This document shows positions 1 to 64,000 of a stretch of DNA of 64,000 nucleotides, piece after piece (position 1 is the stretch's first letter; each line of letters opens with the position of its first letter). The stretch covers positions 1,120,001-1,184,000 of the forward strand of contig CAVWVQ010000003.1 of the NCBI GenBank assembly GCA_963758525.1. The letters run 5' to 3'. Made by a program: the position numbers and the translations under genes. Source of the DNA: an uncultured Phycisphaerales bacterium. GTDB lineage: Bacteria > Planctomycetota > Phycisphaerae > Tepidisphaerales > Tepidisphaeraceae. The notes under the pieces are model-generated. The model ran no database searches, was not told the origin of the DNA, and worked only from the letters and a program-made list of their open reading frames with translations.

Positions 1-1082
1 CCATCGATCGTCTCCTGCACGATCGTGCTTCCGTCGAACGGCTTGAACTCGCTGTAGCTTGTCTCGGCCAGAAGGGAGTGATACTGGCTGTTGTCCGGCG
101 TCATATAGGGGGAATAGTTTGAGAGATACGTCACGCGATAGAACGGGCAATTGTTTTCCGGGAAGTACATCCAGCTCTTGGTGCTCGGCGTCGGCCGCTT
201 CACGCCAATGCCAACCATGTAGCCGCCGCTGTGGCGCAATGACGCGGTGGCTTTCTTGATGTCGCGCGGCAATTCGCCGTTGATCACATCGTTGCACAGT
301 TTGTCCAGCGGCATGGTGGAGATCAGCATGTCGTATCTGATGCGCTGCCCGTCCGTGAAGCAGATCTCCCTGGCGGTGCAATTGATGAACGCGACCTTTC
401 GATTGAGATGAAGATGTCCGCCGAGCGTCGCACCGATCCGGCGGTAAAACTCGCCGGTCCCCCCGCGGAGCGGAAATTTGAATTGATTGTTCGGGCCCCA
501 GCCGAAGTCATCTTTTTCCAGCAGCACGTTCTCCAGCGCGCGGCGAATGTCGATCATCGCCACGCGCTCCCCGATCCACTCCTTGTTCATCATCTGCATC
601 GGGTGCGCCCAAACCTTGAAGTTGTACGGCTTCATGAAATGCCGCGCGATCCCGTCGCCAAAGACCGCATCGATGAACTGATCGAAATTCCTGGCGTTCG
701 TATGATCGCGGCGGGTCTGTGCCTCGATCAATCCGGTCAGACATTCGCACACCACTTCACGCGGCAGATACCGGATGTTGTTCTGAAACGGGTATGGCAC
801 CCACGTATCGCACATCCGCACCCACGATTCCCGCAGGTTCATTTGAAATTCGTCGCCCATCAAAGCATCGAAAACGCGATCGTAGTATTTGTAGTGACTA
901 AACATGACGTGGCCCCCCACGTCCCAGGTGAACCCGGCGGAGTCTGTGTAACTGCTCGCAAGGCCCCCGGCATGATCGAGGCTGTCATACACCTCGAAAT
1001 TCGAATAGCCCAGTTCCTGAAGCCGATATCCGGCGCCCAGCCCGGTGGGGCCCGCTCCGATGATGACGATTTTCTTTTGCAT
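1..1082 (-). CDS. FAD-dependent oxidoreductase (UDP-galactopyranose mutase/protoporphyrinogen oxidase-like), 3' end outside window
   Basis: Manual translation from ATG at 1082: MQKKIVIIGAGPTGLGAGYRL...GGLASS...WDVGGHVMFSH (Rossmann GxGxxG). Open to the window edge, so absent from the ORF track. Confidence 0.85.
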   Translation of the reverse strand, partial: MQKKIVIIGAGPTGLGAGYRLQELGYSNFEVYDSLDHAGGLASSYTDSAGFTWDVGGHVMFSHYKYYDRVFDALMGDEFQMNLRESWVRMCDTWVPYPFQNNIRYLPREVVCECLTGLIEAQTRRDHTNARNFDQFIDAVFGDGIARHFMKPYNFKVWAHPMQMMNKEWIGERVAMIDIRRALENVLLEKDDFGWGPNNQFKFPLRGGTGEFYRRIGATLGGHLHLNRKVAFINCTAREICFTDGQRIRYDMLISTMPLDKLCNDVINGELPRDIKKATASLRHSGGYMVGIGVKRPTPSTKSWMYFPENNCPFYRVTYLSNYSPYMTPDNSQYHSLLAETSYSEFKPFDGSTIVQETID

Positions 1083-1093
1083 GGTGGATAGTC

Positions 1094-3801
1094 CTATGAA
1101 CCTTGGGTGCTCGTGTAGACCGACTCAATTTCAATATCCGTCAGCGGCGCGATGCGTGTCGCGGCGGCGCGGTCTTTCCTGGACAACGCCTGGTCGATCA
1201 ACGATTGAAGCTGTGAGACGGTGCTGTCCCATGAGCAGCTTTGCGCCAGCTCTTTTCCGCGCGTGACCCGCTGGTCATCCGGGCCGGCCTGCAAGGCGGC
1301 CTCGATGCACTCGACAAATTCCAACGGAGTCGCGGCAATGCGAATAATGTCCGTCCATTGGCGCACCACGTCGCGCACCGGAGTGCTGACGATCGGCTTG
1401 CCGCAGGCCATGTATTCCAGGGCTTTGGTTGGATTGATGAACTGCGTCGCCTTGTTGAGCGCGAACGGCATCATGCAAACGTCAAAGGCGCGGCAATAGC
1501 TCGGCAGCGCCTGATAATCGCGACTTCCCAGCCAGAAGAGATTCGGGGAGTGGGGCAGCAGATTCGGATCGATCTTCACCACCGGCCCGATCATCGCGAA
1601 CGACCAGTCGGGCCGCTGCCGCGCCATCTCGCCGACCAGCCCATAGTCCACGCGCTCGTCCACCACGCCGAACCATCCGATGATCGGATGATCCATGAAG
1701 TCGATGTCGGGCGGCGCAATGGTGCGCGGGTCGCTGGCGCGGGAGAAGTGCTGATATTCCACCCCGCATCCAAACGTGTGAACCGAGTGGTGCTGCGCGC
1801 GTTTCTTCTCGCCCAATTCGTGACCGCCGGCGAAAATCACGTCGGCGTGGCGAATCAGCCTCGCTTCCTGCTGAATCAACGCGGGCGTGCGCACGGTGAA
1901 TTGTGAAAGCTCGTCCATGCAATCGTAGACAATCCCGCGGCTCGCAAAGTGTCCCAGCGACCAGGCGGAATCCATCGGCGAGTAGTACCAGAGCAGCGGC
2001 TGATCAAATTCGCCATCTTCGTTGATGGCCTCAATCGCCTGGCGAGTCATCTCGCGAAGCCGGCTTGTGAGCGTTCGATCCTTCCTGCCTGACGGGGAAA
2101 AATGCGGGGCAACCACCGTGACGTTTGGCATCACCTGGTGAAGATCGTGCCGCGGCTGCTGTCCCTCCGGCAGATCGAACAAAGGCTCCTCGACAAACAG
2201 AATTCGATGGCGCCGCGCGAGCCGCGAGAGGAACTGCTGCGGGCGCTGCCAGACGAACCCCCAGCGCAGATGACTGAAGACCACAATCCCGTAAGGACCG
2301 GTCGCCCGCGTCTGGACACTATTGTCGATCCGCGCGACACCGGGCTTCTGCTCCCCCGGATGGCTTCCTGTCGCCACGCTTACCGCCGCCAGAGGAGGAA
2401 CGTGTCCATTCCCGTTGCCGTTCCCGTTGCCATTTCCCTGGCGGGAAGCGTCCCGTGCAATGGCAGCGCTCTGCTCTTGGGAGATCGTGGGAAGAGCGAT
2501 CGAATCCAGTTCTCCAACCCGCGCGTTTCCCGCGGAAGCGGCGCGCGAAAACTGCTCAACCAGCGGCGTGACCTCGCGAGCAAGCGTTCCGTCGTGCTCG
2601 CGCCGTAACGAATAAAGGCCGACTTGATGGATCTTCCCGACGCGATGGGTCAGCGCCCCGTCCCAGTCGATCTGGTCGAACAGCGGCCACCAGAAATAGC
2701 CGAGCATCGGAACGCCCTCGGCGCGCAGCCGCCGGCAATCTTCGATCGTTTTGTCCAGCCAGATTTCGCGATTGATCGGCTTCCCGTCTGTGCTGGTCTC
2801 CGTCAGCATCAGCGGGAGGCCATAGCGGTTGTAATAAGCCGATCCAATTCCGTACACGCCGGCGGCACGTTCACTTCTTCTCTGGCGAATCACGGAACCG
2901 CTTTTCTCCAGCCGCCATTCGGAGTTCGGATAATAATCCATCCCGATGATGTCGGGCGTTTGCGGATTGGATCGAAACCAGTCGAGATCGAGCTCCGAAA
3001 ACCCATGCATCACCATCCACTCATACAACGGGTGCTGACGGTCGACCGCGCCGGTGAGCAGGTCCAGAACGAGAAATCGGCGGAGGTTTCGCCGTGAGAC
3101 TTCTTCGCAGAGTTCTGGCTCGCGCGTCTGGTAATGCTCGACATTATCGCAATGCATGATCGTTGCTTCGTGCTGCACCCGACGGATGGCGCGAATCGAA
3201 CGGCTCACCGCCTGCACGATGCGCGACAGCACAGGCATGTACCCGCGCCAGTGGCGCGCGTGTGGCGGCCAGAAGCCCAGATCTCCGGAAAACAAGGCAA
3301 GAACGAGCGGTTCATTGCACGGGCACCATGTGTGAATCGAGTCGCGATAGCGCGTGACGATCGCTTCGCTGAACGCTTCCAACGATTCGGGGAATTCAGG
3401 GTCGCCCGCCGCCTGAGCGAGCCATTGCGGAACTCCAAAATGCATCACGTCAAGATAGAGCTCGAGTCCCAGGTCTCTGCAGAACCCAATCCGCTCGTCC
3501 GCCATTCCCCAATCAAAGTTGCCGCGGCGGGACTCGATCTTGTGCCACGGCAATGCGTATCGCAGGTGCGTCAGGCCGGAGATCTCGCGGCGCGGCGCAG
3601 ATCCTCGCGCCATGCCCGATCGTGGCCGGTCCATTCGAATTGATCCACTTTCAGATGAGGAATGAATGAGCATTCAATGCCGGCGCCCCAGATAAAATTT
3701 ATTTTTTCATCCGGAGCCGCGTCGTCGCGGGCGGATTTCTCCGACACTCTGGCAGCAGGACGACGCGCTTCTTCATTGCGTGGGCTCAGCGTCGAGCTCA
3801 T
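1094..3801 (-). CDS. Fusion of GH1-like beta-glycosidase domain and GT4-type glycosyltransferase (apparent frameshift near 3585)
   Basis: N-terminus FIWGAGIECS..DQFEWTGH (ORF 3571..3801) continues into LRYALPWH..NEP..LTETS (ORF 1094..3673). A (GN)n linker is followed by HLRWGFVWQRPQQFLSR..YDCMDELSQF..NPTKALEYMACGKP. Confidence 0.8.
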
Positions 3802-4254
3802 GTCTTTCTCCTTCTGGTTGTCCGGCGTCGGCGGATTGCTCCTCCGCGACGACCGTCGTTTCGTTGCAGTTGTTCCCGCGCCGGTCGCTCAACGACCTGT
3901 CGCGAAGTGTTCCAGGCGGCTCTGGCGGTAATTATTCCAGCGATCTAGCGAGGTAGGGCCGACACCAAAAACCAGGATGACGCGCGTGGTCTTCCGCTGC
4001 ATCCGGGCCGTCCATGAGTACACCGGCCTGGAGCTTTGGAGAGGTTTTTCGCGATGGGCGTTTTTCATCGATCTGGTCCCGTGACACAACGGTGCGAGCC
4101 TCTTTATGGATGAGGAGATCGCAAATCGGGTTCCGGCGTCGATTCGGAAAATTCCTGATTGCAGACAATCGCCGAAGTGCGGATAATGAGGCGTTAGTCG
4201 GTCTGTCCTGTCGCGATTAGAAGCCATCTGCTCGGATTGACGCTTCCTGGCGGG

Positions 4255-5307
4255 TCAACTCGAAGCAGCGTCCCCCAACTGATTGAATCGCTTCTCCGCT
4301 CCGCGACCAAGGGCGCACAACGCCAGTTGGGTGATGATCGATTCGCTGTCCCTGCCCTTGTGTCGATTGCTTTCGCTGGCGCCATCTCCCGGCAGCAGAT
4401 AGTTGATGAGACTTGCGAACTGCGTGAATAGGCCGGGCGCCACCCCGTGAATCTTTGCCGCCGCCTTGGCGGTCAGTCCAAGCGTCACTTCTGCCTCTCC
4501 GTAGATGGCCGCACGGACAATCCTTCGAGCGGCTCGGCGCGCGCTGACGGAGATGCCGGGGAGATTGTCGCTAATGCTGAACCACGCGTATTCGGCGCGG
4601 TATTTTCCCTTGAAGTCGGCGTTGCGCGGGCTGCCGGTTTTCATGAGTCCAGGGACAACGGTGGTGACCAGCACGCCGGACTTGCTCAGCTCCGTTCGCA
4701 GCCCGCTGGAAAAACCCACAAACGCAAACTTGCTGGCGCAGTAGGGGAGCAGGTGGGGCACGGGAATCTTGCCGCCGATGGATGTGATGTTGACGATGCG
4801 TCCCTCACGTCGCGCCTGCATCGACGGGGTGACGGCGAGGGTCGCGTGGACGGCGCTCCAGAAATTACTATCCATCGCCTCCTGGAAATCGGCTGCGGTC
4901 ATGGCCTCCTGCGGCCCCACCGCGATGGTGCCGGCGTTATTCACCAGAATGTCGATCGGGCCAATAGCCTGCTCCACCCGGCGAACCATCTCCCGAGTCT
5001 GACCCTCGACGCGCACATCGCAAGGAAATGCAAGAACCCGCGGCGTGATCTGTCTGAGGTCGGCCCGGGCGGCTTCCAGCGTCGTTTCATCCCGGCCGCA
5101 GATCGCGAGGGTCGCGCCATGCCGCGCAAATTCCCGAGCCAGAGCGAGCCCCAGCCCGCGTGAACCACCGGTAATCAGAACCGTCCGCCCCGTCAATTGG
5201 ATGTACCGGCTGCGCCGCTGGATCATCGCCGCGGCATAGACGGCTCCCGCGCCGATGACCGCTGCGGGAATCAACCACGAGCCGGTGCGAGCGTTCGATT
5301 CGCGCAT
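4255..5307 (-). CDS. SDR family NAD(P)-dependent oxidoreductase
   Basis: TGGSRGLG, NNAG and YCASK catalytic motifs; N-terminal hydrophobic anchor. Confidence 0.9.
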   Translation of the reverse strand: MRESNARTGSWLIPAAVIGAGAVYAAAMIQRRSRYIQLTGRTVLITGGSRGLGLALAREFARHGATLAICGRDETTLEAARADLRQITPRVLAFPCDVRVEGQTREMVRRVEQAIGPIDILVNNAGTIAVGPQEAMTAADFQEAMDSNFWSAVHATLAVTPSMQARREGRIVNITSIGGKIPVPHLLPYCASKFAFVGFSSGLRTELSKSGVLVTTVVPGLMKTGSPRNADFKGKYRAEYAWFSISDNLPGISVSARRAARRIVRAAIYGEAEVTLGLTAKAAAKIHGVAPGLFTQFASLINYLLPGDGASESNRHKGRDSESIITQLALCALGRGAEKRFNQLGDAASS

Positions 5308-5477
5308 GACAATACTGCTTTCGTATCAATGGCTGCACGGCCGCGCCGGGCGACGCACGCGCGGCGTCGCAGCCCCGCTTCGCTGCATTTTGAAACGTAC
5401 TGCACCGATGAAATCGAGTCAGCGCTGAAAACGGTCCTGTGGAGGGTGTGGCGCTCGAAAGTGGCGATCGGCTCCGA

Positions 5478-5545
5478 GTAGGGCGGGATTCATCCCGCCG
5501 ATTTGTTGGCCGGCTGAGAAAACGGCGGGATGAATCCCGCCCTAC
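5478..5545. repeat. GTAG-type REP doublet (REPIN-like)
   Basis: GTAGGGCGGGATTCATCCCGCC ... GGCGGGATGAATCCCGCCCTAC inverted pair. The same unit occurs near 34990-35058 and 43970. Confidence 0.85.
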
Positions 5546-5636
5546 GATCGCAAAATCTGCAATCGCCACAAATAAAAGTTACACCCCCTGTGGAACACCT
5601 GAAACCCCCGAAGCTCGGTTTGGGCCGTTTCAGTTG

Positions 5637-6788
5637 TCAGTCAAAATGATCCCCACCGGAGCTTCCGGAGGGCAGATCGCCGATCCCTGGCGTGCGGGAC
5701 ATCCAGGCGCTGCGCTGCCAGTTGTCGGCGGTGGGTTTGGCGGCCATGACCGGCGGGAGCGCGAGCACGAAGTGGAGGGCCAGCGCGTCGAGGAACGGCT
5801 CGTACAGGCCGCGAAGCTCGGCGAGGCGCGATTCGGCGTCGGGGGAGTCAGCCGACTGACGACCGAATTGCCCAAGCAGATCATGCAGGTGGGCACAAAC
5901 GCTGGAGCGCAACACGTTTGGTTCCGTTGGCGGACTGACGCCGAAGATCAAGGCGATGTCCACCGCCGCGTGCCGGGCCATCGCAAAGGTGAGCTGGGCC
6001 TGATGGGACTCGCCCGGCGGCAGGATTGTCAGCAGCAACGAGCACGCATCGAGCATGGACGTCAGGGCCGCGAGCCAGGATTGGTTGGCATGCTGCGAGC
6101 GGTAGTACGCGAGCACGGGAAAGGAAATGTGGCTTTCCAGCAGCTCGGAACACCACCGTTCCCATTCGCGCAGCGTGGAGTCGTCGGCATCCACACGGCC
6201 GTCCCGCAACAGACGTCGCACAAATTCCCCCCCGGTCGGCGGAGAGCCGGCGCGGGCGTCCAGGAGCGAGATGGTCACCTCCCTGCGCGAAAACGCCTGA
6301 TAGAGCACCGGGAGATAGCTGATGATGATCGCCAGGAATCCGAAGCCCAGGCCCCCTTCGATGACGGTCAGCGCGCGGGACACGCCGTCGGAGGGGATCA
6401 CGTCGCCCAGCCCGAGCGTGAAGTAGGTCGTGCCGCTGAAATAGAGAAACGCTCCAAACGTGTTCGGCGTTGGGAAGTGCTGGCTCGTTGATAACAGCGA
6501 AGCCAGCGACCACTGCATGCCCGCGAAACCGAAAACCAGGCTGACGATCCACGAGCCGAAGAGTCCCAGCAGCGACATCGGCCCGAAGACCCCCAGCATC
6601 CCCTCGCGCCAGCGCCGGTCGGCAACCCGCGCGGCGATCGCCCGCCAGATCCACCAGCAGTTGCGGTAATACAGCCGCGAATAGCGAAAGCGATGATTGA
6701 TCCGTCGCGGCAGGAGGATCGTCTCAAACGCGTCGAGCAACGTCGCGACAGTCCACAGCAGGCCGACGATGAAGGCGAAGGAGTGCAA
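5637..6788 (-). CDS. Potassium-channel-like (Ion_trans_2) membrane protein
   Basis: TM helices flank a pore-helix motif LYFSGTTYFTLGLGDVIP. Confidence 0.8.
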   Translation of the reverse strand: MHSFAFIVGLLWTVATLLDAFETILLPRRINHRFRYSRLYYRNCWWIWRAIAARVADRRWREGMLGVFGPMSLLGLFGSWIVSLVFGFAGMQWSLASLLSTSQHFPTPNTFGAFLYFSGTTYFTLGLGDVIPSDGVSRALTVIEGGLGFGFLAIIISYLPVLYQAFSRREVTISLLDARAGSPPTGGEFVRRLLRDGRVDADDSTLREWERWCSELLESHISFPVLAYYRSQHANQSWLAALTSMLDACSLLLTILPPGESHQAQLTFAMARHAAVDIALIFGVSPPTEPNVLRSSVCAHLHDLLGQFGRQSADSPDAESRLAELRGLYEPFLDALALHFVLALPPVMAAKPTADNWQRSAWMSRTPGIGDLPSGSSGGDHFD

Positions 6789-6916
6789 TGGATCTCGTGG
6801 GATACGTCCAACGATTTGCGAAAATAGACGGGCTCGCTCGGGTTAAGCGACGCCAGGGTGGTCCGGATACAGCTGGATTTTTATGAACGGGCCGGTCGCT
6901 CGTGCGGAAATCGGGC

Positions 6917-7408
6917 TCACTTTACCTTCACGGAGCGCTGCCGCGCCTTGAACGCCTCCGACTTGAACCAACTCAGGGCTTCCTGCTCCCGTGGTTCCAA
7001 AGGGGCCACCGTCTCCAGTCGGGCTGTGAATTGCGCAGCTACCTCGTCCAGTTGCAGATCATCGGACGGGCACAGGCCAGCCAAAAACAAAAGCGGTTGG
7101 GCATCAACGTCCAAAAAGTTGGCCAGGCGAACGACCGTCTCGGGATTTCCCGCGCCGTGGTTGCCGGTCTCGATCGTAAGGAGGTCCATGAGGCTGACCT
7201 GAGCTCTCTGCGCCAACTGCAACGCCGAGAGGCCCAACTGACGACGAGACAACTCGATGAAATGCGCCAGCGAGCGTTGTGCGGCCTCGGCGTTCAGCCC
7301 GTTTAGTCGCCCATGCGGACCACCGACCTCCATTGAAACACCTTCCTCCGCATCGGCCATCTGCATAACCCACGCGTCATCGCGCCGAACTTGGTTAAAC
7401 ATGCTCAT
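6917..7408 (-). CDS. XRE/Cro-type helix-turn-helix protein
   Basis: ATG at 7408 lies 2 nt after the GNAT stop. HTH pattern IELSRRQLGLSALQLAQRAQVSLMDLLTIETG...VRLANFLDV. Confidence 0.75.
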   Translation of the reverse strand: MSMFNQVRRDDAWVMQMADAEEGVSMEVGGPHGRLNGLNAEAAQRSLAHFIELSRRQLGLSALQLAQRAQVSLMDLLTIETGNHGAGNPETVVRLANFLDVDAQPLLFLAGLCPSDDLQLDEVAAQFTARLETVAPLEPREQEALSWFKSEAFKARQRSVKVK

Positions 7409-7410
7409 GG

Positions 7411-8046
7411 TCAACTCCGAGTTCGCAAAAACACGTCCGCTCCCTCCCGCGTCATTTCGAAATACCAAAGCCCGCGTGCGTGCCTGTCCTGTCGTTCGAC
7501 TTCCACCGGAGTGAAACCGAGACGACGGTAGAAGCCTTCTGATCGCTGGAGCGAATGAAGCCCGACGCGGCCGCCGTACTCTAAATCCACGCTGAGCCTT
7601 ACCGCTCCGTCCAATAAGTGCGACCCAACCGCTCCGAAGCGAGGCCGGTCCACAAGGTCTTCGTTGTTCCACGGAGCATTCTGTACATAATCAACATAGA
7701 CTAGCGGTTTGCCGGCATCGGGTTGTTTGTGCGCCGCGTAACCATCCGTCACCAACATCATTAGCCCCTGCATTATACCCTCGCATTCGATGGCCAAGCT
7801 GCGGTACGCCGCCAAGCTGAGGAAACTGGATTTTGCCAGCCAATCCCAATGTTGATGCTCCAGGGAAGGCAAGCCGAGCTGCCGTCGACGTTCGATGCCT
7901 GCTTCCCAGATCGGTTGCCACACAGCCACGTTTTCGGCAATCACCGATGCAGGCACGTCCAGACAGAGAGAGGCCCCGACCAGTTGACCGCGCTGGCTTC
8001 CGCGGCGGGTATGCTTGTCTTCGAGCTTAATCGGGAAACGCGTCAT
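7411..8046 (-). CDS. GNAT family acetyltransferase (possible toxin)
   Basis: YVDYVQNAPWN...RFGAVGSHLL (AcCoA-binding motif A-like) and GLHSLQRSEGFYRRLGF. ATGA overlap with the upstream RHH gene. Confidence 0.8.
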   Translation of the reverse strand: MTRFPIKLEDKHTRRGSQRGQLVGASLCLDVPASVIAENVAVWQPIWEAGIERRRQLGLPSLEHQHWDWLAKSSFLSLAAYRSLAIECEGIMQGLMMLVTDGYAAHKQPDAGKPLVYVDYVQNAPWNNEDLVDRPRFGAVGSHLLDGAVRLSVDLEYGGRVGLHSLQRSEGFYRRLGFTPVEVERQDRHARGLWYFEMTREGADVFLRTRS

Positions 8047-8252
8047 AGCACCAAGAGTTCCGCCTTCTTGTTCTTGGAGTCTTCCATAAAGAGCTTGCCA
8101 CCTTTGGCCAGCTTGAAGTCAACCAACTGGTATAGCCTCAGGGCATGGCGGAGAACAGCCGTCTTGCTCATCTCCTTTTTCGCGGCCAGTTCTTCAAGTA
8201 CTTCCATCTCACGAACCGTGAGATTCAGAGTCATGGTTTTCTTATCTTCCAT
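8043..8252 (-). CDS. Ribbon-helix-helix (CopG-like) protein, possible antitoxin
   Basis: 69 aa; alternating beta-strand TMTLNL followed by helices LEELAAKKEMSKTAVLRHALRLY. Confidence 0.8.
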   Translation of the reverse strand: MEDKKTMTLNLTVREMEVLEELAAKKEMSKTAVLRHALRLYQLVDFKLAKGGKLFMEDSKNKKAELLVL

Positions 8253-8410
8253 GGATGAGAAGATACATGAAAAATAGCTAAAAAGTCAACCACGACATCC
8301 GGTTATTTCGAGCTTTACGCTGGTTGATAACTCGGGTCCGACGACCGCATTGCATTCATCCAGCGCTGTAGACTGCGCGGAACTTCGAAGGGGCTATTCT
8401 ATCGGCAGCG

Positions 8411-9194
8411 TCATGTCCGTCGCAGAAATCGCATCGCACGATACGCCAGAACGATTTTTTCAACGTTGAAGCGGTGAATCGCCCGGCTGAATCTGTCGTC
8501 TCCGACGTATCGAGCGGCGACACGATATTGCTCGTCGAATTGCCTGCGGTCGATCTTGCCGGATTTGCTCTGCGGGTGCAGTCGGAACTGCGAGAGCACT
8601 TGCGGGACGATGAGCGGACCGCCGCGCGCCCCCATGCGCAGCCAGAGGTCGTAGTCCATGGTCCAGTGGAGCGATTCGTCCAGCGGGCCGATCTCCCGGC
8701 CGAAGTCGCGACGCCAGAAGACTGACGGCTGGGAGATGAAGTTTTCCCGGAGCAGCTTGCGATAGTGATAGCGGCGGAGCCCGCGATCTTTGTAGCGAAC
8801 GATCGACTGCCGGATGGGCCGGCCCCTGGCGTCGATGATTTCGTACCGTCCGACGAGCCATTGAGCCTCAGGTTGGCGCGCAAAGGCGTCGGCCACGATC
8901 TGCAGCGCGCACGGGCTTGTAAAGGTCGTCGCTGTTCAGCCAAGCGACCACATCGCCGTCGGCAAGCGCAAGGCCTTTGTTGATTGCGTGCGACTGCCCC
9001 CGGTCCGGCTCGCTGATCCACGTGAGTCTTGATTCGTGAAGTGTTGTGAGCAGGTTTGAGGTGCCGTCGGTGCTTTGGGCATCGATGACGATCCATTGCA
9101 GATCAAAATCGCCGGACTGGGAGAGGATGCTGCGGGCAGTGTGTGCCAGGAACGGAGCCTGGTTGAACGAGGGGGTGATGATGCTGATCCGCAT
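8411..9194 (-). CDS. GT2 glycosyltransferase (WcaE-like), apparent frameshift near 8900
   Basis: MRISIITPSFNQ...QSHAINKG...WLNSDD (8868..9194) joins FISQPSVFWRR...MDYDLWLR (8411..8896). Confidence 0.85.
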
Positions 9195-9346
9195 GGTGCT
9201 TCCCGCGCTGGGCCGGCATCATACAGTGGAACTGCACCTTCCGAAGTTGAGTCCTGTTTTTCCGAGTGGGCAACCTCAACTGGTGGGCAGCAGTCCGAAT
9301 CACCTGTTGGGGCTGCGTCTGGCATTGGGTGGCGTGGCGTCTCTTT

Positions 9347-9511
9347 TCAGAGCAGAAATGTCCAAGGCCCAATGGCCAACAAAGCCCCAAGGTCCAGGGC
9401 CAAAGGCTGGTTCTCCCATTGGTCATTGCGATTTGGGATTTTGTTGGCCATTGGGCATTGGGCATTTCTTAGTTTCCCTCATCTCTTTTCGGAGCAGTAC
9501 CAGGGGAGGGG
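9347..9511 (+). repeat. ~165-bp dispersed palindromic element, copy A
   Basis: Near-identical inverted copy at 50851-51015 (first 50 nt identical). Internal CCCAATGGCCAACAAA / TTTGTTGGCCATTGGG arms. Confidence 0.85.
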
Positions 9512-9676
9512 AAAGAGAGTTCCCAAAGTGTCACACACCCCCCGGCATGCCTGGCGGGACTATCTTGTCACGTCGTCAAACGTTTGTATGATCCACCCAC
9601 CAACCCACTCGGCGGCCAAAACGCTGCTGATCCATGTCGGAGTTCTCCGGATTGTTGTCTGCTTCCGCAACTGCGC

Positions 9677-11485
9677 ATGGCCATTTCACCCCGGCAATCG
9701 CTGGATCTTTTCTCGCTCCGCGCACGCTATGGGCACGGGGATTCCCCCGGCCGATTCCTGCGCGAGCTGATCGAGCGCATCGACGCGCACCAGGGAAAAG
9801 GCATTTGGATTCACCGGCTGTCGCTCGAACAAGTCATGGATCAACTGGCAGTAGCGGAACAACGGCAGCATGCAGACGGTCCACTACCCCTGTTTGGGGT
9901 GCCGTTCGCGATCAAGGACAATATCGATCTGGCAGGGCACCCGACGTCAGCGGCGTGCCCGGAGTTTACGTATTTGCCGACAAAATCAGCGACGGCGGTC
10001 GAGCGATTATTGGCCGCGGGGGCCATAGCGATCGGCAAGACCAACCTCGATCAATTTGCCCTCGGTCTGGTCGGAACGCGTTCGCCGTTTGGGGCTTGCG
10101 AAAATGCATTTGACGCCCGGTATATCTCCGGAGGCTCCAGTTCCGGATCGGCGGTGGCCGTGGCGGCGGGACTGGTCAGCTTCGCGCTGGCGACAGACAC
10201 GGCAGGCTCCGGGCGTGTGCCGGCGGGATTCAACAATATCGTCGGGCTGAAGCCAACACGCGGGCGCATCAGCGCGGCGGGCGTCACTGCGGCGTGTCAA
10301 TCGCTCGATTGCGTCTCAATCATGGCGTTGACGTGCCGCGATGCCGCGGAGATTGCGCAACTCGCCGCCGGGTACGATCCGCTGGACCCCTATTCGCGGC
10401 AGAAGGAGGAGATTCCGGCGCGCACCGTGCCTGTCACGGAGGCACGCGTCGGCATTCCCGCGACGGCGCATCTGGAGTTTTTTGGCAACTCGACGGTCGA
10501 AAAGCAGTATCGCCGGGCGATCGATCGGATGAAATCGATGGGAGCCGAACTGGTGGAGATCGACTTCGATCCGCTCCACCAGACGGCGGCACTCTTGTAT
10601 GGGGGCCCATGGGTTGCAGAGCGCCTGACGGTCGTCAAGCATCTCCTGGCTGATGCCCCCGATGCGATCCTGCCGGTCACGCGATCCATTCTCAGCGGAG
10701 CACGCAAAGTCACCGGCGTCGATGCCTTTGAGGGGATGCATTTGCTGCAGAAACTCCGGCGGCAGACCGCCGCAATCTGGCAAAATATCGATCTCCTGCT
10801 GGTTCCGACTGCGGGAACGATCTACACGATTGCCCAGGTCGAAGAAAACCCAATCCAGACCAATATCAATCTTGGCTACTACACGAATTTCGTGAACCTG
10901 CTCGATCTCTGCGCGCTGGCGGTCCCGGCAGGCTTTGGCGCTGATGGGCTTCCGGTGGGCGTCACCATGATTGCGCCGGCGGGTCAGGACCAGACTCTGC
11001 TGGAAATCGGCCGGCAATTTCATCGCGAGCAAGATCTTCCGCTGGGAGCTACGGGAGTGCATCTGGCCGAGGACGATTCGCCGCTTCTCACGGACCAGCA
11101 AGGGGTGCGCGTCGCAGTCGTCGGCGCACATCTCAGCGGCCAGCCGCTGAACTGGCAACTGACGGATCGTCGCGCCCGATTGATCGGCGCGGCCCGGACC
11201 GCGCCGCGATATCAGTTGTATGCGCTTCCGGGAACCAGCCCTCCCAAGCCGGGGTTGGTGCAAACCGGTGAAGGCGGCGCGTCCATCGAACTGGAAATCT
11301 GGGAGATGTCGATCGAGGCGTTTGGAAGCTTCGTCGCCGCCATTCCACCACCTTTGGTCATTGGAACCATCGCCCTAGAGGACGGGACGCTTGTGAAGAG
11401 CTTCTTGTGCGAAGCGTTGGCGGTTCAAGGCGCTCGGAACATCTCCCACTTTGGAGGCTGGCGGGCATTTCTCGCCGGCACGTGA
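9677..11485 (+). CDS. atzF: Allophanate hydrolase
   Basis: Amidase signature (AIKDNID, GGSSSGS, TDTAGSGRVPA) plus C-terminal domain AVVGAHLSGQPLN...FGGWRAFL. Confidence 0.93.
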   Translation: MAISPRQSLDLFSLRARYGHGDSPGRFLRELIERIDAHQGKGIWIHRLSLEQVMDQLAVAEQRQHADGPLPLFGVPFAIKDNIDLAGHPTSAACPEFTYLPTKSATAVERLLAAGAIAIGKTNLDQFALGLVGTRSPFGACENAFDARYISGGSSSGSAVAVAAGLVSFALATDTAGSGRVPAGFNNIVGLKPTRGRISAAGVTAACQSLDCVSIMALTCRDAAEIAQLAAGYDPLDPYSRQKEEIPARTVPVTEARVGIPATAHLEFFGNSTVEKQYRRAIDRMKSMGAELVEIDFDPLHQTAALLYGGPWVAERLTVVKHLLADAPDAILPVTRSILSGARKVTGVDAFEGMHLLQKLRRQTAAIWQNIDLLLVPTAGTIYTIAQVEENPIQTNINLGYYTNFVNLLDLCALAVPAGFGADGLPVGVTMIAPAGQDQTLLEIGRQFHREQDLPLGATGVHLAEDDSPLLTDQQGVRVAVVGAHLSGQPLNWQLTDRRARLIGAARTAPRYQLYALPGTSPPKPGLVQTGEGGASIELEIWEMSIEAFGSFVAAIPPPLVIGTIALEDGTLVKSFLCEALAVQGARNISHFGGWRAFLAGT

Positions 11486-11598
11486 GCGACGCGCCATGGG
11501 TCCGACGTTTGCTTTAACTATCAATGGATGAAAGATTTGCGATCATTGCCGCGCAGTCATTGGGCAATACCCCCGCTGGATAAGGGAAATCCCGATCG

Positions 11599-14500
11599 AT
11601 GACGCTCTTTTGGGCAAAACGACGTCGCCTGTTACATCCGCGCTGGCGGGTGTTATGGGGCCTCGTGCTCGCATTGCTCGGCTCGGGCATCCTTCTCTCC
11701 ACGCTGCTCTTCAGCTACGGCCGGGCGTGGGAACAGAGGGGCTTGCAGGACGAGATCGACGCGCGCGCCGCCGAACGAGTGGAGGTGTTGCGCAACAAGA
11801 TCACCGCATCGATGGGCGTCTTGCATGGGATCGAATCACTGTTCGCGACGCGCGGCACCGTCTCCCGGCAGGATTTCGCGGAGTTTGTCTCCGGTGCGCT
11901 GGCGCGTCAGCCAGAACTGCGGGGTGTTGGTTGGACGCCGCGCGTCCTGGCTGAGCAGCGCAGCGCATATGAGGCAGCGGCAAGAAAGGACGGCCTTCGC
12001 GATTTTCAATTCGTCGAACGCGACGCATCGGGCAAGGTCGTTCGTTCCGGACAGAAAGCTGAATACCTCCCCATCTATTACCTGGAGCCCGACTCGTCGA
12101 ACCGCGTGGCAATCGGATTCGAACTGAACTCCAGCGACATTCGCCGCGCGACTCTGGAGAAAGCGTGGCTCAGCGGGGAAGCGGCGGCGACGCCGCCGTT
12201 GCGACTGATCCAAGGACCCGACAAGGACGCCGGTTTCGTCGTCTGGTTGCCCATTTATGGCCCAGGGCCGCATCCGACCGAAGCGGATCGCAAGCGTCTG
12301 CTGACCGGTTTCGCGTCGGCGGTCTTTACGGTCGACGATCTGCTGGCGCCCTGCGTGAGCGATCTTCCGAATCAGGGGCTCGCGGTGACCGTCACCGACA
12401 GCGAGATGCCCGAATCGCGCATCTATCAATTCGCGGCCGTCGGCGCTTCACCGCTGTCAGCCGGGCTTGCGGCATCGGCGTCGCTGGACGTAGCCGGGCA
12501 GCGCTGGACCCTGCAATTGCGCCCGACGAAAGGCTTCGTCGCCGCTCACAGCACGCTGCATCCTCAGATGATCTTTGGCACGTCGCTTCTCATCACGCTG
12601 CTGCTGTGCATTTGCGTGGCGGGCGGCCTGATGCAGACGGCGCGCGTGGAGCGGCGGGTGCAGGACCGCACCGCCGAGTTGTCGCACGAAATCGCCGACC
12701 GCAAGCGCACGGAGGAAGCGGCCCGCATCGCCGAGGCCAAGTTCCGCAGCATCGTTGAAAATACCGTCGAAGGCATTTTCCAGACCAGCCTCGACGGGCA
12801 CTATCTCAGCGCCAACGCGGCGCTGGCGCGCATCTATGCATACGACTCGCCGGAGGAGCTGATCGCGTGTTTGCCCAACATCGCCGACCAGTTGTACGTG
12901 CAGCCAGGCCGGCGCAATGACTTCACGCGCATGGTGCAGCGTGTGGGAGTGGTTTCGGGGTTCGAATCGCAGGTGCGCCGCCACGATGGGACGGTGATCT
13001 GGATTTCGGAGAACGCCCGCGCGGTCCGCGGACCCAGTTCGGAGGTGCTCTATTACGAGGGCACGGTGATCGACATCACGGCCCGCAAGGTCGCCGAAGA
13101 GTCGCTGCGCCGCGCCGCGCCGAGCTGGAAACGCGCGTGCAGGAGCGGACCGCCGAGCTGGCGCTGTCGAACGCGAAGCTGCAGGAGGAAATCGCCGTGC
13201 GCCAGCGGGCCCAGGACGACGCCGCCGCCGCCAACGCGGCCAAGAGCGATTTCCTGGCGCGGATGAGCCACGAAATCCGCACGCCGATGAACGCGATCCT
13301 GGGATACGCGCAGATCCTGCAGCGCGACCCCACCCTGTCGAAAAAGCACTTCGACTGCATCAACACAGTGATGGCCAGCGGAAAACACCTGCTGGAGCTG
13401 ATTGACGACGTGCTGGATCTTTCCAAGATCGAAGCCGGGCATGTCGAACTGGAGTGTTGCGACTTCAACCTTGGGTTGATGATCCAGGGGGTCTTGAACA
13501 TGTTCCGCGCCCGCTGTGCGCAGAAGCGGATTCTGCTGCGCGCGGAAGTGGCCGACAGCGCGCTGGCAATCGTTCGCGGCGACGAGCGCAAGCTGCGGCA
13601 GGTGCTGGTGAATCTGATCGGCAATGCCGTGAAATTCACCGACGACGGCGCCGTCACGCTGCGGGCGCGGCGGGAGGAGAAGGACCTCTATCGCTTTGAG
13701 GTGATCGACACCGGTGCCGGGATCCCGGCCGAGTCGATGCCGCTGGTGTTCGAACCGTTCCGGCAAACATCCGCCGGCCGCAGTCGCGGCGGGACAGGTC
13801 TGGGATTGCCCATCGCCCGCCAGCATGTGGAGATGATGGGCGGAGAGTTGTGCGTCATCTCCACGCCCGGGGCGGGATCGCGCTTTTACTTTGCGATTCG
13901 CCTGCCCGCATCGGCGCGCTCCGCGGCGGCGATGGAATCGGGCATGGCATGGAACAGTGAATCACTTCACCTGGCGCCAAACTGCCGGGTCCGCGCGCTT
14001 GTCGTCGACGATCTGGAAGAGAACCGCACGGTCCTCGCCGAATTGCTCCGCGGCATCGGATGTGAAGCAGTCACCGCCGCCAGTGGCGAAGAAGCGATGC
14101 GCATCGCCGAAGCCCAGCCCTTTGACGTGGCCCTGATTGACATTCTCATGCCCGGTTTGGACGGCATTGAAACCGCGGCGCGCCTGCGCGGCAAGCCGAT
14201 CAAGCTGGTCGCCGTCACCGCGTCCGCATTTATCCATGAACAGGAACGCTGGCGCTCAGCTGGCTTTGACGACGTGATCGTCAAGCCGGTTCTCTCGCAG
14301 CGGTTATGCCTGAGCCTCAGCACATTGCCGAACGTGGAGTTTCACCACGTCGCGCCGTCGCATGATGAGGCCGGCGGGCTCTTGCCGTGCGAGCCTGGGC
14401 CGGCGATCGAATCCTGCGATTCGGTCGGACTTCCCGAGGAACTGCGCCGGCGAATGCTTGCCGCCGCCGAAGTGCATGGCGTCACCGCGCTTCGGCAGTG

Positions 14501-14678
14501 CATCGATCATGCCGAACAACTCTCGCCGGCGGCGCACGGCTTCTGCGATCGGCTGCGGCGCTCGCTGCACGATTACGACATGCAGCAGATCGTCGATCTT
14601 CTGTCGCGCCAGCCCGGCGGAGCGCTCGTCACCGCCGACGAGGGGGAACTCGAACAGGCCGCGTCCGATTGGGCGTAA
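11599..14678 (+). CDS. Hybrid sensor histidine kinase CHASE-PAS-HisKA-HATPase-REC (apparent frameshift near 13115)
   Basis: TM-CHASE-like-TM and PAS in 11599..13266; [36 protein letters not shown] and a receiver domain in 13137..14678. Confidence 0.88.
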
Positions 14679-14688
14679 GAGCCGGACG

Positions 14689-16248
14689 ATGAGATCCATG
14701 ATGTCCGATGCCAGCGTCATTTCCGCGCAGGAAACTCAAATCCTGCTGGTCGATGACACGCCTGCGAATCTCGACGTGCTGACCGGGCTTCTGGAGCCGC
14801 AGGGGTATCGTGTGCTGGCTGCTCCCAACGGCGAGGTGGCGCTGCGCGTCGCCGCCCGCGCCAAGCCCGATCTGATCCTGCTCGACGTGCTGATGCCCGA
14901 ACTCGACGGGTATGAAACCTGCCGGCGATTGAAGGCCTCGCAGGAGACTCGCGATATTCCGGTTGTCTTCATCAGCGCGCTGGAGGAGATCAATGATCTG
15001 GTGCTGGGATACCGCGCCGGAGGAGCCGACTACATCACCAAGCCCTTCCGCGCCGAGGAAGTGCTGGTGCGCGTGGAAACGCTCCTGCGAGTCAGCCGGC
15101 TGACACGCCAGTTGCAGGCGAACAATCAGGAACTCGAGCAGCGCGGCGCCGAGCTTTCCGCGACGAATCATCGGCTGCAGGAGGAGATCGACCGGCGCGA
15201 GCGCGCCGAGGTTGCGCTGGATGCGGTGGACAAGCAGCTTTCCGATTTGTCCGACCGCGAAGCGCGGCAATGGGGAATCGAAGGATTCATCGGCCGCAGC
15301 CGCACCCTGGGGAAGACCATCGACGACATCAAACGGCTGCGCAACTTCGGCTCGGTCAATGTGGTCATCACCGGAGAGAGCGGCACCGGCAAAGAGCTGG
15401 TCGCCCGGGCGATTCATTTCAGCGGCGCCCGTGCCAAGGGCCCGTTCGTCCCGATCAACTGCGTCGCCATCCCGCAGGAACTGGCCGAGTCGATGCTCTT
15501 CGGACACCTGCGCGGCGCATTCACGGGCGCGACGATGGACCGGCGCGGCTACTTCGAAATGGCTCACGGCGGGACGCTGTTCCTCGACGAGATCGGCGAC
15601 ATGCCGATGCCATTGCAGGCCAAGCTGCTGCGCGTCCTCGAAGACGGCTGGGTCACGCCGGTGGGGGCGAGCAAGCCCAAAGCCGTCGACGTGCGGATCG
15701 TGGCCGCGACCAACGCCGATCTGCAGACGAAGATCGCCGACGGCTCGTTCCGCGAAGACCTCTTTTTCCGTCTCGCGCAATTCACGGTTGACGTCCCCCC
15801 GCTTCGCGAGCGCCGCGAGGATATTCCGCTGCTGGCCGCCCATTTTGTGGAGCTCTTCGCAGCCGAGATGGGAATTGCCGCGCCAAAGATCGACGCGGAT
15901 GCGCTGGCGCTGCTGGCAGCGCATCGCTTCCGCGGAAACATCCGCGAGCTGAAAAACGTGATCGAGCGCGCTCTCATCGAAAACGGCGGCAAAGACGTGC
16001 GGGCGCAGCACCTCTACCTCGGCGCGTCGCGGCCCCCCGCGCCCGCCAGCGCCGCGCGGCCCCCGGCCGCCGCGAGCGAAAGCAGCGAGCCCGGCGGCGA
16101 TCTGCCGCTGAAGCTCGAAGAAGCCGAGACAATTCTCATCAAGCGCGCCTTAGCCGAAACCGGCGGCAACATCGCCGAAGCGGCGCGGAAGCTGGGGGTC
16201 AACCGAACTAGGATTTATCGGAAGCTGGGGACGACCGCAGGGAAATAG
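14689..16248 (+). CDS. Sigma54-dependent response regulator (REC-coiled coil-AAA+-Fis HTH)
   Basis: LLVDD/DVLMP receiver, [52 protein letters not shown]. Confidence 0.95.
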
Positions 16249-16397
16249 GGGCCGCTTATCTCGTCCGCGTTCGTTTCTTCCAGTGCTTCGGATGCCGGTT
16301 GCAATGCACCACGCAGATCGCCAGCAGCGATTCCGGCAGCACTTGATAGACAATCATGTATTTGAACGAAGTGAGACTATCAGCTTCCTCGCGCACC

Positions 16398-16640
16398 TCA
16401 TGGATGACGGATCGCCAGTTCGGCTTTCACACGCCGCATGACGACGCGCCAATCCTCGGCGGTGGTCTTCTCCGCGCGAAAGGCTTCCAGACGGCGGCCA
16501 ATCTCCGCTTCCAGGGCATGCCCGTCGCCAGGCTGCTCGCGGCCATCTTCAAGGCTTTCAATCAAGGCCTCGGCAACCGTTGCCCTTTCACCTTTGGACT
16601 ATTGAAGTGCCACGTCGAGAAGATCGGTCACTGGACTCAT
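16398..16640 (-). pseudogene. Addiction-module antitoxin (TIGR02574-like) with premature TAG
   Basis: Manual translation MSPVTDLLDVALQ*SKGERATVAEALIESLE...EAEIGRRLEAFRAEKTTAEDWRVVMRRVKAEL. The stop at 16599-16601 sits where Leu is expected. Confidence 0.7.
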
Positions 16641-16838
16641 CGGAACTCCTGATTCCCCGATCATCCCATCCACGGGGGCAGGGGGCTTGAGCCATGCGTC
16701 AGCCACCTGCTGGTACGCCGGCGTGTTGTTGCAAACGTCCGCCGGGTGACGCCTGAAACATGTACGGGCGTCCGGCAGCAATCCGGATTCAATTGCTAAA
16801 CCCCAACTCTACAGAAGGTTAGCGTCGCTCGGACGCAT

Positions 16839-16853
16839 TGGCACGCCCATTGT
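16839..16853 (+). promoter_or_regulatory. Sigma54-like -24/-12 promoter (GT at -12)
   Basis: TGGCACGCCCATTGT about 100 nt upstream of the porin ATG, next to a GAFTGA activator gene. Confidence 0.65.
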
Positions 16854-16951
16854 TTTGCGCTGCGGGACAACCGCATCGCGGGCGATGAAGAGACTCTCGG
16901 CTCTTCAGGCAATAGTGCTGCCCGCCAACAGAAAGAATGGGAAAGGCAAAC

Positions 16952-17971
16952 ATGTCGGTACTTCGTATTCTGAGTGCCTCGGCGATCGCCGCGGCGATCG
17001 GCTTTCCGTCATTGGCGCGCGCGGTGGACCTGGTCCCCGCATCCGATGCGCTGTCGCTGACGCCAACTGCTTCTGTGGCGTCCGACGCGAGCGCGTCGTC
17101 GGATCAAACCGCCTCGGTGCTCGATCCGCAGAGCCAATCACAGCAGCAGCACGCGACGTATCTCGACGCCGCTCCGGATGCGCCCAACATTCATGGGTTC
17201 GCGGAGGTTCCGTTTAAGACCGCTTACGTCACGCCGCGCGGCCTCGTTGTTGAAAACCAGGGCCTGGTGATTCAGCCGGTGGTCGGCCTGGTGTTGCCGC
17301 TCGACGACATCGGACCAATCTCCAAAGTCGCCCTGGTCACGGGCGTCTGGAATTCAATCAACCTCAATCAGGGCGACCCGTACGTCGGACCGTGGAACGA
17401 GCTTGACTACTTCGTCAGCCTCTCGGGAAGCGTGGGAAAATTCACCGGCACCGCCACCTATTCTCCCTGGTTCTCCCCCCCGCACGCATTCCACATTGAG
17501 TCCACCTCGGACTTCAAGGTCGCGTACGACGACACCGGCACGATCATGAAGGATTTCGCCTTCAAGCCGTATGTCGACTTCTTCTACTCGATCTCGGGCG
17601 ACTCGACCGTCATCCTCGGTCGTCACGGAAGCACGTATTACTTCGAGCTTGGAATGGCCCCAAGCTACACGCTCAAGGCCAGCGCGGACTATCCGCTGAC
17701 CTTCAGCTTTCCGACGTACTTCTCGGTGGGCCCCAAGAACTATTGGGACACTACCGAAAAGAGCTCGCACTTTGGCGTCTTCTCGACGGCCATCAATGTG
17801 ACGGTGCCGCTCGCGTTCATCCCCATCCGCTACGGAGCCTGGCACGCGGACGCGGGGCTGCAGTATTTCTACCTTCTCAATCACGCGCTGCTCGAAGCCG
17901 GCGGCCTCGCCAGCGGCAACGACAACCGCAACGTGCTCAACGCGTCGGTGGGAGTCGGGTTTAACTTCTGA
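16952..17971 (+). CDS. Putative outer-membrane beta-barrel (porin) of the biuret uptake operon
   Basis: Signal peptide, aromatic-rich alternating beta strands, C-terminal GVGFNF beta-signal. Confidence 0.7.
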   Translation: MSVLRILSASAIAAAIGFPSLARAVDLVPASDALSLTPTASVASDASASSDQTASVLDPQSQSQQQHATYLDAAPDAPNIHGFAEVPFKTAYVTPRGLVVENQGLVIQPVVGLVLPLDDIGPISKVALVTGVWNSINLNQGDPYVGPWNELDYFVSLSGSVGKFTGTATYSPWFSPPHAFHIESTSDFKVAYDDTGTIMKDFAFKPYVDFFYSISGDSTVILGRHGSTYYFELGMAPSYTLKASADYPLTFSFPTYFSVGPKNYWDTTEKSSHFGVFSTAINVTVPLAFIPIRYGAWHADAGLQYFYLLNHALLEAGGLASGNDNRNVLNASVGVGFNF

Positions 17972-18093
17972 TTCGCAAGAACTGGATCCTCGAGCCGGGA
18001 AGGCCGCCCCGCTGCAAAAGCCGCGGAACAACTTCCCGCGGGCAGCCTTCCCGGCCGAGGTTTTACATCAGATCAATCTGTCCATTAAAGGAA

Positions 18094-19293
18094 ATGATTA
18101 TGCAGCCATCCGCATTGCGCAAACTCGCGTCGCAGCTTGCAGCGCGAAATCTCAAACTGCTTGCCGTCGCCGCCCTGGGCGCGGCGGTTGTCGTCTCGGG
18201 CTGTTCCAAGTCTGACGATACCGCCAGCAGCAGTTCCGGCGGCGGTTCTTCCCCCACGACCGCCCCCGCGGGAACCCCGTTGACGGTCGGCTTCATCTAC
18301 GTCGGCACCAAGGACGACTACGGCTACAACCAGTCGCATGCCGACGGCGCCGCCGAAGTGAAGAAGATGCCGAACGTCACCGTGGTTGAGGCGGAAAAGG
18401 TGCCGGAGACCAAAGACGCGCAGCAGGCGATGGAAACAATGATCAACCAGAGCGATGCGAAGCTCATCTTCGCGACATCGTTTGGTTATTTTAATCCTCA
18501 CGTGAAGGAGATCGCGGCGAAATACCCGAAGATCGAGTTCCTCCACGCCGGCGGAATTCTGAAAGACGGTGACCCGCCGAACATCGGCACCTACTTCGCG
18601 TACATCGACGAGCTGGAATATCTCTGCGGCATGGCCGCTGGTGCGGTCACCAAGTCCAACAAGCTCGGATACGTTGCCGCCAAGCCCATCACGCCGGTTC
18701 TGCGCGACATCAACGCGTTTGAGCTGGGAGCCAAGGCCGTCAACCCCAAGGCCACGCTCACGGTCATTTTCACCGGCGATTGGTTCCTGCCCAATGAAGA
18801 AGCCAACGCGGTGACGAATCTCGCCGACCAGGGGATCGACGTCGTCTCCGGTCACGTTGACAGCCCCAAAGTCCTCGTGCAAACCGCCGAGAAACGCGGC
18901 ATCTACTGCTGCGGCTATCACTACAACGAATCCACCCTCGCGCCCAAGGGCTACCTTACCGGCGCAGAATGGGACTGGGGTCCGATGTACGTGAAGTTCG
19001 TCAAGGATTACGAGGATGGCAAGCCGATGCCGCACAACTACATGGGCAGCCTGAAGGACGGGGCCGTCAAGCTCTCGCCGTTCGGCTCGGCGGTTCCGCT
19101 TGAAACCAAGGCGAAGATCGAAGCGGATGAAGCGCTGATGAAACTCGGAACGTTCCAGATGTTCAAGGGCCCGCTGAAGGACAATAAAGGGAACGTCGTG
19201 ATCCCCGATGGCAAGTCGTTCGACGATCAGGACCCCGCGCTGTGGGGAATGAATTACCTGGTCGAAGGCGTCATTGGAAGCACCGGCAGCTGA
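18094..19293 (+). CDS. BMP-family ABC substrate-binding lipoprotein
   Basis: Lipobox VVSGC; VGFIYVG..DDYGYNQSH; INAFELGAKAVNP. Confidence 0.9.
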   Translation: MIMQPSALRKLASQLAARNLKLLAVAALGAAVVVSGCSKSDDTASSSSGGGSSPTTAPAGTPLTVGFIYVGTKDDYGYNQSHADGAAEVKKMPNVTVVEAEKVPETKDAQQAMETMINQSDAKLIFATSFGYFNPHVKEIAAKYPKIEFLHAGGILKDGDPPNIGTYFAYIDELEYLCGMAAGAVTKSNKLGYVAAKPITPVLRDINAFELGAKAVNPKATLTVIFTGDWFLPNEEANAVTNLADQGIDVVSGHVDSPKVLVQTAEKRGIYCCGYHYNESTLAPKGYLTGAEWDWGPMYVKFVKDYEDGKPMPHNYMGSLKDGAVKLSPFGSAVPLETKAKIEADEALMKLGTFQMFKGPLKDNKGNVVIPDGKSFDDQDPALWGMNYLVEGVIGSTGS

Positions 19294-19428
19294 TCATCGG
19301 CACTCGGATTCGCTCCGTCTCCCAATCTCGCCGTTGGGAGACGGGGCGTCCGTCGTTTGTTGTGACCTCCGATGCGATGATCGTCTCGCTCAGGCAACGG
19401 TGCCTCCAACTGGGAACGGGAGAGCTAC

Positions 19429-20604
19429 ATGACGCTGCCCTACGAAGCGCGTGAAGTGCGTCCAACGCTGATTTTCCGGGCCAAGCGGATCATCCCCTCG
19501 TCGTTCATCGACGCGATGATCATCACCGCCGCGGCCCTGGTGATTTCTCTTGCGCTGTTCGGTCTGTTCATCATCATCAGCAAGGGAATCAATCCCTTTG
19601 ACGTGTTTCACGTGATGTTCCGCGGTGCGTTCGGCTCGCAGTACGCATGGCGGAACACGATGATCCACGCCGCCCCGCTGCTGTTGACGGCTCTGTGCGT
19701 GGCGTTGCCCGCCCGATTGGGGCTGGTGATCATCGGCGGGGAAGGTTGCGTGCTGCTGGGCGGGCTGATGGCGGCGTTCGCGGCGCACCTCATGCCGGAG
19801 GCGCCTCCCCTGATCGTGCAGATTTCGATGGTCGTCATGGGAATGGCGGCTGGCGGCGTGTGGATCATGATCGTCGGCGCACTCAAGCAGTATCGCGGCG
19901 TCAACGAGACGATCAGCAGCCTGCTGATGAATTACATCGCATTGGCAATCCTCAACCACTGCGTTGAAGGGCCGATGCACGATCCCAAGACGCTGGATCA
20001 TCCCTCCTCATTTCCCCTGGCGGCCGCCGACATGTTCGGCAATATTCCCGGCACGCAGATTCATGTCGGTCTGCTGTTTGGAATCATCGCCTGCCTGCTG
20101 GCATGGATCCTGATGGACCACACGACCTACGGCTTTGCAACACGCGTGGTCGGCGGCAACGTGCGCGCCGCGAAAGTCGCCGGTCTTTCCGTGGCGAAAT
20201 ATACGCTCATCGCCTGCTTTATGGCCGGGGCGGCGGCGGCGCTCACCGGCGTGATTGAAGTGGCCGCTATTCAGGGTCATGCCAACGACAGTCTTGCCGC
20301 CGGCTACGGTTATGCCGGCATCCTCGTCGCATTTGTCGCCCGGCAGAATCCATTGGCCATCATTCCCGTGGCGATGCTGCTGGGAGGCGTCAGCGCCAGC
20401 GGCGATCTGCTGCAGATGAAGCTGGGGCTCAGCAGCGCCAGCGTTCAGGTCTTTCAGGGTATACTCTTTCTGGTCATCCTCGGGCTGGACACCTGGGCCG
20501 GGCGCCTCAGCGACCTCCACGACATCTGGTTCGCCAGGCTGATTACCCGCCTGATTCACGCCCCCGCCAAGAAAACCCTGGCAACAGGAGCCGCTCATGC
20601 CTGA
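19429..20604 (+). CDS. ABC transporter permease (nucleoside/BMP type) 1
   Basis: Multi-TM; GVNETISSLLMNYIA, GYGYAGILVAFVARQNP. Confidence 0.9.
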   Translation: MTLPYEAREVRPTLIFRAKRIIPSSFIDAMIITAAALVISLALFGLFIIISKGINPFDVFHVMFRGAFGSQYAWRNTMIHAAPLLLTALCVALPARLGLVIIGGEGCVLLGGLMAAFAAHLMPEAPPLIVQISMVVMGMAAGGVWIMIVGALKQYRGVNETISSLLMNYIALAILNHCVEGPMHDPKTLDHPSSFPLAAADMFGNIPGTQIHVGLLFGIIACLLAWILMDHTTYGFATRVVGGNVRAAKVAGLSVAKYTLIACFMAGAAAALTGVIEVAAIQGHANDSLAAGYGYAGILVAFVARQNPLAIIPVAMLLGGVSASGDLLQMKLGLSSASVQVFQGILFLVILGLDTWAGRLSDLHDIWFARLITRLIHAPAKKTLATGAAHA

Positions 20605-21562
20605 TGCAGCTTCCGGCATTGGAATCTGGGGCGTTCCGCTGGCGATCTTCGCCGGCGCGATTCGCAACAGCACGCCGTTCCTCTTCGTCAGCCTTGGGGA
20701 AACCCTTACCGAGCGCTCAGGCCGCATCAACCTCGGCCAGGAAGGGACGCTGGTCATGGGCGCGATGGCGGGGTTCGGCGTCTCCTACCTCACGGCCCAG
20801 CACTTTCCCTCGGTCGGAAATGCGCTGGGGCCCTGGCTCGGAGTGCTGGGCGCCGGGCTGGCCGCCTCCGTGCTCGGCGTGCTGCATGCCTGGCTCTGCT
20901 CGCAGCCGCGCGTCAACGATATCGCAGTCGGCATCGGAATCATGCTCTTCGGCACCGGGCTGGCATTTTATCTTGGCAAGCCGCTGGTCGAACCCGCCGC
21001 GCCTCAGTTGCCGGCGATCAACCTCGGATTCTGGAGCCATTCGGAACAGGTGCGGGCGGCGCTGAAAATCAACTGGCTCTTCTTCGTCGGCGTCGCGCTG
21101 GCTCCGCTCATGAGCTGGTGGCTGAAAAACACCCGCTGGGGTCTGATCGTCCGCACCGCGGGCGAAAGCGTCGACGCCACCCGCGCCATGGGCTATTCCG
21201 TCAACTCGATCCGACTCTTCGCGACCACCGCCGGAGCGTTTCTGGCGGGAATCGGCGGATCGTTCCTCTCCCTCTATTACCCGGGAAGCTGGAACGAGGG
21301 CCTCAACAGCGGGCAGGGCTTGATGGCCGTCGCGCTGGTCATCTTCGCGCGGTGGAACCCGATCACCTGTCTGTTTGCCGCCCTGCTTTTCGGGGGCGCC
21401 AAAGCGCTGGGACCCGCGCTGCAATCCATCGGCGTCAGCAAAGGACACTATCTCTTCGATGCCGCTCCGTATTTCCTGACGCTGCTGATCATGATCGCCA
21501 CGTGTTCGGGCAGCAAGAATCTGGCAGGAGCACCTGAAGAACTGGGCCGATCGATGGGATAA
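20597..21562 (+). CDS. ABC transporter permease (nucleoside/BMP type) 2
   Basis: ERSGRINLGQEG, GQGLMAVALVIFARWNP. Confidence 0.9.
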   Translation: MPDAASGIGIWGVPLAIFAGAIRNSTPFLFVSLGETLTERSGRINLGQEGTLVMGAMAGFGVSYLTAQHFPSVGNALGPWLGVLGAGLAASVLGVLHAWLCSQPRVNDIAVGIGIMLFGTGLAFYLGKPLVEPAAPQLPAINLGFWSHSEQVRAALKINWLFFVGVALAPLMSWWLKNTRWGLIVRTAGESVDATRAMGYSVNSIRLFATTAGAFLAGIGGSFLSLYYPGSWNEGLNSGQGLMAVALVIFARWNPITCLFAALLFGGAKALGPALQSIGVSKGHYLFDAAPYFLTLLIMIATCSGSKNLAGAPEELGRSMG

Positions 21563-21580
21563 GCGATTCGGAGCCAATTA

Positions 21581-21694
21581 CCCTCTCCCGGTATTCCGGG
21601 AGAGGGCAGGGTGAGGGTGATTTTGAATATCGAGTGCCGTTGGTCCTCGAAATCACCCTCACCCCAACCCTCTCCCGGATTACCGGGAGAGGGG
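21581..21694. repeat. CCCTCTCCC...GGGAGAGGG palindromic REP-like doublet
   Basis: Two CCCTCTCCCGG-n-CCGGGAGAGGG hairpins in inverted arrangement. Related units at 25744-25859, ~35285-35325 and ~36979-37008. Confidence 0.8.
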
Positions 21695-21727
21695 ACAGGA
21701 AGACGGACTTCAACCGCGCATGGCATC

Positions 21728-22417
21728 ATGAGCGAGACATACATCAAATCCGAGCCATACCCCTGGCCGTACAATGGCGACCTTCGGCCGGAGAATACCG
21801 CCCTGATCGTCATCGACATGCAGACGGATTTCTGCGGCAAAGGTGGTTATATCGATCTGCTGGGCTACGACGTCGCGGGAACGCGCGTCTGCATCGAGCC
21901 GATCAGTCGGGTCCTGGCGCACATGCGCAAGGGCGGATTTCACATTTTCCATACGCGCGAAGGACACCGCCCCGACCTGGCGGATTTGCCCGCTAATAAA
22001 CGGTGGCGCTCGCGCAAGTTCAGCACCATCGCCGGCATCGGCGACCCTGGTCCGTGCGGCCGGGTGCTGGTGCGCGGCGAGCCGGGCTGGGACATCATCC
22101 CGGAGCTTTACCCCGAGCCTGGCGAGACGATCATCGACAAGCCGGGGAAGGGATCTTTCTGCGCGACGGATCTCGATCTGATCCTGCGGCAGAAGAAGAT
22201 CGCCAATATCGTTCTGACCGGCATTACCACCGATGTATGTGTTCATACCACGATGAGGGAAGCCAACGATCGCGGCTACGAATGCGTGCTGCTTGAAGAC
22301 TGCTGCGCCGCCACCGACCCGGGAAATCACACCGCCGCGGTCAAGATGGTGAAGATGCAGAACGGCGTCTTTGGCGCGGTTTCCAACTCGGTGGATTTCA
22401 TCAAAGGCATCGCATGA
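21728..22417 (+). CDS. biuH: Biuret hydrolase (cysteine hydrolase/isochorismatase family)
   Basis: [74 protein letters not shown] closely follow Rhizobium BiuH as recalled. Confidence 0.88.
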
Positions 22418-24030
22418 CACCCGACGCAAACGCCCCCGCCACATATCAAGGCCACGAGGTCATCATCACCGAAGGCCTCCCTTCTCCCAACGCCGGCCGC
22501 GCCGCGGGATTGTCGGCCATCGACGTGACCAAGCGGTTTGGAACAGTGCTCGCGCTCGACAACGTCTCGATGACCGTGCGCCCGGGGACCATGCACGCGC
22601 TGCTCGGCGGCAACGGCGCGGGCAAGAGCACGCTCGTCAAATGCATCATGGGCTATTACCTGCCGGACACCGGGCAGATCAATCTCGACAACAAGCCCGT
22701 CACCATTCGCAACCCGCGCGAAGCACTGAAGCTGGGGATCGGCATGGTCTACCAGCACTTCACGCTGGTGCCGCAGATGACCGTCGCGGAAAACCTCGTG
22801 CTCTCGCGCGGCGAAGTGCCTGCCATCATCAACTGGAAGAAGGAATACGAAGATCTTCGCACCTTCATGCGGACCACGCCGTTCTTCATCCCCATCGGCG
22901 CGAAGGTATCGTCGCTGGCCGCCGGACAGAAACAGAAACTGGAAATCTGCAAGCAGTTGTATCTCAAGAACAAAGTGTTGTTTCTCGACGAGCCGACCAG
23001 CGTTCTCACGCCCGCCGAGGCCGACGAGCTGCTCTCCATGCTGAAGCAGCGGACGGTGGCGGGCGACCTGACGGTGGTGATGATCACCCACAAATTCCGC
23101 GAGGTGATGAAATTCGCCGACGACGTGACGGTCCTCCGCACCGGCAGATTTGCCGGCAAGGGGCTGGTCAAGGAGCTGACGCCAACCGACATGTCCGCCA
23201 TGATGATCGGCTCGGAAACCACGCGCACCGCCACGCGCGACACCAAGGCCCGCGGCGAGCCGTTGCTGCACATTGAAGGTCTTGCCGCGCTGGACGACAT
23301 CGGCCTTGCCGCGCTGGAAGATCTGAATCTCACGGTCCACGCCGGCGAGATCGTGGGGATTGCCGGGGTCTCGGGAAACGGGCAGAGCAAGCTGGTCGAG
23401 GTGCTGGCCGGCCAGCGCCGCGCCTCGGGCGGGCAGGTCCGCCTGCACGGGGAAGCCTACGGCGCCACGCGCGCCGAGATCCGCAAACACAAGGTCAACT
23501 GCCTGCCCGAAGAGCCGTTGAAAAATACCTGCGTCGGCGGGATGAGCGTCGCGCAGAACATGGTCTTGCGCAATTTCGACACCCATCCGCACTCGATGCT
23601 CGGGTTCTTCCTGAACAAACCCTCGATCCGGCGTGCCGCGCAGCATTTGATTCAAATGTACCGCGTCAAAACACCGTCTCCGGAAGAACCGATTCGCAAT
23701 CTATCCGGCGGCAACGTGCAGCGCGCAGTCCTGGCCCGCGAATTGTCGGACGGCGTGGAAGTGCTGATCGCCGCCAATCCCTGCTTCGGGCTCGATTTTG
23801 CCGCCGCGGCGGAAATCCGCGCACAGATCGTCGAAGCCCGCAACCGCGGGGCAGCCGTGCTGCTGGTCAGCGAAGACCTGGACGAAGTCTTCGAGCTGTC
23901 CGACCGGATCGTTGTGATGTTTCACGGAAAATTCGTCTACGAAACCCCCGCCGCCGAGGCGGACATCGCAATTATCGGCCGCCACATGGCCGGACACGGG
24001 CAGCCTGAGGCCGCCGTTGAGCACGCGTAG
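22414..24030 (+). CDS. ABC transporter ATP-binding protein (duplicated NBD)
   Basis: [28 protein letters not shown]. Confidence 0.92.
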
Positions 24031-24049
24031 CCCGGGCAGGCGGAAACTC

Positions 24050-24252
24050 GAATGACGAAACCAGAAACCAGAATCAAACCAGAATGACGAATGTCCGAAT
24101 GAAATGCAGCGGCTATGCGGCGCCCCTTCGGAATGAATCTTGAAAAAAGTGCGGATCGAGTGTTTTCTTCATTCGATCATTCGTCATTCGGGCTTGATTC
24201 TGGTTTCTGGTTTCGTCATTCGGGATTGATTCGGTTTCGTCATTCGGCATTC
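24050..24252. repeat. Inverted array of short GAATGAC/GAAACCA-type repeats
   Basis: GAATGACGAAACCAGAAACCAGAATCAA... mirrored by ...TTGATTCTGGTTTCTGGTTTCGTCATTC. Confidence 0.8.
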
Positions 24253-24294
24253 CTCACGTGAAACGATAGGCAAAGCCGGCCGTCTGCCGATACA

Positions 24295-24729
24295 ATGCAG
24301 ATGTTGCGGCGCATTGGAGGTTTCGTGGAGGATTCGAGCCGGGCGATCGTTCTGAAGAATCTCTTCGGACCCGATCAAAACTTCGATGCGATGGATTGGA
24401 AGCCCTTTCGCAAGGGGATCGACATCGTGCGGATCTATGGGAAGCCGCATTTGGGCGCTTCTGCCGCTCTGCTGCGTTACGCGCCGGGAGCCAAGCTTCC
24501 GCATCACAGCCATACCGGCTACGAGCACATCATCATCCTCGCGGGATCCCAGGTTGACGAGACCGGCTCGCACCACGAAGGGACCGTCGTGATCAACCCG
24601 CCGGGAAGCGGGCACAGCGTGTCGAACCAAAACGGGTGCGTCGTCCTGGCGATCTGGGAACACCCGGTGGTCTTCTCCGAAATCGTTCCCGAGCCCAAGA
24701 GCGGTCCGGTGATGCGGATCGCCGAGTAA
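24295..24729 (+). CDS. ChrR-like cupin domain protein
   Basis: LLRYAPGAKLPHHSHTGYEHIIILAGSQ...PPGSGHSV. Confidence 0.85.
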   Translation: MQMLRRIGGFVEDSSRAIVLKNLFGPDQNFDAMDWKPFRKGIDIVRIYGKPHLGASAALLRYAPGAKLPHHSHTGYEHIIILAGSQVDETGSHHEGTVVINPPGSGHSVSNQNGCVVLAIWEHPVVFSEIVPEPKSGPVMRIAE

Positions 24730-24769
24730 CGCGGGACATCCGGTGGGTTAGCCCCCCCCGGGTTAGCGA

Positions 24770-24878
24770 GGGTTAGCCGCGACGCGCAGCGGAGCGCGTA
24801 TTCGAACACATGACGGCGCAACTTCACCCAGGACGCAATTCGCGCAATACGCGCTCCGCTGCGCGTCGCGGCTAACCC
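24770..24878. repeat. Perfect 33-bp inverted repeat between convergent cupin and ureE genes
   Basis: GGGTTAGCCGCGACGCGCAGCGGAGCGCGTATT (24770-24802) / reverse complement (24846-24878). Confidence 0.85.
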
Positions 24879-24898
24879 AAGTTACGCGCGTAACAGGG

Positions 24899-25414
24899 CT
24901 AACCTCTGCGGAAAGACAATTCATCCCTGGTCCGCGCATTTGCGCACCACGATTTGAAACTGACCCGCAAGCTGCGCCGCAGAGGCGCGGCAATCGACGT
25001 CGGCTCAAAGCGCCTCACATCGACGGCATACGCGACGCCCAGCGAGTTCAGCAATTCCTCCACCGGGCCGTCGGGGAGCGTGATGAGTTGTTCTCCATCG
25101 AGTTGCACTGCTGCGTGCAGATTTCCCAATCCCAACGCCGCGAGCAACGCAGTTTTGGCATCGGGCGGATGCAACAAGAGCACGTCGCACGGCCTGACCG
25201 CCACAGCCACCTCGCGGGCGCCGTCCGAGATCACATCCCCATCGCGAAGCTGCATCCCAAGCGGCAGCAACAGCCGAACGTCCTGGCCGCCCCGCGTCCG
25301 CAACCTGGCGGCACGGACGAAGCAATCCCGCCAGTGTATGTCGACCCAATCGTCGACGGAACGAGCCGTCTCACCCTGCACGCTCAAATTGCCGACAACG
25401 CGGTCGAAGATCAT
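24899..25414 (-). CDS. ureE: Urease accessory protein UreE
   Basis: RLRTRGGQDVRLLLP...LRDGDVI, LGNLH Ni-binding motif, RRFEP. Confidence 0.85.
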   Translation of the reverse strand: MIFDRVVGNLSVQGETARSVDDWVDIHWRDCFVRAARLRTRGGQDVRLLLPLGMQLRDGDVISDGAREVAVAVRPCDVLLLHPPDAKTALLAALGLGNLHAAVQLDGEQLITLPDGPVEELLNSLGVAYAVDVRRFEPTSIAAPLRRSLRVSFKSWCANARTRDELSFRRG

Positions 25415-25432
25415 GTCATCACGCGGTCTGTA

Positions 25433-25752
25433 GTATCGTCGACCGCCGCGCCAATTTGCACGGGGCTAGTCTTACCCTCTCTCCTGGCACTCGGGAAGAT
25501 CATTTCAACAGACGGTCGCGAGCATCGTCGACAGCCGCGCCAATTTGCACGGGGCCGGTCTTACCCTCTCTCCTGGCACTCGGGAAGATCATTTCAACAG
25601 ACGGTCGCGAGCATCGTCGACAGCCGCGCCAATTTGCACGGGGCCGGTCTTACCCTCTCTCCTGGCACTCGGGAAGATCATTTCAACAGACGGTCGCGAG
25701 CGTCGTCGACAGCCGCGCCAATTTGCACGGGGCTGCTCTTACCCCCTCTCCC
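25433..25752 (+). repeat. 89-bp tandem repeat, 3 full copies plus a partial copy
   Basis: Units start at 25433, 25522, 25611 and 25700 (GCATCGTCGACAGCCGCGCCAATTTGCACGGGGCC...GACGGTCGCGA). Confidence 0.92.
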
Positions 25753-25859
25753 GGTACGCCGGGAGAGGGTTGGGGTGAGGGTGATTTCAACCACCAATGG
25801 CGCTCGACGTTCAAAATCACCCTCACCCCCGCCCTCTCCCGGAGTACCGGGCGAGGGGG
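25744..25859. repeat. CCCTCTCCC-type REP doublet
   Basis: Same architecture as 21581-21694. Confidence 0.8.
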
Positions 25860-26201
25860 CAAATCGCCCGAGTTTCTGAACGCTATCAGAGCACGAAGGT
25901 CGGAGAGCAGGCGCGGCAGGAGCACACATCACGTTAGGTCACGGTAGGTCACCTCGCAGGCAGCCCGTTTTGCCAGCTCGCCTGCGTAGCATACATTACC
26001 TCGCAAGCTGCACCGCAAATGGATGCCGTGTATCTCGCGCCGCGCAGCGGGCATTCGGATGTGACGTTTGTTGCGACCGCTCCGATTGTGGTGCAGGCTT
26101 CCAGCCTGCTTCCGCGACGCCGCCAAGCTGGAAGCATGAACCGCAAGGGCGCATGCAACCGCCCTTGCACGTGGCGGACCCCTTTCCGTGGAGCAGAATC
26201 A

Positions 26202-26858
26202 TTGGCCTCCGAAATGCTGATCTGGCAACTGGCTGACTCGGCGTTCCCCAGCGGAGGCTTTGCGCATTCGGGCGGATTGGAATCGTCCTGGCAGCAAGGA
26301 TTGGTGAACGCCGACTCGCTTCCCTGCTGGATGGAAGCACAAATCGTCCAGAGCGCGCGCGGCACGCTGCCGTTTGTGATTGCCGCGCATCGCGAGCCGG
26401 GACAATATCGCGCCATCGACGCGGATTGTGATGCGTTTCTCAACAACCACGTCGCCAACCGGGCCAGTCGATCGCAGGGACAGTCGCTGGGCGATACCGC
26501 CGCCCGAACACTTCCGGTGGCGGATCTGACGCGCTTTCGAAATGAGGCGCGCTCGTCGGCAATGCATTTGCCGGCCGTGTTCGGCGTCATCTGCCGATTG
26601 CTCGACGTTTCCCTCGAACAGACCGCCAGGCTCTATCTCTTCATCGCCTTGCGCGGCTGGGTGTCGGCCGCGGTGCGATTGGGCATCGTTGGGCCGATGG
26701 AAGGACAATCGATTCAGGCGAAACTCCTGTCCACGGCAGAGCATTCGGCCGCCACGTCGCTGATATCGAGTTGCGACGATGCGGCACAGACGTCGCCGAT
26801 CGTCGATATGCTTCTTGCCGGCCACGACCGGCTTTACTCGCGCCTGTTTCAAAGTTAA
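26202..26858 (+). CDS. ureF: Urease accessory protein UreF
   Basis: [21 protein letters not shown]...[11 protein letters not shown]...[11 protein letters not shown]. Start is TTG 26202 (GGAG RBS) or ATG 26214. Confidence 0.92.
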
Positions 26859-26876
26859 TTTCGAGAGCGGTTTCCC

Positions 26877-27615
26877 ATGCCCAGCGATAGTGACCCCATT
26901 GGCGCCCCGACGCCGGATCATCGACACGACAATTGGGACACTCCCGGCGCTTTCGCGGCTCGCGCGGGTTCGGCCGGATCGCGACTTCGCCCGTCGGGCG
27001 TTCACGGTCGGTGTCGGCGGGCCGGTCGGCAGCGGGAAGACCGCGCTCATGCTCGCGCTCTGCAGGGCGCTGCGCGATCGCATCTCACTGGCCGTTGTTA
27101 CCAACGATATTTTCACGAAGGAAGACGCCGAGTTTCTCGTGCGTAACGAGGCGCTGGAGAAGGGCCGCATTCGTGCCGTGGAGACCGGCGGGTGTCCGCA
27201 CGCTGCCATCCGCGAGGATATTTCCGCGAATCTGCTGGCCCTGGAGGATCTGGCCGAGCAGTTTTCGCCCGATCTGTTGCTGATTGAATCCGGAGGGGAC
27301 AATCTCGCGGCCCATTTCAGTCGCGAGCTTGCGGATTTCACGATTTACGTCATCGACGTCGCCGGCGGCGACAAGGTTCCCCGCAAGGGCGGGCCGGGGA
27401 TCACCCAATCCGATCTGCTGGTGATCAACAAGATTGATCTGGCTTCGGCGGTTGGCGCGGATTTGAGCATCATGGAGCGGGATGCCCGAATGATGCGCGG
27501 CAACGGGCCGTTCATTTTCGCCCGCGTGAATGCCGGAGTGGGGATCGCACAAATTATCGATTACATCCTTTCCGCCCGCAACAGCATCGCCGCGCCGCCG
27601 GGCATGCGCGAATAG
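26877..27615 (+). CDS. ureG: Urease accessory GTPase UreG (apparent frameshift near 26965)
   Basis: [19 protein letters not shown] joins [21 protein letters not shown]...ETGGCPH...ESGGDNL...NKID. Confidence 0.92.
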
Positions 27616-27745
27616 CCCAAATGTCCAAGGCCCCGCCGGCTGAAGCGCGCCGGATATGGTGCATCTGACACACTTGCGGCGCATCGCCCTGGCGCCGCTC
27701 TTTGGCGTTTCCCTCACTGTTGATTCGGACTGCCCACTTTCCCGA

Positions 27746-27760
27746 TGGCACGGCCTTTGT
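27746..27760 (+). promoter_or_regulatory. Sigma54-like -24/-12 promoter (GT at -12) upstream of urtA
   Basis: TGGCACGGCCTTTGT, same pattern as 16839-16853. Confidence 0.65.
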
Positions 27761-27973
27761 GAAGCACTTCGTTGCGTCAGCCACGAAAGGGAAAGGTGTG
27801 GCGCGGCGTCAATGTCAACTATTCGATTGTTGACTCAAGAACGAACCCCGGACCGGGACGACGCGACGAATCCGTCGACCGGCTCGTGCCAATCAGTGCC
27901 GGCTCCTTTCCTCCGGCACTGATTGGCGATTGCGCGTCTACAAATCGTGTTGCAACACACGGGAGAAGGTTTC

Positions 27974-29251
27974 ATGCGTAAATTGATTGGAAGTGTTTGT
28001 TCGGTGGTTCTCGGCGCGGTTCTAGCGGCGCCGACGGCAGCTCGTGCCGACGACACCGTGAAGATCGGTATCCTCCACTCGCTCTCCGGAACCATGGCGA
28101 TTTCCGAAACCTCGCTGCGAGACGTCGTTCTCATGGCGGTTGAAGAAATCAATGCCAGCGGCGGCGTGATGGGCAAGCAGATTGAGCCGGTGGTCGTCGA
28201 TCCGGCCTCCAACTGGCCCCTCTTCGCGGAAAAGGCCAAACAACTGATCGTGCAGGACAAGGTCGCAGTCACATTCGGTTGCTGGACATCGGTCAGCCGA
28301 AAGTCGGCCCTTCCGGTCTTTGAAGCCAAGTACACGGCCGAGGAAAATCCCTACGGCGGCGGTCTGCTGTTTTACCCCGTGCAATATGAGGGCGAGGAGC
28401 AGAGTCACAACGTCTTCTACACCGGCGCTTCGCCCAACGAGCAGTTGATTCCTGCTGCCGAATACATGATGTCCAAGGACGGCGGATCCAAGACCAAGTT
28501 CTACCTGCTTGGGACGGACTACGTCTTCCCGCGCACGGCCAACAAGGTGCTCAAGGCGTTTCTGCTGAGCAAGGGCGTGCCGGAATCGAGCATCGCCGAG
28601 GAATACACTCCCTTCGGTCACAGCGACTACCAGACGATCGTCGGCAAGATCAAGGACTTCGCCAAGGACGGCAACGCCTGCGTCCTTTCGACCATCAACG
28701 GCGACAGCAACGTCCCCTTTTACAAGGAATTCGCCAATCAGGGTCTGACGGCCGACAAGTGCCCGGTCATGGCGTTCTCCGTGGCTGAAGACGAACTCCG
28801 CTCGATGGAAACCGAAAAGCTCGTCGGGCATCTGGCCGCCTGGAATTACTTCCAGTCGATCGATACCCCCGAAAACAAGAAGTTCGTCGCGGCGTTCAAG
28901 GCCTACTGCAAGAGCCACAAGCTCCCCGGCGGCGAGAACCGCGTGACGGACGATCCGATCGAAGCCGCCTACTTCGGCGTCTATGTCTGGAAGAAGGCAG
29001 TCGAGAAGGCCGGCAGCTTTGACATCGAGAAGGTGATCCCCGCGGTGCTCGGCATGGAGTTCGATGCCCCCGGCGGGAAGAAGAAGATGGACTCGCTGAA
29101 CCACCACACCTGGAAGCCGGTGTTGATCGGCTCAATCCGCGCCGACGGGCAGTTTGACATCATCTCGCAGACGCCGCTGGTGCATCCGGATTCGTTCAGC
29201 ACGTATCTCCATACGCCTGCTGAGATCAAGAAGCTGACCGGCGCGGAATAG
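27974..29251 (+). CDS. urtA: Urea ABC transporter substrate-binding protein
   Basis: [45 protein letters not shown]. Confidence 0.95.
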
Positions 29252-29356
29252 CGCATGTTCGGGAAGAATCTGCTCGGCGGTCGGCGCGATCACGCGCCGG
29301 CCGTCGAGTTCGGGAATACGGGTTTCGGATCATATCTATCTCCAGGAGAGTCTCGA

Positions 29357-29803
29357 ATGAATCGCACGCTTGCCTCTATTGTTTCCGCCTCGCTCTTCGT
29401 CGTGGGCTGCCAGTCGGGAGTCTCGCCCAGCACGATGCCGTCCACTCCGACGACGGTGCCGATGGCCCAGGCTCCGGTGACGCCGCCTCCGTCGCCCGGA
29501 CCCGCGCCCGCCGCTCCCGCGCCGACGCCTCCTGCGCCGACGGTGACGGCCGGGCAGGCAACGCCGCCCCCGCCGGTCGTCGCGCCGACGCTCCCGCCTG
29601 AAAAGGACATGACGCATTCGTTCACCAAGGACACCCCCTATTTCGCGACCAAGCCCGGCGCCGGCGCCACTCCCGCCGGAACGTTCAAGGCGGGCACCAA
29701 GGTCATCGTGCTGATCCCCGGCGCACCCTATGCGAAAGTTCTGTCGCTAGATGGAGTGACCGCTTACGCCAGCATCGACAACCTCGAACCGCTCGGGAAA
29801 TGA
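29357..29803 (+). CDS. Small Pro/Thr-rich lipoprotein with C-terminal SH3-like domain
   Basis: AGGAG RBS; lipobox FVVGC; long P/T/A linker; ~60-aa beta-rich tail. Confidence 0.65.
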   Translation: MNRTLASIVSASLFVVGCQSGVSPSTMPSTPTTVPMAQAPVTPPPSPGPAPAAPAPTPPAPTVTAGQATPPPPVVAPTLPPEKDMTHSFTKDTPYFATKPGAGATPAGTFKAGTKVIVLIPGAPYAKVLSLDGVTAYASIDNLEPLGK

Positions 29804-29811
29804 ATGGTCCG

Positions 29812-29927
29812 CCCCGTGGCATGGGCGTCCCGCCCATGCGGACGACAGGAGAGAAGGTGAACCGCGGATACTGGTAGCTCCCCTGAATTGATGCGTCACC
29901 AGCACGGCGGACGCCCGTGCCAAGGGG
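29812..29927. repeat. GTGGCATGGGCGTCCCGCCCATG-type REP doublet
   Basis: Inverted pair; same family at 43808-44220. Confidence 0.75.
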
Positions 29928-29975
29928 AAGCAACACCAGATCGAGGCGTTCTCTTCGCGTGAAAGAGGTCTTTGT

Positions 29976-32042
29976 TTGATCCGACGTAGCCTGCCAATCG
30001 TGATGTGTTCGCTGATTCTGTCGTTGTGCACGCCGGCAGTGCGCGCCGACACGCCCGCGACCGCACCGGCAAATGAGATCGAACAGGCGCTGAAAAGTCT
30101 CAAAACCGCGGACAAGGCAGGACGTGCCAGGATCTATGAACTGCTCACCGACAAGGGCGACGCCAGCCTCATTCCGGCACTGAATGCATACAAGAATGGC
30201 TCCCTCCAAATCACTGACAAGGGAGAGCTGGCGATCTACGGAGACCGCATCACCCTGCCAGATCTGGGCTCGGTGCTGCCGCTGGTCGACGCGCTGACGC
30301 AAAAGCCGGTTCTGGGGGATGACGGCAAACCCATTTATGCCGCGAAGCCCGATCTCTCCCATGCGATGCGCGCTCCGCCTCGGATGGAGCGGAATACCAT
30401 CAATGATCTGGTGACGTCTCTGTCGCTTCTGGATCCCAATCCGGTTGCAAGACTGCAGAGCATTCGCGATGTCTCGGAGCTGGCCAATCGCGTCTTCATC
30501 GACGAAGCCGATCAGCAGCGATTTTCTGACACGCTCAAGAATTGCTCCGACGCGTTAAAGCCGGCCGCCGCATCCGCACCGGCCGGACTAGCCGACGCGG
30601 AACACAACGCCATCACCGCGCTGGACGCCGCCGTGAACGAAAAGCAGGCAGATCTGCTGTCAACCGCCCCCAGCGCCAGCACCACCACCGCCGCGAAAAT
30701 TGCCCTGGTGCAACTGGCGGCCAAATTGAAGGAGGCCAACGCCTCGCCCGATCTGGCGGCGATTGTCACGACGACCGCCAATGCCGCGGCTGCATTTTCC
30801 GATCGTCTCGATCAGGAAGACAAAACCACCGATCAACTGAAAAAATACGGCGTCGCGCTGAAGCGGCAGCTCGATAAGGATCCGACCGGCCAATACTCCA
30901 AGGCCATCACCGAGGCCCTGGCCTGCATCAACGTCGGGATCGGCAATCACGACGAACGCCTCGCCGCCGCCAAAACCCTCGGCGATCTCGACACCAGCCG
31001 GGCGGCAAACGTGCTGGATAAAGTGGTTGCCTCGGCCCATCGCTGCGGCGATACCGATCTGGAAAAGGTCGCACAGAAATCCCTGGACGCGGCTCAGTCG
31101 TATCAGGGGCGCGTTCGCTTCGTCGAAAACACGTTTGCCGGACTCTCCGCCGCCAGCATCCTGATTTTGCTGGCGCTGGGCCTCTCCATCATTTTCGGAT
31201 TGATGGGCGTCATCAACATGGCTCACGGAGAGTTCATGATGGTGGGCGCGTTCACCACCTACCTGGTGAGCGAAGCCTTCAAGCGATGGCTCCCCGATGG
31301 TGCGTACAGCTATTACCTGATCGCCGCGGTTCCCGCCGCCTTTGCCGTCGCGGGCTTCATGGGCTTTGTCGTGGAGATGCTGGTGATCCGCCATCTTTAC
31401 GGCCGACCGCTGGATTCCCTGCTGGCAACCTGGGGCGTCGGGCTCGCGCTGATCTGGCTCGCCCGAAGGGAGTTCGGCGATACCCTCTCCGTCACTCCGC
31501 CGCGCTGGATGGAAGGCGGAGTTGAAGTCGCTCCCGACATGACGTTCCCGCTCAATCGCGTCTACATCATTGTTTTCTGCGTCATCTGCATTGTCACCGT
31601 CTACCTGCTGGTGAATCGCACAAAACTCGGCCTGCTGTTGCGTGCCACAACCCAAAACCGGGACATGGCCGCCGCTCTGGGAATTCCCACCCGCCGCGTC
31701 GACGGACTGACCTTCGCATTCGGCGCGGGCCTGGCGGGGCTGGCCGGCGTCGTCGTGCCGCTCTACAACAAGATCAATCCCAACATCGGACAGGAATACA
31801 TCGTCGACAGCTTCATGGTGGTCGTCACCGGCGGCGTCGGAAAGCTGGCCGGCGTCATCTGGGCGGGACTTGGGCTGGGGTTCCTCAACAAATATCTCGA
31901 AGCGCTGCTGGGGAACATTCCCGCACTCGCATCGGGCGCTTCAGTTGTCGGCAAAGTGATCGTGCTGATCTGCATTGTGATCTTCCTCCAATGGCGGCCG
32001 TCCGGGTTGTTCCCGCCGAAAGGAAGAATGTCAGATGCCTGA
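29976..32042 (+). CDS. urtB: Urea ABC transporter permease with long N-terminal periplasmic helical domain
   Basis: FGLMGVINMAHGEF, YGRPLDSLLATWG, YIVDSFMVVVTGGVG. Confidence 0.92.
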   Translation: MIRRSLPIVMCSLILSLCTPAVRADTPATAPANEIEQALKSLKTADKAGRARIYELLTDKGDASLIPALNAYKNGSLQITDKGELAIYGDRITLPDLGSVLPLVDALTQKPVLGDDGKPIYAAKPDLSHAMRAPPRMERNTINDLVTSLSLLDPNPVARLQSIRDVSELANRVFIDEADQQRFSDTLKNCSDALKPAAASAPAGLADAEHNAITALDAAVNEKQADLLSTAPSASTTTAAKIALVQLAAKLKEANASPDLAAIVTTTANAAAAFSDRLDQEDKTTDQLKKYGVALKRQLDKDPTGQYSKAITEALACINVGIGNHDERLAAAKTLGDLDTSRAANVLDKVVASAHRCGDTDLEKVAQKSLDAAQSYQGRVRFVENTFAGLSAASILILLALGLSIIFGLMGVINMAHGEFMMVGAFTTYLVSEAFKRWLPDGAYSYYLIAAVPAAFAVAGFMGFVVEMLVIRHLYGRPLDSLLATWGVGLALIWLARREFGDTLSVTPPRWMEGGVEVAPDMTFPLNRVYIIVFCVICIVTVYLLVNRTKLGLLLRATTQNRDMAAALGIPTRRVDGLTFAFGAGLAGLAGVVVPLYNKINPNIGQEYIVDSFMVVVTGGVGKLAGVIWAGLGLGFLNKYLEALLGNIPALASGASVVGKVIVLICIVIFLQWRPSGLFPPKGRMSDA

Positions 32043-33447
32043 GCTGGTCGAGCCCGTAACACCTTCGCAGAAGGCATTCGCGACGTCCAAAACGTTTCTC
32101 GCCCGGGCGCCGCATCCCGATGTCTTCCGTCTCCGCGCCGTCGTCGTCGCCGGCCTGCTGCTCTTCTTTTTCGTCGGAGTCCCGATTTTGGATCGTGCCG
32201 GGCTCGTCGAGGATTACAAGGTCAACATCCTGGGCAAATATCTGTCGTTTGCGATTCTCGCCCTGGGCATCGACCTGATCTGGGGCTACACCGGACTTCT
32301 CTCTCTCTGCCAGGCCCTGTTCTTCTGCATGGGCGGGTACATCATGGCGATGCACCTGAGCCTGCCGCAGGGCGGCGGCGACGTGCGCCCTGAGTACAAC
32401 AACATTCCGCAGTTCATGTTTTTCAACAACGTGAAAGAGCTTCCGATGTTCTGGAAGCCGTTCGCGTCGATGCCTGTCACGCTGCTCGCCGGGCTCACGC
32501 TGCCGGCGCTGGCCGGTGCGCTGTTTGGCTTCTTTATCCTCCGCAGCCGCGTGCGCGGCGTCTACTTTTCCATCGTCACGCAGGCGCTCGCCTGGGCGGC
32601 GTTCCTGCTCATCAGCCGCAATGAAATGTTGCTGGGCGGAACAAACGGACTCACTAACTTTTACAAGCCAATGATGCAGGCCCGCGGCTGGATCATCGGG
32701 CTCTACCTGCTGACGCTGACGATGGTCGTGCTCGCGTATCTGCTGTGCCGAGCCATCGTTCGCTCGCGGCTGGGGCGCGTGCTGGTGGCGATTCGCGACA
32801 AGGAAACGCGTCTCTATTTCGCGGGATACAAGCCATACGTGTTCAAAGTTTTCGCGTTTGCCGTTGCCGCGATGCTCGGTGGAATCGGCGGGATGCTCTA
32901 TTCCCCGCAGGTCGGAATCATCACCCCGCAGAACATGAGCGTGGAAGAATCGATCTTCATGGTCGTCTGGGTTGCCCTGGGCGGCCGAGGCAAGCTGTGG
33001 GGATCGGTCTTTGGCGCACTGCTCGTTCTGGTTGCCCGCAGTTCGCTCACCTCCGACCTTTCCGGCGCGTGGATGGTCGTGCTGGGAATGACCGCGATCT
33101 GCGCGGTGCTGCTCTTCCCGGAGGGATTCGTGGGCCTCTGGGCGAAACTCGAACGGCAGATCACGATCGGCGAACCTTTTGGACGCATCGCAACGACGAC
33201 CATACCGATCATCGCCGTCTCTGTTTTCGTCCTCGCTGAAGTGTTGGGCGTCACGCCAAGATTTTTGCAGGAGCACGCTCCCCTTGCCCTGCCGCTCAAA
33301 TACTGGCTGATGATTCTCGTGCTGGTGACCGCCGGGATATTGAACTACGTCCAGGCGAAAAATGACAAATTCGCCGCCAAAGCCCGCGGCTTTGCCGTGG
33401 ATCCCGCCGAGTCCACGGCCGAAGTCGTCGGAACAGGAAAAGCATAA
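32035..33447 (+). CDS. urtC: Urea ABC transporter permease
   Basis: DLIWGYTGLLSL, RVRGVYFSIVTQAL, WVALGGRG. Confidence 0.92.
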   Translation: MPELVEPVTPSQKAFATSKTFLARAPHPDVFRLRAVVVAGLLLFFFVGVPILDRAGLVEDYKVNILGKYLSFAILALGIDLIWGYTGLLSLCQALFFCMGGYIMAMHLSLPQGGGDVRPEYNNIPQFMFFNNVKELPMFWKPFASMPVTLLAGLTLPALAGALFGFFILRSRVRGVYFSIVTQALAWAAFLLISRNEMLLGGTNGLTNFYKPMMQARGWIIGLYLLTLTMVVLAYLLCRAIVRSRLGRVLVAIRDKETRLYFAGYKPYVFKVFAFAVAAMLGGIGGMLYSPQVGIITPQNMSVEESIFMVVWVALGGRGKLWGSVFGALLVLVARSSLTSDLSGAWMVVLGMTAICAVLLFPEGFVGLWAKLERQITIGEPFGRIATTTIPIIAVSVFVLAEVLGVTPRFLQEHAPLALPLKYWLMILVLVTAGILNYVQAKNDKFAAKARGFAVDPAESTAEVVGTGKA

Positions 33448-33449
33448 CC

Positions 33450-34217
33450 ATGCCCCACCCGGCCGAGCGCACGACATCCGCTGACACGCCAATGGTCGCG
33501 CTCACCGACGTCGTCGTGTCGTTCGACGGTTTCAAGGCCCTGAACATCAATTCGTTTGTCGTGCCGCAAAATCAGCTTCGCGTCGTGATCGGTCCCAACG
33601 GCGCGGGCAAGACGACCATGTGCGACGTGATCAGCGGCAAGACGCGCTCCGCATCCGGCAAAGTCGAGGTCAACGGGGTGGACGTCACACGCATGGCCGA
33701 CGTGGAGATCGCGCGGCTGGGCGTCGGCCGGAAATTTCAAACTCCGACGATCTTCGACAGCCTCACCGTGTACGAAAACATGGAACTGGCTCTGCCGGGC
33801 CGGCGCGGGATCTGGAAAAACCTGATCGGCCAGGAATCCGCCGCACAGCGCGATGCAATTCTGGCGATTCTCGAACGGGTTCATCTGATCTCCGATCTGT
33901 ACACCCCGGCCAAATATCTGAGCCACGGCCAGCGGCAATGGCTGGAAATCAGCATGCTGATCATCGCCGAGCCCAAGCTGCTGCTGGTGGATGAGCCGGC
34001 GGCGGGATTGACCGACAAGGAAACCGAGCTGACTGCCGAATTGCTCAACGAACTGAAAGGGCGTCACACGCTGATCGTGATCGAGCACGACATGGATTTC
34101 GTCCGCCGGCTCAACACGCAGGTGACCGTGCTGGATAACGGCCAGGTGCTCGCCGACGGATCGCTCGCCGAAGTGCAGGCCAACCCCGCTGTCATCGAAG
34201 CTTACCTGGGACGCTGA
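33450..34217 (+). CDS. urtD: Urea ABC transporter ATP-binding protein
   Basis: SFDGFKAL, GPNGAGKTT, LSHGQRQWLEI, VIEAYLGR. Confidence 0.94.
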   Translation: MPHPAERTTSADTPMVALTDVVVSFDGFKALNINSFVVPQNQLRVVIGPNGAGKTTMCDVISGKTRSASGKVEVNGVDVTRMADVEIARLGVGRKFQTPTIFDSLTVYENMELALPGRRGIWKNLIGQESAAQRDAILAILERVHLISDLYTPAKYLSHGQRQWLEISMLIIAEPKLLLVDEPAAGLTDKETELTAELLNELKGRHTLIVIEHDMDFVRRLNTQVTVLDNGQVLADGSLAEVQANPAVIEAYLGR

Positions 34218-34219
34218 TC

Positions 34220-34915
34220 ATGCTCGCAATCGAACATCTCTCCTTCTCCTACGGCATGGTGCAGGCGCTGCACGATCTGACGATGGAAATGCCGCAGGGC
34301 AAAGTCACCTGCGTGATGGGCCGCAACGGCGTCGGCAAAACCACGCTCATGAAAAACATCATGGGGCTGCTGAAGCAATCCTCCGGAAACGTGACGCTCG
34401 GAGACAAGGTGGTCAGCGGGCTGGCGGCGCATCAGCGCGCCAAGGCCGGCATTGCCCTGGTTCCGCAGGGCCGGCAGATTTTTCCGAAACTGACCGTTGC
34501 CGAGAATCTGAAAGTAGGCCTCGAAGCCCGCACCGATGGCGTAAAGACTCCGCCGGAGGAATTGTTCGAGTTGTTTCCCATTTTGAAGACCATGTCGAAG
34601 CGCATGGGCGGCGATCTGTCCGGCGGCCAGCAGCAGCAGCTTGCCATCGCCCGCGCGCTGGCCGGCGATCCGAAGGTGCTGCTGCTCGATGAGCCGACGG
34701 AAGGGATTCAGCCCAATATCATCCAGCAGATCGGCCATGTCTTGCGGAAGCTCGTGACGGAAAAGAACATGACGATCGTGCTCGTCGAGCAGTACCTCGA
34801 TTTTGTCCGCGAGTTCGGCCATCGCTTCTACGTGATGAACCGCGGCCGGGTGGTGGCACAGGGAAACACGGAGGAATTGAACGCGGATATCGTCAATAAG
34901 CATTTGAGCGTGTAG
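34220..34915 (+). CDS. urtE: Urea ABC transporter ATP-binding protein
   Basis: GRNGVGKTT, LSGGQQQQLAIARAL, DEPTEGIQPNII. Confidence 0.94.
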   Translation: MLAIEHLSFSYGMVQALHDLTMEMPQGKVTCVMGRNGVGKTTLMKNIMGLLKQSSGNVTLGDKVVSGLAAHQRAKAGIALVPQGRQIFPKLTVAENLKVGLEARTDGVKTPPEELFELFPILKTMSKRMGGDLSGGQQQQLAIARALAGDPKVLLLDEPTEGIQPNIIQQIGHVLRKLVTEKNMTIVLVEQYLDFVREFGHRFYVMNRGRVVAQGNTEELNADIVNKHLSV

Positions 34916-34916
34916 A

Positions 34917-35240
34917 TCGGCCTCGCTTGCGGAGTACCGGAAGCGAGGCCGATTTAAACGGTGTTGCTGCGCGGTGAAGCGGCGCTCATGTAGGGCGGGA
35001 TTTATCCCGCCGTGTTTTGCGGCAATGCCGAACGAAGGCGGGATGAATCCCGCCCTACGCTCTTCCGGAGTACCGGAAGCGAGGCCGATTTAAACGGTGT
35101 TGCTGCTCGCAGCCGCGGATGTACATCCGCGGCTTCCTTACGCGAAGCCGCGAGCGGAGAACGCGGGGATCATGCTTTATTGTGGTGCAGGCTTCCAGCC
35201 TGCTTTCCGAATTTAGCGGGCTGGAAGCCTGCACCACAAT
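34917..35240. repeat. Mosaic of palindromes: 41-bp direct repeats bracketing a GTAG REPIN, plus a TGTGGTGCAGGCTTCCAGCC doublet
   Basis: CGGAGTACCGGAAGCGAGGCCGATTTAAACGGTGTTGCTGC at 34930-34970 and 35066-35106; REPIN 34990-35058; inverted pair ~35180-35240. Confidence 0.85.
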
Positions 35241-35258
35241 GAGAGTAGATGAGGGCGC

Positions 35259-36191
35259 ATGGCGAGCGTGCTGGAAATTCCAAATCACCCTCTCCCCAGC
35301 CCTCTCCCCCACGACCGGGAGAGGGAGCAGGAAGTCAGTCGGCCCCATAAGACCACCTCCCGTCCCGGCGCTGGTTTTGTGACGTTCACGCGCGTCGGCC
35401 CGCATACCGCCGTCACCCGCGCCCGCGCAGAGCCCGCTGAAGCTTCTTTGCCCGCGCGGCGCCGGGCCGAGCGCCTGGGTTTTCACCAGCAACTACGGCG
35501 GCGGACTCGTCTCGGGCGACCATGTCCGCCTGCGGGTCCATGCGGGCGAACAGACTACCTGCCTGCTCAGCACGCAGGCGTCGACGAAAGTTTATCGCAG
35601 CACCTCCTCAAGCGGCGCTGGTCAGTCGATCGTTGCCCGCGTTGACGCCGGGGCGTTGTGCATCGTCGGCCCGGATCCGGTCGCCTGTTTTGCCAATGCA
35701 CGATTCGAGCAGCGGCAGCAGTTTCATCTCGATGAAAACGCATCGCTCGTGCTCATCGACTCGCTCACCAGCGGCCGACTCGCCCATGGCGAACGCTGGG
35801 CGTTCTCCCGCTATCGCAGTGCAAACGAGATCTTCCTGGGAGACCGCCGCATCTTCCGCGACACGTTGCTCCTCGATCCGCTCGACGGCCCGCTCGAGCA
35901 CCCCCAACGGCTTGGCCGTTTCGATTGCCTCGCGATGGCGTTGCTCATCGGCCCGCGCGTGCTTTCGGCAGCCGAAACATTGCTCTCGTCAATCTCCGCC
36001 CAACCGCCAGGCGTCGGTCGCCAAACCGGACTGCTCATCTCCGCCAGTCCGCTGCGCGTCGATGGACAGGCGCGCGGCGCAGTGCTCCGGATCGCGGGCG
36101 CAGCGCCCAATCCGTCAACCGATTCCTCCACGCGCAACTGGAATTTCTCGTTCAACTCCTTGGCGAAGACCCCTGGAAACGAAAGTGGTGA
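35259..36191 (+). CDS. ureD: Urease accessory protein UreD (two apparent frameshifts, ~35430 and ~36105)
   Basis: PLKLLCP...AWVFTSNYGGGLVSGD...STQASTKVYRS...PDPVACFANARFEQ...SGRLAHGERW; terminal LLGEDPWKRKW is in another frame. Confidence 0.85.
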
Positions 36192-36197
36192 ACCGTC

Positions 36198-36953
36198 ATG
36201 CATCTGGCCCCGCGCGATATCGACAAGCTTCTGCTTCACAACGCCGGCGTCCTTGCGCAAAAGCGCCTCGCCCGCGGAACCCGGCTCAATTACCCCGAGA
36301 GCGTCGCGCTGATCGCGGCGCAGGTGCTCGAATTCATTCGCGACGGGCGAAGCGTCGCCGAGCTGATGGATATGGGCCGGCGCTTCCTCGGCCGCCGGCA
36401 GGTGATGGCGGGCGTTCCGGAGATGGTCGCCGAGGTGCAGGTCGAGGGAACGTTTCCCGACGGCACCAAGCTCGTCACGGTGCATCATCCCATTGCCGCC
36501 GAAAATGGGGACATGGAACTGGCCCTCTATGGGAGTTTTCTTCCCGTGCCTCCGTTAACGCTGTTTGATGAGAAGGAGGATGCGATTCTTCCGGGCGAAT
36601 GCCTGACCCCTGATGGTGAAATCGCGCTCAATGCAACGCGCGAAACCGTCGATCTCTCCGTCACCAACACCGGCGATCGCCCGATTCAGGTCGGGAGCCA
36701 TTACCACTTCATCGAGACCAACGCCGCCCTGCAGTTCGATCGCGGCAAAGCCTATGGCAAGCGGCTGGATATCCCCGCGGGAATGGCCGTGCGATTTGAG
36801 CCGGGCGATACGAAAACAGTGACACTCGTTTCCATCGCCGGGAACCAGGTGATCCGCGGCGGAAATAATCTCGCGGACGGGCCGGTGACGGAAGAGGGAC
36901 GCGCTCGCGCGATTGAAAAAGCGGGAGCCGCCGGATTTGGAAACACTGTTTGA
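36198..36953 (+). CDS. ureA: Urease fused gamma/beta subunit
   Basis: [20 protein letters not shown]...[15 protein letters not shown] (gamma) and [15 protein letters not shown]...RFEPG (beta) in one ORF. Confidence 0.95.
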
Positions 36954-37050
36954 TCGGCGCTAAGACGCCGTTGCATTACCCCCTCTCCCGGTACGCCGGG
37001 AAAGGGGGAGATCTATTCCAGGGGAGGGAGAAAGAGGAACGGAAAACGCC

Positions 37051-38766
37051 ATGCCCCATCGAATTTCCCGGCACTCTTACGCCGACATCTACGGCCCCAC
37101 CACCGGCGACCGTCTTCGCCTCGGTGACACATCCCTCATCCTCGAGGTCGAAAAAGACTTCGCCGTCTACGGTGACGAATGCAAATTCGGCGGCGGGAAA
37201 ACCATTCGCGAAGGAATGGGCCAGGCCGCGGGCGTCTCGCAGAAACAGGCGCTGGACTGCGTCATCACCAACGCGCTGATCGTCGATTACACCGGCATCT
37301 ACAAAGCCGACGTCGGCATCAAGAACGGGCTGATTCACGCCATCGGCAAAGCCGGGAATCCGGATGTCATGGCCGGCGTGCATCCTGACCTGATCATCGG
37401 CGTGACCACCGAAGTCATCGCCGGCGAGGGGCTGATCCTCACCGCCGGCGGGATCGACACGCACATCCATTACATCTGCCCGCAGCAGGCGTACGAAGCC
37501 ATCGCCGCCGGTCTGACCACCATGGTCGGAGGCGGCACAGGGCCAGCCACCGGGACCTGCGCCACGACATGCACGCCGGGAGCGCATCACCTGGAGCTCA
37601 TGCTCCAGGCGACCGACGCCCTGCCGTTGAACTTCGGATTCACCGGAAAGGGAAACACGTCGCTGCCCGAGGGTCTTGCCGATCAGATTATCGGCGGCGC
37701 GATCGGCCTGAAGCTGCACGAAGACTGGGGAACCAGCCCGGCGGCAATTGACTGCTGCCTGAGCGTCGCCGAGCAATACGACGTTCAGGTGGCGATCCAT
37801 ACCGACACGTTGAATGAGTCGGGTTTTGTCGAGGCGTCGATCGCCGCGTTCAAGGGCCGCACGATTCACACGTATCATTCCGAAGGAGCCGGCGGAGGGC
37901 ACGCCCCCGACATCCTTCGCGTCTGCGGCGAGCCGAACGTGCTACCGAGTTCGACGAATCCGACCCGGCCGTACACCGTCAACACGCTCGACGAACATCT
38001 CGACATGCTGATGGTCTGCCATCACCTCGATCCCAATTTGCCGGAGGACGTTGCCTTCGCGGAAAGCCGGATTCGCGGCGAGACGATCGCCGCCGAGGAC
38101 ATTCTTCACGACCTGGGCGCCATCAGCATCATCAGCTCCGATTCGCAGGCGATGGGCCGGATCGGCGAGGTCATCACCCGCACCTGGCAAACCGCGGACA
38201 AAATGCGCTCCCAGCGCGGCACGCTGCCCGGCGAAACCGCCGGCAACGACAACCTGCGCATTCGCCGATACATCGCCAAGTACACCATCAATCCCGCCAT
38301 CGCCCACGGCTTCGGGCATCTGGTCGGCTCCATCGAGCCGGGAAAGCTCGCGGATCTGGTCCTCTGGAAACCCGCATTCTTCGGCTCGCGCCCGGAAATG
38401 GTGATCAAGGGCGGCTTCATCGCCTGGTCGCAGATGGGCGATCCCAACGCCTCGATCCCGACTCCGCAACCCGTCTACATGCGTCCCATGTTTGGAAGCT
38501 TCGGCCGAGCCGTCGGTCCGACGTCGCTCGCCCTCGTCAGCGCCGCGTCGCTGGAGAGCGGCACCGTCCAACAATATGGGCTGACAAAACGGATTGCGCC
38601 GGTAAAGAACTGCCGCAACATCGGGAAGAAGGACCTCAAGCTCAATGACGCCACGCCGAAGATCCAGGTCGACGCGGAAACGTATCACGTCACCGCCGAC
38701 GGCGTCCACCTCACCTGCGAACCGTCGGCTCGCTTGCCGCTGGCGCAGCGATACAGTTTGTTTTGA
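37051..38766 (+). CDS. ureC: Urease alpha subunit
   Basis: [52 protein letters not shown]; all Ni ligands present. Confidence 0.98.
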
Positions 38767-38899
38767 GTCTTGTCGCGTTCCTCGTGCAGCCGCCGTGCTT
38801 GTTCGCAGTCTTTGGCGCAGCGGCAGAGCTTGTTTTGAGCCTTGCGGCATCGACGGTATCCTTCTTTTCAGCAACTCTGTTGTTTCCAGGAGATGACCT

Positions 38900-39190
38900 T
38901 TGACCACCGACACGAATCCCGATCCCGCCCACTCCGCCCCTGCATCGCGCACGCCTGAAGAAGTCTTCAACGCTCGCCTGGGCATCGGGCTGTTCTTTGT
39001 TTACCTCGCGATCTATGCCGGCTTCGTGCTGCTCAGCGCATTCAGCCCTGACGCGATGGGCAAGCCGGTCAGCTTCCTCGGGGGGCTCAATGTGGCCATT
39101 GTGTACGGGATGGGATTGATCCTGGCGGCGCTGGTTTTGGCGGCTGTTTACATCATCGCGTGCAAGCCGGTGACGGAGGAGTCCAAGTGA
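38900..39190 (+). CDS. DUF485 (YjcH-like) membrane protein
   Basis: 2 TM, NARLGIGLF..YLAIYAGFVLL..GLNVAIVYG; directly upstream of an ActP-type symporter. Confidence 0.8.
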   Translation: MTTDTNPDPAHSAPASRTPEEVFNARLGIGLFFVYLAIYAGFVLLSAFSPDAMGKPVSFLGGLNVAIVYGMGLILAALVLAAVYIIACKPVTEESK

Positions 39191-41353
39191 GCCAGGTCGA
39201 TCCGCTTGCCGTGTTTGTCTTCCTTGTGCTGGTCGGCGCGGTGCTGGCCATCAGTTTTTACATGGGATCCCGGGCCCGCGACGCGCGCGGATATTTCGCG
39301 GCTCACGGTGAAATACACTGGTTCGTGAACGGCGTCGCGTTCGCGGGAGACTATCTCTCGGCGGCGTCGTTCCTGGGCATCTGCGGGATGATTGCCTTTT
39401 ACGGCTACGACGGGTTTCTCTATTCAATCGGATTTCTCGCCGGCTGGGTGGTGGCGCTGTTTGTCATCGCCGAGCCGCTCAAGCGCCTGGGCCGGTTCAC
39501 GTTTGCCGACGCTCTGGACAATCGATTTCAGTCGCGCGGCATCAAGCTCAGCGCGGCGATCAGCACGCTGCTCGTGAGCCTGTTCTATCTGATTCCGCAG
39601 ATGGTCGGCGCCGTGCGCTCGTCCGTCCGCTGCTGGGATGGGAGCACTGGGCGGGCGTCCTGCTCGTCGGCGTGATCGTGACGATCATCGTCGTGACCGC
39701 AGGAATGGTTTCCACCACCTGGGTGCAGTTCATCAAGGGGTCGCTGCTGGTCTTCTTCTGCGCGATTCTGACCGTCATGATTCTCAACCGCGGGTTGACC
39801 GTCAATGCGGCGCCCTCCAACGGCACATTCACGGCGATTCCGCCCGGGCGCAGCCAGTCACTCCAGCGCCCTCCGCTGCCAAGCCCGCTGCGCCGCCGCC
39901 GAAATTTTTTGCGATCTCCCAGCCCGATGGATCGGTGCAGATCTGGCGGGAATCGGCTGGGAAAATCGACCGGCTTCGCAGCGTGACCGTCGCGTCCGAT
40001 GAATCAAAGCATTTCGCCGGATTCGCTGACGGCGAAGATCCGAAGAAGTTTTCTCCGACCAGCCGGGTGGCGGAATTGCCCGGGAAGATCAGCGAAACCG
40101 GCTCGATGGGTCCGATCAAGTATCTTGCAACGGTCCAAAACAGCGTCATGCAGTTCTGGTCATCGGAGAAATTCAGCACGCCCGCAGGCCAGACCACCGC
40201 CTACATTCCCCGCACCGCAGCCGGGACCAAGCTGCTGACGCCCGGCGGAAGTCCGACCTTTAAAGGAGTGCGGAGCCCCAAGTTCACCGACAAGCTCGAC
40301 TTTATCTCCCTCATGCTCGCGCTTTTCGGCGGCACCGCTTCGCTGCCTCACATCCTCATTCGCTATTACACGGTGAAAGATCAGGCGGCGGCCCGTAAGA
40401 GCACCGTCACCGGTATCGCGGCGATCGGGTTCTTTTACGTCCTCACTCTCTATCTGGGTCTTGGCGCGATGACCAGCGGCTCACTCGATGTGACCGTCGC
40501 GGCGAACAGCAATCTGGCCGCCCCGCTGCTCGCTAAGACATACGGCAGATTTCTCTTCGCCGTGATCTCCGCCATTGCATTCACCACGGTTCTCGGAACC
40601 GTCAGCGGTCTGATCATGGCTGCCAGCGGCGCGGTGGCGCACGACATCATGACCAACATCATGAAGATCCAGATGGACGATCGCGACAAAGTCCGCGCCG
40701 GAAAAATCGCCGCCGTTTTCGTCGGCGGCGCAGCGATGGTCCTCGGCATCGTCTTCAAAGACCTCAACGCCGGATTCCTGGTCGGCTGGGCGTTCAACGT
40801 CGCCGCCTCGGCAAATCTCCCGGCACTGATCATGCTCCTGTTCTGGCGTCGCACTACCAAGCAGGGCATTACCGCCGCCATCACGGTCGGCCTGCTCTCC
40901 AGCCTGATCTGGCTGCTGCTCAGCGCCCCCGCCTATCAATACGTGTATAAGCTCCCCCCCGCCAACGCGATCGTGCCCTTCAGCCAACCAGGAATCGTGA
41001 CAATCCCGCTGGGGTTTGCGGTGCTGGTTGTCGTCTCGTTGCTCACGCCATTACCGGTGCTTCGAAGCGAGGAATTCTCAGGGAGAATAACTGAGTCCAG
41101 ATTTGCAGCGGTTGGAGTTGTGCGCGTAATTGGATTGATCGTAGGCTACCCTACGAGCTATTTTTTTCAGCCAGGAGCTCTTCGGGCAAAGCTGTCCCTT
41201 ACGCAATACGTCCAGCATATTAGCGACGTGTTTAACAGCAAGGATTTAGTGGGAACGGCGATCGGAGTCTGGATTGGGTGTGTCATCATATTTTCGCTGC
41301 TTGGCCTGATGCTCAGCTTGGCAGCCAATTCGAGAAGGGACAGCAAACCGTGA
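39187..41353 (+). CDS. actP: Cation/acetate symporter (SSS family), apparent frameshifts ~39610 and ~39850, atypical C-terminal extension
   Basis: FAGDYLSAASFLG, YLIPQMVGA, GMVSTTWVQFIKG, GTASLPHILIRYYTV, AASANLP. Confidence 0.82.
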
Positions 41354-41940
41354 ATCGCCTTTGGGCACGACCTCCTTTGAAGCTGGCAGTTGCCCTTCTT
41401 GTCGCCACCACAATCGCTTTAGCTAACGTTCCCCGGAAGCTTGGTTATCCGCAACCTCAAAAGTGGAGGGCAGGAGATATCGTATTTCTTAACGGAAACT
41501 CCGCCCGCAGCAAGATCGTCCGCTTGCTTCAGGGTTACTGCTTAGATTATTCGCATGTCGGAATCGTTGTGATGGACAACGGCGTCCCTTTTGTCGTCAA
41601 TGCCGATCCTGCGCAGGGAAGGGTCGTAAAGCAGCGGTGGGATGCTGTCGTTGACCCGCGCCAAATCTCCGGTGGGGCGGTGTTCCGAGTGGTAAACGCG
41701 AATTTGTCGCAAATGAATAAGGCCTCGGAGGTGGCCGAAGGATATGCGAATGACGGCGTGCCCTTCGATTCTGAGTTTGATCTTCGCACCACAGATCGTC
41801 TTTTCTGTACAGAGATGGTGTGGCGGGCCTATCGGTGCGCTGGTATCGATCTTTGCAAAGATGCGGAGACGATGCATCCTCACCTGTTACCGGAAGACCT
41901 TCTTAAGTCCCATGAGCTTCAGCTTGTCCTACGGTTCTAG
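41350..41940 (+). CDS. YiiX/YaeF-like permuted papain (NlpC/P60) hydrolase
   Basis: GDIVF...YSHVGIV precedes LFCTEMVWRAY (His before Cys); GTGA overlap with the upstream stop. Confidence 0.8.
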   Translation: MNRLWARPPLKLAVALLVATTIALANVPRKLGYPQPQKWRAGDIVFLNGNSARSKIVRLLQGYCLDYSHVGIVVMDNGVPFVVNADPAQGRVVKQRWDAVVDPRQISGGAVFRVVNANLSQMNKASEVAEGYANDGVPFDSEFDLRTTDRLFCTEMVWRAYRCAGIDLCKDAETMHPHLLPEDLLKSHELQLVLRF

Positions 41941-42056
41941 ATCTCCGAAAAATTACAGATCTTGCGTCTGAGCGTTAACGGTGGCGTGAATACGTTATCA
42001 TTCTCTGCTCAAGACAGAAAAGTGAAGTCAGCCTGTGGGCGGCCCAGGAGGAGAGC

Positions 42057-43786
42057 GTGAGTCATATTCGAGGTTTCTGCATCGTCGCATCGTTTTCGAT
42101 GATCTTCGTATTTGCGCAGGGGTGTGCGACAGTTGGCACGACCGATGTCGGCAACTTCGGCGCGAAACCGAACACACTCGAAGACTCCACGCTCGCCGTG
42201 CGCGACGCGCTCGATGCCGTTCGCAAAAACTCGGCAACGAAGCTGGTCTTCCCTCCCGGCCGATACGACTTCTGGCCCGACCGTGCCGACGAGCAGTATG
42301 AATTCATCAGCAACAACGACGACGGCCTGAAACGCATCACGTTCCCGCTGTATGGATTCCAGAACCTCGAGATCGACGGGCAGGGCGCGCAATTTGTTTT
42401 CCACGACTCGGTCAGCCCGTTTGTCGTCGATCATTGCAAGGGCATCACGCTGCGCAATTTCTCCGTCGATTGGAAACGGCCGTTTCACAGCGAGGGGACG
42501 GTTCTGGCCGTTGGAACCGACACGATCGATCTGGCGATCTCCGAAGAGTTTCCCTACAAATTCCGCTCCGGCCTGCTCGTCTTCACCAACGAGCGCGGCG
42601 AAGATCTTCCATACAGCGGCCTGCTCGAATTCGATCCGAAAAAACGCGAGACCGCCTTTCAAGTAGTCGACTACTGGACCGAGCCAGGCGGTTTGAAAGC
42701 CGAGGAAATCGGCCCGCGCCAGGTCCGGGTTCATGTGCCGAATATTAAAGCCACGCCGGGCAATGTCATCGTGTTTGGCTATGCAAACCGCACGAATCCG
42801 GCCATCGTTCTCTCCGACAGGCGCAGACGGTCATCGCAGATGTGAGTCTCTATCACGCCGGCGGCATGGGCGTCATCGCGCAGCGCTGCGGGGACGTGGG
42901 GCTCTATCGCGACCGCATCACCACGCCGCCAGGAAGCACGCGCGTGCTCAGCCTCACCGCCGACGCGACGCACTTCTCCAACTGCACCGGCAAGATCACG
43001 ATGAGCTATTGCTTCTTCGAGAACATGGACGACGATCACACGAACATTCACGGCATCTACTTGCAGGTCCGCCGTCAGCTCGGCCCCGATTCGCTCGAAG
43101 TCAAACTCGTGCATCCGCAGCAGGCGGGATTCGACTACCTCGTGCCTGGAATGCCCGTCGAACTGGTGCGCGGGCCGAGCATGGTGACCTACGGGAACGC
43201 CATCGTGAAGTCCGTCGATCGGCTCAACAAGGAATACTCGCACGTCACGTTCGAAGTGCCCCTGCCAAAGGACGTGGTGACCGGCGATGTGATCGCGAGC
43301 ACCGCGGGCTATCCGGATGTCGACATCAATCACTGCACGTTTCGCGGCAACCGCGCGCGGGGACTGCTCATCGGCTCGCGCGGGAAAGTCGTGATCGAGA
43401 ACAACCTGTTTCACAACGCCGGCGCAGCGATTTTGTTCGAAGGGGACGGCCGCTTCTGGTTTGAGCAGGCCGGCATGCGCGATTGTGTCATCCGCTACAA
43501 TCGCTTTGAAGACTGCAATTACGGCACATGGGGAAATGCCGCCATTCAGGTCGGCGCCAACATCGCGGCGACCGAGCGCGCGGGCAGCCGGTACAACAAA
43601 AACATTCTGATCGAAGACAACACGTTCTTCGTCTTCGATCCGCGCATTCTCCACGCCTACAGCGTTGACGGCCTCACGTTCCGCAACAACCGGATCGCGC
43701 CGTCCAACGACTACCCCGCGCAGAACGAGGACGCCAAGGCGTTTGACGTGACCGACAGCGATAATGTCTGGATCGATCAGAAATAG
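42057..43786 (+). CDS. GH110-type alpha-galactosidase (beta-helix), apparent frameshift ~42820
   Basis: FPPGRYDFWP, SNND, YHAGGMG, ADATHF, MDDDHTNIHG, NRARGLL, WFEQAG. Confidence 0.8.
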
Positions 43787-43807
43787 CGCTTATCGCAGGA
43801 CCTTTAC

Positions 43808-44220
43808 CGTGGCACGGGCGTCCCGCCCGTGTTAGCGACGCAAGAGAAATAGAACCTCGGATATCGAGGGCTTTCTTAAGGTCCGCGCAGCTCGCATGGG
43901 CGGGACGCCCATGCCACGGGGAGAAGTCGTCGCGCGCTTATGATCGCCAGCCCGCTGTAGAATAAACGCGTAGGGCGGGATTCATCCCGCCGTTCTCTTT
44001 TCCTATAAGTCGAGATGACGCACGGAACGTATTGCGAGAGACAAATCCCGCCCGACGCGATTGCTCTGCGCCTGGCAACGTTCCCCGTGGCATGGGCGTC
44101 CCGCCCATGTCGGTTGCGCCGAGCGTAAGAAAGCCCTCGATAGCGCATGTTCTATTTCTCCCACGTTGCTAACCCAAATTCCGCTAACACGGGCGGGACG
44201 CGCGGGTCGCCCGTGCCACA
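43808..44220. repeat. Nested ~410-bp palindromic REP cluster
   Basis: ~43831-43922 and ~44082-44172 are inverted copies; a GTAG-type REP lies in the centre (43970). Confidence 0.8.
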
Positions 44221-45238
44221 CGTGCCGCTGGGAGAAGTCGTCGCGCCTTGACGATCGCGAACGCGAGGCCGCTGTAGAAGAAATAGAACCAATGCCAGGG
44301 GAGGATCTGAACCGTGAACCATGGGCCGCGCTTGCGGAGGAAAAAGCGATAGAAGTGCTGATTGATCACCAGGAGCGCAAGCGTGCATGCCGCGGCGAGC
44401 ATCAGCGTTTGGTGGAACCATGGAGCCGCGGCCAGCGACAGCGTCAGCAGATACACGCAGACGACGCTGAGCCGGCTGGCTGAGTTGATGTTGAGATCGT
44501 TGGCGAGATTTTTCTGGCGGAGGATCAACTCCGACCAGGGAAGCGCTCGCCGGAAAAAATCAGTTTTCACAAGCGAGACGGCGGTCCATCGCTTGAGATG
44601 CTTGACTTGCAGATCCTTGCGAAGGCGAATGCGGTGCCCGGCCGCCTTGAGGCGGTATCCCAACTCGATGTCTTCGATGGAAGGCTCGGCATAGCTGGCG
44701 TCGAAGCCGCCCATGGATTCAAACACTTCGCGCCGGATCGCGCCGCAGCCGGCCCAGAACGTGAACGCTTCCTCGCCGCCGGTCTGATGCACATAGTGGT
44801 GCTGGAGATTTTTGTACTGCGCCAGCAGTTGCGGACTGCCCGGCTCGTCATCGTAGGAGCCGATCAGCGCGGACAGACCCGGCGCTTCGTCGAATGTCTC
44901 CCGCACCTTCCCGATCGCATCCGCATGGGCGACGACATCCGCGTCAATGAAGTAGAGCAAATCGCCGCCGGCCCGTTGCGCGCCGATGTTGCGCGCCGCG
45001 CGGGGCCGCCCGAGTTGGCGCACACGATGACCCGATACCCCGCTTCCTCGGCCAAACGCCAGGCGCCGTCGGACTCGCCGTCGGCGACGATGATGATCTC
45101 ATCCGGCTGGGGCGACAGCCCGGCAATTCCGCCCAGACAGCGCGCAAACGCGTCGCCGCCGTTGTGGACCGGAACGATGACGGAGACCGTCAGCACGGCG
45201 GCAGCGGACGGGGATGGACGTGCAAGAGTCAGCGTCAC
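44184..45238 (-). CDS. GT2 glycosyltransferase with C-terminal TM segments (apparent frameshift ~45005)
   Basis: VSVIVPVHNG..VADG..NSGGPA joins AARNIGA..YFIDAD..GGFD..SIEDIELGYRL. Confidence 0.85.
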
Positions 45239-46107
45239 GGGGAAGCCTTGCTGGCGCAGACCACCACGAAATATCCGGTGACCGCCCGCGTGGGGTATTG
45301 GGCCAGGCGTTCGAATCGCATCAGGAACCGGAGCAGCCGTTCCTGATTTTTCGGCTGGCAGCCGCGCATCAGGCGGGTGGCGAGCACCGCGAGAAATCGC
45401 GGGCAGTGCAGCGTGTAGGTCACTTCGTTGACGGTCAGTCCCGCCGCTTCGACTTGCCGGCGGAGCGCGCCGGCGCCCATCGTCGCGCCCACGTAGTACG
45501 GCACGATTCCCAGGCGATTGAGCCAGCCGAATGGCAGCGCGTTGCGGATCCCGACCACGGGGTTGGTTGGATTATCGAGCATCACAATCAATCGCCCGCC
45601 AGGCCGCAGCACCCGCGCGAGCTCCCGGATCGAGAGATGCAGCTCTTCAACATTCGTAAAATGATCGAGCGTCGAATTGGATACGATGCCGTCGAAGGAG
45701 TTCTCCGCGAACGGAAGCCGGCGCACGTCGGCGGCGGTTTGCACGAGCGTCGGATGGCGAGCGCCCGCCGCCCGCAATACCGCCGGCGAAACGTCCATAC
45801 CGACCACTGTCGCGGCCCGCTGCGAGAGAAACGGGGCCAGGCCGGCGGTGGACGATTCGTCGAACATGTCGGTCTTCAGAATCGTCGGCACTTTCGTCCG
45901 CGAGAGTCTTGCCGACAAAAACGCGATGTTGACCGCGTCGCTATGGCGGCGCCAAAGCGTGTCGCATCCGTCCGCCTGCCATTCCGCCGACGCCTCGTCC
46001 CAATAATTCGCGCTGCTTTCGAGCGCCCCGCCCGCTGCGCCCGAGACTCGTAGCGTGATGCCCACGTCTTTAAAGTCGGTTTGCCGCTGCCAAGCCTGAA
46101 CTTCCAT
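45235..46107 (-). CDS. Class I SAM-dependent methyltransferase
   Basis: GMDVS, ADVRRLPFAENSFDGIVSNSTLDHF, RVLRPGG. Confidence 0.85.
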   Translation of the reverse strand: MEVQAWQRQTDFKDVGITLRVSGAAGGALESSANYWDEASAEWQADGCDTLWRRHSDAVNIAFLSARLSRTKVPTILKTDMFDESSTAGLAPFLSQRAATVVGMDVSPAVLRAAGARHPTLVQTAADVRRLPFAENSFDGIVSNSTLDHFTNVEELHLSIRELARVLRPGGRLIVMLDNPTNPVVGIRNALPFGWLNRLGIVPYYVGATMGAGALRRQVEAAGLTVNEVTYTLHCPRFLAVLATRLMRGCQPKNQERLLRFLMRFERLAQYPTRAVTGYFVVVCASKASP

Positions 46108-46361
46108 CGCCGCGTACGACGAATTGGTTGCGTCGCACTAAGCCCGATAAATCGCCGTCACCCTCCAACGTTCTCCCCGAGTCCCAACAGTGGGCCCACC
46201 GAAACGGGAGTGCAGCCAGCGCTGACTTCCACGCTTCAAGTTCTCAAATCATTTCCACTTGTTTGCGTTGAGGCACCACGACTTCTGACCGATCCACAGT
46301 GGCAGGAATCATTGCGTGCCTGACGCATGCAGTTGTGGCAATAGTCATTTCGCGAGGAAGA

Positions 46362-48122
46362 ATGTCGAACGACGCGTTAGTCATTATCGGCGCCGGCCCC
46401 GCCGGGCTGACCGCGGCATATGAAGCAACCCGCTATGGGCGCTCGCCGGTCGTGCTGGAAAAATCCCGACTGGTCGGCGGCATCGCCCGCACGGAAACTT
46501 ACAAGGGCTTCCGTTTCGACATGGGCGGCCATCGCTTTTTCACCAAGTCTCCCGAAGTCGATCAGATGTGGCGCGAAGTCATGTCCACCGACATGCTCCG
46601 CCGGGACCGTCTGTCGCGCATCTTCTACAAGGACAAATTCTTCAGCTACCCGCTCAAGCCGCTGAACGCGCTGATGGGCCTTGGCATCTTCGAGAGCGTT
46701 CTGATTTTCGCCAGTTATCTCCGCTGGAAGCTCTTCCCCTGCAAAGTGGAAGATACCTTCGAGCAGTGGGTGACCAATCGCTTTGGCAAGCGGTTGTTCC
46801 TGACATTCTTCAAAACCTACACCGAAAAAGTCTGGGGCATCTCCTGCACTGAGCTGAAAGCGGAGTGGGCGGCGCAGCGCATCAAGGATCTGTCGCTGAA
46901 GACTGCGGTGCTCAGCATGTTCGTTCGACCCCAGAACACGATCAAGACTCTGATCGACAGCTTTGACTACCCGCGCCAGGGGCCGGGAATGCTGTGGGAA
47001 GCGGTGCGACGCGAGGTCGAGGTGCGCGGCGGCAAAATCCGCCACGACAGCGATGTGACCGCGATCCGCCGGACCGGCAACAGCATCGAATCGGTGGTCC
47101 TCAATACCAACGGCCGCAGCGAAATCATCCGCGGCGACCACTTCATCACGAGCATGCCGGTCACGGAATTCATCCGCAAGCTCGATCCCCCCGCCCCGGC
47201 CAACGTCCGGGAGGCGGCCAGCAAGCTGAAATATCGCGACTTCCTCACCGTCTGCGTCATTGTCGATAAAGCGGAGCTTTTCCCCGACAACTGGATCTAC
47301 ATCCACGATCCGTCCGTGCAGGTCGGACGGATTCAAAACTTCAAAAACTGGAGCCCGGAAATGGTTCCGGATCAGTCGAAGACGAGCCTGGGTCTTGAAT
47401 ATTTCTGCAACGAAGGGGATCAGCTCTGGACGATGTCGGATGCCGAATTGGTCGAACTCGCCCGCACCGAGTTGCAGAAAATCGGGCTCGCCCAGGGCGC
47501 CGACGTGATTGACGGATGCGTCTTCCGCGTTCCCAAATCATATCCGGTTTACGATTCGGATTATCAGACCTACCTCGCGGCGGTACGCGTCTTCATGGAC
47601 GGACTGGAGAATTGCCGCACCATCGGGCGCAACGGCCTGCACCGCTACAACAATCAGGATCACTCGATGCTGACCGGCATGTATGCGGTGCGCAATCTCC
47701 TCCTGGGCCATACGCATGAGCTGTGGAGCGTGAACGCCGACAAGGAATATCACGAGGAGCAGAGCCTGGCGCCGGCAATCGAAGAACGGCTCGCCGCGGT
47801 TTTCGCCCGGGTCGACAGCATGGCAATGGGCATTTCCGCCGGAATCATTTGTGCAGTCGGACTGTGGCTGGTGACGATGGTTCTCGTGCTCAAGGGCGGT
47901 CACAAGATCGGACCGAACCTGGCGCTGCTGGCGCAGTTTTTCCCCGGCTATTCCGTCACCCCGCTCGGAAGCCTGATCGGCCTGCTCTACGGGCTGTCCG
48001 TCGGATTCGTCGGTGGATATTCGCTGGCGGCGTTGCGAAACGTCGTCCTCTTCCTCCACTGGGCTCTGGTGCTGCGTCGCGCGGAGCATCGTTCACTCAA
48101 ACGGCTGCTTGAATATGTCTAA
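46362..48122 (+). CDS. FAD-dependent oxidoreductase (UGM-like) fused to a C-terminal membrane domain
   Basis: IIGAGPAGL, FDMGGHRFF, GRNGLHRYNNQDHSM; ~110-aa TM tail. Confidence 0.85.
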   Translation: MSNDALVIIGAGPAGLTAAYEATRYGRSPVVLEKSRLVGGIARTETYKGFRFDMGGHRFFTKSPEVDQMWREVMSTDMLRRDRLSRIFYKDKFFSYPLKPLNALMGLGIFESVLIFASYLRWKLFPCKVEDTFEQWVTNRFGKRLFLTFFKTYTEKVWGISCTELKAEWAAQRIKDLSLKTAVLSMFVRPQNTIKTLIDSFDYPRQGPGMLWEAVRREVEVRGGKIRHDSDVTAIRRTGNSIESVVLNTNGRSEIIRGDHFITSMPVTEFIRKLDPPAPANVREAASKLKYRDFLTVCVIVDKAELFPDNWIYIHDPSVQVGRIQNFKNWSPEMVPDQSKTSLGLEYFCNEGDQLWTMSDAELVELARTELQKIGLAQGADVIDGCVFRVPKSYPVYDSDYQTYLAAVRVFMDGLENCRTIGRNGLHRYNNQDHSMLTGMYAVRNLLLGHTHELWSVNADKEYHEEQSLAPAIEERLAAVFARVDSMAMGISAGIICAVGLWLVTMVLVLKGGHKIGPNLALLAQFFPGYSVTPLGSLIGLLYGLSVGFVGGYSLAALRNVVLFLHWALVLRRAEHRSLKRLLEYV

Positions 48123-48453
48123 TCCTTCAGCAATCAACCCGGCGCATCGGGAACGCGAAGACTGGGATCGGTTTGCCAGAACCCGCGTCATTCGCCTCAA
48201 CGCGGGAATCCTCGGCACCGTCTTCGGACTGCTGGGCGGACTTCTCATCTTCCTGATGACCAACGTCCTCATCCTCAAGGGGGGCCCGGTGGTCGGGCCT
48301 CATCTGGCACTGCTCGCGCAGGTCTTCATCGGATATCGCGTGACCTTCGTCGGAAGCCTCATCGGATTTGCCTACGCCGGGCTTTTTGGCTGGATGACGG
48401 GATACGTCGGCGCCACGCTGTATAACGTCGCGGTGAAAATCCGCTCGCGATAA
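48115..48453 (+). CDS. Small membrane protein paralogous to the C-terminal domain of the upstream oxidoreductase
   Basis: LKGGPVVGPHLALLAQVFIGYRVTFVGSLIG vs LKGGHKIGPNLALLAQFFPGYSVTPLGSLIG. Confidence 0.8.
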   Translation: MSNPSAINPAHREREDWDRFARTRVIRLNAGILGTVFGLLGGLLIFLMTNVLILKGGPVVGPHLALLAQVFIGYRVTFVGSLIGFAYAGLFGWMTGYVGATLYNVAVKIRSR

Positions 48454-48470
48454 TCCGGCGGGCACGCTCC

Positions 48471-49790
48471 ATGCAGATCTCGCAGGCGGCATTCGACGCG
48501 GCTGTTTCCACGGTCCCGCTTCCGCGCCCTTCACGGGCGCAACGCCGTCTCTCGCCCGTACGGCGCGACACCGCCATCATGCTCGCCAGCGGAGTGGTCG
48601 TCCGCATTTGCGGGCTGGTCTTCATGATGGTGCTCTCGCGCCATCTCTCCAGGCAGGACATCGGCGTCTTCTCGTTCTACGAGGCAATTGCCGACACGCT
48701 CACGCTCATTGCCGGGTTCAGCCTGGAGATGGTGATCCTCCGGCGAATCGCCGCCGGAACGCGCGAAGACGCCATGATGAACGTGGCGCCCCTGCTGGCG
48801 TTCCGCATCATGAGCGCGCCGGTCTATCTGCTCTCCATCACAATCGTCGCGCAATTCGTGAGCGGACCGCGCTGGCTCCTGCCGTGCGTCGGCTTTTACA
48901 CGCTGATGGAGAGCGCCTTTTTTTCCTTCGGGAGCTTCTTCATTGGAGTCAAGCGCATCGGACTCAAAGCCGCCATCGAGGCCGGCGCCGAGGTGGTCTT
49001 CACTTCGCTTTTTCTCGTGGCGATCTACCGATATCCCTCGATCAAGACGCTGATCGTGCTCAGCACCGCGCACAGCGCCCTACTGCTGGGAACCGGCATT
49101 TACCTCGCGCACCGCTTCCACGGCCCGCTGCACCTGCGCTTTGCGCCGGTCGAGATGCTCCGCGCAGGCGCGCCGTTCGTCTTCATGTCATTGCTTGGAC
49201 TCCTGCAGGGCAGGATGGAAACAATGCTCCTCGGCTTCCTCGCCAGCCTGTCGGCAACCGGCGCGTATGAACTCTCGCTGAAGCTCGTCGTCGCGGCGAG
49301 CTTCATTCCTCAATCGATCAATCTTGCCGTTTATCCTTATATTGCTGCCGACGGACTCACCGCGCTGAACCGCAGCCGGCTGCTGCGAGGCTTGCTCCTC
49401 CTCGCGGCCCTGGGAGTCGGATCGGCCGGCGTGCTCTTCTTCTTTTCCAATCCCGTCGCGCGCGTTCTCTTTGGGCCGATGGCAGGCGAAGTCGCCCCGG
49501 TGTTGCGCGCGATCGCTCCCGCCCTGCTGATGCGTTTCCTCGCATCGGGAATCGCCTCGGGGGTCATTGCCATGGAAGGCGAAAAAAGTGTTTTCCGCTC
49601 GCTGGTGGCTGGAACCATCGTCGGACTCGCGGCTGATTGCCTGCTCATCCCCCATTACAAAGCCTCCGGCGCCGCTATCGGCATGATGATTTCCGCCGCC
49701 TGTCAGTGCGTGGTGACCGGCGCCGCGCTGCTCTCGCTGGTTGCCAAAGCACGCGATACCGAGGGAGACCGCGAAGCGCGGATCGCGTAG
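48471..49790 (+). CDS. Oligosaccharide flippase (Wzx/MOP family)
   Basis: ~12 TM; LSRHL..DIGVFS, MLLGFLAS..GAY, LIPHYKASGAAIG. Confidence 0.8.
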   Translation: MQISQAAFDAAVSTVPLPRPSRAQRRLSPVRRDTAIMLASGVVVRICGLVFMMVLSRHLSRQDIGVFSFYEAIADTLTLIAGFSLEMVILRRIAAGTREDAMMNVAPLLAFRIMSAPVYLLSITIVAQFVSGPRWLLPCVGFYTLMESAFFSFGSFFIGVKRIGLKAAIEAGAEVVFTSLFLVAIYRYPSIKTLIVLSTAHSALLLGTGIYLAHRFHGPLHLRFAPVEMLRAGAPFVFMSLLGLLQGRMETMLLGFLASLSATGAYELSLKLVVAASFIPQSINLAVYPYIAADGLTALNRSRLLRGLLLLAALGVGSAGVLFFFSNPVARVLFGPMAGEVAPVLRAIAPALLMRFLASGIASGVIAMEGEKSVFRSLVAGTIVGLAADCLLIPHYKASGAAIGMMISAACQCVVTGAALLSLVAKARDTEGDREARIA

Positions 49791-50006
49791 GCCCCTGCCA
49801 AGTCATTTTTTTTGGAGGGGACGTACGCGAAATTCCAAGACGGCTTAATCACCTCGACATGCGAGGAGGCAAGAAAAAACTCCGCAAATTCGCACGCGTT
49901 TTTTTTGTGTCTTTTGTGTTTTTGTGGCAATCTCTCTTCGCCCCCCGCGCACGTCGATCGAGCGAGGCGCATTCTGTGCCGCACCCCGCAAGTTCTCTAT
50001 GGATTG

Positions 50007-50681
50007 TCATTCGCCATTTCGGTCGGGACGCGGTTCCGTTGTCATCGCCACGTCCGGATCGAACCGGTACGCGAAATATTCGATGTCGTCCTTGCAGGTC
50101 TGTTCGACCAGCTCGCGCCCGCGCTGCGTGTAATAGGTGCGATAATCCTTGTGCTTCGAGCGATTGAGCCTTGGCAGATTCACATTGATCCCCACCTTGC
50201 GGCACACGTGCTGGAAATCGGCGTCGAGGTTCTCAAACCGGCCAATGAAGTCGATGATCTGCTTCCCCTCCTTGTCCGCCACGAAACATTTCTGCGACCA
50301 GGTCGGATGATCGACCCGGTAGCGGAGAAATTCCTCGAAGCCGCCGAGCTTGCTGATCGCGGCATGCTCGTGATGCGCTCGCCAGCGCATGATGTAGTGA
50401 TACAACGACACCTGCAAATCCCACGGATTGCGCACGAACGCAAACTTGAAGTAGCTGTCGAAAATCTCCGACGGAAGCTTCGCGCGAATCTCGTCCGCAT
50501 GCGCGTGCGACGACAATCCCGGGTACGGGTCCGGCGGCGGGAATCCGAGCCGGCGGCGGATGAAGTTCCACAGCAGATACTCCCGCCGATCGACATATGG
50601 ATTGAGCGCCGATCGCACACTCGTGCCGGCGGTCTTGAAGATATGAACGAAGATAAACCTATGCGATGTCGAGATTTGCAC
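50007..50681 (-). CDS. Sulfotransferase family 2 protein
   Basis: FIFVHIFKTAGTS (5'-PSB), FAFVRNPWD..VSLY (3'-PB), FIGRFENL. Confidence 0.88.
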   Translation of the reverse strand: MQISTSHRFIFVHIFKTAGTSVRSALNPYVDRREYLLWNFIRRRLGFPPPDPYPGLSSHAHADEIRAKLPSEIFDSYFKFAFVRNPWDLQVSLYHYIMRWRAHHEHAAISKLGGFEEFLRYRVDHPTWSQKCFVADKEGKQIIDFIGRFENLDADFQHVCRKVGINVNLPRLNRSKHKDYRTYYTQRGRELVEQTCKDDIEYFAYRFDPDVAMTTEPRPDRNGE

Positions 50682-50850
50682 GCGATGCCTTGGACACCAT
50701 CTTCCTGCGCCCGATCGTCGATCCTTCTGCCGATCCAGCGTATCGGGCGGGCGCGCCGGCTACAAGAGACCAGCGACGACGCGACAGCGCGTACGCACGG
50801 ACCCGCGCAATTTCCGCCAACAGATCGTCAGCGCTGGCAATGGCTCCTTC

Positions 50851-51015
50851 CCCCTCCCCTGGTACTGCTCCGAACAGAGATGTGGGAGATCAAGAAATTT
50901 CCAAGGCCCAATGGCCAACAAAATCCCAAATCGCAATGATCAACGGGAGAACCAGCCTTGGGTTTTGGACCTTGGGGCTTTGTTGGCCATTGGGCCTTGG
51001 ACATTTCTGCTCTGA
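50851..51015 (-). repeat. ~165-bp dispersed palindromic element, copy B (inverted relative to 9347-9511)
   Basis: Reverse complement aligns without gaps to copy A with few mismatches. Confidence 0.85.
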
Positions 51016-51274
51016 TGGGGGCTTGTTCCCCTGGTCCGGAAAGTCGCCGAGCCCATGTATCCGCAGATGTTATCCGCGTTGCAAATCACGCCGATGTCAC
51101 GATTGTCATGCGTTCTGGAACCGCAACATCGGAGATTGAGTCACGACGCGGAGCGGCGAAAAACGATCTACTCGCCGGCATTCCAAAGCCCGGCGCGCCG
51201 TTTCCGGAATTAGTCGAAGCGTTGCGCCCTCAATCCCCGCGCCCATCCCGCGCAGACGCCCCGGCCGATTCATC

Positions 51275-52354
51275 GTGGCCACCGCTGAGCACGACGAATT
51301 TATCCGCACTCTCCTCCGCGACAACCCGATGCCCGGGCCGATCCAGATATCGCTGGAGAGGGAGCCAAACTATTTTGCCGGCGCCAAAATCGACGGCGCG
51401 GAGAGCACGACGATTCTGTCGCTTGAGAACGGCCGCGCCGTCTGCACCGGCTCGGCCAGCATCCGTATGCGATTTCTCAACGGCAGCGCGAATCGCGTCG
51501 GTTACCTCGGCGGGCTGCGGCTCGACAACTCCCATCGCGGTCATGCGTCGATCCTGCTGCGCGCGTATCGATTCTTCCGCGAGCTTCACCGCGCCCATTC
51601 AGATCCGCCGGTGGTCTATCTCTCCAGCATCCTCGCGAAAAACCTCCCGGCCATCCGGTTCCTCGAACGCAACCTCCCGGAGATGCCGACCTACACCCGG
51701 CTTGGCGATCTCGTCGCGGTGATGATCAAGGCTCGCCGTCACCGCGCCACGCTGCCACCCGGAACAACGCTGCGCACTGGCACAATTCAGGACCTCGGCG
51801 CGATCGCTGCTTTTCTCAATGCGCAAAACGCAAACTATCAGTTCGCCCCCTTGTGGACCGAGGAAAGTCTTCAATCCTGCACCGGCCTGAGCGTTTCCGA
51901 CTTCCACCTGATTTACGACAGCGACGGCGCGCTCATCGCCTGCGGCGCCCTCTGGGACCAGCGCTGCGTCCGTCAAACCGTGATCCGCGGCTACTCCCCG
52001 CGCCTGCGGCGCTTTCGGCCGATCATCAACCTCGCCGCCCGCCTGCTCCGTCGCCCCGGCGTGCAGGAAATCGGGCACGTGATTCCGCTCGCTTTTGCCT
52101 CTCACGTTGCCGCCACCAGCCCGGAATTGTTGACGTGCGTTCTGCAGTCCCTGCGTTCTGCCGCCTTCGACCGCGGGATCACGTTCCTGAACACCAGCTT
52201 CGATTCCCGCGATCCGCGCCTTGGCACGGTTCGCGACCAATTCCGCCCCGCCGAGTACCCCAGCCGGATCTATGTCGTCCGCTGGAACGACGGTGACGCC
52301 GTCGCCAGCAGCCTGGATAGCCGCCTGCTCAATCCCGATGTTTCGCTGCTCTAA
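51275..52354 (+). CDS. GNAT-like acyltransferase paralog 1 (true start may be slightly upstream)
   Basis: LLRDNPMPG.I.ISLEREPNYF, VGYLGGLRLD..HRG, WDQR.VRQTVIRGY; paralog of 59817-60943. Confidence 0.7.
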   Translation: MATAEHDEFIRTLLRDNPMPGPIQISLEREPNYFAGAKIDGAESTTILSLENGRAVCTGSASIRMRFLNGSANRVGYLGGLRLDNSHRGHASILLRAYRFFRELHRAHSDPPVVYLSSILAKNLPAIRFLERNLPEMPTYTRLGDLVAVMIKARRHRATLPPGTTLRTGTIQDLGAIAAFLNAQNANYQFAPLWTEESLQSCTGLSVSDFHLIYDSDGALIACGALWDQRCVRQTVIRGYSPRLRRFRPIINLAARLLRRPGVQEIGHVIPLAFASHVAATSPELLTCVLQSLRSAAFDRGITFLNTSFDSRDPRLGTVRDQFRPAEYPSRIYVVRWNDGDAVASSLDSRLLNPDVSLL

Positions 52355-52684
52355 TTTTCATGAACCGAAGACCAAGGGATAGCAATCCGTTGGCTTTACC
52401 CCCAAATCGCTCGCTGCCTCCTGTGCGCCGGGCACATTGCAGTTGATCGCTGCGGTAGTTTCGTTCACACGAGAAAAGTACACATTTTTGGGCTCGCGAT
52501 GCGACGCTTACTGAGAACGGGGTAATGATCGCCGAGGGTGCCTGTCAGTCGCTTCGCGTCGTCGCGGAACTCAATCGCGGAACACCCGTCGCATGCGCAA
52601 GCGAAGGCTTAAGCTCCATGGGCGGCAAAACGCCTGCTCCAACGCGAATTCACATCACCGCGGCGGTACCATCGTGATTCGCGC

Positions 52685-53718
52685 ATGGAACCATCCGATC
52701 CTCCGACTCCTCGCGTTTCGCTCCCGACGGTGCCGCGGGGCTGGTACTACTTCTGTCGGGCGAGCGATCTTCGGCCAGGACCGGCGCGACTGGATTTTGG
52801 CGGCGAGCGCTATGCGGCCTTTCGCGCGCCCGATGGGCAAGCGGCAGTGCTAAACGCCCGGTGCTCGCATATGGGGGCGGACCTTTCCAGCGGAATGGTG
52901 ATCGACGGCGGGTTGCGCTGTCCTTTGCACGCCTGGGAATATTCCGCCGATGGGTCATGCCGGCGCCTGCCGGCCGGCGGAACGATCCCGCCTCTGGCCC
53001 GGCAGGCGGTGTTTCCATCGGCAGAAGTTGGGGGACACGTCTTCTTCTTCAATGCGCCGGTGGCGCGGCATCCGATGCCATTCTTTGCCGGCAAATCCTC
53101 GGACGAGCTGCTGGCGGCCGATCCGTTCGATCTGAAGATCAAAGCGCCATGGTACATGGTGGGGGCGAATGCGTTTGACCAGCAGCATTTTCGGGTGGCG
53201 CACGACCGGACACTTCTGGACACGCCGGTGGTGGAGTCGCCGGCGCCGTTGCGCAGCGCATCACCGCCAACTACGCGGTCGCCGGCAAGTCGCTGCGCGA
53301 CCGCATCACCCGGCGAGTGTCCGGGCCGCGCGTACGAATGACCGTCACGATCTGGGGCGGCACGCTGATTTTCGTGGAGGCCAGCTTCCAGCGGACCACC
53401 ACCTACGGGTTGGTCAGCGTTGCTCCAATCGACGATCACAGCGCAACGATGCGCACCATCGTCTGGGTCCAGAGAAGCAGCGGAGCGGTGGCTCGCGCGA
53501 TCATCGACCCGCTCGACGCGTGGCTGCGACGCCAATTTATTCATGCGTTCCTGATGGAAGACGCAGTGAGAAGCGACGGCGTACGGTACAATCCCGCGAC
53601 GGTCATCGAAGCTGATCGCGGTTTGGCGGCGTACATGGCGTGGCTCGAATCCATATGCGCCGTCCAACCTGATCCATCTCAATTCTGCCCGGGAGGTTCT
53701 CATGTCTGTCATTCGTGA
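52685..53718 (+). CDS. Rieske non-heme iron oxygenase/desaturase (apparent frameshift ~53250)
   Basis: PRGWY, CSHMGADL...CPLHAWEY (Rieske CxH/CxxH), NAFDQQHFRVAH mononuclear Fe motif; continues in ORF 53317..53718. Confidence 0.85.
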
Positions 53719-54325
53719 CCGCACTCGATGGCCCCTGTTGCTTGTGATGCTGTGTGCGATTCCGCTGCGGGCTCAGACGACGCAGGGCATCACTGAGCCC
53801 GATCCGCTCAAGGCGATCGCGGCGCTCCGCGGCGAGCTGATCGACAGCTTCAACAAGCGCGACATCGATCGGCTGCTGTCCAACCTCGATCCCGATGTGA
53901 TCGTCACGTGGCAAAACGGAGAAGTCTGCCGCGGACCGGGCGCGGTTCGGGACTACTACAACCGGATGATCGCGGGGCCTAATCCGGTGGTGGTGAATTT
54001 CACGTCCGATCCAACCGTGACCGACCGGCACGTTTACGGCGACTGGGCCGTCTCCTGGGGAAATCTTCACGACAAATACGAATTGAAAGATGGCGATCAC
54101 TTCGCTCTCAACAGCCTGTTCACGGCCACGATCGCGCGGCGCGGCGACGCGTGGAAAGTGGTGAGTTTTCACGCATCGGTCAACGCGTTTGAAAATCCGA
54201 TCCTTGGCATGGTCGCGAAGAAATCGGCGACGTGGGCAGGCATCATCGCCGCGGTTGTCGGCGCGCTGATCGGCATCGTGCTGGGCCGGCTTTCCGCGCG
54301 GCGCAAAGCGATTGTTCCCCAATGA
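53702..54325 (+). CDS. Exported NTF2/SnoaL-like (DUF4440) protein with C-terminal membrane anchor
   Basis: Signal peptide; SFNKRDIDRLL..DPDV..GPGAVRDYY..WKVVSFHAS; C-terminal TM. Confidence 0.75.
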   Translation: MSVIRDRTRWPLLLVMLCAIPLRAQTTQGITEPDPLKAIAALRGELIDSFNKRDIDRLLSNLDPDVIVTWQNGEVCRGPGAVRDYYNRMIAGPNPVVVNFTSDPTVTDRHVYGDWAVSWGNLHDKYELKDGDHFALNSLFTATIARRGDAWKVVSFHASVNAFENPILGMVAKKSATWAGIIAAVVGALIGIVLGRLSARRKAIVPQ

Positions 54326-55278
54326 TCCGCAGTCCGGACAGCGACGAGGCCGAACAGTCGCTTCTCGACCGCGCTGGCGTGCATCCAATGTGTCTGCAAA
54401 GCCAGACGCCGGGGCCATCGGCCTGGCGCGAGCTGGTGGGCTCCCTGGGCATCGACTTCGCCACTGCAGTGCAATACTTGCGAGTCCGCGTGCATTCGCG
54501 GCATGCGGCGTTTGCCGATGCGGTGGAATCATCTCATTCGCGCACCCCGTCCGGTGACACGCCGCGGATCGTGATCATGCCGGGCGCCTTTTACCGGCAA
54601 TACCCGCGGACCGGAGCCGACGGAGAGATGGTGCGATCGATTGCCGGCGACCTGGGTTGGCCGGTCGAGCGTGTAGAGGTTGCGAGCATGGCAACCATGG
54701 CCGAAAACGCCGAGGCGCTGGCGGCACTGCTGCGCCGGCTTTCGTCTGGCCCGGTGATTCTGATTTCCCTGAGCAAGGGAGGCTCGGACGTGCGCACGGC
54801 GCTGGCCCGACCCGATCTCGCGGACGCGCTTGTGAAGGTGAGGATGTGGTTGAATCTCAGCGGAATCGTCACCGGAACGGCGCTTGTCGGTTGGCTGCAA
54901 TCGCACCCGCTAAACTATTGGGGCGTGCGATCGCTGCTCGCGCTGCGCCGCCAGTCGTTTGCCGCTGTTCGCGAGCTGCGGCGCGAGCCGGGGGCGCCGC
55001 TGTCCATGCCACTGACGCTGCCGGCCCATCTCACAGCAGTGCATGTGCTGGGCTTTCCGCTGATCGGGCATCTCAGCGACAACTGGGCCCGCCGCGGGCA
55101 CGCGCGGCTCGCGCCGCTGGGCCCCAACGACGGCGGCGGAATTCTCCTGGCGGATTGCGAGAGCCTGCCGGGCCAAATCTATCCAGCGTGGGGCGCGGAT
55201 CACTATCTCCGTCCCGCCTGGATCAGGAAGCGCCTGGCGACGATCGTGTCTCAGTCCGGGGTCGTTGCAATGACATAG
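54322..55278 (+). CDS. Alpha/beta-hydrolase-fold (lipase/acyltransferase-like) protein
   Basis: IVIMPG, nucleophile elbow ILISLSKGG, PNDG, ADH; ATGA coupling to the upstream gene. Confidence 0.65.
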   Translation: MIRSPDSDEAEQSLLDRAGVHPMCLQSQTPGPSAWRELVGSLGIDFATAVQYLRVRVHSRHAAFADAVESSHSRTPSGDTPRIVIMPGAFYRQYPRTGADGEMVRSIAGDLGWPVERVEVASMATMAENAEALAALLRRLSSGPVILISLSKGGSDVRTALARPDLADALVKVRMWLNLSGIVTGTALVGWLQSHPLNYWGVRSLLALRRQSFAAVRELRREPGAPLSMPLTLPAHLTAVHVLGFPLIGHLSDNWARRGHARLAPLGPNDGGGILLADCESLPGQIYPAWGADHYLRPAWIRKRLATIVSQSGVVAMT

Positions 55279-55987
55279 CAGTCGCGTCCGGCGCAGAGGC
55301 GGCGGCCGACACTCCAGCGATGTTTGGGGCGCTTTTCCGCCATGCCAGCGCATGCGCTGCCAGCCCAAGCACAGCACCGCCAAGCGTGTCGACGGCATAG
55401 TGCTCCTTGGTAGCCAGCGTGGCATAGCAAATTGCCGCGCCCCAGATGATGCACAACGCGGCGCAGGCGCGCGGCAGTTGTCCGCGAAAGCTCCGCCAGC
55501 CGAAAGCGAGGGTGTACACCAGCAAACCTACGTGCAAAGACGGAAAAGAATTGAGCGTGGCATCGTACTGGATCAGCAGCCAGCACATGCCGTGTGCATC
55601 CGGCATCGGGGGGCGAGGCGCGCGGATTGGATAGAGGATGAAGATCGCGAAACTGACAGCCGACAGCAAGACCAATCCGATGGCATACCGCCGCAAATCT
55701 TCACGGCGATCCGCGAGCCAGGGAATCAGATTGATCGGGATATACAGCGACTGATAGACCCAGATCCAAGTATAGGGATGAAATCCGATTGCCCTGTCGA
55801 GCGCGGTGAGCGGCAGCCGATGCTCCGGCATCAGCGGATGGAACCCGATCAGGAAGTAGGCTGAACAAAACAGGACTCCCGCGGCGATCTGTAACCCCGC
55901 CTTGAGCCTCCAGTGCAACCGAAGGCGCAGCGCCGCACTGCGGGCAAAGGAACGCCAGCTCGGCCTATTGAATGACCCGGCCGGCAT
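55223..55987 (-). CDS. PAP2/phosphoesterase-family membrane protein
   Basis: NSFPSLHVG and KEHYAVDTLGG motifs; multi-TM. Confidence 0.8.
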   Translation of the reverse strand: MPAGSFNRPSWRSFARSAALRLRLHWRLKAGLQIAAGVLFCSAYFLIGFHPLMPEHRLPLTALDRAIGFHPYTWIWVYQSLYIPINLIPWLADRREDLRRYAIGLVLLSAVSFAIFILYPIRAPRPPMPDAHGMCWLLIQYDATLNSFPSLHVGLLVYTLAFGWRSFRGQLPRACAALCIIWGAAICYATLATKEHYAVDTLGGAVLGLAAHALAWRKSAPNIAGVSAAASAPDATAMSLQRPRTETRSSPGAS

Positions 55988-56918
55988 ACTTGTTCTCGAC
56001 CCGCTGATCGGTGCGCCGCGGGCCGTGCCACATGCGAAGGTAGGCCAATGGCAAAAAGCCGCGCGGCTCAACTGCTTCGGTCCCTATTCGCGGGAGATGC
56101 ACCCAGGGGACGGTGGGATGTTCGTGATGCACGCGATGCCAGTTGTGATTCAGCCAGATCGCGTCGATCGGTGCGAACAGTTTCAAGTTGCGCGCGCCGC
56201 GGGTGACGTGCCGCTCGGTGGCATAATGATGCACATATTGCATCGCCGACCACGAAAAACCGAACGCTCCATACAGTGCCAGATCATTCAGCAGCGGCAC
56301 GCGGAGGAGCAGGAGAATGCACGCGTGCAGCACGATGGCGGCAATCCCTTCGCATCTGATCCACCGCAGATGCGCCGGGTTGAACGATTCGAGAAACGCC
56401 GCGCCAGGCCGGTCGAACTTCACGTGGCGTTCCACTTTGAAATGCCGGCGGTCGAGCAGAAACGGAAATGCGGCCGCAACGACATTGCTCACCACGACCA
56501 GCAGATAATACAGGCCGGTGAGAATCCCGATCCAGGCCATCCACCTCCAGACCGGATTGTCTCCCTCGAAGTAGAGATCGAACGCCTCGTCATCGGAGCG
56601 GTTGCGAAGGTGATGTCCGATGTGCCCCTGGCGCAGGAGATGGAACGGGGCGGGGAAGAACAACGCCATGAGGATGCCCGCTGCCTCGTTGACCCTTCGA
56701 TCCGGGAAGAGCATGGCGTGCTCGGCTTCGTGGATGATCGAATAAACGGAGTTCATCAGGATGGCAAATCCAACGGCCAGCCCCGCGACGGGCCAGAAGC
56801 CGTGGAGTCGTTTGGCGGCAGTGAAACAGACCGCCAGCGCGACCAGCTGCGCAGCGATGATGAGCGCATTGAAAGCGGTGGGGATCCGATGGTTTGCCGC
56901 GGCGGAATTGCGAATCAT
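55965..56918 (-). CDS. Membrane fatty-acid desaturase
   Basis: His boxes HEAEH, HIGHH, QYVHH, HNWHRVHH; ATG 56918 with AAGGAG upstream. Confidence 0.88.
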   Translation of the reverse strand: MIRNSAAANHRIPTAFNALIIAAQLVALAVCFTAAKRLHGFWPVAGLAVGFAILMNSVYSIIHEAEHAMLFPDRRVNEAAGILMALFFPAPFHLLRQGHIGHHLRNRSDDEAFDLYFEGDNPVWRWMAWIGILTGLYYLLVVVSNVVAAAFPFLLDRRHFKVERHVKFDRPGAAFLESFNPAHLRWIRCEGIAAIVLHACILLLLRVPLLNDLALYGAFGFSWSAMQYVHHYATERHVTRGARNLKLFAPIDAIWLNHNWHRVHHEHPTVPWVHLPRIGTEAVEPRGFLPLAYLRMWHGPRRTDQRVENKYAGRVIQ

Positions 56919-57022
56919 TCGAAAACCATTCTCCTTTGGATCGACCAATATGGTACGCTTGGGATCGCACCTGGCGGTAGCGAAAAATGGCAGGTCCCCG
57001 GCAGATTGGGGTTCGTTCGCCC

Positions 57023-58426
57023 ATGTCATCGCATTCGAAGAAGCTTCGCGTTGTTTTAATTTCTCCCAAGGGACCGCTCTACCGCCATCGCGGCGGACTT
57101 TTCAAGCAATCGCTCCGCTATCAGCCGCTGACGCTGACGACGCTGGCCGCGCTGCTTCCGCCGGAACTGCCGATCGAGCTGACGCTGATCGACGAGGGAA
57201 TCGCCGACGTCCCCGACCAAATAGACGCGGACCTGGTCGGACTGACGGTGATCACCGGCACCGCGCCGCGCGCTTACGAGCTGAGCGATCGGTTCCGCGC
57301 GGCAGGCATTGCCGTCGTGCTGGGCGGCCCGCATGTCACGCTCATTCCCGAAGATGCCCAGCCGCACGCCGACGCGGTCGTCGTCGGCTACGCCGAAGAC
57401 AGTTGGCCCCAACTGCTTCGCGATTTCGCTGCCGGTGCATTGCGACCGCGTTACGACCAGTCGCCGGGGCTCGATCTGGCCGATCGTCCTTTTGCGCGTC
57501 GCGATCTTCTGCCGCGCTGGCGATACCTCACCAGCGACGTCTTCGAAGCAACGCGCGGCTGCGTTCACAACTGCGATTTCTGCGTGGTTCCGTCCGCGTG
57601 GGGACGCAAACCGTTGCAGAAGCCGGTGGAGGACGTGGTGCGCGACATCCGCGCCGAGAGAGCGAGGAAGCTGATCTTCGTGGATCTGAATCTCATCGCG
57701 GATCGCGAATATGCCGTGCGGCTGTTTACTGCACTGGTGCCGCTGGGCGTGCAATGGTACGGCCTGTCGACGGTGCTATTGACCGAAGATCGGCCGCTGC
57801 TGGATCTGGCTGCGCGAAGCGGGTGCCGCGGGTTGCTGATGGGGCTGGAGTCGATTTCGCCGGAGAATCTCCGCGCCAGTCGAAAGGGTTTCAACTCGCC
57901 CCAGCGGTATGCCGAAGTCGTTCGACGGCTGCACGATCGCGGGATCGCGCTGCAGGGATGCTTCGTCTTCGGACTCGATGGCGACGATCCGGATGTCTTC
58001 CTCAAGACCTCGCAGTTTGCCGTCGACGTGCGCATCGATCTGCCCCGATTTGCGATCGTCACGCCCTTCCCCAACACCGAGCTCTATCGGCGCCTCGTCA
58101 GCGAGGGACGCATCCTCACGAGAAACTGGGAACTGTACGACGGGCAACATGTCGTTTTTCAGCCGAAGCAAATGAGCGTTCAGGAGTTGCAGGACGGCAC
58201 CGAAGCCGCGTGGAAACACGCTTACAGCGCACGGTCGATTCTCAAACGTCTCGCGCACTCGCCCGCGCCGTGGTCGGTGCGCCTGGCGACAAATCTGGGC
58301 TACCGCTTTTACGCGAATCATCTGAGCCGTTTCTATAACTGCGACTGGATCATCGGCAGATCGCCACGGCGCGGCCGCGCCCCGTTTGTCGCGGGGCTAC
58401 CGACGGTGCAAGAGAGGCCGGCGTGA
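57023..58426 (+). CDS. B12-binding radical SAM protein 1
   Basis: N-terminal cobalamin-binding-like domain (VVLGGPHVT..DAVVVGYAE), TRGCVHNCDFC, TPFPNT. Confidence 0.9.
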   Translation: MSSHSKKLRVVLISPKGPLYRHRGGLFKQSLRYQPLTLTTLAALLPPELPIELTLIDEGIADVPDQIDADLVGLTVITGTAPRAYELSDRFRAAGIAVVLGGPHVTLIPEDAQPHADAVVVGYAEDSWPQLLRDFAAGALRPRYDQSPGLDLADRPFARRDLLPRWRYLTSDVFEATRGCVHNCDFCVVPSAWGRKPLQKPVEDVVRDIRAERARKLIFVDLNLIADREYAVRLFTALVPLGVQWYGLSTVLLTEDRPLLDLAARSGCRGLLMGLESISPENLRASRKGFNSPQRYAEVVRRLHDRGIALQGCFVFGLDGDDPDVFLKTSQFAVDVRIDLPRFAIVTPFPNTELYRRLVSEGRILTRNWELYDGQHVVFQPKQMSVQELQDGTEAAWKHAYSARSILKRLAHSPAPWSVRLATNLGYRFYANHLSRFYNCDWIIGRSPRRGRAPFVAGLPTVQERPA

Positions 58427-59781
58427 AACTGACGATTATTCATCCGTGCATCGGACGTCATGCGGGAGACCGCAAATACATCCGCACCTGGCAGATGGAG
58501 CCCCTGCCCGCCGCCGCGATCGCGGGACTGACGCCGCGCGACGTGGACGTGACGTTTTACGACGATCGGCTCGAATTGATCCCATTCGACGAACCGGCGG
58601 ATCTCGTGGCGATGAGCGTTGAAACATACACCGCAAAGCGCGCGTATCAGATCGCCAGCGAATATCGCCGGCGCGGCGTGCCGGTGGTGATGGGCGGCTT
58701 CCATGCGTCGCTGCTGCCGGACGAAGTCAGCCGCCACGCGGAATCCGTGGTTGTCGGGGAGGCCGAGGCGATCTGGCCGCGCATCATCGACGACGCGCGC
58801 CACGGTCGGCTGGAAAAGATCTACCGCCAGAGCGGCCGCCCGTCCCTCGCGGGCATGAAGCCCGACCGCGCGATCTTCCGCGGGAAGCGATATCTGCCGA
58901 TCGGGCTGGTGGAGGCGGGCCGCGGGTGTCATTTCAAGTGCGAGTTCTGCGCGGTGCAAACCGTCTTCGGCGCGACGCAGACGCGCCGGCCGATCGACGA
59001 CATCCTGCGCGAAGTGGCGGAGGTGCGGCACTACCGCCGGCTCTTCTTCTTCGTCGACGACAACATCACGTCCAACATGCGGCAGGCGAAGGATTTCTTC
59101 CGCGCACTGATCCCGCTGAAGATACGCTGGGTGAGTCAGGCGAGCATTAACGCCGCCCACGACGAGGAATTTCTCGACCTGCTGGTGCGCAGCGGCTGCA
59201 TGGGCGTGCTGATCGGATTCGAAAGCCTGAACCCCGCGAATTTAAAGGAGATGAACAAGTCGTTCAACACGATGCGCGGCGGATTCGCCAAGGCGCTTGC
59301 CAACCTCCGCCGTCACCGGTTGCGCGTCTATGGCACGTTCATCTTCGGATACGACCGCGACACCCGCGACAGTTTCACCGAGACGGTCGATTTCGCGCAA
59401 GAGCATGCCCTTTACATTGCCGCGTTCAATCACCTCACGCCGTTTCCCGGAACCCCGCTGTATGCGCGCCTGGAATCGGAGGGCCGGCTGCGATACCCCA
59501 GTTGGTGGCTGGATGACCGGTATCGCTACAACAATATTCCCTTCACGCCCGCGTCGATGAGCGCGGCGGATCTTCAGCGATATTGCCTGCTCGCTCGCCG
59601 GGCGTTTTATTCCTGGCCGAGCATCGTCCGACGCGGCTTCGACGCGGTGAACCGGGACGATGCGTTCATGTGGAAAAACTTCTATCTCATTAACGCAATG
59701 CATCGATCCGACGTGAGCATGCGCGACGAATATCCCCTTGGAGATGAAGCCTGGAAAGGGCCGTTCCTGTCGGCAAATTGA
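58423..59781 (+). CDS. B12-binding radical SAM protein 2
   Basis: VVMGGFHAS..VVVGEAE, GRGCHFKCEFC, FVDDNI, TPFPGTPLY. Confidence 0.9.
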   Translation: MKLTIIHPCIGRHAGDRKYIRTWQMEPLPAAAIAGLTPRDVDVTFYDDRLELIPFDEPADLVAMSVETYTAKRAYQIASEYRRRGVPVVMGGFHASLLPDEVSRHAESVVVGEAEAIWPRIIDDARHGRLEKIYRQSGRPSLAGMKPDRAIFRGKRYLPIGLVEAGRGCHFKCEFCAVQTVFGATQTRRPIDDILREVAEVRHYRRLFFFVDDNITSNMRQAKDFFRALIPLKIRWVSQASINAAHDEEFLDLLVRSGCMGVLIGFESLNPANLKEMNKSFNTMRGGFAKALANLRRHRLRVYGTFIFGYDRDTRDSFTETVDFAQEHALYIAAFNHLTPFPGTPLYARLESEGRLRYPSWWLDDRYRYNNIPFTPASMSAADLQRYCLLARRAFYSWPSIVRRGFDAVNRDDAFMWKNFYLINAMHRSDVSMRDEYPLGDEAWKGPFLSAN

Positions 59782-59816
59782 TGCGATGGGACACTTTGCG
59801 GAGGACTGAGGGATTC

Positions 59817-60943
59817 ATGACTGTCATGGAGACAAAGCCTCGAGCGATCGATGGCGTTGCGGTCTTCCGGGCGCCTGCGCAGCAGATGACGAGCAGCTCC
59901 GCCGTCTGCTTCGAGAGAACCCGATGCCGGCCGGGATTTCGCTCTCGATGGAGCGGGAGCCGAATTACTTCGCCGGAGCCGCGATGGACGGCTCGGAACA
60001 TCAAACCATCGTGGCGATCGAGGATGGGCGCGTCGTTTGTGCCGGCACGATCGGCGTCAGTTCCCGGTTTCTCAACGGCGTTGCGGCACGGGTTGGATAT
60101 CTCAGCGGACTGCGTCTGGATCGCGCCTGCCGAAGCCGGCCGTCCATCCTGCGGCAAGGGTATCAGGTGTTCCATGATCTTCACCGGCGCGCTGGCGAAC
60201 CCGCCGTCTATCTGACCAGCATCTTTTCTGCCAATGCACGCGCGATCCGATTTTTCGAGCGCAATCTCCCGTGGATGCCGACCTACCGCAGGATCGCGGA
60301 TTTTGTCACGGTTGTCCTTCGCGTGCGTCCGCAACTGCGCGAGGCCGACGGCGCCGCGAGCGGGTGCGCCGCCGCAGAATCGGATTTGCCGCTCATCACC
60401 GATCTGCTCAATCGGCAGAATGAACAGCTTCAATTTGCCCCGGTATGGAGTGTCGAGAAGCTCAAGCGATGCAGCGCATTACAGGCGGCCGATTTTCGCC
60501 TGGCCCGCGATCGCGACGATCACCTTGCCTGGTGCGCCGCGGTCTGGGATCAGCGCGCCGTCCGGCAAACCGTTGTCCGCGGCTACCCGCCGATGCTGCG
60601 ACGGATGCGTCCGCTCGTTAATTTCGGTGCGCGCCTTCTGCGAACGCCGCGGCTCCCTGCGGTCGGCAAGACGATTCCGCTCGCGTTTGCGTCGCATATC
60701 GCGGCAACGCCCGACTCGCTGCCGGCTGCCCTCCGGTCGCTCGAGACTGCCGCGAGCCAGCGCGGCATTGAATATCTGACGGTCGGATTTGACGCCCGCG
60801 ACCCGCGGCTTGGCGTTGTTCGCAGGCATTTCAAAGGACGCGAGTATTCGAGCCGGATCTATCTCGTTTATTGGGAAGACGGCGCCCAATGCGCCGAAGC
60901 CGTCGCCGACGGTATCGTGGCGCCGGAAGCTGCGCTCCTATGA
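59817..60943 (+). CDS. GNAT-like acyltransferase paralog 2 (apparent frameshift ~59875)
   Basis: ATG 59817 with RBS; DDEQLRRLLRENPMPAGISLSMEREPNYF, VGYLSGLRLD, WDQRAVRQTVVRGY. Confidence 0.72.
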
Positions 60944-61665
60944 CTCAGACCATCGCCACCACGCACCGGTTGATGCCGCGCGCCGCGCTCGCGCCGGACG
61001 AACTGGCGGAAATGCATGGTCTGCTCGACGCCTATTTCCGCGGCGTGTCGCAGCGACAATTCCTTGGCGATCTGCGGGAAAAGAATTGGGTGATCCTGAT
61101 CGAACGGGGCGGCCGGATCGTCGGATTCTCCACGATCCTGGCGTATCAGACCGAATTTGAAGGCGAGCCGCTGGCGGTCATCTATTCCGGCGACACCGTC
61201 GTGGCACGCGAGGCCTGGAACAGTTCGGCACTGGCGCGCGGGTGGATCGAATCGGTGGCGGCGCTGCGGCCGCTCTATCCCAGCGGTCGCTTCTTCTGGC
61301 TGCTTCTGACGTCCGGTTTCCGCACCTACCGGCATCTGCCCCTGTTCTGGGAAGAGTTCTATCCCCGCTTCGACGCGCCGACGCCACCGGCAACTCAAGC
61401 GCTCATCGATCATCTTTCCGCCGAGCGCTTCGGACCGTGCTGGGACCGCGCCGCCGGCGTGGTGCGATTCGCCCATCCGCAGCCGTTGCGCGACGGGCTG
61501 GCCGAGATTCCGGTCAGTCGCTCCGCTGATCCGCACATCGCATTTTTTGCCGCCCGCAATCCCGCGCACGCGAACGGCGACGAACTCGTCTGCCTGACCG
61601 AGCTGTCCCCCGGCAATCTCACCAGCGCCGGCCGCCGGATGGCATCAGCAGTTCCGATATGGTGA
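60940..61665 (+). CDS. Conserved hypothetical protein, probable GNAT-like fold
   Basis: ATGA-coupled; GRIVGFSTI...IYSGDTVV..EAW, WLLLTSGFRTYR.LP, GDELVCL. Confidence 0.6.
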   Translation: MTQTIATTHRLMPRAALAPDELAEMHGLLDAYFRGVSQRQFLGDLREKNWVILIERGGRIVGFSTILAYQTEFEGEPLAVIYSGDTVVAREAWNSSALARGWIESVAALRPLYPSGRFFWLLLTSGFRTYRHLPLFWEEFYPRFDAPTPPATQALIDHLSAERFGPCWDRAAGVVRFAHPQPLRDGLAEIPVSRSADPHIAFFAARNPAHANGDELVCLTELSPGNLTSAGRRMASAVPIW

Positions 61666-63239
61666 AGACGCAACTCGCCAATGCCGCCTGGTTGCTCGCC
61701 AGCGCTCCTGCCTACGGGGCATTCACGCGTGCGCTCAATGATCCGGGCGCCGCGGCAGGGCAGGTGTTGCGACGGATTCTGCGCGACGGCGCCAACAGCG
61801 AGTTCGGCAGGGAACATGGATTTTCGCAGATTCGCACGCCGGAGCAATTTGCCCAAAACGTGCAGCCGCGCGATTACGACCAGATGTCCCCCTGGATCGA
61901 GCGCATCGCCCGCGGCGAAAAAAACGTGCTGGCGCCCGGCGAAGTGCGACGCCTTGTTCCCACCAGCGGCTCTGCCGCCGCCCGAAAGCTGATTCCGTAC
62001 AACGATGCCCTGCAGCGGGAGCTCAACTGCGCGATCGCGCCCTGGATTTACGATCTGCATCTGCGGCATCCCAAGGCAATGCGGGGCAGCGCCTACTGGT
62101 CGGTGACGCCGGCGGCTCCTGTTGCCCGGGAGACTTCAAAGATCCCGATCGGATTCGATGACGACTCGGCCTATCTGGGCGGCTGGCGCCGACGGTTGAT
62201 CGACGCCACGCTGGCCGTCCCCGGCGCGTTTCGCGAGGTCGCATCGATATCCGCGCTGCGATACCTCACGCTCCTGTCCCTTTTGCGCCGCCGCGATCTG
62301 AGTCTGATATCGGTCTGGCATCCTTCATTTCTCGGCCTGCTGCTCGACGAGATGCACGCGCGCCGTGCGGAATTGATTGCCGATGTGAGGAACGGCACCT
62401 GCGAGGTTGCCAATGAGATTCCACCGCACATCGTACCGTTCGCGGTCTCTCGGCCGGATCGGCGCCGCGCGAACCAGATCGCCCGGGCGAACGGGGTCGC
62501 GGAGATCTGGCCCAATCTCGCCGCCATCAGTTGCTGGGCGGACGCGAATGCCTCGGCGGCGGCTGCCAACCTCGGCGCGCTGTTTCCCGGCGTCGTGCTG
62601 CAGCCAAAGGGACTTCTCGCCACAGAGGGATTTGTTTCCATTCCGTTTGCGGGCCATCATCCGTTGGCGATTCGGTCCCACTATTTCGAATTTCTCGACG
62701 ATCGCGGACGTCTGTTCCTGCCGTGCGATCTGCGGATCGGCCAAACCTTCACGCTCCTGCTCACCACCGGCGGCGGACTCTATCGCTACCGTCTCAACGA
62801 CATGGTTCGCGTAGACGGATTCGTCGGGCGAACACCGTCGATTCGCTTCATCGGCAAGGCCGCGCTCGTCTCCGATCTGCGGGGAGAGAAATTGACCGAC
62901 GGCTTCGTCGCGACCGTGATGCAGCGCCTGCCGGTGCGAGCTCCCTTCATGCTGCTCGCCCCTGAAGAGGATGGGAACGATTGCCGCTACACTCTGTATC
63001 TCGCGTGCGCCGCCCCTGCGTCACCGCTGGACTTGGTGCTCGACGAGTTGCTCTGCGAAAATCCCCAATACGCATATTGCCGGCGGCTGGGGCAATTGAA
63101 GCCCTGCCGGGTTCACCCTGTGCGGGAAGACGCCTACGACATGTATTGCCGGCGGCTCCAGTCGCTCGGCCAACGCATCGGCGACATCAAACCCGCGTCG
63201 CTCAGCGCGCTGACCGGCTGGAGCATTTGGTTCCAGTGA
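61659..63239 (+). CDS. GH3 family (auxin-responsive-like) acyl-adenylate/amido ligase
   Basis: SEFGREHGF, PTSGSAAARKLIPY (P-loop-like), LLATEG, LTTGGGLYRYRLND, GEKL. Confidence 0.85.
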   Translation: MVKTQLANAAWLLASAPAYGAFTRALNDPGAAAGQVLRRILRDGANSEFGREHGFSQIRTPEQFAQNVQPRDYDQMSPWIERIARGEKNVLAPGEVRRLVPTSGSAAARKLIPYNDALQRELNCAIAPWIYDLHLRHPKAMRGSAYWSVTPAAPVARETSKIPIGFDDDSAYLGGWRRRLIDATLAVPGAFREVASISALRYLTLLSLLRRRDLSLISVWHPSFLGLLLDEMHARRAELIADVRNGTCEVANEIPPHIVPFAVSRPDRRRANQIARANGVAEIWPNLAAISCWADANASAAAANLGALFPGVVLQPKGLLATEGFVSIPFAGHHPLAIRSHYFEFLDDRGRLFLPCDLRIGQTFTLLLTTGGGLYRYRLNDMVRVDGFVGRTPSIRFIGKAALVSDLRGEKLTDGFVATVMQRLPVRAPFMLLAPEEDGNDCRYTLYLACAAPASPLDLVLDELLCENPQYAYCRRLGQLKPCRVHPVREDAYDMYCRRLQSLGQRIGDIKPASLSALTGWSIWFQ

Positions 63240-63405
63240 ACTCGGCGCTTTCGTCCATTTCCATTCGCCGAAATTTTTTGTGCGTCCACAAGAATGATGA
63301 ACGACCGCACAACCCGCGGCAGAGCCGAAGAGCATCGCGGATGTGCCGGAGTGAGCGATGCACGCCGGTCGCGGTAGTGCGTGCATCTTTCCGATTACAT
63401 CATCG

Positions 63406-64000
63406 TCAAAACTGATCCCAAATCGGCTGGAACCAATTTGGGACCTCATCCGACTTCAGCTCGATCCGTGTCCCGTCCGTGATTTCCGCAAAGTACCAGG
63501 ATTCTTCTCCGCTGGTGTCGAATAGGAACGCCCGATCGGCGAAGCGGATAGAATCGCGCAGCAGCGCCAGCGATCGATGGTACCGCGAGACGATTTTATC
63601 CTCGGGTACGTCGTGCCCTCCTCCCGAAACACGATTCTTGACGCGCTGAACATTGATGGCGGGATCTTCGGTCGCGACGTAGTAGAGGTAAGTGCGGAAT
63701 CCGCGGACTTTGGCATTTGAAAGAAGATCGACCTTGTCGCGAGCCGACATCACCGTCTCAAACGAAAACGATCTTGACGCTGCCATTGCTTTTTGCCGAA
63801 GGAAGTCCGCAAGCACCGAGGCGTAATAGGAATTTATTTGCAGAGGTCCGAACTCGAGCGTATCGGATCGAATCTCAATCGCGTGGGCGGCCGAGTCGAG
63901 TTGCTTGCGCTGAAGGAACGAGGACGAGGTAAAATGGCTTCGGATTTCTTCCGTCGTCGTACGCAGTTCGAAGGGTTTCAACGACAGCACGCCGGTTTCG
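63406..64000 (-). CDS. Zeta-toxin-like / predicted ABC-type P-loop ATPase, 5' end outside window
   Basis: SFSFETVMS, YYVATEDPAINVQRVKNRVSGGGHDVPEDKIVSRYHRSL. Confidence 0.75.
   Translation of the reverse strand, partial: ETGVLSLKPFELRTTTEEIRSHFTSSSFLQRKQLDSAAHAIEIRSDTLEFGPLQINSYYASVLADFLRQKAMAASRSFSFETVMSARDKVDLLSNAKVRGFRTYLYYVATEDPAINVQRVKNRVSGGGHDVPEDKIVSRYHRSLALLRDSIRFADRAFLFDTSGEESWYFAEITDGTRIELKSDEVPNWFQPIWDQF

Follow-up and report, generated by a model that had tools for sequence, protein, structure and literature searches.

Gene content and state of the locus

The window analysed here is a 64,000-nucleotide stretch of contig CAVWVQ010000003.1, from an uncultured Phycisphaerales bacterium. 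Positions 51275 to 63239 of this window hold a cluster of 11 genes, all confirmed and spread over 12 open reading frames (ORFs):

51275..52354, plus strand: GNAT1, N-myristoyltransferase (NMT)-like tandem GNAT, 359 aa, ending in DVSLL-stop (model pLDDT 94.7)
52685..53718, plus strand: Rieske non-haem iron oxygenase in two ORFs, 52685-53341 and 53317-53718 (PF00355)
53702..54325, plus strand: NTF2/SnoaL-like protein (PF13474/PF14534/PF12680)
54322..55278, plus strand: alpha/beta-hydrolase-like protein with an SLSKGG elbow (weak PcaCD match, E 6e-4)
55223..55987, minus strand: PAP2-superfamily membrane enzyme, Aur1/Ipt1-like branch, ATG at 55987 (PF14378, PF01569)
55965..56918, minus strand: membrane His-box di-iron desaturase/hydroxylase, 317 aa (PF00487, E 6.6e-21)
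56919..57022: desaturase-rSAM1 spacer, 104 nt, presumed from sequence to be a divergent promoter region
57023..58426, plus strand: rSAM1, B12-binding radical SAM enzyme, 467 aa, CVHNCDFC (PF02310, PF04055; DUF4070 below cut-off)
58423..59781, plus strand: rSAM2, second B12-binding radical SAM enzyme, 452 aa, CHFKCEFC (PF04055; PF02310 just under cut-off)
59817..60943, plus strand: GNAT2, syntenic NMT-like tandem GNAT, ending in EAALL-stop (homology from 59873)
60940..61665, plus strand: GNAT3, 241-aa single-domain GNAT, family unnamed (model pLDDT 95.4)
61659..63239, plus strand: GH3, predicted acyl-adenylate-forming amide ligase, 526 aa (PF03321, PF23571, PF23572)

The 11 genes and their translational coupling are as the original prediction, made from the sequence alone, had described them: starts and stops overlap as ATGA at 54322, GTGA at 58423 and ATGA at 60940, and the GNAT3 and GH3 genes overlap by 7 nt (61659-61665). 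A single operon is ruled out, the PAP2 and desaturase genes lying on the minus strand and divergent from rSAM1 (ATG 57023); the spacer between desaturase and rSAM1 showed no sigma-70 consensus site, the promoter scan giving 0 sites against 2.9 expected. Pfam cut-offs were exceeded by Rieske, SnoaL-like, PAP2/PAP2_3, FA_desaturase, Radical_SAM (both rSAMs) and GH3 N, M and C domains. The claim that the cluster has no PKS, NRPS or precursor peptide also held, since the Pfam scan of the cluster matched no PKS, NRPS or ACP domain, and the 9,264 short ORFs of the window and loci L031-L114 included no conserved small ORF except shadows of larger genes. A RiPP precursor could still be encoded remotely from the locus. 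Genes for a sulfotransferase, a flippase, an FAD oxidoreductase, a methyltransferase and a GT2 lie upstream and a zeta-toxin-like ORF downstream; these flanking genes are not co-conserved (a single weak methyltransferase match in 235 loci, many of which end short of the upstream region).

Two genes carry single-base frameshifts. The Rieske gene changes frame by a 1-nt shift near 53252 and is a single ORF in 60 of 62 related loci. The second shift affects the start of GNAT2, where homology begins about 17 codons upstream of the first in-frame ATG (59924) and an ATG in another frame, at 59817, carries a ribosome-binding-like site; a 1-nt shift near 59870 is therefore likely, as is a GNAT2 start at 59817. 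The N-terminus is intact in L158, the closest relative. Because the essential genes valS and alaS are likewise split in the same assembly (two of six genes tested), the shifts are probably assembly errors; real pseudogenes are unlikely, though not disproved. Three soil DNA runs shared only 5-7% of words, and none of the contigs listed bridges either site.

GH3 and two GNAT families form the conserved core

All three GNAT calls fall below the Pfam cut-off and were confirmed by fold. The three GNAT-like proteins that had been predicted do have GNAT folds, but GNAT1 and GNAT2 are a local duplicate pair (50% identical, tree support 0.991), and since they are sisters the families number two rather than three. 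The GNAT1 model superimposes on yeast NMT (2p6e) with Z 23.0 and rmsd 3.3 over 293 aligned residues, residues 1-359 falling on 83-455, and is tied with the bacterial tandem GNAT MAB_4324 (Z 22.6). Eukaryotic NMT (Nmt1p, HsNMT1), which attaches fatty acids to proteins, and the bacterial MAB_4324, MshD and Eis share with it a full-length tandem GNAT fold. The last residue, 359, falls on yeast NMT residue 455, so that in the model the chain is predicted to end where NMT ends; [DE]xxx[LIVM]-stop terminates 110 of 112 closed tandem-GNAT ORFs, and beta-5 ends in a conserved Thr/Ser. In NMT the C-terminal carboxylate is the catalytic base (PMC7048800). The likeness is one of fold, with 10% identity to yeast NMT (10-14% over the proteins compared) and no obvious equivalent, by eye, of NMT Asn246; there was no NMT Pfam match, the PDB profile search returned no NMT up to E 10, and the locus has no protein substrate.

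GNAT3 is also modelled with a GNAT fold. Among the LuxI/FeeM/OlsB-type acyl-ACP GNATs, LasI (Z 12.1, rmsd 3.2, 165 aligned) is tied with NatD, Gcn5 and other generic GNATs (11.4-11.9), and FeeM reaches 10.6. Profile comparison with the tandem GNAT (hhalign, E 1e-4 over 114 columns) suggests distant kinship with its first domain. The GNAT3 gene immediately precedes GH3 in 111 of 118 loci. A fusion of the two was considered and rejected, the sole long match (P0312) being a frameshift chimera.

The ligase has all three GH3 Pfam domains (N, M and C) over cut-off and the nucleotide-binding motifs TSGSAAARK, KGLLATE and GGLYRYRLND, conserved in 44 sequences and in agreement with the GH3 motifs quoted in PMC12493201. 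Its PDB matches are exclusively plant GH3 and its nearest named relatives are from planctomycete MAGs. The characterised bacterial GH3 found in the literature is OlsH of Singulisphaera acidiphila, described in 2025, which makes N-acyl-ornithine and whose authors expect other N-acyl amino acids from other GH3 clades (PMC12493201). The OlsH/OlsI(/OlsG) pathway shares with the cluster a GH3 with the three motifs and a nearby alpha/beta-hydrolase-fold gene, but OlsH identity is rejected: against the OlsH model NF052613 the cluster GH3 scores 35.4 bits versus a cut-off of 620, the Citrobacter copy 42.5 bits, and the A. baumannii copy has no match. Loci L023-L027, which pair a GH3 with a hydrolase, were also rejected as OlsH (80-115 bits in the three scanned). 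The cassette hydrolase is optional (43 of 86 loci) and in pairwise comparison showed no similarity to the hydrolase beside a distant GH3 group, used as a stand-in for OlsI. The main text of the OlsH paper (PMC12493201) uses "GNAT", "radical SAM" and "desaturase" 0 times, whereas the cassette core has two GNAT families; some of the cassette GH3 clade might nevertheless be listed in the trees of that paper.

That the genes are kept together in other genomes, on which the original prediction depended, is borne out strongly: the cassette is co-conserved in Planctomycetota, Verrucomicrobiota, Acidobacteriota and Pseudomonadota, and each of the five core-block genes lies next to GH3 in 66-78 of the 80 top loci, so the association exceeds chance. 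In 36 GNAT3-anchored loci, GH3 is present in 33, a tandem GNAT in 30 and the B12-rSAM pair in 17; the pair was not found in the other 19, which include Acinetobacter baumannii and Burkholderia arboris loci. The conserved core is GH3 plus the single GNAT plus the NMT-like tandem GNAT, all three predicted to make amide or ester linkages, and the rSAM pair, desaturase, Rieske, PAP2, NTF2 and hydrolase genes are swappable or optional tailoring genes.

We confirmed 401 GH3 relatives in the genome collection and at least 531 GNAT3 relatives in metagenomes; among viral contigs, 111 pattern matches contained no true relative. Occurrence is patchy (6/401, 5/201, 18/401 and 8/301 genomes), and no GH3 was detected in either of the two genomes from the same genus, which are 94% and 81% complete. 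Cultured organisms with copies include Chthoniobacter flavus, Citrobacter and Burkholderia, and the three-gene core is common in A. baumannii sequence records. Azospirillum GNAT3 copies are 27-29% identical, and the one Azospirillum locus opened (L113) has no further cassette gene within 12 kb.

B12-radical SAM pair and other tailoring enzymes

The predicted twin B12-radical SAM enzymes were found as such: both have the Radical_SAM domain, and the B12-binding domain scores 46.8 bits in rSAM1 and 31.1 bits, just under the cut-off of 32.1, in rSAM2. Both have the class B architecture predicted from sequence (a B12-binding domain at the N-terminus and a radical SAM domain with CxxxCxxC), which they share with HpnP/HpnR/HpnJ, BchE, GrsA/B and the ladderane-associated TIGR04072. 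Unlike those named enzymes, the cassette paralogues (about 36% identical to each other) each fall in a deep clade of their own and occur as a pair. CxxxCxxC is intact in 76 of 76 sequences; the DxHxxG motif is absent from both window proteins. The named B12-rSAM families, HpnP/HpnR/HpnJ/BchE/PhpK among them, are rejected, as all 21 and 25 NCBIfam models listed lie far under cut-off; the best scores are 74 bits (rSAM1) and 90 bits, against model cut-offs of 578 and 600. Median identity to orthologues is 74.7% for rSAM1 and 75.9% for rSAM2, and this conservation of about 75% across phyla points to a fixed substrate.

The PAP2 enzyme scores 47 bits against the PF14378 cut-off of 27, and its PSLH and H...D motifs are invariant in 25 of 25 sequences. 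PSLH and HxxxD motifs together with PAP2_3 membership predict an Aur1/Ipt1-like enzyme. Its FPSLH and HYxxD align with the inositol-phosphorylceramide synthase Aur1 of yeast, the best PDB match of the profile (E 2.9e-9 versus 0.008 for PgpB), but the alignment spans only the C-terminal 70 positions (profile positions 137-207), and the conserved neighbours include no serine palmitoyltransferase. Eleven loci encode PAP2 as a fusion with a DDxxD isoprenoid-synthase-like domain. In a scan of about 200 loci this domain turned up in 12 ORFs; it was not detected in the host genome and has no PDB sequence match. PAP2 and the desaturase, both multi-pass membrane proteins, travel together in 72 of 86 loci, and eight desaturase histidines (H63, H67, H99, H102, H103, H231, H264 and H265) are invariant in 25 sequences. 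Neighbour genes swapped in elsewhere encode lipid-type oxidases (a second desaturase, FA_hydroxylase, PhyH, P450 and AurF-like enzymes), the AurF-like di-iron enzyme being present in 41 of 86 loci.

The Rieske protein has the CxH..CxxH and NxxDxxHxxxxH motifs. In the PDB an intact orthologue matches KshA best, at E 2.6e-21 and over the Rieske domain alone, and the best NCBIfam match is the sterol monooxygenase SdmA, at 45 bits versus a cut-off of 600. The NTF2 protein has, by eye, a signal-peptide-like N-terminus, and a C-terminal membrane segment (174-200) kept in 39 of 44 orthologues; its best match is a weak one to BaiE (E 0.005). The gene that had been left as "hypothetical" is present and, by its weak PcaCD match and that of an orthologue to Palm_thioest (E 0.001), alpha/beta-hydrolase-like, with S151, D270/D278 and H294 conserved in 29 sequences. 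It is likely an O-acyltransferase. The hydrolase and a left-handed beta-helix (LbH) acyltransferase are mutually exclusive: none of 86 loci has both, where 15 were expected, 43 have the hydrolase alone and 30 the LbH acyltransferase alone, with about 13 switches on the tree.

KshA, the weak BaiE match, the PAP2-DDxxD fusion and an MMPL gene adjoining one locus are steroid-type hints that run counter to an amide-linked envelope lipid. The pathway would also combine oxygen-needing and oxygen-sensitive enzymes.

Proposed product and alternative readings

We put at roughly 0.5 the probability that the cassette builds and decorates an amide-linked envelope lipid that is multiply acylated, C-methylated and probably phospho-headgrouped. 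The predicted class, an unusual lipid or N-acyl amide, stands as the best-supported one; the emphasis has moved to the core of GH3 and two GNAT families, with the rSAMs, desaturase, Rieske and PAP2 optional. We infer every chemical step from gene content, folds, catalytic motifs and co-occurrence. GH3 would use ATP to adenylate a fatty acid and then couple the fatty acid to a diamine or an amino acid, in the way that OlsH uses ornithine. The NMT-like tandem GNAT would take a second acyl chain from a thioester and place it on a free primary amine, its C-terminal carboxylate acting as the base. GNAT3 could perform a further acyl transfer or act as a partner of GH3. The rSAM pair may methylate (or cyclise) unactivated carbons at two positions, the desaturase and Rieske enzyme may introduce double bonds or hydroxyls, and the hydrolase-fold protein may O-acylate a hydroxyl. 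The Aur1-like PAP2 would move a phospho-headgroup from a phospholipid to a hydroxyl, or remove phosphate, and the membrane-anchored NTF2 protein may bind or ferry the product outside the cytoplasmic membrane. A version of the cassette with five rSAM copies occurs in Citrobacter, and since this genus is not known to produce sterols, hopanoids or sphingolipids, generic fatty-acyl substrates are favoured.

An unlikely reading, though one that retains some weight, is that the product of these enzymes is a small, secreted fatty-amide metabolite (a signal, surfactant or antimicrobial) and not a structural membrane lipid. In A. baumannii the three core genes stand, without tailoring enzymes, among HlyD, MFS and outer-membrane efflux genes; L129 is likewise, and RND efflux genes lie near the core in L130. 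Because efflux genes surround the core in these loci, an exported small molecule would fit equally well. The MarR, AraC or LuxR regulators adjoining some loci, the patchy distribution down to the two same-genus genomes and the frequent AurF-like enzyme point the same way, although accessory lipids are typically patchy too. Against export, the window-type clusters have no conserved transporter gene alongside, and three of the proteins (PAP2, desaturase and anchored NTF2) are membrane-bound.

A more specific form of the envelope-lipid reading, which we hold to be rather improbable, is a sphingolipid mimic whose synthesis needs no serine palmitoyltransferase. It would be an amino lipid with a phospho-headgroup and two or three acyl chains, the chains C-methylated by the paired B12-rSAMs, and would be built in many phyla by GH3, the NMT-like enzyme and the Aur1-like phosphotransferase. 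Bacterial ceramide synthesis, whose genes are Spt, CerS and CerR (PMC11324152), is similar in that an N-acyltransferase makes an amide lipid to which a headgroup is then added. It differs in that the cassette has GH3 instead and no conserved Spt, dedicated ACP or reductase; none of Spt, CerS and CerR is among the conserved neighbours in the loci. CerS has a GNAT fold. If real, such a mimic would add a class of membrane lipid and a route to it that are both new, might account for soil lipids not yet assigned, and would bring with it a bacterial relative of NMT catalysis.

Quite improbable is an isoprenoid or triterpenoid acid scaffold, methylated, oxidised and amino-acid-conjugated much as bile acids or the side chains of hopanoids are modified. 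The KshA, SdmA and BaiE matches, the PAP2-DDxxD fusions, the single MMPL neighbour and a squalene cyclase domain gene in the host genome would suit it, but those matches are weak or confined to the Rieske domain, the DDxxD domain is rare and not found in the host, and cassette versions occur in Citrobacter and Acinetobacter, which are not known to contain triterpenes. We give still less credence to acylation at the N-terminus of a protein or peptide, either as bacterial N-acylation or in a lipopeptide RiPP, where GH3 would provide a modified acyl group in activated form and the rSAMs would modify chain or peptide: the NMT-like fold with its conserved C-terminal carboxylate, the role of B12-rSAMs in RiPP pathways and the weak NCBIfam matches of the cluster radical SAMs to ApyD and TIGR03975 speak for it, and the lack of a conserved small ORF, or of any conserved peptidase or candidate protein-substrate gene in the loci, speaks against it, as does the want of an obvious role for PAP2 and desaturase. 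Least probable is that the pathway was described already and missed, given a literature search of main texts with MIBiG and most subscription journals outside its scope, or that the two unbridged frameshifts mark a pseudogenising cluster without product in this host, since NCBIfam scores are all far under cut-off, the Acinetobacter, Burkholderia and Chthoniobacter orthologues are annotated only as hypothetical, GNAT or GH3, and valS and alaS are split too.

Within that scope, and in NCBIfam and the PDB, we found no characterisation of the cassette or its product, in line with the original prediction. The envelope-lipid reading would place the cassette GH3 as one of the bacterial GH3 clades beyond OlsH, with hundreds of members and two unnamed GNAT families beside it. 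With the product characterised, several hypothetical families would gain names together, and B12-radical chemistry new to lipids might come to light; with copies in cultured organisms, the product should be findable by ordinary expression and lipidomics. An A. baumannii GH3 is mentioned once in PMC5997985.

Gene content and genomic setting

The interval 51275–63239 holds 12 ORFs that make up 11 genes:

(+) GNAT1, N-myristoyltransferase (NMT)-like tandem GNAT, 359 aa
(+) Rieske protein, split
(+) NTF2/SnoaL protein
(+) hydrolase-like protein
(−) PAP2 protein
(−) desaturase
(+) rSAM1, B12-binding radical SAM protein
(+) rSAM2, B12-binding radical SAM protein
(+) GNAT2, duplicate of GNAT1
(+) GNAT3, single-domain GNAT
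61659–63239 (+) GH3, amide-ligase family

This cassette is a real, widespread biosynthetic unit and is apparently uncharacterised. As a whole, we read it as a multi-step assembly and decoration of an amide lipid, with a probability of about one half, and we infer every chemical step. GH3 would link a fatty acid through an amide bond to either a diamine or an amino acid, and the NMT-like enzyme and GNAT3 would add extra acyl groups. The radical SAM proteins would then methylate or cyclise, the desaturase and Rieske protein oxidise, the hydrolase O-acylate, the PAP2 protein add or remove a phospho-group and the NTF2 protein handle the product at the membrane.

The gene overlaps cited in the original prediction are present in the sequence. 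The assembly comprises 6.47 Mb in six contigs (completeness 90.9%, contamination 6.1%), and G+C is 63% in the cluster versus about 61% in the genome. Apart from the cluster gene the assembly has no GH3 match, and the nearest named relatives of this GH3 lie in Phycisphaerales and Tepidisphaeraceae MAGs.

Aligned to whole orthologues, the Rieske gene runs in frame 2 until 53251 and in frame 1 starting at 53254; it is a single ORF in 60 of 62 related loci, the exceptions being one copy truncated by the locus edge and one split. Homology in GNAT2 begins at 59873, ahead of any in-frame start, and the N-terminus is whole in its closest relative (locus L158). In both genes the break coincides with a short run of bases. 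Frame splits also affect valS, alaS and a squalene cyclase domain gene elsewhere in the assembly; rpoB, rpoC, gyrA and ileS are whole. Within the window, a solute symporter (39160–41353), an alpha-galactosidase B-like gene (42057–43786) and probably the GT2 gene (44184–45238) are also split. Because several ordinary genes (symporter, alpha-galactosidase B-like, valS, alaS, squalene cyclase domain) are broken, single-base errors appear frequent in this assembly, and the Rieske and GNAT2 breaks are probably assembly errors.

Co-conservation and distribution

An alignment search of the genome collection with GH3 confirmed 401 relatives from 452 candidate stretches. We also searched genome samples with a GNAT3 profile, chosen so that close relatives do not serve as anchor, which matched in 6 of 401, 5 of 201, 18 of 401 and 8 of 301 genomes (seeds counted); 32 loci from these samples and four named plasmid-collection records form the GNAT3-anchored set.

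Genes found beside GH3 (best 80 of 401 relatives; lower bounds, given the short length of many contigs and a second PAP2 subgroup that escaped the count) and in GNAT3-anchored loci (n = 36)
Gene; beside GH3; GNAT3-anchored
GH3; anchor; 33
GNAT3 (core block); 78; anchor
Tandem GNAT (core block); 75; 30
rSAM2 (core block); 73; 17
rSAM1 (core block); 66; 17
Desaturase; 49; 14
NTF2; 42; 10
Rieske; 39; 17
Hydrolase; 28; 3
PAP2; 22; 12

The expectation that the cluster genes are co-conserved in other genomes is thus borne out with either anchor, and the counts in the 36 GNAT3-anchored loci define a core of three genes: GH3, GNAT3 and the tandem GNAT. Gene order recurs as well, in counts that include a few duplicate or closely related loci: GNAT3 lies immediately 5' of GH3 in 111 of 118 loci, the tandem GNAT 5' of GNAT3 in 94 of 110, and rSAM1 5' of rSAM2 in 79 of 87. 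In metagenomes, at least 531 relatives of GNAT3 share this layout. Record titles place GH3-anchored loci in Planctomycetota, Verrucomicrobiota (including the cultured Chthoniobacter flavus), Acidobacteriota, Gammaproteobacteria and Binatia.

The cassette is amenable to testing in cultured hosts. Citrobacter portucalensis carries five radical SAM genes with PAP2, NTF2 and desaturase genes, and Burkholderia arboris has PAP2, desaturase, Rieske and AurF-like genes, with no radical SAM gene found within the 24 kb examined. In Acinetobacter baumannii (L111:9159-16835) the three core genes are interspersed with HlyD, MFS and outer-membrane efflux genes and adjoined by a LuxR regulator and an amidase gene; the protein clusters contain thousands of members. 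Cassette orthologues bear generic names only. Efflux genes flanking core-only loci argue for an exported fatty amide as the product, a reading we consider rather unlikely.

Proposed tailoring genes

Decoration of an amide lipid would fall to the remaining genes. In the tree, rSAM1 and rSAM2 each occupy a deep clade of their own; they retain CxxxCxxC in 76 of 76 tree sequences and are the most conserved proteins of the cassette (median identity 75–76%, versus 47% for GH3 and 38–40% for the tandem GNAT). The DxHxxG motif is in neither window protein, neither reaches NCBIfam cut-offs, and their PDB matches are remote. Among 201 GNAT3 loci, 121 have both, 57 neither, 22 rSAM2 only and one rSAM1 only, the single-gene loci probably reflecting contig ends. 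The desaturase retains its histidine boxes, the best solved match of the PAP2 profile is Aur1 (E 2.9e-9; PgpB, 0.008), and 39 of 44 NTF2 orthologues carry a membrane segment at the C-terminus.

We examined accessory co-occurrence in 86 of the 201 loci, those carrying three or more accessory genes, and dropped the other 115. Read as patterns and not as p-values, because kin are not independent, the results were that desaturase and PAP2 occur jointly in 72 of the 86; that the hydrolase and a left-handed beta-helix (LbH) acyltransferase-like gene never occur together (15 expected by chance; 43 and 30 loci, respectively, with one alone); and that a third, unrelated radical SAM gene, present in seven, never accompanies the main desaturase or Rieske gene. 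Switches between the hydrolase and the LbH gene number about 13 on a GNAT3 tree that covers 73 loci and is poorly resolved. We infer that the hydrolase O-acylates, and the third radical SAM protein might take the place of a step that needs oxygen. Its family is weakly Tes/TrsS-like (L019, L020, L132, L140, L154, L155, L203, L211 and similar loci). An AurF-like di-iron gene is found in 41 of the 86 (for example, L059:4431-5324(−)); it is missing from the window cluster and was not found elsewhere in that genome.

In 11 loci PAP2 forms a fusion with a domain that bears DDxxD and sometimes also RDxxED (L139:141-2729(−), L095, L079, L109, L110, L085, L152, L218, L230, L232 and L237); a standalone version occurs in L041, and in L139 the desaturase shares a stop-free frame with the fusion. 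Judged by its motif, this domain would be isoprenoid-synthase-like. These fusions, with hints from KshA, BaiE and MMPL, point towards an isoprenoid or triterpenoid conjugate, which we judge improbable as the product. Three loci without radical SAM genes (L141, L143, L149) encode an FG-GAP/UnbV protein, two of them with a MarR regulator and one with an MMPL transporter.

Putative acyltransferases of the core

The GNAT1 model (pLDDT 94.7) has a tandem GNAT fold; structural comparison places yeast NMT first (Z 23.0, rmsd 3.3, 293 aligned, identity 10%), tied with MAB_4324 (Z 22.6), and residues 1 to 359 align on NMT 83 to 455. Human NMT, according to PMC7048800, uses its C-terminal carboxylate as the catalytic base. 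Of 112 closed tandem GNAT ORFs, 110 terminate in [DE]xxx[LIVM]-stop, among them those from Acinetobacter, Burkholderia and Citrobacter; the exceptions are one fragment and one weak 34-bit match. Together these features suggest NMT-type N-acylation of a primary amine. Acylation of a protein or peptide is very improbable, as no precursor was found.

GNAT1 and GNAT2 are sisters (support 0.991, 87 sequences), and two full copies were seen in no other locus examined. GNAT3 is one GNAT domain (pLDDT 95.4), distant kin of the tandem GNAT first domain; its LasI match (Z 12.1) is tied with generic GNATs, no common Pfam family occurs among its Atlas neighbours (30/30), and the Q/RxxGxG/A loop, as given in PMC4964394, is missing by eye.

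GH3 and known systems

GH3 retains the three nucleotide-binding motifs on comparison with those in PMC12493201. It scores 35 bits against the OlsH model (cut-off 620), and the cassette would work like the OlsH/OlsI ornithine-lipid route of Singulisphaera acidiphila, yet is not a member. Genomes of the same class also hold a distinct GH3 group with an adjoining alpha/beta-hydrolase gene (L023–L027); the three of these that were scanned score 80–115 bits, under the cut-off. PMC12493201 and PMC12971839 both anticipate different amino-acid substrates for further GH3 homologues; the main text of the former mentions no GNAT, radical SAM or desaturase, and the latter no GNAT or radical SAM. Our literature search, with subscription journals and MIBiG outside its scope, found no published description of the gene set. 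The enzyme folds are known and their combination is undescribed; that the pathway is already known, or the cluster dead, is the least probable reading.

Flanking regions

A separate glycan-type block (44184–50681: GT2, SAM methyltransferase, FAD oxidoreductase, flippase, sulfotransferase) showed no co-conservation with the cassette in the compared loci. Directly after GH3, an ORF at 63406–63990 (−) has a zeta-toxin Pfam match below cut-off (E 3e-4) and is not conserved beside the cassette. Further upstream, 9584–38766 carries genes for allophanate hydrolase, a sigma-54 response regulator, a CHASE/PAS sensor, ABC transporters and urease alpha, and is likely a urea and nitrogen-scavenging region.
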